Positions 1 to 14,403 of a stretch of 14,403 nucleotides of DNA are shown in pieces. The position numbers were made by a program, and so were the translations under genes. Each line of letters starts with the position of its first letter. The stretch's first letter is position 1. The notes under the pieces are model-generated. The model saw nothing but the letters and a program-made list of their open reading frames with translations, did not search any database and had not been told where the DNA came from. Origin of the DNA: Cyanobacteriota bacterium (GTDB lineage: Bacteria > Cyanobacteriota > Cyanobacteriia > Cyanobacteriales > Nostocaceae); assembly GCA_046045965.1 (NCBI GenBank), contig JBJOKS010000058.1, forward strand, positions 1 through 14,403. Reading direction: 5' to 3'.

Positions 1-2
1 TG

Positions 3-200
3 ATTCATTTCATAGCAATTTATTCAATTCTTCAAAATCTAGCTTTAGGAAATGATACTTTTAATATCCGGTTTGCTGGTGCAACTCCACAGAATCAATT
101 ATTTGGGACTAGAGGTAGTTTAAACTCCAGGATTATATCTCTGGCCTTTCCATTTAGCAGCGGTAATGATGTTGTAGGTGATAGTGATAATTTGGGATAA
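3..200 (+). CDS. 3' end of a hypothetical protein, 5'-truncated by the window
   Basis: Frame 3 is open from the window start to TAA 198-200 (IHFIAIYSILQNLALG...DSDNLG*). It is co-oriented with the next ORF and 6 nt upstream of it. Confidence 0.6.
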   Translation: MHFIAIYSILQNLALGNDTFNIRFAGATPQNQLFGTRGSLNSRIISLAFPFSSGNDVVGDSDNLG

Positions 201-206
201 CCAGTA

Positions 207-773
207 GTGACTACATATTGTAATCCCGGTGATACCGCTCGCGTAACCTTTCCAGATGGGAGTGTTAGAGATTTCAGTAACACTCCCATTGATATATCAG
301 TAGGTGAAGACTACCCTATTTGTCCTACCTATACGGTAAATGTTAGTTACACACAGGTCAGGTCTGACGGATTTGTACAGAATGGAGTTCGTCTTGGACG
401 GCGTTTACCTGTTAGAGCTTATGTCACGGGTGATAATTCTCAGTCTTATATAGTTGATACAGTTTGTTCGGGTGGACAACCAACTGGTGAACGATTTGCA
501 TTGTTAACCGCTGGTTCTCCTGGCGTGATAAGAAGTTTGGTAATTACTGGAATTACGAATAGTCTAACAGCAGCACCAGTGACACCTACTTATAGAATTA
601 CCGTCACATCCGATGGGACTAATCTTTTTACTGGTAGTTTCAATAATCCCAATTATTCAGTCGAATGCATCACAAGTTGCCCACCAAACACACTAGATTG
701 TGGCGATTGCTGCTTAGACTGCGAAGATATTTTTTATAAACTTTGTAACATAAACCAATTATTTATAGGGTAA
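207..773 (+). CDS. Hypothetical protein, beta-rich with Cys-rich C-terminus; possible virion protein
   Basis: 188-aa ORF with GTG start, T/V/G-rich, ending CPPNTLDCGDCCLDC; tight operon spacing. Confidence 0.7.
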   Translation: MTTYCNPGDTARVTFPDGSVRDFSNTPIDISVGEDYPICPTYTVNVSYTQVRSDGFVQNGVRLGRRLPVRAYVTGDNSQSYIVDTVCSGGQPTGERFALLTAGSPGVIRSLVITGITNSLTAAPVTPTYRITVTSDGTNLFTGSFNNPNYSVECITSCPPNTLDCGDCCLDCEDIFYKLCNINQLFIG

Positions 774-779
774 TATATC

Positions 780-2612
780 ATGACAACTTGTAGCCAAATT
801 AATAATGAATTAGGAGCAATAAGTAGTAGTGCAAATAGCATAAGTGCGAAATTAGATAATATTTTAACCCAGAATAACGATATATTAAATAGAATTGGCG
901 GTATAGAATCTAGGTTAGGTGCTATTGAAAGTAGATTGAATGGTTTTGATAGTAAACTTGATGCTATAAATAATTTAATAGATAGTTTAGAGAACATTAT
1001 TGTTACCGCAATAAATAATTTAGGTAATACATTACGTACCTTGATTAGTGAATTGATTGATCTCATAAGAAGTATATTTGGACGTAATAATAATGATAAA
1101 ATTGACGAAATATTAAGTGAAATAAGACGAGCCGGCGAATTTATTATTGATGCAATCAGAATAGTTGGTAGGGAAGTAGTTTTAGGTAGAGACGCTATTC
1201 TTGAAGCGATAAAAAATTGCTGTAACAGAATAGAAGGTTTAATGAGAGAATTTAGAATAGATGGTAAAATACAAGAAATAATAGAAGAAATTAATCGTAG
1301 TGAAGGCTCTATAAAAGAATCTATAGGAGGTTCTGAAATTAGAATTATAAGACAAATAGATCAAAACGAAGGTAAACTAGATATTATAATCAGCAAAATA
1401 GATGGTTTAAATGGTACAGATGATTGGGTAACAAGAATATTATCAGCCATAGCAGGAGTAGCAGCAATATTAAATTTATTAAAAGATAATCAATGTGATA
1501 ATCAAAAAGTGATTGAGCGCATTGATGGTTGTTGCAGTCATTTGTCCAGTCTAATAGTTCAAATTAATTATACTTCTCAATTAACAGCTATATCAAACAA
1601 ACTAGATAGTAACACTACAATTTTAAATACCATCAACTCTACTACATTTTCTATAACAAACGCAGTCAATAATGTATCTAATCAAATTTCTAGGAACACT
1701 ACAATTTTAAATACCATCAACTCTACTACATTTTCTATAACAAACGCAGTCAATAATGTATCTAATCAAATTTCTAGGAACACTACAATTTTAAATACCA
1801 TCAACTCCACTACATTTTCTATAACAAACGCAGTCAATAATGTATCTAATCAAATTTCTGGCAACACTACAATTTTAAATACCATTAACTCTACTACATT
1901 TTCCACATCAAACGCTGACATAAACAATACATTATCGAATATAATCAATAGGACTTTATCTATACAAAATTCTATTGAAAACATCGAATGCAATGGAAGT
2001 GAACCGGTAGAAGTAGAGCTTGTTCAAATTAAAGTTCCGGTATTCGTCGAATGTGAGGGTAATGAACCAAAATTTGATGAAACAGACATATATGTACAAA
2101 AAGGACTAGAAGAAACAGAATTATTAAAGTTTACAAGAATAGCAGAAATTGAGGGAAAACAATGTAGAGAAGCTGTAGCAGTAATTCCTGAATGGTGGCA
2201 GGTTCGGCTAGAAGGTGGTGTACCTCAATTAGTTCTTGCTTGGGGGGAAGTAGATGCTAGTTCTGGAAAATGTTTGCATTCAAAATATGCAATGACAATT
2301 CCCCACTTTATCAACATCCGACCTGAGTCTTGTCCATTTCCAAGATACAGAAAAGGAAATTATGAGCTAATAGCTTATTTTAAAGACAATAGTAAGTTAA
2401 TAATTAACGCTTTCACCGAACATGAATGTGAAAGAGTGTATAACTCTATTCTTCCCTGGATTGATCAAGAATATGCAAGTTCTGTTAGATACAAAGTAGG
2501 CAAGCGGGTTAGTTACCAGTTTAAAGAGGTTTGGGTATGTCCTAAATTTGGGAAATATTTTTCACAGGGGAATAGAGACACAAACCCCGACTGGACAGTG
2601 TACTTTAATTAA
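780..2612 (+). CDS. Long coiled-coil protein with 28-aa internal repeats and a globular C-terminal domain; possible fibre, spike or tape-measure-like protein
   Basis: 610-aa ORF with heptad I/L pattern over ~400 aa and a C-terminal domain (VIPEWWQVRLEGG...). Function is inferred only. Confidence 0.8.
   Translation: MTTCSQINNELGAISSSANSISAKLDNILTQNNDILNRIGGIESRLGAIESRLNGFDSKLDAINNLIDSLENIIVTAINNLGNTLRTLISELIDLIRSIFGRNNNDKIDEILSEIRRAGEFIIDAIRIVGREVVLGRDAILEAIKNCCNRIEGLMREFRIDGKIQEIIEEINRSEGSIKESIGGSEIRIIRQIDQNEGKLDIIISKIDGLNGTDDWVTRILSAIAGVAAILNLLKDNQCDNQKVIERIDGCCSHLSSLIVQINYTSQLTAISNKLDSNTTILNTINSTTFSITNAVNNVSNQISRNTTILNTINSTTFSITNAVNNVSNQISRNTTILNTINSTTFSITNAVNNVSNQISGNTTILNTINSTTFSTSNADINNTLSNIINRTLSIQNSIENIECNGSEPVEVELVQIKVPVFVECEGNEPKFDETDIYVQKGLEETELLKFTRIAEIEGKQCREAVAVIPEWWQVRLEGGVPQLVLAWGEVDASSGKCLHSKYAMTIPHFINIRPESCPFPRYRKGNYELIAYFKDNSKLIINAFTEHECERVYNSILPWIDQEYASSVRYKVGKRVSYQFKEVWVCPKFGKYFSQGNRDTNPDWTVYFN
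1611..1903 (+). repeat. In-frame 84-bp tandem repeat, ~3.5 copies
   Basis: Units start at 1611, 1695, 1779 and 1863 (partial) and encode NTTILNTINSTTFSITNAVNNVSNQIS(R/G); near-identical at DNA level. Confidence 0.97.
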
Positions 2613-2728
2613 CACTCGATCCAGCGCCAGGGCTTAAGTCCCGGCAGTAGTCTAGTGTATGTCCTGATGCACACAAAAATATTGCCAACTTAAGATATTC
2701 ATAAATCTAATCAACAAAAAGGTATTTT

Positions 2729-2986
2729 ATGACTGCAAAAATTGCCGGTGCTGATTTAACCACGTTCAGCGCATTAAATAGTTTAGAACAACAACTTATG
2801 TTCCTTGCAGGTATGCTATTAACAGAACAGAATTCTTATAATGTAGCTAACCCAACTGCACCCAGAAACGTCGTCGCAATTGCTCCAGCGTATGCTACTC
2901 GAACTGCCACCCTACAATGTCAGTTCACTATAGAATCTGACTCGGTTTTGCAAAGCCTTCATGAAAATATAACTCCTGCTTTTTAG
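2729..2986 (+). CDS. Small hypothetical protein (85 aa)
   Basis: ATG preceded by AAAAGGT; co-oriented within the + strand block. Confidence 0.75.
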   Translation: MTAKIAGADLTTFSALNSLEQQLMFLAGMLLTEQNSYNVANPTAPRNVVAIAPAYATRTATLQCQFTIESDSVLQSLHENITPAF

Positions 2987-3004
2987 TAATAAAAAATAAT
3001 TATT

Positions 3005-3565
3005 ATGGCATCACCTCAACGTCCATTAACTGGAGTACGACTCACTTATGAGTTAACGATGGGAACCGTAAAATACAGAGTAAGGATCAAGGAATCCATT
3101 GGCAAATGGTTAGGACTACGCCCCGTTGGACCACAAACAGGAACATTTGCAAGTGGTCCGAATTCTGGTAGGCGATTTTTACGAGCGCCGGCTGGTTTTA
3201 AATTCCAAAGCTTTACTTTCCTACTTCGTCCTGGAGTAACAATAACAGAGCCTATTCCTGGTGACTGCACAGGAGGAACCAGAAGTAGAGAAATATGTAC
3301 ATTTACTCTGGGATTTCCTCGCGGTCTTAAAGAAACACCTATTAACAGGTGGCGTGTTGAATCTTGGGCGCGAGGCACAACACGCGCAAATGACATAATC
3401 GGAATGATTACACCGTCGGGAGTTAAACACGTATGGCGTGAATCCCTAGCAGGTCAGACTGGAATACTCCCAAATGGATTACCCAACCTTCCTTCATTGC
3501 CCGATGGTTTTGATCTTGGTGATGTAATAGGACTAACTGGATCAATCCTCCCGTTACTGTTTTAA
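3005..3565 (+). CDS. Hypothetical protein (186 aa), basic, Gly/Pro-rich with hydrophobic C-terminal tail
   Basis: ORF 18 nt after the previous stop and followed by a long inverted repeat. Confidence 0.75.
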   Translation: MASPQRPLTGVRLTYELTMGTVKYRVRIKESIGKWLGLRPVGPQTGTFASGPNSGRRFLRAPAGFKFQSFTFLLRPGVTITEPIPGDCTGGTRSREICTFTLGFPRGLKETPINRWRVESWARGTTRANDIIGMITPSGVKHVWRESLAGQTGILPNGLPNLPSLPDGFDLGDVIGLTGSILPLLF

Positions 3566-3567
3566 TG

Positions 3568-3612
3568 TTTAGTTAAAAAGCTAAGTAACAAACCTCTAGC
3601 TTTTTAACTAAA
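3568..3612. terminator. 16-bp perfect inverted repeat; possible terminator or protein-binding site
   Basis: TTTAGTTAAAAAGCTA (3568-3583) and TAGCTTTTTAACTAAA (3597-3612) with a 13-nt loop, directly after the stop codon. Confidence 0.55.
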
Positions 3613-3666
3613 ACTATGACTAACTATAATTCCATTTAACAGATAAAACAGATAAAACAGATAAAA

Positions 3667-4032
3667 ATGACAAAAAATGTTATTAAAAAATCGGATTATG
3701 AATTTACAATTTCATTTTCAGATTTACCTGATGAACTGAACCTGAACTTTAAACCATTGGTCGAATCTTTTAATTTACATCTTCTTTACAATAAATTTGT
3801 ACTTTGTCACTGGCAAGCTCGTCCTAAAGGTTTAAGAGGATTTGGCTGGTATGATTTCTTGTCTAAAAAGTATTATTCTATTGATTGGAATAATATTAAA
3901 GTTGAATCAAAATCAATTCCTATTCAGGTAAATGAAATTGAATTTCCCACGGCTTTACCTTCCGCGGTATTGCTTTTCCCTGACTCTTATTTAGTAAAAA
4001 AAACCAACTACTGGAAGCTAACAGATGAGTAG
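3667..4032 (+). CDS. Hypothetical protein (121 aa)
   Basis: ORF overlapping the next gene by 8 nt; TATAAT at 3625-3630 upstream. Confidence 0.7.
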   Translation: MTKNVIKKSDYEFTISFSDLPDELNLNFKPLVESFNLHLLYNKFVLCHWQARPKGLRGFGWYDFLSKKYYSIDWNNIKVESKSIPIQVNEIEFPTALPSAVLLFPDSYLVKKTNYWKLTDE

Positions 4033-4498
4033 GATTTTGGACTTTAAAAATCCTCTAAACTTTTCTTTGGTTTATACTCAAAGCTTACAAGCAGTACCAA
4101 TCAGATCCGCTACAGGAGCAATTATTGATTATTTTCCAATAACAGAAATTATTATCCCTATTATATTTAACAGACCTGTGTGTGCGGTAAATGTAACGAC
4201 TGCTGTACCAGTAGGTAGGATTTGGCGCTATGCAGGAAAGGTAAGCAGAATATTTGACTTTGCTCTAGGTGAAGCATTTTCTGCTGATGAGAGAAAGCAT
4301 TTATTTTTAGGAAGATGGAACATCTGCTTATTTGACAGAATTTTACCTAATGACTACAGGATTGCATATTTACCACCACGGTGGTTTATTAATGTAAATG
4401 TTTCTGTTTACCAATATGAAGGAGTTATTGGAGATACTTTAGAAAATGATATTGCTGCTATTAAAAATTCTTTAAATTTACTATTACCAAATGAATGA
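4025..4498 (+). CDS. Hypothetical beta-rich protein (157 aa)
   Basis: Coupled overlaps with both neighbours (ATGA overlap at 4495-4498). Confidence 0.75.
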   Translation: MSRILDFKNPLNFSLVYTQSLQAVPIRSATGAIIDYFPITEIIIPIIFNRPVCAVNVTTAVPVGRIWRYAGKVSRIFDFALGEAFSADERKHLFLGRWNICLFDRILPNDYRIAYLPPRWFINVNVSVYQYEGVIGDTLENDIAAIKNSLNLLLPNE

Positions 4499-4746
4499 AA
4501 ATGGTTATTACTCAAGAGAAGATGGAATTTGTTGTTTTACTCTTAACAATATTTGGATCTTTCTACAAGCTTACACAAATTGAAAGTCGAATCAAGGAAA
4601 GCATTAAAGAAGTTCAAAAGGCCATTGAACTTCATGTTAAAGATAATGAACTGCTGATTTATCAGGTCAGGGAATTGCAATCAATTTTAAACGACCAACA
4701 AAAAATTCTGAAAAATAGTGGTTTGTTGCGTCGGGAAACAGATTAA
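4495..4746 (+). CDS. Small membrane protein with one TM helix and a coiled coil; holin-like candidate
   Basis: Hydrophobic FVVLLLTIFGSFY followed by a charged heptad segment; last gene before the terminator. Confidence 0.65.
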   Translation: MKMVITQEKMEFVVLLLTIFGSFYKLTQIESRIKESIKEVQKAIELHVKDNELLIYQVRELQSILNDQQKILKNSGLLRRETD

Positions 4747-4827
4747 TGGTATATTTGTACTTGCGGTGCTGTCATGAACTGGAAAAGGTTAACCAGCGCC
4801 GTACTATCCCGATAAGCACAAAAATCC

Positions 4828-4862
4828 AAAAACTCCCCCGGCGCGTGAGGGAGTTTTTTTTT
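4828..4862. terminator. Bidirectional intrinsic terminator between convergent gene blocks
   Basis: AAAAACTCCC (4828-4837) and GGGAGTTTTT (4849-4858), with a T run on + and an A run upstream. Confidence 0.85.
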
Positions 4863-4865
4863 ATT

Positions 4866-4893
4866 GAGTCAGGGGTCAGGAGTCAGGAGGCAG
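4866..4893. repeat. Heptameric STRR-type repeat (GAGTCAG-like x4)
   Basis: GAGTCAG GGGTCAG GAGTCAG GAGGCAG. The same family occurs at 11161-11180, and AGGTGAC x3 at 12221-12241. Such repeats are typical of heterocystous cyanobacteria. Confidence 0.8.
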
Positions 4894-5487
4894 TAACTGA
4901 TAAACTAGCTTATTTCCATTTATGCCAAACCCGCCCCTGATGAAATTTTCAATTTTATGGGGGGATATACCCAGTGCAATCGCCTTCTCAATCATCAACT
5001 TTCTTTCCAGTGCGATCGCATTTTCATGATTTCCCCCAGGAATATGAACATGATGAATTCGCTTGTCATAGTAACAGTAGCGGTAGTACCAATGTCTAGT
5101 TCCGTTGCGAGTTACATAATATTCCTCTACCCATTGAGTTTTTCTTTGTTCTGGAAGTGGGTAAGGTTTTTTTGGGTAGTCCTGTTTTTCTTGTTCTGGA
5201 AGTGCTGAAACTCTTATTTCTTCATCTTCCAGAACACTCATTGCCCGGACATTTACATCTGGGTGCAACTGCTCCCAATCAGTCCAGGAGCGGCCATAAC
5301 TTTCCTGATCAGGATAGTCATTTGGATCTGGTGGTTCCTCGCTGCTGTCATAGAAAAGCGTGGACTGACCATTCTCCTCAACTTTTCCAGAACAATCTAA
5401 AACTATCTCATCCCAATACGGGTCTACATCTCTAGCTCTAGATGGTAATGAGGTGAATTCATCTAAATTAAATAATGTTCCGGTCAT
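4876..5487 (-). CDS. Hypothetical protein: acidic N-terminus, basic/aromatic C-terminal domain, possibly DNA-binding
   Basis: Start re-placed to ATG 5487 (MTGTLFNL...), which has a GAGGAGG SD and an ATGA overlap with the upstream small ORF. C-terminal motif WVEEYYVTRNGTRHWYYRYCY...HVHIPGG. Confidence 0.75.
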   Translation of the reverse strand: MTGTLFNLDEFTSLPSRARDVDPYWDEIVLDCSGKVEENGQSTLFYDSSEEPPDPNDYPDQESYGRSWTDWEQLHPDVNVRAMSVLEDEEIRVSALPEQEKQDYPKKPYPLPEQRKTQWVEEYYVTRNGTRHWYYRYCYYDKRIHHVHIPGGNHENAIALERKLMIEKAIALGISPHKIENFIRGGFGINGNKLVYQLLPPDS

Positions 5488-5660
5488 GACCCCTCCTCTA
5501 TTGGTGTGGGGGGAATTGAGTAATGAGGGCATGGGGAATAATAGCCATTGGCAAGGTGAAGGTAAAAACTACCATCACAGTAAATGGCAAATGGCAAATA
5601 ATTAATGGCAACTTCCCGCTCTTTAATAAAGCCGTTGTTGTTGTATAAGCGTACTTTCAT
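5484..5660 (-). CDS. Small hypothetical protein (58 aa), not in the ORF track
   Basis: Hand translation MKVRLYNNNGFIKEREVAINYLPFAIYCDGSFYLHLANGYYSPCPHYSIPPTPIEEGS*. It fills the gap in the - strand operon and its stop overlaps the next ATG. Confidence 0.6.
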   Translation of the reverse strand: MKVRLYNNNGFIKEREVAINYLPFAIYCDGSFYLHLANGYYSPCPHYSIPPTPIEEGS

Positions 5661-5697
5661 GGTTGGTAAACACTTGGTAAACGGTTACTAATTAAAT

Positions 5698-6357
5698 TCA
5701 AAAATAATCCTGTACTTCCATCACAACACCACCAAAATGCTGACAGATAGAAACATAATTAGTGGGTTGTTCCCAGTAGCGCCGTCTTAAACAACAGCGA
5801 ACCCATCCTTCTGGATTAATAATTTTTTCAGCAGCGCCGCGAAGTTTAAATAACAGCAGGGCGGCTTTAATTTCAAACTGTGGACGGTTTAAAACTTCTG
5901 TTTCTTCAGTGTCAAAATGAATACCCTCCTGAGACATCAACTGTTGATTAGATAAGATATGCTGCTGCTGAACATCAGCATTAACGGAATTATCAGGGTT
6001 TGGATTGGGTGTTTTGTAAGTAGAGTTAGGATTGTGTAATTTTTGTTTTTTAGGTGGTGTTAACCATTCCAATGGTCTAACTACTAACTTAAATATCTTC
6101 CAGGAATACTGTTTAATAACTTGTATTACACGATTTTCTGCTAACAAGTTAAACATCCGTTTCAGGTAATTGTGAGCGTAGCTCTTACCTCTATGTTTTT
6201 TCACCCATTCGTTAAATTTTGATAAGTCTGGTTCTACTTCCTCTTCAATTCCTTCTCTGATCAGCCACTGCCATAAAAGTTTTGCAGCTGGTGGAATTTT
6301 GTTTTTTAGACAGAATTGATCATGTTTTTCTGTCCATTCTGTTGATGTTTTTGGCAT
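5698..6357 (-). CDS. Putative replication initiator-like protein (winged-helix N-terminus, linker, C-terminal helical domain)
   Basis: IPPAAKLLWQWL N-terminus, low-complexity P/N/Q linker and C-terminal IINPEGWVRCCLRRRYW, resembling phage/plasmid replication organizers. Recognised by pattern only. Confidence 0.55.
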   Translation of the reverse strand: MPKTSTEWTEKHDQFCLKNKIPPAAKLLWQWLIREGIEEEVEPDLSKFNEWVKKHRGKSYAHNYLKRMFNLLAENRVIQVIKQYSWKIFKLVVRPLEWLTPPKKQKLHNPNSTYKTPNPNPDNSVNADVQQQHILSNQQLMSQEGIHFDTEETEVLNRPQFEIKAALLLFKLRGAAEKIINPEGWVRCCLRRRYWEQPTNYVSICQHFGGVVMEVQDYF

Positions 6358-6465
6358 AATGTATAAATGACCACCCCTCTCTGGTGGTATTCAAGTTTTT
6401 AAATACAGGAATCTGTCACCACCTAGCGCGTAGGTGGTTGGAATGTTGAGGCTGGATTTTAGATT

Positions 6466-6732
6466 TTAGGGTTTGGGCGGAGCAAAACTATCTGGTAGGT
6501 CCTGGATAGCCTTGCCGTGAGATTTCAAAAGTTTGTCTAGTGCCTTGAGTTGGGGAATTGTAAAGGATGGAACATTAACTCCAGCCTCCCATCGGCTAAC
6601 AGTTCTTAAACTTACGCCAATAGTTCTGCCAAATTCCTCCTGACTCATGCCAAGCTCGTCTCTAAGGTGTGCCAAGGGTGATTTGCCCCCATTTTGACTT
6701 TCCGGTTTTTGATCGTTAGGTGTTTTATTCAT
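6466..6732 (-). CDS. XRE/Cro-CI family helix-turn-helix transcriptional regulator (likely repressor)
   Basis: LAHLRDELGMSQEEFGRTIGVSLRTVSRWEAGVNVP is a canonical HTH_3 motif. Start re-placed to ATG 6732 because the upstream part overlaps the promoter/operator region. Confidence 0.9.
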   Translation of the reverse strand: MNKTPNDQKPESQNGGKSPLAHLRDELGMSQEEFGRTIGVSLRTVSRWEAGVNVPSFTIPQLKALDKLLKSHGKAIQDLPDSFAPPKP

Positions 6733-6740
6733 TATAACCT

Positions 6741-6797
6741 GCCATGACATCATGGCATGACCTATTGACATAAATCAAGTAGTCATGACATAATGAC
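6741..6797. promoter_or_regulatory. Divergent overlapping promoters with two palindromic operators
   Basis: Operators GCCATGA-CA-TCATGGC (6741-6756) and GTCAT-GACATA-ATGAC (6782-6797). Rightward promoter: TTGACA 6765-6770, 18 bp, extended -10 TGaCATAAT ending 6794. Leftward promoter: TTGATT (6778-6773), 18 bp, CATGAT (6754-6749). Confidence 0.75.
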
Positions 6798-6800
6798 GTA

Positions 6801-7292
6801 TGTGAGACAACAAGAATCCAACCGAGTTGGAAACCCGGTAGATGGTAAGCACTTGGTTGGATGATTGAAAGTCTCTCACTTTCGAGAACGACCTGACACG
6901 GGGATGATGCTGTATCATTCCCGTGACCGCTCCCTCCTCTCCTTTGCCTTGTGCCTGAGAGGACACACCATACTAAGTCGGAGCAAGCACCCACGCATTT
7001 TTGACTGCGAGTGTCCGCGCGTGGAACCAACCCCCAGCACACAGATGAATTGCGCGTCCCCATTAATTTGGGGACTTTTCCTCTCATGTCTGCAATCTAT
7101 AAACTGATTGCATATATCAACATACTTATTTTTCAGAGAGTTTGGAGGTGATGCTAGACGACAATCAACATAAACATGATCTGAAGTGAACTGCTTTCCC
7201 GTTTCTCCCACGGGAAGTAATTACAATATTTTGCATTTATGACGCTTCTGTTCCAAGTCAATATTAGCTGGTGGTTAATATTGACTTTTTCT
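6801..7292 (+). ncRNA. Candidate long structured ncRNA or leader RNA
   Basis: About ten consecutive hairpins, several with G-U pairs only on the + strand, between the promoter and a terminator-like stem; no convincing CDS. Confidence 0.5.
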
Positions 7293-7293
7293 T
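7255..7293 (+). terminator. Intrinsic terminator or attenuator
   Basis: AAGTCAATATTAGC pairs with GTTAATATTGACTT (one G-U), running into TTTTTCTT. Confidence 0.65.
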
Positions 7294-7343
7294 AACGATG
7301 ACATCCCTTTTGACCGCAGCACATCCGAAGGAGGTGATTTTTG

Positions 7344-7550
7344 ATGAAGCTTCTCAAACTTCCCAGTGGTGACTATATCAATTTAGAATTAGCTTGCACT
7401 GTAGAATTTGGTACTTTTCCTGACGGAAGTGGTGTCTCGCACCAAAGATGCAAAATTTTTTGGAGTGACAACAACTCTGATGTTTATTGCGACAATGTAG
7501 CAATTTTTATCAAAGACTATCTTGATAAAAATCATGATAGTTTGAATTAG
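7344..7550 (+). CDS. Small hypothetical protein (68 aa)
   Basis: Strong SD AAGGAGGT at 7328-7335 and ATG at 7344; ends 14 nt before the ribozyme. Confidence 0.75.
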   Translation: MKLLKLPSGDYINLELACTVEFGTFPDGSGVSHQRCKIFWSDNNSDVYCDNVAIFIKDYLDKNHDSLN

Positions 7551-7564
7551 ATCACTATAATCAA

Positions 7565-7650
7565 CCGCCTGACGATACGACTAACTTATAGTCGGCTACC
7601 TGGACCCGGTAGCCGAAACACACCCCGCGGTGTGTCGCGGATTGGGTCCA
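7565..7650 (+). ncRNA. Type I hammerhead ribozyme with pseudoknot and an extra inserted hairpin
   Basis: Stem I CCGC 7565-7568/GCGG 7637-7640; core CUGACGA 7569-7575; stem II GGCUACC 7594-7600/GGUAGCC 7608-7614; GAAA 7615-7618; stem III CACACC 7619-7624/GGUGUG 7629-7634; GUC cleavage triplet, cut after C7636. Loop II UGGACCC 7601-7607 pairs with GGGUCCA 7644-7650. Confidence 0.88.
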
Positions 7651-7805
7651 AACCAATCTTGCAAACTGCAAAAGTAACTTAAGGCTTTAAAAGAGAATTA
7701 AGCTCTTTGGCTTTTTTCCATTCGTAAGCTTGGTTGCTTTTGCTGCTTTGAGGCTGAATCAGGCTGATTAATTTCTGGCCTTTGGGTGATTCGTAAGCGT
7801 AACTT
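7637..7805 (+). ncRNA. IS110 bridge RNA with target-binding and donor-binding loops; ends approximate
   Basis: Two parallel internal loops of form GCUUU-N10-hairpin-...AUUC-GUAAGC (7684-7729, 7745-7798). Segment 7751-7759 equals junction 9005-9013, and 7716-7723 is the reverse complement of junction 9010-9017. Confidence 0.82.
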
Positions 7806-7829
7806 TAGTTCACACCCTTTACAAATTAT

Positions 7830-9011
7830 ATGAGAATAGTTGGTTTAGATGTCTCTAAATCATCGGTTTCGTGTTGCCTTTTAACAGAAAAACCGAGTGA
7901 TGTTAGAGAATTTTATTATGACTGCAAGTTTTACCACTTCCAGAACAACCAAGAGGGTATTTCTGGAATGCTGGCATTAAAGCCAGATGTGGCAATTCTT
8001 GAACCAACCGGGGTCAATTACTCCAAATTCTGGACTCAACTTCTGACCCGTGCTGGAGTAGAAATTAGATTAGTAGGACATAAGGAATTGCGGCGCTATC
8101 GGGAAAACCATTTACAGTTACCAGATAAAGACGACGATGCTGATTCACTGGCCATAGCTTGCTACTACTTTGATTACTGTGGCGATCGCTCTCGATGGGT
8201 GAGAGTTTTAGACCCGGTGGTTTCCAGAATCAGGGAATTAATCTTGAGATTGAACCATCTAAGTAAGGTTCAGTCCCCAATTATTAACCGTGCTAGACAG
8301 GATTTAGCTTGGCAGTTTCCAGAAGTAGCATTGGTTAATTCTCAGCGTGGTGTTTCTGGGAACGTACCTTTGCTTTGGGGATGGTTGGCAGGAGAAAGGC
8401 AAAGTACAAAATATGATCGACTTTACTCCCAAACCGCCGGCGTGGGATTAACTGATTCGGTAAAGTTTCACTCGCAGCGCATTTGTTCTTTACAGAGAGA
8501 GGAACAATTAATTGAGGATGAGTTGGCTGTATTGCTAAAGGACGCTAGGTTTGAAAAATATATACAAGTGTTTGAAGAATTTAAATTTGGCGATCGCCTT
8601 CAGGCTACTATCCTTAGTCAAATTTTCCCACTAGAAAACTTTTTTGGTGAAGATGGTAAACCAGTGGTAAAAATTCGTAAGGGTAGGATTTCTGGAAAAC
8701 CTACCAAAAGATACTTGAGCTTGAGACGATTTCAGAAGGCGTTAGGATACGCACCTACTCAAGAATCATCTGGGGATATTTCCAAAAATAAAGTATCTGG
8801 TGGGAGTGCTGTTTGTAGAAAAGCAATCTGGCAGTGGGTATTTAGCAGTGTTGAACCCGCCCGCCGTCGTTCCAATCCACTGGTCAAAGAGTTGGGTAAC
8901 TGGCTTGATCAGGAAAAGAAAGCAGGTGTACCAGTGGCATTGGTCAGGAGCAGAACGGCAGTAAAAGCTGTTAAGCTCTTATTTAAAAAACTGGTAAATT
9001 TCTTAGGCTGA
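7830..9011 (+). CDS. IS110-family DEDD recombinase/transposase
   Basis: N-terminal RuvC-like motifs GLDVSK, ILEPTG and KDDDADS, a coiled-coil middle, and a C-terminal Tnp domain with GYAPTQESSG (catalytic Ser region); intact 393 aa. Confidence 0.95.
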   Translation: MRIVGLDVSKSSVSCCLLTEKPSDVREFYYDCKFYHFQNNQEGISGMLALKPDVAILEPTGVNYSKFWTQLLTRAGVEIRLVGHKELRRYRENHLQLPDKDDDADSLAIACYYFDYCGDRSRWVRVLDPVVSRIRELILRLNHLSKVQSPIINRARQDLAWQFPEVALVNSQRGVSGNVPLLWGWLAGERQSTKYDRLYSQTAGVGLTDSVKFHSQRICSLQREEQLIEDELAVLLKDARFEKYIQVFEEFKFGDRLQATILSQIFPLENFFGEDGKPVVKIRKGRISGKPTKRYLSLRRFQKALGYAPTQESSGDISKNKVSGGSAVCRKAIWQWVFSSVEPARRRSNPLVKELGNWLDQEKKAGVPVALVRSRTAVKAVKLLFKKLVNFLG

Positions 9012-9389
9012 ATGGAAGACTATCGAGATAGGTTAGTTGTCATTGTCGCTGGTTATAGTGAAGAAATGTCGCAGTTTATTAATACTAATCCTGGGTTACA
9101 ATCGAGATTTAATAGATACTTTTATTTCGATGACTATAAACCAGAAGAACTATTAAATATTTTTGCAGGAATATGTAAGCAACAACATTATAGAATCACC
9201 CCACGAGGTCAAGAAAAATTATTGCAACAGTTTACCAAATTGTATAATGAAAAAGATAATAGTTTTGGAAATGGTAGACTTGTCAGAAATATGTTTGAGA
9301 AAATAATTGAAAGACAAGCTAACAGATTGGTGAAAATCAATGCTATTAACAAAGAAATGATGATGACTATTACCTGGGAGGATGTTTAA
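9012..9389 (+). pseudogene. 3' portion of an interrupted SpoVK/CbbX-family AAA+ ATPase gene
   Basis: MEDYRDRLVVIVAGY...NPGLQSRF...FGNGRLVRNMFEK matches the post-Walker-B and lid region. Walker A/B are absent because the sequence is fused directly to the recombinase stop. Confidence 0.88.
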
Positions 9390-9654
9390 TAACTTATCAA
9401 AAATATCACTGAATTGTTAAAAAGAGTCGGGAATATTATGCTATATTAAAATAGTATCTATTCTAAAAAACAAAAGACTGCTTGTTGCTCATGATATGCC
9501 AGCTGTTTTTTGGCCTCACAAATGAGCTGGCTGATGAGTTTCCCAGGGATTCCTTCAATTGACTCCCCTCCAATGATAGGGGTATTTGATTCGTGGCTAT
9601 CTTTTCTACCAGTTCTGATCTGGTAAGTCCCATCCCTTTGGTGGGTTTTTCATT

Positions 9655-9882
9655 AAATAAAGTATCTGGTGGTAGCACTGTCTGTAGAAAGGCGATATGG
9701 CAATGGGTTTTTGCCGCTGTGGAGCCAAAGCGCCGCCGCACTAATTTACTGGTGAAAGAGTTGGGGGAATGGTTGGATCAGGAAAAATCCACAGGTAAGC
9801 CGGTGACATTGGTGAGAAGTCGAACCGCAGTAAAAGCTGTTAAGCTCTTGTTTAAAAAATTGGTAAATCTTTTAGACTGAAT
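9655..9882 (+). pseudogene. 3' remnant of a second, paralogous IS110 recombinase
   Basis: Aligns without gaps to 8786-9013 (offset 869); 61 of 74 aa identical by hand count; also ends ...CTGAAT. Confidence 0.92.
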
Positions 9883-9911
9883 AATTAAGGAAAAATGGTT
9901 TCAGTAAAAAT

Positions 9912-11138
9912 ATGATGATTTTGGCTCAAAGCTTAACAATTGATTGGGTGTTAGTAAATACCTGCTTACAGTTTACCATTTGGGGGCTTTGCTCCTTATT
10001 ATTAGCTGAAATTCTTAGAGACAGTTACCATGCTTTGTGTCATCAAGTTACCTGGCTGGCAAAATGGCATAATAAGCATCATGCAGCTTACCGTCGTGAT
10101 TTAACGTTAGTTTCCCAAAAAGCTTACATAGATTCCCAACTGTATCACGACATAGTTGAGTCCATTATACTGGTAGTTCTATTAACAATAGTCGCCTTGG
10201 TTGTTCAGCAATGGGGTTTATGGTTGGGAGTCGCTTATGCTGTCACTTTTTTATATGGTGCATCTTTGCGATATTTTCAAGGTACAATAGACACAGATTA
10301 CAATCATTTACCTGGACCTTTAGAAGCCATTCCTTCTGTTTGGTTGGTAAATAGAACCTATCATTGGCGACATCATTTTGATGATGTGAATGCTTATTAC
10401 AGTGGTGTATTTCCTCTTGTGGATAAAATACTGGGAACCGGACTTTCTCTGAAAGGTAAAACCATTGCTTTAACTGGTGCTTCAGGTGCTTTAGGACAAG
10501 CATTAACCGCAGAACTAATTAAGCATAATGCCAAAGTGATTGCTGTAACAACTAACCCAGATAAAATAGATGTACAAACAGGGTTAAAAGTGATTTCTTG
10601 GGAATTGGGGAATGAAGCAGAACTAAAAGCCAATTTAGAAAAGGTTGATATTTTGATTATCAATCATGGTGTGAATGTTTATGGCGATCGCACATCAGCA
10701 GCCATTAAAAATTCCTACGAAGTCAATACTTTTTCAGCTTTGCGGTTAATAGATATCTTTTCTGCAACTGTCACTGGTCCAGAAGCAAAAGCAACTAAGG
10801 AAATTTGGGTTAACACATCGGAAGCGGAAGTTTCCCCAGCTTTAAGTCCTCTTTATGAACTTAGTAAACGGGCGTTAGGTGATATTATTACTCTCAAACG
10901 CTTGGACAGAGTTTGTGTAATTAGAAAGTTAATTTTGGGTCCCTTCAAAAGTCAACTTAATCCCTATGGAGTGATGTCAGCAACGCAAGTTGCACGGGGA
11001 ATTGTATTTTTAGCCAAGCGGGATTTTAGAAATATTATTGTTACGGTAAACCCGCTAACTTATTTAATTTTTCCCATCAAGGAATTTAGTACATCGTGTT
11101 ACTATCGCGTTTTTACTAAAGCAGTGAAGGGTAGTTAA
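9912..11138 (+). CDS. Bifunctional sterol desaturase / short-chain dehydrogenase
   Basis: Membrane N-terminus with His boxes (HALCH, HNKHH, HWRHH), Rossmann motif TGASGALG and catalytic YELSK. Confidence 0.92.
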   Translation: MMILAQSLTIDWVLVNTCLQFTIWGLCSLLLAEILRDSYHALCHQVTWLAKWHNKHHAAYRRDLTLVSQKAYIDSQLYHDIVESIILVVLLTIVALVVQQWGLWLGVAYAVTFLYGASLRYFQGTIDTDYNHLPGPLEAIPSVWLVNRTYHWRHHFDDVNAYYSGVFPLVDKILGTGLSLKGKTIALTGASGALGQALTAELIKHNAKVIAVTTNPDKIDVQTGLKVISWELGNEAELKANLEKVDILIINHGVNVYGDRTSAAIKNSYEVNTFSALRLIDIFSATVTGPEAKATKEIWVNTSEAEVSPALSPLYELSKRALGDIITLKRLDRVCVIRKLILGPFKSQLNPYGVMSATQVARGIVFLAKRDFRNIIVTVNPLTYLIFPIKEFSTSCYYRVFTKAVKGS

Positions 11139-11411
11139 TAAGGCTGACATTAGTAAGAATTCAGGAGTCAGGAGTCAGAATATTGGATAAATCAGTAGAT
11201 TATCAATATGTGATTTTTAGTCTCATCCTTAAAAAGCTGATTACTGATAGCTGAATCCTAATTTAATGTTTTGATCTGAACCGACAAGTATTGCCTCACA
11301 TTTTGCAATTAACCTCACAACTTCCTCACAAACTAGCTCTAAATTTTAAATAAATCTGGTGTTTTGCGTAGTATCGACAAATATCAAACTAGGCTAAGTT
11401 GTGAGGTAGTA

Positions 11412-12233
11412 ATGAGTGCATCACCATCAAGCCAAAAACCCCATTGTGCCTTAGTTTATGGTCCAGTAAAATCTTGGCGATTTGGGCGATCGCTCGGGAT
11501 CGATCCTATAGGGATAATATCTACCTGTTCCTTTAACTGTATCTATTGTCAGTTAGGGAATATTCAACAACAAACAACTCAACGGCAAATTTTTGTCCCT
11601 ACTAGCCAAATTATCTCGGAACTGCAAGCGATCGCACCTAGAGAAATACCGTTAGATGTAGTAACTATTAGTGGCAGTGGTGAACCTACCCTAGCACTGA
11701 ATTTAGAAGAAATTATCGCAGCTACAAAAGAAATCTTTAAACAACCAAAAGTAGTATTAACTAATAGCACCTTGTTAGGTGATCCATTAGTCCGTAAAGC
11801 CTTATCACTAGCTGATATTGTCGCAGTTAAATTGGATGCTGTTTCGTCAAATCAACTACTGCAAATTAATCGACCTCTAGAGACAATTGATTTACCAGAT
11901 ATTATTAAGGGAATTACACAATTTAGACAGGAATATCAGGGAAGGATGGCAATACAAACCATGATTTTGTCTTCCTGGACAGCACAAACCCAAGCCTATT
12001 ACATCCATTTGCTCAAAGTTCTCCAACCTGATGAAATACAACTTAACATTCCTTCCCGTCCCCGTGTCCTAGTTAGTCAGTTAGAATCCAGAGGTAATGA
12101 CATTGCTGAATCTCGCGCCTATACTTGTGAAAATTTCAAATTGCTCACTTTTGAAGAACTCAGTGCTATGGCACAAAAAATTCACAATGTTACTAAAATT
12201 CCTGTGCGTTATCCCATACTAGGTGACAGGTGA
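11412..12233 (+). CDS. Radical SAM protein (Fe-S oxidoreductase, Tyw1-like)
   Basis: YGPVKSWRFGRSLGID, CSFNCIYC (CxxxCxxC) and SGSGEPTL; ATG 11412 follows GAGG. Confidence 0.9.
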   Translation: MSASPSSQKPHCALVYGPVKSWRFGRSLGIDPIGIISTCSFNCIYCQLGNIQQQTTQRQIFVPTSQIISELQAIAPREIPLDVVTISGSGEPTLALNLEEIIAATKEIFKQPKVVLTNSTLLGDPLVRKALSLADIVAVKLDAVSSNQLLQINRPLETIDLPDIIKGITQFRQEYQGRMAIQTMILSSWTAQTQAYYIHLLKVLQPDEIQLNIPSRPRVLVSQLESRGNDIAESRAYTCENFKLLTFEELSAMAQKIHNVTKIPVRYPILGDR

Positions 12234-12279
12234 CAGGTGACGAGTATGTCAATGTTGTATTTTTAAGGAGTTAAGAAAA

Positions 12280-12903
12280 ATGACGACAACATCAACTGAA
12301 ATCTTATCAACATCCACAGAAATTCCCGCTGGCTATCTGAATATTATGGGTTATGTTGATAAATCAGAAGTTAATGGTCCTGGTTGTCGAGCGGTGGTTT
12401 GGGTACAAGGTTGTCCTCGTGAGTGCGAAGGTTGTTTTAATCCCGACTCTTGGACTTTTGAAATTAACAAGTTAGTTTCTATTGATCAATTAGCTGAAGA
12501 TATTATCAAAAACCCTGAAAATACAGGTGTAACTTTCTCCGGTGGTGAACCATTTTGGCAAGCATCCGCATTAGCTAGTTTAGCACGTAAGGTTAAAGCT
12601 GCCGGTTTAAATGTCATGGCTTTTACTGGTTTTACTCTCAAGCAATTACAATCTGAATCAGCACCTCCTGGATCTCAGGAATTGTTAGCAGAATTAGATA
12701 TTTTAATTGATGGTCCTTTTGTCCAGTCTCAAGCAATAAATTCTCCTTTGTCTCCTGTTTCTTCTAAAAATCAACAAGTTCATGTTTTTAACCCAGAATT
12801 TAAAGATCAAATTAGTTGGGCCAGTGATCAAATAGAAGTTCATGTTCTCAAAGATGGCGATCGCATTGTCACCGGTTATCAAGGTTGGTTAGAATTAACC
12901 TAA
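12280..12903 (+). CDS. Radical SAM protein, NrdG/organic radical activating enzyme-like
   Basis: NGPGCRAVVWVQGCPRECEGCFNP, TFSGGEPF and DILIDGPF; SD AAGGAG. Confidence 0.9.
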   Translation: MTTTSTEILSTSTEIPAGYLNIMGYVDKSEVNGPGCRAVVWVQGCPRECEGCFNPDSWTFEINKLVSIDQLAEDIIKNPENTGVTFSGGEPFWQASALASLARKVKAAGLNVMAFTGFTLKQLQSESAPPGSQELLAELDILIDGPFVQSQAINSPLSPVSSKNQQVHVFNPEFKDQISWASDQIEVHVLKDGDRIVTGYQGWLELT

Positions 12904-12932
12904 GTCAATTATCAGTTATGATTTTTAGTATT

Positions 12933-12956
12933 GGGAGCATCTAGCTCCCCTTTTTT
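12933..12956 (+). terminator. Intrinsic terminator
   Basis: GGGAGC-ATCTA-GCTCCC followed by C and T6. Confidence 0.75.
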
Positions 12957-13057
12957 ATATAACAACCCTCTGGGAAAAATATATTTATTAATACTTGGTT
13001 AATTTATGTTATAATCTTCACATCTTCATTTATGAAACTTCAATTATTCCCGCTTTT

Positions 13058-14403
13058 ATGAAACGTCTTTACTACGGTGATAATCTCCAAGTTCTCAGAG
13101 ATAAAATCCCTAATGAATCTATTGATTTAATTTACCTTGATCCGCCTTTTAATTCTAAATCTAATTATAATATTCTCTTTAAAAATGCCACTGGGGAAAA
13201 ATCAGAAGCGCAAATTACAGCTTTTGAAGATACCTGGATTTGGGGAATTGAATCAGAAAGATTTTTAGATGAAATCCAAGATCAAAAAGGAGAATTATAT
13301 CAGTTATTAGATTTATTAGTCAGAACATTAGGTAAAAATTCATTATCAGCTTATTTGGTAATGATGGCAATTAGATTAATAGAATTACATCGAGTTCTGA
13401 AATCTACAGGCAGTTTATATTTACATTGTGATACTACAGCCAGTCATTATTTAAAAATGATTTTAGACTTAATATTTGATGCTAGAAATTATCGTAACCA
13501 AATTACTTGGAAACGAACTAGCAGTCATAGCGATGCTAAAAAATATGCAAGAATTACAGATATTATTTTCTACTATGTCAAATCTAATGAATTTACATGG
13601 AATCCTCAACGCTTGAGTTATTCTGAAGAATATATCAAACAATATTATTGTAATATTGATAGCGACGGTAGAAGATTTCAATTTGATAATTTAACAAACC
13701 CAAAAACAAGCAAAGGTTATTTTTATAAATTGTTAAATTGTGATCCTCCTGAGAATGGTTGGAGAATGCCGGAATCTCGCGCCGAAGAGTGGCTAAGTCA
13801 AGGTAAAATTGCGATACCACCAACAGGGAAAACACCACGTTATAAACGTTATTTAGATGAGGTTCAAGGTAAAGTTATTCCCGATATTTGGGATGATATA
13901 CCGCCTATTAATTCTCAAGCTAAGGAAGCTTTAGGATATCCTACCCAAAAACCTTTAACATTATTAGAAAGAATCATTCAAATTAGTAGTCATCAAGATG
14001 ATATTATTCTTGATCCATTTTGTGGATGTGGAACAGCAATACACGCAGCGGAAAATTTAGGCAGAAATTGGATGGGGATTGATATTACTCATTTAGCAAT
14101 TTCTTTAATAGAAAAAAGATTAAGAGACGCTTTTCCGAGCAAATTTATTGAAGATGAAAACAAAAATCAAAAATTAGTACCAGGGATAGAATTTGAAGTT
14201 GAAGGTACACCCAAAGATTTAGCCGCAGCAATAGATTTATTTAATAGAGATGCTTATCAATTTCAATGGTGGGCTTGTTCTTTAGTCAATGCACAACCAT
14301 ATAAAGATAAAAAGAAAGGTGCAGATGGGGGAATTGATGGTTTAATCTTTTTTGAAGATGTCATAGATATCAAAAAATCAAATAAAACCGCAGTGAAAAA
14401 AAT
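13058..14403 (+). CDS. Beta-class N6-adenine/N4-cytosine DNA methyltransferase, probably fused to a C-terminal Mrr-like endonuclease domain; 3'-truncated by the window
   Basis: Hand translation from ATG 13058: MKRLYYGDNL...IDLIYLDPPFNS (motif IV), GYPTQKP, ILDPFCGCGT (motif I), then FQWWACSLV...KKGADGGIDG. Absent from the ORF track because no stop lies in the window. Confidence 0.9.
   Translation, partial: MKRLYYGDNLQVLRDKIPNESIDLIYLDPPFNSKSNYNILFKNATGEKSEAQITAFEDTWIWGIESERFLDEIQDQKGELYQLLDLLVRTLGKNSLSAYLVMMAIRLIELHRVLKSTGSLYLHCDTTASHYLKMILDLIFDARNYRNQITWKRTSSHSDAKKYARITDIIFYYVKSNEFTWNPQRLSYSEEYIKQYYCNIDSDGRRFQFDNLTNPKTSKGYFYKLLNCDPPENGWRMPESRAEEWLSQGKIAIPPTGKTPRYKRYLDEVQGKVIPDIWDDIPPINSQAKEALGYPTQKPLTLLERIIQISSHQDDIILDPFCGCGTAIHAAENLGRNWMGIDITHLAISLIEKRLRDAFPSKFIEDENKNQKLVPGIEFEVEGTPKDLAAAIDLFNRDAYQFQWWACSLVNAQPYKDKKKGADGGIDGLIFFEDVIDIKKSNKTAVKK

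Follow-up and report, generated by a model that had tools for sequence, protein, structure and literature searches.

One of the closest described systems to the locus analysed here is IS621 of the IS110 family (Durrant et al., 2024; PMC11208160; structures 8WT6, 8WT9 and 9T56). As described there, the two systems have in common a DEDD recombinase fold, a non-coding RNA in which two internal loops follow a 5' stem-loop, left guides that represent the top-strand sequence and right guides complementary to the top strand, a core that lies within all four guides and at both junctions, and variable target guides combined with conserved donor guides. IS621 measures ~1.3 kb, whereas the elements described here span 7.8-15.5 kb; the conserved motif holding the core is GAA instead of the CT dinucleotide of IS621, the left end comprises ~6 nt (TCCCCA) with bulged pairing, and a predicted hammerhead ribozyme precedes the RNA. 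In canonical IS110 elements the RNA lies by the left end and its promoter is rebuilt across the circle junction, while here both RNA and recombinase are found at the right end; as the RNA is ~6.5-14 kb away from the left end, a junction-rebuilt promoter cannot drive it.

Expanded IS110 loci mobilising multi-kilobase cargo were reported by Hu, Xie, Yang and Rubin (bioRxiv 10.64898/2026.08.14.744561), including a 9,177-bp locus reported to circularise. The preprint describes a size continuum arising by stepwise accretion, mostly of plasmid DNA and resistance genes, in which larger loci show less mobility as a whole unit. Our elements share with these loci the combination of IS110 recombinase, bridge RNA and large cargo as well as guide/flank complementarity as the test, but consist of a single recombinase clade with a syntenic phage-like gene set in many Nostocales genera, including two near-identical 15.5-kb copies in one genome. 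A term search of the preprint's main text returned no mention of cyanobacteria, prophages or ribozymes. Filamentous proviruses with a terminal IS110-family transposase have been described in Neisseria (Nf/MDA; PMC7058167, citing Kawai et al., 2005) and Thermus (phiOH16/Zuza; PMC11437467). Like our element they are virus-sized and carry at one terminus an IS110-family gene thought to integrate and excise them. Unlike in these proviruses, no Zot-like assembly ATPase or rolling-circle Rep was detected here with Pfam and PHROGs, and the cargo genes are similar to those of tailed dsDNA phages (the collagen tail fibre and GH108 endolysin of the relatives); RNA guides, present here, are not shown in those two papers' accounts of the proviruses.

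We conclude, with a probability of roughly 0.85, that positions 1-9012 of the window (the whole stretch of 14,403 nucleotides analysed) form together with a part of contig C46 one element of ~9.6 kb, which belongs to a phage-derived lineage of Nostocales using a divergent, bridge-RNA-guided IS110-type integrase. The lineage is distributed among heterocystous cyanobacteria (Nostocales).

The interrupted AAA ATPase gene and the extent of the element

The window is one whole contig (C58:1-14403), and its leftward extension was therefore drawn from other contigs and other genomes. Its boundaries with the host gene and the contig edge are as follows:

1..206, no strand: left edge of the contig in the interior of the element, a divergent region between the tyrosine-recombinase gene (continuing on C46) and the reading frame at 207-773, placed by contig matches
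9005..9012, forward: right end of the element, AGGCTGAA, overlapping the recombinase stop codon, with the core GAA at 9010-9012; same sequence as the left donor guide (7751-7758)
9013..9389, forward: 3' half of a host AAA ATPase gene, beginning with the right target TGGAAGAC... (AAA_lid_6, E 1.7e-21)

As an earlier note on this DNA had stated, the recombinase ends exactly at the junction with a truncated host gene: the stop codon TGA (9009-9011) closes the 393-aa reading frame 7830-9011, and the AAA_lid_6 fragment begins at 9012 (Pfam E 1.7e-21). Compared with the intact gene in relatives of the same genus, the 3' half shows 91-93% identity. The comparison with empty alleles proposed in the note found the gene contiguous in all four relatives, which read AAAGAGAATGGAAGA (L042, L044) or AAAAAGAATGGAAGA (L043, L045) across the site, demonstrating that the gene is truly split at that base. 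To the right of the element the locus is rearranged, with a solo right-end remnant at 9655-9882 and an AAA gene that does not adjoin the hydroxylase gene in relatives.

In agreement with the note, neither the 5' half of the AAA gene nor the left junction was found in window 1-7829, where the sole occurrence of AAAGAGAAT is the guide inside the non-coding RNA (7690-7698). The 5' half was located elsewhere in the same genome, on the minus strand of a different contig (C46:1121-478), where it ends with ...TTATTAAAGAGAAT (short form ...AAAGAGAA) and continues into CCCCAATCAC.... The left junction on C46 reads ...AAAGA-GAA followed by TCCCCAATCAC, the right junction in the window ...AGGCT-GAA followed by TGGAAGAC, and GAA(T) is the only sequence common to both ends. 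Since the 5' half adjoins a tyrosine-recombinase gene on C46 and not the upstream region of the IS110-type recombinase, the insert measures ~9.6 kb, bearing out the earlier proposal of a mobile unit of more than 9 kb. The left junction had been predicted in part correctly: the target half is exact (AAAGAGAA on C46), but the expected CACC(C) is one base off, the actual left end being TCCCCA, a stretch of only ~6 nt that equals the family consensus.

Over its first 127 nt the window matches the end of contig C93 without a difference, which marks an assembly break at a repeat; one contig of run X4 extends 891 nt past window base 1. Bases 8-1 on the minus strand could provide the start codon of the tyrosine recombinase. 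The element of this genome would accordingly be made up of window 1-9012, ~0.6 kb of C46 and a short unassembled gap, estimated at ~100 nt from homology only; as the join between C46 and the window is unassembled, its length of ~9.6 kb is approximate. Including this one, both ends are resolved in seven elements (7,831-15,498 bp), defined by a left-target-guide match of 7-9 of 9 followed by TCCCCA:

G024, two copies on two different contigs, 94-99% identical: 15,498 bp, both ends resolved
L076: 12,950 bp, both ends resolved
L062: 11,689 bp, both ends resolved
strain TIOX110, on a plasmid: 10,139 bp, both ends resolved
L090: 7,831 bp, both ends resolved

In these seven elements a distance of ~6.5-14 kb separates the left end from the RNA downstream, and none of them has the compact form (~1.2-1.6 kb) in which the left end harbours the RNA beside a junction promoter. 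No locus with 260 nt or more of upstream sequence has a left junction followed by TCCCCA in the 5 kb preceding its RNA. The G024 copies have the entire 15.5 kb between the ends in common, at unrelated sites. Among the assembled contigs of public runs, one RNA-library contig of a relative reads right end-GAAT-CCCCAAAAG... and resembles a right-end/left-end joint; its continuation matched none of the sequences searched.

The recombinase, its bridge RNA and the guides

The right-hand part of the element contains the following features, all on the forward strand:

7534..7561: sigma-70-like promoter (ATGATA, 16 nt spacer, TATAAT), 10/12 consensus matches
7564..7636: predicted hammerhead ribozyme (motif, covariation, fold)
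7637..7800 (approximate 3' end): bridge RNA, conserved upstream of the recombinase, its guides matching the junctions
7689-7697: left target guide AAAAGAGAA, matching the left target on C46
7716-7723: right target guide TTCCATTC, matching the right target
7750-7758: left donor guide GAGGCTGAA, matching the right end of the element
7784-7792: right donor guide GGGTGATTC, matching the left end of the element (GAA followed by TCCCCA)
7830..9011: divergent IS110-family (DEDD) bridge recombinase, 393 aa (Pfam, fold matches)

The recombinase carries the N-terminal RuvC-like DEDD domain PF01548 (31.5 bits, cut-off 29), while the C-terminal Tnp domain PF02371 scores 19.7 bits against a cut-off of 21.3. 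The protein is too divergent for a sequence match to the solved bridge-recombinase structures, and single-sequence and profile searches of PDB sequences returned no match at all. A fold search of the PDB with its structural model (pLDDT 88.3) places bridge-recombinase complexes of IS621 and ISCro4 in all ten top positions (E 4e-9 to 1e-7); the alignment to the IS621 chains covers the full length (~398 columns, TM by target 0.41-0.56), and the fold also matches RuvC. An alignment of 32 homologues, this protein included, shows no variation at D7, D101 and D105 and at least 90% conservation of E58, and based on their position we take these four to be the DEDD residues. S297 and S314, both candidates for the catalytic serine of the C-terminal domain, are likewise invariant, and the reading frame is intact with every family-invariant residue of the alignment present.

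The bridge RNA, adjacent to the recombinase gene, starts with a stem-loop (7637-7658), after which come two internal loops, one for target binding and one for donor binding. It was recovered in conserved form in 77 of the 78 upstream regions aligned, L088 being without it. The consensus structure of 74 sequences contains 41 pairs, 20 of them with compensatory changes, and the single-sequence fold displays three domains (z -4.04). The pairing of the left donor guide with the right end is the same in all seven elements first compared; that of the right donor guide with the left end is imperfect and has to accommodate either one bulge or two mismatches (exact complementarity to the guide would give TCACCC, the actual sequence is TCCCCA).

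As in IS110 bridge systems, the guides match the flanks and ends and co-vary with them. Guides could be parsed in 73 of the 78 upstream regions used for the family-wide test, and in 60 of the 73 loci the left donor guide has a single exact match 1.1-2.3 kb downstream of the recombinase start, with the exact right-end match missing in 13. The next five bases agree with the prediction from the right target guide at all five positions in 43 of these 60 loci, at four or more in 48 and at three or more in 50 (fewer than three in 10). When the guides were permuted among loci (1000 permutations), complete agreement occurred in a mean of 0.77 and a maximum of 4 of 60. The near-identical G024 copies differ in their right target guides, each of which matches the flank of its own copy, and the left target guide matches the flank in all 7 resolved elements. 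Across the family the target guides are hypervariable (71 distinct target-guide pairs among 73 loci) and the right donor guide is identical in 70/73.

The gene next to the AAA 5' half on C46 encodes a tyrosine recombinase of 193 aa consisting of the catalytic domain only (PF00589 over residues 22-182), of which C46:1-459 covers residues 37-189. A separate tyrosine integrase bounding the cargo was named in the note as an observation that would speak against a bridge-guided element, and at first sight this gene answers the description. It adjoins the left end in this genome only, yet in 40/40 relatives where it was found it is internal, on the plus strand and in fixed orientation, and the layout expected of a tyrosine-integrase island, with att repeats at either end and the integrase by one att site, was not observed. 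Given its internal position, ends sharing no more than GAA(T), and junctions that co-vary with the RNA guides, for which a tyrosine integrase cannot account, we rejected it as the integrase. Most likely the enzyme acts on the circular form by resolving its multimers, or else flips the left arm; since it is nearly always present, it may, on sequence grounds alone, have some role in integration.

These observations also bear on the possibility that a compact IS110 (~7553-9012) merely lies beside an unrelated prophage or island integrated by a tyrosine recombinase, the AAA junction and the cargo having been joined by later rearrangement. The left target guide AAAAGAGAA fits the host flank on C46 ~9.6 kb away, at the very base where the right flank resumes, and matches nothing near 7550, even if ATCACT at 7551-7556 is similar to the literal complement of the right donor guide and a length of 1.2-1.6 kb would be usual for IS110. 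The far-left junction, a guide match followed by TCCCCA, recurs in six further elements, which together with the junction on C46 contradicts a left end just upstream of the recombinase, another outcome that the note had regarded as damaging. The rearranged right-hand locus (remnant 9655-9882; AAA and hydroxylase genes not neighbours in relatives) and the tyrosine-recombinase gene at the left junction would suit such a history, but the 15.5 kb common to the G024 copies, the internal position of that gene in all 40 relatives and the mere GAA(T) shared by the ends make it highly improbable.

A predicted hammerhead ribozyme fused to the bridge RNA

The segment 7564-7636 has the layout of a hammerhead ribozyme: stem I (ACCGC/GCGG(A)) and the core CUGACGA are followed by an additional hairpin, by stem II and GAAA, and by stem III and GUC, and cleavage is predicted after C7636. 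The first four bases of the bridge RNA form part of stem I, so that the ribozyme is directly fused to the bridge RNA. The motif CUGANGA ... GAAA ... RUH followed by GCGR is present in 62 of 77 related loci, and the core columns are invariant in 38/38 aligned sequences. Pairing is maintained in 95.8% of cells compared to 74.4% in shuffles (0/500 as high), 126 cells are changed on both sides compared to 29.8, and in the covariation test the ribozyme alignment reaches 0.552 while slid controls remain at or below 0.093. Compensatory changes are found in stems II and III, whereas stem I varies on one side only; the minimum free energy fold shows the expected stems (z -3.64).

The ribozyme shares with known hammerheads, of which RF03152 is the nearest model, the invariant CUGANGA, GAAA and GUC and three stems. 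It differs from the Rfam hammerheads by scoring below every gathering cut-off, by the extra hairpin between core and stem II, which recurs in many relatives, and by its direct fusion to a bridge RNA. The best Rfam score was obtained for RF03152 (RAGATH-1-hammerhead) on the relative L076 (25.4 bits, gathering 56.3, E 0.038 in a 401-nt search); nothing in the seven loci searched reached a gathering score, and the window gave no Rfam match at E <= 10. In a literature search we found no paper linking a hammerhead ribozyme with a bridge RNA, the single paper containing both terms treating them apart in the text retrieved.

The promoter upstream of the ribozyme represents a consensus match only, three such sites occurring in the region compared to 2.0 expected from shuffles. 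In RNA-library run X5 a contig with the element's own guide letters covers 7667-7736 at depth 312, other parts of the element reaching at most 25. This is a hint of expression of the guide RNA; the depth of assembled contigs is an unreliable measure, and carried-over DNA may contribute.

Phage-like cargo and the nature of the element

Upstream of the promoter and overlapping it, the cargo region comprises:

207..773, forward: 188-aa cargo protein, family F09; homologues adjoin the large fibre-like gene in G002 and four other loci; no Pfam match
780..2612, forward: 610-aa coiled-coil protein, counterpart of the relatives' large variable tail-fibre-like proteins
2729..4940, forward: six small co-directional reading frames (85, 186, 121, 157, 83 and 64 aa), no Pfam or PHROG match
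4876..5532, reverse: 218-aa protein of the conserved core, family F01; 29/39 loci have it upstream of the recombinase, always on the minus strand
5698..6357, reverse: 219-aa conserved core protein, family F04, with an N-terminal winged-helix DNA-binding domain and a helical C-terminal part
6466..6771, reverse: candidate XRE/Cro-C1-type helix-turn-helix repressor (Pfam HTH_3 E 1.8e-10; PHROG transcriptional repressor/regulator families)
7255..7287, no strand: palindrome with 15-bp arms in the divergent region between repressor side and rightward operon, conserved in C93
7341..7550, forward: 69-aa reading frame, family F21, directly upstream of the non-coding RNA; homologue at the same position in G003

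Recombinase and cargo occur together in the same order in relatives, a co-occurrence the note had suggested examining; of the 39 loci whose upstream sequence extends over 7 kb or more, 36 encode the tyrosine recombinase, 29 F01 and 25 F04. In the Atlas, F01 falls into cyanobacterial hypothetical clusters only. F04 is a candidate replication initiator or regulator: one homologue matches the PHROG "replication initiation O-like" (E 5e-5), and the fold matches of its model (pLDDT 80) are winged-helix regulators only, none at E <= 0.001. Among its 125 homologues every given name is "hypothetical protein" and every named organism a cyanobacterium. The gene of the 610-aa protein contains internal 84-bp tandem repeats (1607-1915, self-matches); the protein has weak PHROG tail matches (E 0.008-0.009), sub-threshold Pfam coiled-coil matches and no match in the phage collection, while the relatives' proteins at this position possess collagen repeats and strong tail-fibre PHROG matches (E 8e-24 and 6e-56). 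Among the relatives, an endolysin with GH108 and PG_binding_3 domains is also encoded. The family thus carries the phage-type accessory functions of repressor, tail fibre and lysis, the window itself contributing the XRE repressor and weak tail matches only. The palindrome appears operator-like or terminator-like.

Judged from these matches, the cargo is phage-derived. Capsid, portal, terminase and packaging ATPase genes were not found by Pfam or PHROGs in the window or in the G024, L076, L062 and L090 elements, and therefore "virus" is unproven; as most cargo proteins are ORFans without database match, a novel capsid could be missed, and its absence is equally unproven. No relatives of the element were found in IMG/VR (pattern search) or in 50,697 phage records. 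The central claim of the note, that a bridge recombinase integrates and excises a whole virus-like genome, is hence supported as regards integration, as junctions and target halves match the guides, but not as regards the "whole virus-like genome", no virion gene having been found. We give even odds to a bridge-integrated unit that is not a virus, be it a helper-dependent satellite or tail-fibre/lysis cassette, or an expanded cargo-bearing IS110 with decayed prophage genes. Besides the lack of virion and packaging genes in all annotated elements and of relatives in the virus collections, the left arm varies in content and length (elements of 7.8-15.5 kb), and IS110 loci accreting plasmid and phage DNA are on record (bioRxiv 10.64898/2026.08.14.744561). 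The core gene order kept across many genera, on the other hand, favours a functional replicon-like unit over random accretion, a novel capsid could escape detection among the ORFans, and repressor, tail-fibre-like protein, GH108 endolysin (G024) and candidate replication initiator make up a phage-like set.

In this genome the entire left arm has the opposite orientation to that in all 40 relatives, and this copy could be rearranged and no longer mobile. A second copy of the full cargo-plus-recombinase unit, on C93 of the same genome, is decayed: its recombinase is truncated with a stop codon, the RNA region is replaced, and deletions in the cargo have removed most of the six small reading frames at 2729..4940. 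That the copy in the window is also a dead relic, with the inverted arm, the extra ribozyme hairpin and the imperfect left end as signs of decay in a family perhaps active elsewhere, seems to us rather unlikely. Its recombinase frame is intact with all family-invariant residues, all four guides match the present junctions, TCCCCA is the family consensus, the extra hairpin is found in many relatives, and there is RNA-library signal over the guide RNA. Moreover, both copies carry the inverted arm, and the inverted form must therefore have moved or been duplicated at least once.

Returning to the bridge-guided element, we propose that the internal promoter at 7534-7561, probably under control of the XRE repressor, would transcribe the ribozyme fused to the bridge RNA together with the recombinase mRNA, and that ribozyme cleavage after C7636 would set the 5' end of the bridge RNA. 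With the left end ~6.5-14 kb away and reduced to ~6 nt, the RNA needs a promoter and processing of its own. Recombinase and RNA would then synapse the right-end/left-end junction of the circular form with a 14-nt target (6 nt + GAA + 5 nt), strand exchange would take place at GAA, and excision would be the reverse reaction.

While large cargo-bearing IS110 elements and IS110-carrying filamentous phages have already been described, the predicted 5' hammerhead ribozyme, the ~6-nt left end, the hypervariable target guides and the near-constant short tyrosine recombinase are new here. We lean slightly towards the view that virus-like or satellite elements of 8-15 kb form an active family in Nostocales, in which a self-contained RNA-programmed integrase replaced a fixed-site one, the hammerhead frees the guide from an operon transcript and the tyrosine partner serves the circle. 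As each element has its own 11 variable guide bases, the lineage would, on that view, change its integration sites by RNA mutation. Such a family would provide, ready-made, a natural means of inserting payloads of more than 15 kb under RNA guidance with a donor site of ~14 nt.

A split AAA gene and the bounds of the element

The source genome comprises 5.29 Mb on 107 contigs, of which the window is one entire contig (C58:1-14403), and, as judged by the recombinase, Anabaena, Trichormus and Sphaerospermopsis are its nearest named relatives. ORF calling together with Pfam and PHROG scans gave the following layout.

Layout of the window
207-4940, plus strand: ORF block including a 610-aa coiled-coil protein with 84-bp tandem repeats
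4876-5532, minus strand: 218-aa protein (family F01), in a minus-strand block
5698-6357, minus strand: 219-aa protein (family F04), same block
6466-6771, minus strand: XRE-type HTH protein, same block, which also holds two small ORFs
Plus strand: 69-aa ORF, followed by a 280-nt non-coding stretch
7830-9011: recombinase, 393 aa; DEDD_Tnp_IS110 at 31.5 bits (Pfam cut-off 29), C-terminal part Transposase_20 at 19.7 bits, just under the Pfam cut-off of 21.3
9005-9012: right end of the element, with the core GAA at 9010-9012
9013-9389: 3' half of the AAA gene, an AAA_lid_6 fragment directly 3' of the recombinase stop codon (Pfam E 1.7e-21)
To the right: host genes for a fatty-acid hydroxylase/SDR fusion, two radical-SAM proteins and a DNA methylase

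The repeats within the 610-aa coiled-coil gene amount to about 3.7 tandem copies of the 84-bp (28-codon) unit, 92-96% identical, at 1607-1915. The second of the two radical-SAM proteins (11364-14401) carries a Fer4_12 domain (E 2e-39); the N6/N4 DNA methylase gene that follows them runs off the contig end, and a 127-nt overlap joins the window contig to contig C62. A short repeat, some 100 nt long, lies at 11149-11262, downstream of the hydroxylase gene; it has copies on 19 other contigs of the genome and in relatives (72-100% identical, 30-118 nt) and looks like a MITE-like or REP-like family.

In a same-genus relative (locus L042) the intact AAA gene reads ...TTATTAAAGAGAATGGAAGACTATCGAGAT... 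straight across the site, which is uninterrupted in all four relatives examined; the gene is therefore split exactly at the end of the recombinase ORF, confirming the junction with a truncated host gene described in the earlier note. The 5' half, which that note had not found in the 7.8 kb before the recombinase, is indeed absent from the window, and a whole-genome search with the relative's gene places it on contig C46 (C46:1121-478, 94% identical to the relative's gene). There the AAA gene ends ...AAAGAGAAT and is followed by CCCCAATCACAAAGC... for 477 nt up to the contig end. On its other strand this tail codes for residues 37-189 of a tyrosine recombinase of 193 aa, and 6 nt separate the stop codon of that gene from the AAA junction. 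As the AAA gene has neither lost nor duplicated any bases except GAA(T), found on both sides, the simplest reading is one insertion, with the C46 tail as its left end and the recombinase gene as its right end. The window contig and contig C93 start with an identical 127-mer, so that the assembly breaks at a repeat present in two copies. Judged by the homologous 193-aa protein of a relative (G002), the gap between C46:1 and window base 1 would be about 100 nt, and a contig of public run X4 extends leftward past window base 1 by 891 nt. The element of the source genome is thus about 9.6 kb long between the AAA halves on C46 and C58, which bears out the proposed mobile unit of more than 9 kb. At window 5619-5631 the left target flank has a 13-nt match in inverted orientation (E 0.057); it was set aside as chance, the adjoining core not being in the right register.

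Contig C93 (5,755 bp) consists entirely of a second, decayed copy of the element, collinear with the window and 88-97% identical, with large cargo deletions; the deletions that mark it occur as joints in two public runs. Its ribozyme, guide RNA and first 33 recombinase codons are replaced by 896 nt of other sequence and its recombinase has an internal TAA. It keeps the right end AGGCTGAA beside a different flank, and the intact copy might in principle mobilise it in trans. A related recombinase gene is represented by two solo 3'-end remnants (window 9655-9882 and C3:217090-217156 on a further contig, 78-85% identical), both of which end in AGACTGAA, abut unrelated DNA and look like older insertions whose left parts were lost. 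The window remnant ends exactly where homology to the relatives' hydroxylase locus starts (about 9879-9882). Same-genus relatives carry the fatty-acid hydroxylase/SDR gene on another contig than the AAA gene, and in G018 about 880 kb separate the two; homology to the relatives' AAA locus ends at window 9477; hence the region to the right of the element has itself been rearranged, with one break point within the old remnant.

The guide RNA and the element ends

The search yielded 186 relatives of the recombinase. We aligned the upstream regions first of seven elements and then of 78 (the window and 77 loci from the genome-collection scan). The alignment shows a conserved RNA with two modules upstream of the recombinase, the first with two short hypervariable segments amid conserved surroundings and the second with corresponding segments that are nearly constant.

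Guides of the window RNA
7689-7697: left target guide, AAAAGAGAA; the last 8 bases (AAAGAGAA) equal the left target half
7716-7723: right target guide, TTCCATTC; reverse complement of GAATGGAA, the core plus right target half
7750-7758: left donor guide, GAGGCTGAA; the last 8 bases (AGGCTGAA) equal the right end at 9005-9012
7784-7792: right donor guide, GGGTGATTC; pairs with GAA-TC-CCCA at the left end given one bulged base

All four guides contain a GAA/TTC motif, which thus holds the core, and their strand logic is the one described for IS621 (PMC11208160). The consensus fold of 74 sequences comprises 41 pairs, 20 of them with compensatory changes, and the window RNA folded as a single sequence forms a 5' hairpin and two long interrupted stems (z -4.04). 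No family of bridge RNAs or ribozymes came up when Rfam was run over the whole window, over 7450-7850 and, at gathering score, over seven related loci.

Guides of standard length are present in 73 of the 78 upstream regions, and in 60 of these one sole exact copy of the locus's own 8-nt left donor guide lies 1.1-2.3 kb downstream of the recombinase start. This copy is the right end, which in some elements is found several hundred bases beyond the stop codon. The next five bases agree with the prediction of the right target guide at all five positions in 43 of the 60 loci, at at least four in 48 and at at least three in 50; with guides permuted among loci (1000 permutations, same procedure), full agreement was reached in a mean of 0.77 and a maximum of 4 of 60. 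The 73 loci carry 71 different target-guide pairs, and 70 share one right donor guide. The left donor guide takes the main forms AGAGTGAA (53 loci), AGACTGAA (11) and AGGCTGAA (2) and the rarer forms AGAGTGAG (5), AGAATGAA (1) and AGAGTAAA (1), agreeing with the right end of its own locus in the 60 of 73 with an exact match. In the relative G024, two copies that are 94-99% identical over their shared parts have unlike right target guides, each matching its own flank.

The element was found in several freshwater metagenomes, the evidence from public runs being limited to assembled contigs. In one metagenome an RNA variant differs mainly at guide positions. Run X1 holds a co-occurring guide-RNA variant over window 7667-7736 at a depth of about 210, with 8 of the 12 listed differences inside the target guides (7689, 7691, 7693, 7694, 7698; 7716, 7718, 7720), which would amount to guides reprogrammed naturally in a single habitat. 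Separately, in four out of five Nostocales genomes the 9-mer GAATCCCCA outnumbers its reversed control 3-7 times (e.g. 86 versus 12; the search included the relatives G042-G045), far above the number of elements, so that another repeat family must contain it.

A left end just upstream of the recombinase would be expected of a compact insertion sequence beside an unrelated island, the alternative raised in the earlier note. None of the loci shows, in the 5 kb upstream of its RNA, a left junction that matches the guide and continues with TCCCCA. Where sufficient sequence was available, the left junction is situated far upstream, and each resolved one matches the left target guide at 7-9 of 9 positions and continues with TCCCCA. 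The RNA-matching ends therefore bound the whole element, which excludes the compact insertion sequence.

Sizes of resolved elements
15,498 bp: two copies in G024, on two contigs
12,950 bp: locus L076
11,689 bp: locus L062
10,139 bp: plasmid of strain TIOX110
7,831 bp: locus L090
About 9.6 kb: source genome

Past TCCCCA the left ends are unrelated, so that the RNA-recognised left end comprises only about six bases. Candidate junctions at L053 (an exact 9/9 guide match but then TCCGTC) and at L063, L124 and L128 (8/9, then TC) were not counted, their number being near chance expectation (an estimated 2 or so over all loci). A search of relatives for native left-end-like sites after the tyrosine-recombinase stop codon gave none that were consistent.

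A circle junction of the element would read ...AGGCTGAA joined to TCCCCAATCAC.... In the RNA-library run X5, a contig of a diverged relative leads from the recombinase 3' end through GAAT into CCCCAAAAG..., as a right-end/left-end circle joint would look. The 20-nt start of this continuation is absent from the collected loci and the genome, with two 3-mismatch chance matches only.

A hammerhead motif 5' of the guide RNA

Directly 5' of the guide RNA we found the hammerhead motif (A)CCGC-CUGANGA-hairpin-GAAA-hairpin-GUC, then GCGG, which is complete in 62 of 77 loci and has invariant core columns in a clean alignment of 38 distinct sequences. With the three-stem structure specified, 95.8% of cells are paired, a value that none of 500 shuffles reached (74.4%), 126 cells are changed on both sides versus 29.8 in shuffles, and the covariation score is 0.552 versus at most 0.093 with the partners slid. 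Compensatory changes fall in stems II and III, while stem I varies on one side only. The sole relevant Rfam hit is sub-threshold: the model RAGATH-1-hammerhead aligns to the L076 core with 25.4 bits and E 0.038, well under its gathering score. In the window the ribozyme spans 7564-7636 and folds as expected (z -3.64); like many relatives, it carries one more hairpin, placed between the core and stem II.

Cleavage after C7636 would leave G7637 as the first base of the guide RNA, whose 5' end the hammerhead may thus define. A sigma-70-like promoter, identified by consensus match only (10 of 12 positions), ends at 7561. In canonical IS110 elements, transcription of the RNA starts from a promoter that is reassembled at the circle junction (PMC11208160). 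Here the left end lies kilobases from the RNA, which makes the internal promoter with predicted ribozyme processing a plausible substitute. In run X5 a contig over 7667-7736 that carries the element's own guide letters reaches a depth of 312, the other pieces of the element at most 25, a hint rather than proof of an abundant small RNA from the guide region. A literature search pairing the hammerhead with bridge RNA, IS110 or bridge recombinase returned one relevant paper, which treats the two RNAs separately in the text available.

Recombinase, cargo and relation to known systems

Sequence searches of the PDB with the recombinase, both as a single protein and as a 32-sequence profile, found no solved structure. 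For an AlphaFold model built from the alignment (pLDDT 88.3, pTM 0.78), the ten best PDB matches in a fold search are IS621 and ISCro4 bridge-recombinase complexes (E 4e-9 to 1e-7), followed by Nop5-type proteins, TasR and RuvC, the relatives expected from the literature as far as excerpts show. D7, D101 and D105 are invariant and E58 nearly so; these are assigned as the DEDD residues by position only.

Cargo order was established by gene-family clustering across elements and tblastn over all loci, with counts taken among loci having at least 7 kb of upstream sequence. The tyrosine recombinase is present in 36 of 39 loci, on the plus strand in 40 of 40 hits, and is accompanied on the minus strand by F01 (29 of 39) and F04 (25 of 39). 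The conserved order continues with the repressor region, small ORFs, ribozyme, guide RNA and recombinase, and a variable arm lies to the left; recombinase homologues thus co-occur with the same cargo, as the earlier note had proposed to check. In relatives the variable arm encodes a 900-1000-aa collagen-repeat protein with strong tail-fibre PHROG matches, and in G024 also an endolysin (GH108 and PG_binding_3). An F04 homologue weakly matches a lambda-O-like replication initiator family (E 5e-5) and the F04 model has an N-terminal winged helix; since a fold search gave no match at E <= 0.001, the label of replication initiator is a lead. An IMG/VR pattern search with the recombinase found no relative, and tblastn of a phage collection with the 610-aa protein and with the recombinase found no match. 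None of the elements yielded a recognisable capsid, portal, terminase or packaging ATPase. Of the whole virus-like genome first envisaged, the phage-derived nature of the cargo thus stands, and the element may equally well be a satellite or a novel small virus.

Every relative carries the left arm in the opposite orientation to the source genome, where the inversion takes in the entire stretch between the left end and F01's convergent stop and so brings the tyrosine-recombinase gene up against the AAA junction. The two copies in this genome are alike in this respect. Comparing the C46 tail with the window gave no convincing inverted repeats to account for it. The 193-aa tyrosine recombinase matches the small tyrosine-family invertases in size and consists of the catalytic domain only. 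With low confidence, its role might be multimer resolution or arm inversion.

An August 2026 preprint (bioRxiv 10.64898/2026.08.14.744561) describes cargo-bearing IS110 loci of up to about 100 kb and a 9.2-kb IS110 locus that circularises, and reports on filamentous proviruses of Neisseria (PMC7058167) and Thermus (PMC11437467) describe a terminal IS110-family transposase thought to integrate them. The general idea is therefore not new. We did not find in print a conserved multi-genus phage-like lineage built on this recombinase clade, a left end that spans about 6 nt and lies at a distance from the RNA, near-total target-guide diversity, a constant tyrosine-recombinase partner or a ribozyme-guide RNA fusion.

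Bridge recombinases are under development as programmable genome-writing tools. The present family indicates that such an enzyme serves as the integrase of a conserved 8-15 kb element and not just of minimal insertion sequences, that its donor site can shrink to a few bases either side of the core, and that the guide RNA can sit apart from the end of the element, with expression from an operon inside it. For cyanobacteria the lineage defines a widespread, formerly unannotated family of mobile elements, and it supplies simple sequence rules to locate element ends and predict insertion sites.

Follow-up and report, generated by a model that had tools for sequence, protein, structure and literature searches.

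The window, i.e. the whole 14,403-nt stretch of DNA analysed here, holds the right-hand part of a mobile element that interrupts an AAA+ gene and is mobilized by a bridge recombinase of the IS110 type; the recombinase gene and the bridge RNA occupy its far right. The following features surround the ribozyme motif that is the subject of this work.

1 to 7564: cargo of the same element, mostly unknown ORFs; limits taken from the guide matches; continues off the contig towards the left end on contig C46
6466 to 6771, minus strand: XRE-type HTH gene, by Pfam HTH_3 match only
7341 to 7550, plus strand: 69-aa ORF that closes the cargo ahead of the ribozyme; helix I starts 15 nt after its stop codon
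7534 to 7561, plus strand: promoter-like site ATGATA-16-TATAAT, by consensus match alone (10/12, the best in 6900 to 9100)
7668 to 7743, plus strand: target-binding stem-loop with LTG AAAGAGA (7690 to 7696) and RTG UUCCAUUC (7716 to 7723)
7745 to 7810, plus strand: donor-binding stem-loop with LDG AGGCUGA (7751 to 7757) and RDG GGGUGAUUC (7784 to 7792)
7830 to 9011, plus strand: IS110-family (DEDD) recombinase, 393 aa (Pfam PF01548, 31.5 bits versus a cut-off of 29)
9012 to 9389, plus strand: C-terminal 125 aa of the AAA+ (SpoVK/CbbX-like) target gene (Pfam AAA_lid_6, 1.7e-21), forming the right target flank

Limits and Guides of the Element

On the recombinase, PF02371 scored 19.7 bits, under its cut-off of 21.3. 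The 873 homologues of the protein came mostly from Nostocales, and no homologue was detected in a search of viral contigs. The TGA stop codon of the recombinase gene contains the GA core and delimits the element on the right, and homology with relatives stops at 9012. The N-terminal half of the interrupted AAA+ protein is encoded on contig C46 and ends with ...EAIDTLLKR; the protein resumes in the window as MEDYRDRLVV, and the split halves are collinear with an intact paralogue on contig C14. The left end of the element was located on C46, adjacent to the remaining part of the AAA+ gene. Because this end lies on a different contig, the element has a length of at least 9.5 kb (478 nt on C46 and 9011 nt in the window). 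In three relatives (L092, L093, and L094), elements of about 14.0, 14.5, and 15.0 kb start with ATCCCCAA 12.5–13.6 kb upstream of the hammerhead, and their left flanks match LTG at 6–7 of 7 positions. The three share RDG and the left-end start with the element of the window. These lengths place the circle junction 8–13 kb from the RNA, the distance being at least 8 kb in the element of the window. A preliminary description of this DNA had proposed that cargo separates the circle junction from the RNA, and the positions of the left ends on C46 and in the three relatives bear this out. The cargo includes a 610-aa coiled-coil protein; resistance genes were not seen in it.

The guides in both loops matched the true target and donor ends. 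LTG corresponds to left target plus core (...TTAAAGA/GA on C46, 7/7 positions), and RTG is antisense to GAATGGAA at 9010–9017 (8/8). LDG corresponds to right end plus core (TTAGGCT/GA at 9003–9011, 7/7), and RDG is antisense to GA/ATCCCC, i.e. core plus left end on C46 (8/9, with one bulged U). In 23 of 64 loci, the right flank had its best antisense match at the RNA position of RTG. A left-junction script run on 3-kb flanks extracted RDG in 3 loci only. By the guide matches, the region 7637–7829, immediately 5' of the recombinase gene, represents a true IS110 bridge RNA, as had been suspected from the first inspection.

A Type I Hammerhead Motif Precedes the Bridge RNA

Immediately upstream of the bridge RNA, the following elements were read, all on the plus strand.

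7565 to 7568: CCGC, 5' strand of helix I, which pairs with GCGG at 7637 to 7640 (4 bp)
7569 to 7575: CUGACGA, catalytic core C3 U4 G5 A6 N7 G8 A9
7576 to 7593: an extra U (7576) followed by a 17-nt insertion (7577 to 7593), between A9 and G10.1; non-canonical
7594 to 7600 with 7608 to 7614: helix II (7 bp) with loop UGGACCC (7601 to 7607)
7615 to 7617: GAA, core G12 A13 A14
7618 to 7624 with 7629 to 7635: helix III (7 bp) with loop CCGC; its first pair is A15.1-U16.1 (A7618-U7635)
7636: C7636, equal to H17, with the predicted cut 3' of it (C7636/G7637)
7637 to 7657: GCGG, 3' strand of helix I, then the hairpin AUUGG-GUCCAAA-CCAAU; proposed 5' end of the released RNA

Read from the sequence, 7565–7640 contains the complete core of a type I hammerhead. 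All core bases and three helices were present, in line with the complete core and the cleavage after C7636 that had been predicted before. The cut would fall 53 nt before the first guide (LTG, 7690) and 193 nt before the recombinase ATG (7830). The hammerhead fold together with the downstream hairpin lay at most 2.7 kcal/mol above the minimum free energy. A9 and G7594 are set apart in the window by U7576 plus 17 nt, the stacking place of G10.1 being on A9. The 17-nt insertion can form a hairpin of its own (7579–7583/7589–7593), which can compete for G7594 of helix II. A left end of the element at the hammerhead itself, with the target providing helix I plus CU, was considered and rejected: in 55 of 57 loci, the sequence immediately to the left does not match LTG, and the true junctions lie on C46 and, in three relatives, far upstream.

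Models from Rfam gave no hammerhead match in the window at the gathering score, and the Rfam hammerhead models gave none in 7300–7900 at E ≤ 10. Against relative L025, RF00163 aligned over its full length (1–45 of 45) with 12.9 bits versus a gathering score of 34. A covariance model, R1, was built from 49 distinct relatives; it matched the window over the complete model length with 54.1 bits (E 9.7e-10), and this match was the sole one in the 5.3-Mb genome. In searches of homologous loci, the Rfam hammerhead models matched 0/20 relatives at the gathering score. With R1, 75 loci had sufficient upstream DNA to be assessed; in 73 of these the motif preceded the recombinase gene, in every case on the same strand as the gene. 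In the two others, L043 and L065, the motif was absent by R1. It was found in addition before a 386–404-aa ORF with an IS110-like start in three genomes from other cyanobacterial orders. As evident from the R1 score, the single match in the genome, and its presence in 73/75 loci, the hammerhead motif is far beyond chance.

Conservation and Covariation

Among the 49 relatives, C3, G5, A6, G8, and A9 as well as GAAAC and the A15.1-U16.1 pair were invariant. U4 was present in at least 90% (C instead in 4/49), as was the cleavage triplet GUC; relative L018 carried GUA, H17 thus being A in 1/49. Paired cells amounted to 93.3% as compared with 29–40% in slid controls, and the observed covariation was reached by none of 500 shuffles. 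Helix II showed compensatory changes in 4 of 5 counted pairs, with 95.9% of cells paired, and was closed by a G-C pair in 45/49 relatives. In helix III, 5 of 7 pairs were compensatory, in 13–29 of the 49 sequences each, and 98.2% of cells were paired. The inner two pairs of helix I were standard in all 49, and the outer two were unpaired in 7 and 11 sequences, respectively. Because helix I is conserved without compensatory change in this set, it has no independent covariation support. The junction between A9 and G10.1 varied in length: the closest relatives (L001 to L005 and L010) have the extra U alone, and 14 distinct sequences of a Nostoc clade have an insertion of ~30–40 nt comprising two hairpins, with the core intact.

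The helix II loop (7601–7607) is complementary to 7644–7650, the loop of the first hairpin after helix I. Across relatives, GAC-NN of loop II pairs with NN-GUC of this hairpin in six covarying variants; pair 30–79 of the resulting pseudoknot is UA in 27, CG in 14, and AU in 3 of the 49 sequences, and genomes of other orders carry further variants, GACGC/GCGUC and GACGU/ACGUC. Over 66 distinct sequences, the loop-loop complement was a perfect 5 nt in 35, 4 nt in 10, and missing in 21. The hammerhead, whose helix I of 4 bp is very short, is likely kept together by this pseudoknot, which joins the helix II loop to the loop of the first bridge RNA hairpin.

Upstream Reading Frames, Promoters, and Transcripts

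The 69-aa ORF preceding the ribozyme had no Pfam or PHROG match. An upstream frame on the same strand, 50 aa or longer, terminates between -45 and +8 nt from C3 in 46 of 64 loci; the upstream stop codon ends 1–7 nt before C3 in 31 of the 64 and is the UGA of the CUGA box itself in 11. Upstream frames that abut the hammerhead in this manner make a polycistronic origin of the bridge RNA likely, so that the transcript arrangement first put forward for this locus stands at that strength. The promoter-like site 7534–7561 is a strong one by consensus; a start ~7 nt past it would fall within the 5' strand of helix I, and the site could initiate transcripts devoid of that strand. No such site recurred at a constant distance in relatives. 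The consensus scan of 6900–9100 yielded no promoter-like site just 5' of 7637.

Transcripts were seen in metatranscriptome contigs. The set X1 contained a 130-nt contig identical to the window and covering exactly 7637–7766, with a depth of 312.4; like all RNA data used here it is an assembled contig from a single study and carries no strand or end-chemistry information. Other X1 contigs had depths of 26.6 (7555–7666), 8.5 (7212–7584), and 5–11 (recombinase gene). The 7637–7766 contig was therefore about 12–37-fold deeper than the upstream contigs, ~12-fold deeper than the one crossing the site, and 30–60-fold deeper than the recombinase region. The RNA 5' end that the preliminary description had anticipated at G7637 has its counterpart in a contig end at this position. 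With about 16 contig ends per 3101 nt, the chance of an end at the predicted cut is ~0.5% by our own arithmetic. A 3163-nt contig of a relative (X2, 52 differences) runs across 7637 unbroken, and a piece from another set (X3, a relative with 16 differences) starts at 7618 and shows no break at 7637. None of the contigs listed for X1 covers 7767–7934.

Proposed Release of the Bridge RNA from the Cargo Transcript

We propose that the hammerhead, by its predicted cleavage, releases the 5' end of the bridge RNA from a cargo operon transcript, and we estimate the probability of this reading at roughly 80%. Since the bridge RNA is situated at the far right of the element, a promoter reconstituted across the circle junction, which is the arrangement of compact IS110 elements, cannot drive it; it is probably transcribed as the tail of the cargo operon, possibly under control of the neighbouring XRE-type repressor. 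The type I hammerhead, placed right after and often overlapping the last cargo stop codon, would cut C7636/G7637. The product would be a bridge RNA that starts with GCGG and, as we infer, carries a 5'-OH end, and the ribozyme would remain as the 3' terminus of the cargo message. After the cut, the first hairpin segment, freed from the pseudoknot, could rearrange into the 5' stem-loop of the released RNA. The presumed benefit is a bridge RNA 5' end independent of which cargo happens to precede it.

A working hammerhead might alternatively have as its main job the formation of a structured 3' end of the cargo message or the uncoupling or limitation of recombinase expression through severing of the recombinase message from the operon, the bridge RNA 5' end being a by-product. 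In 42 of 64 loci the ribozyme abuts or overlaps the upstream stop codon, so that cleavage would leave the cargo RNA with a folded 3' terminus, and the low depth of the recombinase region in X1 is consistent with this explanation as well. However, the motif accompanies the module of bridge RNA and recombinase, whereas the upstream frames across loci belong to several unrelated families, and the covariation of the helix II loop with the first bridge RNA hairpin ties the ribozyme structurally to the downstream RNA. We consider a role confined to the cargo side or to recombinase expression unlikely.

The insertion at the A9/G10.1 junction, which can pair with G7594, and the lack of an Rfam match raise the question whether the copy in the window is a hammerhead disabled by the 17 nt, the end at 7637 stemming from a host RNase or from an assembly artefact; the RNA evidence consists of contigs only. 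In one natural viroid hammerhead, an additional base between A9 and G10.1 is tolerated. The window retains all core bases, the Nostoc clade keeps a larger, structured insertion at the same place next to an intact core, and the contig end equals the predicted cut to the base, which together make a disabled copy quite improbable. It is very improbable that the CUGAnGA...GAAAC...GUC block is a non-catalytic structured leader, for instance a part of a longer bridge RNA that binds a protein or aids folding. Helix I is weak and catalysis is predicted only, as such a leader would allow, but the catalytic bases do not vary and the pairing positions in helices II and III change freely, as is expected for a hammerhead, and the abundant RNA species leaves out the CUGAnGA...GUC block.

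Beyond the release of the bridge RNA by cleavage, a wider interpretation is offered tentatively, with the odds slightly against it. Hammerhead, bridge RNA, and recombinase might form a portable, self-insulating module in which guide maturation is independent of the operon that happens to precede the module, and the IS110 recombinase might act as a regulated integrase/excisionase of 10–15-kb elements. The loop-loop pseudoknot might be a switch, the hairpin activating the ribozyme first and attaining its final fold only after cleavage. Ribozyme-flanked guide RNAs might then have a precedent in nature.

Bridge recombinases are under development as programmable genome-rearrangement tools, and RNA production in integrated elements matters in this respect; in the available text of a 2026 Nature paper (PMC13626964), integrated IS621 is reported to express its bridge RNA only weakly. 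If true, release by a hammerhead would show how large cargo-carrying elements solve bridge RNA expression and would offer a ready-made 5' processing module with which any transcript could serve as a source of bridge RNA. Hammerheads would also gain a divergent subfamily, missed by the current models of Rfam, in which stem I is split, a pseudoknot is present, and the A9/G10.1 insertions are large.

Comparison with Known Systems

Literature searches retrieved no published description of a ribozyme-matured bridge RNA, in agreement with the preliminary description, which was aware of none. The motif shares with type I hammerheads (RF00163, clan CL00010) the core bases, three helices, an open helix I, GUC, and a contact between stem I and the stem II loop. 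It differs in that it scores far under the Rfam gathering score, has a helix I of only 4 bp, uses as the stem I contact partner a separate hairpin after the 3' strand, and accommodates insertions of 1, 18, or ~30–40 nt between A9 and G10.1. Its bacterial setting before a guide RNA also sets it apart.

As far as the available text of Durrant et al. (2024, PMC11208160) shows, the bridge RNA of IS621, an IS110 element, is likewise positioned 5' of the recombinase gene, and a 5' stem-loop is followed by target- and donor-binding loops with discontiguous RDG pairing. The core is CT in IS621 and GA here, and the RNA described here is preceded by a ribozyme and lies 8–13 kb from the left end. In IS621, according to the same text, the bridge RNA promoter is rebuilt across the RE-LE circle junction; given the distance to the left end, the present element cannot rely on a junction promoter of this kind. 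Large cargo IS110 elements were described by Hu et al. (bioRxiv 10.64898/2026.08.14.744561), in the available text of which the terms promoter and ribozyme have 0 occurrences each. In these elements, too, an IS110 recombinase and a bridge RNA move a unit far larger than 1.5 kb; the cargo of the cyanobacterial elements differs from theirs in consisting of conserved unknown genes and a short tyrosine recombinase.

In synthetic ribozyme-flanked guide RNAs, a self-cleaving ribozyme sets the guide end regardless of promoter and upstream sequence, as is proposed here. The hammerhead-guide-HDV design is a construct of this type. These constructs are engineered, whereas the present case is natural and has its ribozyme 5' of the guide RNA; an HDV ribozyme was placed 3' of the bridge RNA by Durrant et al. 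(PMC11208160, available text). Ribozyme and guide RNA also coexist in one natural transposon transcript in IStrons, which combine a group I intron with TnpB (PMC13521648). There, as far as the available text extends, the self-splicing intron excises the element from the host mRNA and no small nucleolytic ribozyme trims the guide, whereas the hammerhead described here would trim the 5' end of the bridge RNA.

Hammerhead Motif Upstream of the Recombinase Gene

In this cargo-bearing IS110 element the hammerhead heads a genuine bridge RNA, and its function is, with a probability of about 0.8, maturation of the 5' end of that RNA. The following features were placed on the window; core and helices are as read from the sequence.

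6466-6771, minus strand: XRE-type HTH gene upstream of the recombinase (Pfam/PHROG scan)
7534-7561: promoter-like site, 10/12 consensus match
7565-7568 with 7637-7640: helix I, CCGC with GCGG
7569-7575: hammerhead core CUGACGA
7576 and 7577-7593: extra U and 17-nt insertion
7594-7600 with 7608-7614: helix II
7601-7607 with 7644-7650: loop-loop contact, UGGACCC with GGGUCCA
7615-7617: core GAA
7618-7624 with 7629-7635: helix III
7636: core position C17
7690-7696: left target guide (LTG) of the bridge RNA, AAAGAGA
7716-7723: right target guide (RTG), UUCCAUUC, antisense to GAATGGAA at 9010-9017
7751-7757: left donor guide (LDG), AGGCUGA, equal to right end plus core, TTAGGCTGA
7830-9011: IS110-family recombinase, 393 aa (PF01548, 31.5 bits; cut-off 29)
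9012-9389: AAA_lid_6 fragment, 125 aa, downstream of the recombinase

The predicted cut falls after C7636, in agreement with the preliminary description. An Rfam scan of the window gave nothing at gathering score, and an Rfam hammerhead was not found in 7300-7900 even at E ≤ 10. The minimum-free-energy fold favored a long hairpin in which the helix II loop pairs with 7641-7650; the hammerhead fold plus downstream hairpin lay 2.7 kcal/mol above it.

PF02371 scored 19.7 bits on the recombinase, under its cut-off of 21.3 (Pfam scan). At E ≤ 1e-3 the recombinase has 873 homologous proteins, which abound in Nostocales cyanobacteria. Mainly ORFs without known family and one 610-aa coiled-coil protein lie 5' of it (ORF list, Pfam/PHROG). 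A possible operator or terminator lies between the divergent XRE-type gene and a small plus-strand ORF: a near-perfect 15-bp inverted repeat at 7255-7287 (AAGTCAATATTA...TAATATTGACTT) with a T run after it. Outside the element, 11364-14401 holds a row of a radical SAM protein, a 4Fe-4S (Fer4_12) radical SAM protein, and a large N6_N4 DNA methylase, which may form a DNA-modification cluster.

Conservation in Relatives

Among 80 related loci, most recombinase genes were preceded by CUGAnGA, ~25 nt, CGAAAC, a variable hairpin, and GUC followed, across the cut, by GCGG. Alignment A2 comprised 49 distinct sequences, with carriers of long insertions left out. Positions C3, G5, A6, G8, A9, G12-A14, A15.1, C15.2, and U16.1 were invariant in it, and 93.3% of cells were paired (29-40% in slid controls). 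The observed covariation was reached by none of 500 shuffles. Compensatory changes occurred at 5 of 7 pairs of helix III, each in 13-29 of the 49 sequences, and at 4 of 5 pairs of helix II. None was seen in helix I, whose outer two pairs were unpaired in 7 and 11 of the 49.

Covariance model R1, built from A2, carried out the search upstream of homologous IS110 genes that had been proposed earlier. At E ≤ 2.6e-6 it gave the window (54.1 bits, E 9.7e-10) and 74 further matches, spread over 73 of the 80 loci, for a total of 75. The training set contributed 49 of the matching sequences and contained neither the window nor the insertion-bearing clade. Seven loci yielded no match: five offer <135 nt upstream, too little for a judgment, and two with enough upstream DNA, L043 and L065, lack the motif by R1. 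The type I hammerhead model of Rfam (RF00163) aligned end-to-end with relative L025 at 12.9 bits (gathering score 34), and no gathering score of any kind was attained by the 20 relatives scanned. Judged by sequence comparison, the motif is real and conserved. R1 found it in 12 of 151 sampled cyanobacterial genomes and exactly once in the own genome. In three genomes of other orders it again lies ahead of an ORF, 386-404 aa long, whose start resembles that of IS110 proteins.

In a Nostoc clade (L006, L031, L032, L034, L038, L046, L047, L050, L052-L057) a 30-40-nt insertion of two hairpins, one containing the palindrome GCGATCGC, sits between A9 and helix II, the site of the 17-nt insertion in the window; the core is kept. 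In locus L073 a single recombinase gene is preceded by two hammerhead copies (1139-1221 and 1324-1401) spaced 185 nt apart, with a similar bridge RNA start after each.

Directly after helix I comes a hairpin whose loop contains NN-GUC, the complement of GAC-NN in the helix II loop. The variable pair covaried (UA 27, CG 14, AU 3, of 49), and variants in other orders were GACGC/GCGUC and GACGU/ACGUC. Among 66 distinct sequences, the loop complement was a perfect 5 nt in 35, 4 nt in 10, and absent in 21. Alternatively, the contact bases can close the local hairpin, which was 81.6% paired. From these sequence patterns we read the contact as a putative pseudoknot, which would make up for helix I being just 4 bp long and yield to the hairpin after cleavage.

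Bridge RNA Guides and Element Ends

The RNA downstream of the hammerhead is a genuine bridge RNA; its guides were compared with the scheme in the available part of Durrant et al. (PMC11208160). The region around the recombinase stop codon had its longest antisense match at the RTG position, beginning at the right-end GA, in 23 of 64 loci. This sets GA as the core and the recombinase stop codon as the right end. Sequence homology with relatives stops at 9012. In the window the LTG did not match the DNA immediately left of the hammerhead, a mismatch shared by 55 of 57 loci examined.

In the interrupted AAA+ gene, the residues ..KRMED.. are encoded by the predicted target AAAGA-GA-ATGGAAGAC. A search of the own genome placed the N-terminal half of this gene on contig C46, ending ...EAIDTLLKR at ...TTATTAAAGA-GA-ATCCCCAATCAC... 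and collinear with an intact paralogue on contig C14. The left end there begins ATCCCC and, apart from one bulged U, matches the right donor guide (RDG) GGGUGAUUC (7784-7792). The element thus consists of 478 nt of C46, an intervening gap, and window 1-9011, at least 9.5 kb. Three other genomes have this left-end start 12.5-13.6 kb upstream of the hammerhead, with left flanks matching their own LTG at 6-7 of 7 positions; these elements measure about 14.0, 14.5, and 15.0 kb. Cargo thus does separate the circle junction from the RNA, as first supposed. One 14-15-kb relative carries ORFs of no known family and a 192-aa Phage_integrase-family protein, and four small co-directional ORFs lead directly into its hammerhead.

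The 3' portion of a tyrosine recombinase gene (Phage_integrase family) occupies 1-471, plus strand, of C46 (locus L084) and stops 7 nt inside the left end; a 192-aa homologue lies mid-element in L093. A ~230-bp 3'-terminal remnant of a second IS110 recombinase gene (9655-9881; 82% amino acid identity over residues 317-392), 640 bp downstream of the first element, has its own right end TTTTAGACTGA and neither hammerhead nor bridge RNA. A second recombinase copy, on the minus strand of contig C93 of the own genome (L082/L085) at ~277-1360, shows 94% amino acid identity over residues 33-393 and contains a single in-frame TAA. R1 detected no hammerhead on C93, part of which duplicates window 7000-7296 with 98% identity.

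Transcripts Across the Cut Site

Same-strand open frames of ≥50 aa terminate between -45 and +8 nt relative to C3 in 46 of 64 loci, the stop codon ending 1-7 nt ahead of C3 in 31 of the 46. Eleven loci (L003, L012, L013, L015-L017, L030, L061, L062, L071, L077) use the UGA within the CUGA box as this stop, so a terminating ribosome would sit on the catalytic core. In the window the upstream frame stops 18 nt before C3. Because these frames belong to several unrelated families and the block of hammerhead, RNA, and recombinase is constant, the bridge RNA is likely co-transcribed with cargo. The promoter-like site at 7534-7561, whose position is not conserved among relatives, could add transcripts starting inside helix I; no such site was found just upstream of 7637.

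The stretch is present in two metatranscriptomes. Contigs of one study, which carry neither strand nor end chemistry, were placed on 6400-9500 (3101 nt). Run X1 gave identical contigs at 7212-7584 (depth 8.5), 7637-7766 (312.4), and 7935-8391 (5-11), and one at 7555-7666 (26.6) with an extra T after 7593. An RNA 5' end at G7637 had been expected, and the abundant, unstranded contig begins exactly there, at the predicted first base of the 3' cleavage product; ~16 contig ends are spread over the 3101 nt, which by our arithmetic puts the odds of one hitting that base by chance at roughly 0.5%. In run X2 the cut site is spanned by a 3163-nt contig that belongs to a relative and carries 52 differences, and in X3 a low-depth piece begins at 7618. 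At its other end the abundant contig stops at 7766, which falls within the donor-binding loop region, short of the RDG; this is either a true 3' end, in which case the mature RNA would be shorter, or an assembly break.

Proposed Maturation of the Bridge RNA

A cargo operon transcript, putatively under repressor control, would continue into the hammerhead. Helices II and III would fold first, the hairpin loop after helix I would dock onto the helix II loop, and the 4-bp helix I would then close, presumably allowing catalysis of the cut after C7636. The short helix I would let both products separate, leaving a bridge RNA that begins GCGG with a predicted 5'-OH. By fold prediction, its first 26 nt could then refold into a stem-loop burying the 5' end. 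Such cleavage would define the 5' end independently of upstream cargo and the distant circle junction. Expression from the integrated state, weak for IS621 according to the available part of PMC13626964, would also be possible.

Relation to Known Systems

The literature searched, with subscription journals outside its coverage, contained no description of a bridge RNA preceded by a natural ribozyme, in agreement with the earlier impression that no ribozyme-matured bridge RNA had been described. Large cargo-bearing IS110 elements are treated in an August 2026 preprint (10.64898/2026.08.14.744561), from the available text of which the words "promoter" and "ribozyme" are both absent. The one source with both hammerheads and bridge RNA (bioRxiv 10.64898/2026.10.21.760802) takes them up separately in the part available; its divergent hammerhead cluster of 152 loci, given there without genomic context, may overlap the family upstream of the IS110 recombinase. 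Hammerhead, bridge RNA, and large IS110 element are each of a known kind; their arrangement may be new.

What the first reader, a model, noticed from the sequence alone, without database searches (positions are those of the whole stretch)
7681..7800. Bridge RNA readable from the sequence: four guide segments that predict target and donor sites
Seen: two structurally parallel loops. Loop 1 is GCTTT-aAAAGAGAAT-hairpin-TTCCATTC-GTAAGC and loop 2 is GCTTT-gAGGCTGAAT-hairpin-GGTGATTC-GTAAGC. AGGCTGAAT (7751-7759) is identical to the element end 9005-9013, and TTCCATTC (7716-7723) is complementary to flank 9010-9017. All four segments share GAAT/ATTC. Known: IS621-type bridge RNAs have left guides identical to the top strand and right guides reverse-complementary to it. 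Inference: target = AAAGA-GAAT-GGAA, which reads in frame as AAG AGA ATG GAA (K-R-M-E) and fits the usual LLKRMED stretch of this ATPase family; donor = AGGCT-GAAT-CACC. The shared GAAT is longer than the 2-nt CT core of IS621.
Basis: partly seen in the sequence, partly recalled or inferred. Interest (0 to 1): 0.9.

Follow-up and report, generated by a model that had tools for sequence, protein, structure and literature searches.

The report
Bridge RNA of a large cyanobacterial element
The two loops are a genuine bridge RNA whose guides correctly predict the insertion site, but it belongs to a roughly 10 kb cargo-carrying mobile element, not to a small insertion sequence.

Summary
Window 7684-7798 holds two parallel internal loops upstream of an IS110-family recombinase gene (7830-9011).

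**Confirmed**
- The predicted target AAAGA-GAAT-GGAA is right. Two same-genus genomes carry the intact 303-aa ATPase gene reading AAAGAGAATGGAA at that spot.
- The missing N-terminal half of the gene lies on another contig (C46) and ends ...AAAGAGAA.
- In relatives, left and right target guides covary with the flanks: about 4.4-4.7 of 5 bases match, against about 1.8 when pairings are permuted.

**Corrected**
- The conserved core is GAA (3 nt), not GAAT.
- The left end reads TCCCCAA, not CACC. It pairs with UUGGG-U-GAUUC if one U is bulged out.
- The element is not about 1.5 kb. Its left end is on C46, and relatives measure 7.8-17.2 kb.
- Relatives share a conserved cargo backbone. A small tyrosine recombinase is present in 17 of 17 bounded elements.

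**Verdict**
This is a new variant of a known kind: a Nostocales clade of large elements guided by a bridge RNA. RNA binding, circle formation and activity remain untested.

The parts
1..7533 (.). Cargo part of the element. It runs off the contig start, and the left end lies on G000:C46:478..1 (minus strand). Mostly ORFs without a known family. Includes a 610-aa coiled-coil ORF (780-2612), a conserved 219-aa ORF (5698-6357, minus strand) and an Xre-type HTH gene (6466-6771, minus strand).
   Evidence: The cargo is collinear with a decayed paralogue on C93 and with ORFs of relative L111. Pfam and PHROGs gave only HTH_3 and repressor hits. The ESM Atlas gave RepA_N/HTH_36-type leads for 5698-6357; these are leads only.
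7534..7561 (+). Predicted sigma-70-type promoter of the bridge RNA (ATGATA, 16 nt, TATAAT).
   Evidence: Consensus scan, 10 of 12 matches. A -10-like box holds the same position in close relatives. This is a prediction only.
7567..7673 (+). 5' domain of the bridge RNA, with three predicted hairpins. It starts at the conserved GCCTGAYGA.
   Evidence: Single-sequence fold, z = -4.65 for 7563-7815. Conservation among close relatives starts at about 7563-7567.
7674..7741 (+). Target-binding loop with its outer stem and inner hairpin. Left target guide: AAAGA 7690-7694 plus core GAA 7695-7697. Right target guide: TTCCA 7716-7720 plus TTC 7721-7723.
   Evidence: Consensus structure with 14 of 27 pairs showing compensatory changes. 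Guides covary with flanks. The empty site reads AAAGAGAATGGAA.
7742..7798 (+). Donor-binding loop. Left donor guide: AGGCT 7751-7755 plus GAA 7756-7758. Right donor guide: TTGGG 7782-7786, bulged T 7787, GATTC 7788-7792.
   Evidence: The left donor guide equals the right end at 9005-9012. The reverse complement of the right donor guide, GAATC[A]CCCAA, matches the left end GAA|TCCCCAA on C46. L074 carries a compensatory change.
7830..9011 (+). IS110-family (bridge) recombinase, 393 aa.
   Evidence: NCBIfam NF051857, 547 bits over the full length. Pfam PF01548, 31.5 bits against a cut-off of 29. PF02371, 19.7 bits, which is below its cut-off of 21.3. The AlphaFold2 model has pLDDT 87.9. Its best Foldseek matches are IS621 and ISCro4 recombinases, E = 4.5e-9.
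9005..9012 (+). Right end of the element: left donor half-site AGGCT plus core GAA. The recombinase stop codon lies inside it.
   Evidence: Similarity to the other copies ends at 9012/9013. The junction with the ATPase gene is read directly.
9013..9389 (+). Right target half-site TGGAA (9013-9017) and the C-terminal 125 codons of the interrupted AAA+ ATPase gene.
   Evidence: Pfam AAA_lid_6. Intact 303-aa orthologues exist in 3 same-genus genomes.

Best explanation
Window 7567-7800 encodes a bridge RNA of about 235 nt for the IS110-family recombinase encoded just downstream.

**How the RNA would work**
- It probably has its own promoter (-10 box at 7556-7561).
- It folds into a 5' hairpin domain followed by two internal loops.
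[quoted passage not shown] UUCCA+UUC would pair with the top strand GAA+TGGAA of the right half.
- In the donor-binding loop, AGGCU+GAA would pair at the element's right end. UUGGG-U-GAUUC would pair with GAA+TC+CCCAA at its left end, with one U flipped out.

**The event**
Strand exchange at the 3-nt core GAA inserted the whole element into codons K-R-M of an AAA+ ATPase gene, leaving GAA at both junctions. In this genome the element is at least 9.5 kb: C46:478..1, an assembly gap, then C58:1-9012. Bounded relatives measure 7.8-17.2 kb. The joined right-left (probably circular) donor form is assumed.

**Shown:** complementarity, both junctions, the empty site, guide-flank covariation, covarying RNA stems, and the recombinase fold.

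**Inferred:** transcription and the ends of the RNA, RNA-protein binding, the circular intermediate, and catalysis (D7/E58/D101/D105 and S314 by analogy with IS621).
For: 1. Both loops sit at the stated coordinates and are non-random.
2. The N-terminal half of the ATPase gene (177 aa, ending ...DTLLKR) lies on C46 and ends AAAGAGAA|TCCCCAATCAC. The C-terminal half starts at 9012.
3. Intact 303-aa orthologues read AAAGAGAATGGAA in 2 same-genus genomes. Three further genomes differ by one base. 5 of 7 loci examined had a match.
4. The loops were parsed in 75 of 79 sources. The right target guide ends TTC in 75 of 75. The left target guide has GAA in 72 of 75. There are 69 distinct left and 68 distinct right target guides, but only 6 left donor guides.
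5. Right flanks: a right end was found in 65 of 75 sources. The flank matched the right target guide at a mean 4.4 of 6 positions, against 1.94 when permuted (maximum 2.46 in 1000 permutations). 53 of 65 had at least 4 of 6.
6. Left ends: a GAA|TCCCCA-type site lies 6.5-15.8 kb upstream of the loops in 17 of 21 long loci. The left flank matched the left target guide at 4.67 of 5 (n = 18 including this genome), against 1.82 permuted (maximum 2.83 in 2000). The right flank matched at 4.41 of 5 (n = 17), against 1.72.
7. Right donor guide: L074 has GGUUC/UUUGG where others have GAUUC/UUGGG, and its left end is CCCCAAA instead of TCCCCAA, which is compensatory. The two other natural variants (L071 GGGCGATTC, L078 GGGAGATTC) change only the proposed bulge.
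8. RNA stems: 95.7% of cells are paired and 14 of 27 pairs show changes on both sides. 0 of 500 shuffles reach this, and slid controls give at most 63.7% paired.
9. Protein: see NCBIfam, Pfam, AlphaFold2 and Foldseek results. An invariant S314-G315 sits in a low-confidence loop at 311-323, like the S241-G242 loop of IS621 (passages).
10. A complete plasmid record carries a clean 10.1 kb copy: T-AAAAA-GAA|TCCCCAG ... TAGACTGAA|GTTGT. Both flanks match its guides 5 of 5.
11. Weak hints from public runs. In a library recorded as RNA, a contig identical to 7637-7766 has depth 312, against 5-11 for its neighbours. One contig of a related element runs from its right end ...GAAT into CCCCAAAAG, which looks like a left end.
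Against: - The left junction is not the predicted AAAGAGAAT-CACC. The bulged pairing is my model. Without a bulge, only 7 of 9 positions pair.
- The element is not closed in this assembly. The gap between C46:1 and C58:1 was not bridged.
- Its left arm is inverted relative to the closest relative. The tyrosine recombinase gene is on the other strand than in 17 of 17 relatives. This copy is therefore rearranged.
- 12 of 65 right flanks matched at 3 of 6 or fewer. No right end was found in 10 of 75 sources.
- L072 (left 3 of 5, right 2 of 5) and L024 (left 3 of 5) fit poorly.
- Where a locus had two candidate ends, the better match was kept: 6 of 17 left ends and 8 of 65 right ends. This favours the hypothesis slightly.
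- There is no direct evidence of transcription ends, RNA binding, circles or activity. The run data are assembled contigs, which cannot show expression levels or ends.
Confidence: 0.9

Rival explanations
1. A canonical IS of about 1.47 kb, with its left end at about 7548 just after the GAAT at 7544-7547. Its original left flank would have been replaced by a later rearrangement, and the upstream DNA would be unrelated.
For: GAAT at 7544-7547 followed by a TATAAT box looks like a core plus the -10 half of a junction promoter. Similarity to close relatives begins only at about 7563.
Against: - No left-end motif complementary to the right donor guide lies there.
- GAATCACC-type strings are at no boundary. 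Only 3 of 79 sources had any hit, all internal.
- No match to the left target guide lies within 2.5 kb upstream of the recombinase beyond scattered chance hits.
- The true junction AAAGAGAA|TCCCCAA carries the same left-end motif as 17 relatives, 6.5-15.8 kb upstream of their loops.
- The upstream genes are syntenic cargo in relatives.
Confidence: 0.03
2. The large unit is another kind of mobile element, moved by its own tyrosine recombinase or as a plasmid. An IS110 element would then be only a passenger at one end, so only the right junction would be made by the bridge recombinase.
For: A small tyrosine recombinase (Pfam Phage_integrase, 63 bits) is present in 17 of 17 bounded elements and in 5 of 5 genomes first tested. 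A conserved 219-aa cargo protein has replication-initiator-like leads.
Against: The left junction is specified by the RNA as well. The 5 bases left of GAA match the left target guide (4.67 of 5, n = 18). The left end matches the right donor guide, with one compensatory variant. Both junctions carry the GAA core, and the empty site has a single GAA. No second pair of att-like repeats was looked for.
Confidence: 0.05
3. The loops are only a conserved structured leader of the recombinase mRNA, and the matches to the flanks in this window are coincidence.
For: No RNA family in Rfam 15 matches. The RNA has not been observed directly.
Against: Guide segments are hypervariable between conserved stems (69 and 68 variants among 75) and track the flanks in permutation tests.
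Confidence: 0.01

Closest known systems
IS621 / IS110-group bridge RNA and recombinase (Durrant et al. 2024, PMC11208160; Hiraizumi et al. 2024, PMC11208158; passages read)
   Same: - An RNA encoded directly upstream of the recombinase, with a target-binding loop followed by a donor-binding loop.
- Left guides identical to the top strand and right guides complementary to it.
- The core is included in all four pairings.
- The right donor guide pairs discontiguously, with flipped-out U residues (U159 and U160 in IS621).
- A DEDD RuvC-like domain plus a Tnp domain with a Ser-Gly loop.
- Best structural match.
   Different: - Core GAA (3 nt) instead of CT.
- 5-nt variable arms on both sides.
- An invariant T nine bases left of the cut in both target and donor (17 of 18 targets).
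- A single bulged U.
- A longer 5' domain (about 235 nt of RNA against 177).
- A 393-aa protein at 13-15% identity, not found by sequence search of PDB chains.
- The RNA lies 6.5-15.8 kb from the left end, so the junction-promoter logic of IS621 cannot apply.
- An element of 7.8-17 kb against 1.3 kb.
Expanded cargo-bearing IS110 loci (Hu, Xie, Yang, Rubin, bioRxiv 10.64898/2026.08.14.744561; abstract, section 5 and term searches read)
   Same: Elements larger than 2 kb, bounded by sites that match the bridge RNA and carrying multi-gene cargo. A circle of a 9.2 kb locus is reported there.
   Different: - That preprint describes a size continuum built by progressive additions, with half-matched boundaries, plasmid-derived cargo and resistance genes.
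- Here a whole clade has both boundaries fully matched and a conserved backbone: a tyrosine recombinase in 17 of 17 and five further ORFs in 10-13 of 17.
- No resistance gene was recognised here.
- The words cyanobacter, Nostoc and Anabaena do not occur in its main text. Its supplements were not seen.
ISCro4 bridge recombinase (PDB 9T56)
   Same: Second-best structural match over the full length, E = 2.2e-8.
   Different: Only 15% identity.
IS1111 subgroup / seekRNA elements
   Same: Same protein superfamily and RNA-guided logic. This comparison is recalled and was not tested here.
   Different: In those elements the RNA is encoded downstream of the recombinase (recalled). Here it is upstream.

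Membership tests
IS110-family bridge recombinase system | N-terminal DEDD RuvC-like domain | tested here: met
   Pfam PF01548 scores 31.5 bits against a cut-off of 29 and hits 28 of 28 aligned members. D7, D101 and D105 are invariant and E58 is at least 90% conserved. Mapping these onto IS621 D11/E60/D102/D105 is by analogy.
IS110-family bridge recombinase system | C-terminal Tnp (Transposase_20) domain | tested here: met
   - PF02371 scores only 19.7 bits, below its cut-off of 21.3, in the window protein. It is hit in 28 of 28 members at E up to 1, best 4.8e-7.
- NCBIfam NF051857 'IS110 family transposase' scores 547 bits over 1-393 of 393.
- The full-length Foldseek match is to IS621.
IS110-family bridge recombinase system | Catalytic serine in a flexible Ser-Gly loop | tested here: inconclusive
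   S314-G315 is invariant and sits in the only segment with pLDDT below 50, at 311-323. No residue-level superposition on S241 of IS621 was obtained.
IS110-family bridge recombinase system | Non-coding RNA with two internal loops closed by covarying stems | tested here: met
   27 pairs in 4 helices, 95.7% paired, 14 pairs with changes on both sides, 0 of 500 shuffles as high.
IS110-family bridge recombinase system | Target guides covary with both flanks | tested here: met
   Right flank: 4.4 of 6, n = 65. Left flank 4.67 of 5, n = 18, and right flank 4.41 of 5, n = 17. Permuted pairings give about 1.7-1.9.
IS110-family bridge recombinase system | Donor guides match the element's two ends | tested here: met
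   The left donor guide matches the right end exactly in the window and within 1 mismatch in 65 of 75 sources. The right donor guide matches the left end GAA-TC-CCC(AA) with one bulge, and there is one compensatory variant, L074.
IS110-family bridge recombinase system | Short core present at both junctions and once in the empty site | tested here: met
   GAA lies at C46:481-479 and at window 9010-9012. The empty site AAAGAGAATGGAA has one GAA.
IS110-family bridge recombinase system | Circular intermediate with joined right and left ends | not testable with these tools
   The only hint is one contig of a related element in an RNA-labelled run, which continues from ...GAAT into CCCCAAAAG. No such junction is in the assembly.
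IS110-family bridge recombinase system | Compact element (about 1.3-1.6 kb) with the RNA gene in the left end | tested here: not met
   Sixteen bounded relatives measure 7,831-17,171 bp, median about 14.9 kb. A plasmid copy measures 10.1 kb. The copy here is at least 9.5 kb.
Expanded IS110 loci (2026 preprint) | Boundaries with only half-matches to the bridge RNA | tested here: not met
   Both boundaries are fully matched in most elements.
Expanded IS110 loci (2026 preprint) | Cargo accreted stepwise, without a conserved backbone | tested here: not met
   A tyrosine recombinase is present in 17 of 17 elements, and five other ORFs of L111 are found in 10-13 of 17 on a constant strand.

The most novel reading that the evidence does not exclude
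Nostocales carry a coherent family of mobile elements of about 8-17 kb, possibly able to replicate as plasmids. They have a conserved backbone and use a bridge recombinase plus bridge RNA as their integration module. The RNA has its own promoter far from the left end. Its target loop has diversified naturally (69 left-guide variants among 75 copies), so that lineages occupy different chromosomal and plasmid sites. The site grammar is T-N5-GAA-N5. On this reading they are RNA-programmed integrative elements, not insertion sequences that happened to pick up cargo.
Probability: 0.5. Interest if true: 0.78.

Novelty: new variant of a known kind. Interest (0 to 1): 0.62.

Why it matters
Bridge recombinases are being developed as programmable genome-writing tools. 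This clade is a natural system that differs from IS621 in several ways:
- It moves 8-17 kb units with both ends fully specified by the RNA.
- It uses a different core (GAA) and short symmetric 5-nt arms.
- Dozens of natural target reprogrammings are already paired with their genomic sites.

Together these amount to a ready-made data set on specificity. The clade also shows that an RNA-guided recombinase can serve as the integrase of a stable, gene-rich mobile element in cyanobacteria. That would extend the large-IS110 idea from accreted cargo to a conserved element type.

Tried and rejected
- **Predicted left junction.** AAAGAGAATCACC and AGGCTGAATCACC were sought in the window and the genome. 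Neither was found at any boundary.
- **False left end.** I took GGTGAA|TCACTCTCCTGTTTG, shared by C93, L012, L013 and L081, for a left end. The alignment shows both sides are conserved and that it is the 5' region of the Xre-type gene.
- **Left end near the recombinase.** No match to the left target guide was found within 2.5 kb upstream in 75 loci, beyond scattered chance hits.
- **Rfam.** No family at gathering score. In 6700-7900 the only hit was a chance lncRNA match, E = 0.45.
- **PDB by sequence.** No hit for the protein or for its 28-member profile.
- **Closing the element.** Contig-end k-mers link only C58 start with C93 end. The N-terminal 36 codons of the tyrosine recombinase were not found with the C-terminal fragment as query.
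- **Inverted repeats.** None of 9 nt or longer between the left end and window 4400-5000 to explain the inverted left arm.
- **Phages.** The 610-aa cargo protein has no match in the phage collection.
- **Earlier scan findings.** None for this genome or for this protein.
- **Literature.** A full-text search for IS110 / bridge RNA with Nostoc / Anabaena / cyanobacteria listed no paper on such an element among the 12 shown of 2,753.
- **Tenth base of the left guides.** By eye it does not track the first base of the flank or of the left end, so it is not counted as a guide or core base.
- **Loose-end consensus.** The 30-nt loose-end consensus from run X5 was not found in any stored locus or in the genome.

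Full report
**Observation**

AAGGCTGAAT's core 9-mer, AGGCTGAAT, occurs only at 7751 and 9005. Shuffles expect 0.11, and 0 of 200 gave two copies. The scaffold GCTTT-N6-GAA...TTC-NN-AAGC occurs only at the two loops, against 0.00 expected.

The ORF at 7830-9011 (393 aa) ends inside AGGCTGAA. At 9012 begins the C-terminal 125 aa of an AAA+ ATPase (Pfam AAA_lid_6).

**The target prediction holds**

The window does not contain the other half of the ATPase gene, nor the predicted left junction. In the whole genome the N-terminal half is on contig C46, minus strand. It is 177 aa and ends ...FGQEAIDTLLKR. The DNA there reads ...TTATTAAAGAGAA|TCCCCAATCAC.

Same-genus genomes carry an uninterrupted 303-aa frame.
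- Three further genomes differ by one base.
- 5 of 7 loci examined had a match.

GAA is present once in the empty site and at both junctions.

**Comparative test**

A scan of genome contigs found 186 relatives of the recombinase. The 80 best loci are almost all from Nostocales. I parsed both loops in 75 of 79 sources (78 loci plus the window).
- The target loop is GCTTT, one base, five variable bases, GAA, one base, a hairpin, six variable bases, TTC, NNAAGC.
- The right target guide ends TTC in 75 of 75. The left target guide has GAA in 72 of 75.
- There are 69 distinct left and 68 distinct right target guides, but only 6 left donor guides.
- The segment (U)UUGGGUGAUUC is nearly invariant.

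The shared core is therefore GAA. The extra T in this copy is the first base of both the left end and this particular target.

Right ends (left donor guide sequence within 1 mismatch) were found 0-670 nt after the recombinase stop in 65 of 75 sources.
- Eight sources had none in the DNA held, and two had too little flank.
- The six bases after GAA matched the right target guide at a mean of 4.4, against 1.94 after permuting pairings (maximum 2.46 in 1000).
- The distribution was 9 at 6, 34 at 5, 10 at 4 and 12 at 3 or fewer.

**The element is large**

No locus has a match to its left target guide, or a GAATCACC-type left end, within 2.5 kb upstream of the recombinase. A homologue of the tyrosine recombinase whose 3' end abuts the C46 junction lies 4-7 kb upstream of the recombinase in 5 of 5 genomes tested.

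I fetched up to 19 kb around 21 loci on long contigs.
- In 17 of them a GAA|TCCCCA-type site lies 6.5-15.8 kb upstream of the loops.
- It was not found in L081, L018 and L038, which had 7.1, 13.6 and 9.0 kb available.
- L071 was not parsed there, but one search shows AGACTGAA|TCCCCAG matching its left target guide.
- Eleven loci had a single candidate site. In six the better of two was kept.

With the G000 junction added (n = 18):
- The five bases left of GAA match the left target guide at 4.67 of 5, against 1.82 permuted (maximum 2.83 in 2000).
- The right flanks match at 4.41 of 5 (n = 17), against 1.72.
- T stands nine bases left of the cut in 17 of 18 targets and in the right ends shown.
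- Sixteen bounded elements measure 7,831-17,171 bp.
- L072 and L024 fit poorly.

A complete 178-kb plasmid record (CP150887.1) carries a clean 10.1-kb copy with 5 of 5 matches on both sides.

**The donor right half**

The reverse complement of UUGGGUGAUUC is GAATCACCCAA. The left end with its core is GAATCCCCAA. Ten contiguous pairs form if the U at 7787 is bulged. Without a bulge, 7 of 9 pair.

Three observations favour the bulge:
- L074 has UUUUGGUGGUUC and a left end GAA|CCCCAAAG, which again gives ten pairs. This is a compensatory change at two positions.
- The other two natural variants alter only the proposed bulge base.
- IS621 has flipped-out U159 and U160 within its right donor guide (passages).

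**RNA structure**

The single-sequence fold has z = -4.65. On 29 diverse sequences the consensus has four helices closing the two loops.
- 95.7% of cells are paired.
- 14 of 27 pairs show changes on both sides.
- 0 of 500 shuffles are as high, and slid controls give at most 63.7% paired.

A promoter-like site (ATGATA, 16 nt, TATAAT at 7534-7561) precedes the point where conservation starts. Because the RNA gene is many kb from the left end, the junction promoter of IS621 cannot be what drives it. This last point is inference.

**Protein**

- NCBIfam NF051857 'IS110 family transposase': 547 bits, full length.
- Pfam DEDD_Tnp_IS110: just above its cut-off.
- Pfam Transposase_20: just below its cut-off in this protein, but hit in 28 of 28 members.
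- No PDB hit by sequence.
- The AlphaFold2 model (pLDDT 87.9) matches IS621 and ISCro4 recombinases best, with E = 4.5e-9 to 6.7e-8 and TM 0.37-0.55.
- The invariant residues include D7, D101, D105 and S314-G315.

**Cargo**

Most cargo ORFs have no known family. Using the proteins of the closest bounded relative (L111) as queries against the 17 bounded elements:
- The tyrosine recombinase is found in 17 of 17, always on the recombinase strand.
- Five other ORFs are found in 10-13 of 17, always on the opposite strand.

The cargo is therefore a conserved backbone, not a random collection of genes.

In G000 the left arm is inverted relative to L111, and the tyrosine recombinase gene is on the other strand than in the 17 relatives.

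A conserved 219-aa protein has RepA_N/HTH_36-like leads from a language-model search only.

**Public runs**

All runs laid were assembled contigs, so this evidence is weak.
- In a library recorded as RNA, a contig identical to 7637-7766 has depth 312, against 5-11 for neighbouring contigs of the same run. A DNA run shows no such excess.
- One contig of a related element passes from its right end into CCCCAAAAG, as a joined right-left donor would.
- A co-occurring variant has 9 of its 16 substitutions in 7629-7873 inside the two target guides.

**Comparison with what is known**

Bridge RNAs were described in 2024. Large cargo-bearing IS110 loci were described in a 2026 preprint, which stresses accretion, half-matches and resistance cargo and does not mention cyanobacteria in its main text. 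Its supplements were not seen.

Not covered by what I read:
- the GAA core and the T-N5-GAA-N5 grammar;
- the single-U bulge;
- the internal promoter;
- a clade-wide conserved backbone with both ends fully matched.

**Verdict**

This is a genuine bridge RNA. It is a new variant of a known kind.

Noticed in passing
window 9593-9882: A 3' remnant of a second, related element. It is a 95-aa C-terminal recombinase frame, 78% identical in DNA, ending TTTTAGACTGAA|TAATTAAGG. It lies about 270 nt after the ATPase stop.
   Followed up: partly
G000:C93 (L002), whole contig: A decayed, internally deleted paralogue of window 1-9012, in six collinear blocks at 88-97% identity. It lacks the bridge RNA and the first ~33 recombinase codons, has an in-frame TAA, and its right end reads AGGCTGAA|GTAATATAGG.
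   Followed up: partly
window 6790-7110: A conserved stretch between the Xre gene and the small plus-strand ORFs, 83-97% identical to C93 and L012. It is strongly structured as RNA (z = -4.8 on the plus strand, -3.75 on the minus strand). It has no Rfam match and only implausible overlapping ORFs. It may be a second non-coding RNA of the element.
   Followed up: partly
G000:C46:1-478 and window 1-4900: The left arm of this copy is inverted relative to the closest bounded relative, L111. The tyrosine recombinase gene sits at the left end on the opposite strand, unlike in 17 of 17 relatives. No inverted repeats of 9 nt or longer were found at the presumed boundaries.
   Followed up: partly
L071 and L012 (loops); L124 and L122 (left junctions): Two elements carry left target guides identical to the right-end sequence of the other subfamily. 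L071 has GAGACTGAA and L012 has GAGAGTGAA. Both sit next to such sequences, so elements may target sites that resemble another element's right end.
   Followed up: no
window 7543-7555: In runs X1 and X8 a variant carries 475 other letters between 7543 and 7555, just upstream of the predicted -10 box.
   Followed up: no
targets and right ends of 18 elements: T is conserved nine bases left of the cut in targets (17 of 18) and in the right ends shown. The corresponding first base of the left guides is G, T, A or C. This suggests contact with the protein, not base pairing with the guide.
   Followed up: partly
window 5698-6357 (minus strand): A 219-aa cargo protein, 85% identical to its counterpart in relative L111 and found in 11 of 17 elements. 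It has no Pfam or NCBIfam family. A language-model search gave RepA_N/HTH_36/DnaD_N-type replication-initiator leads.
   Followed up: partly
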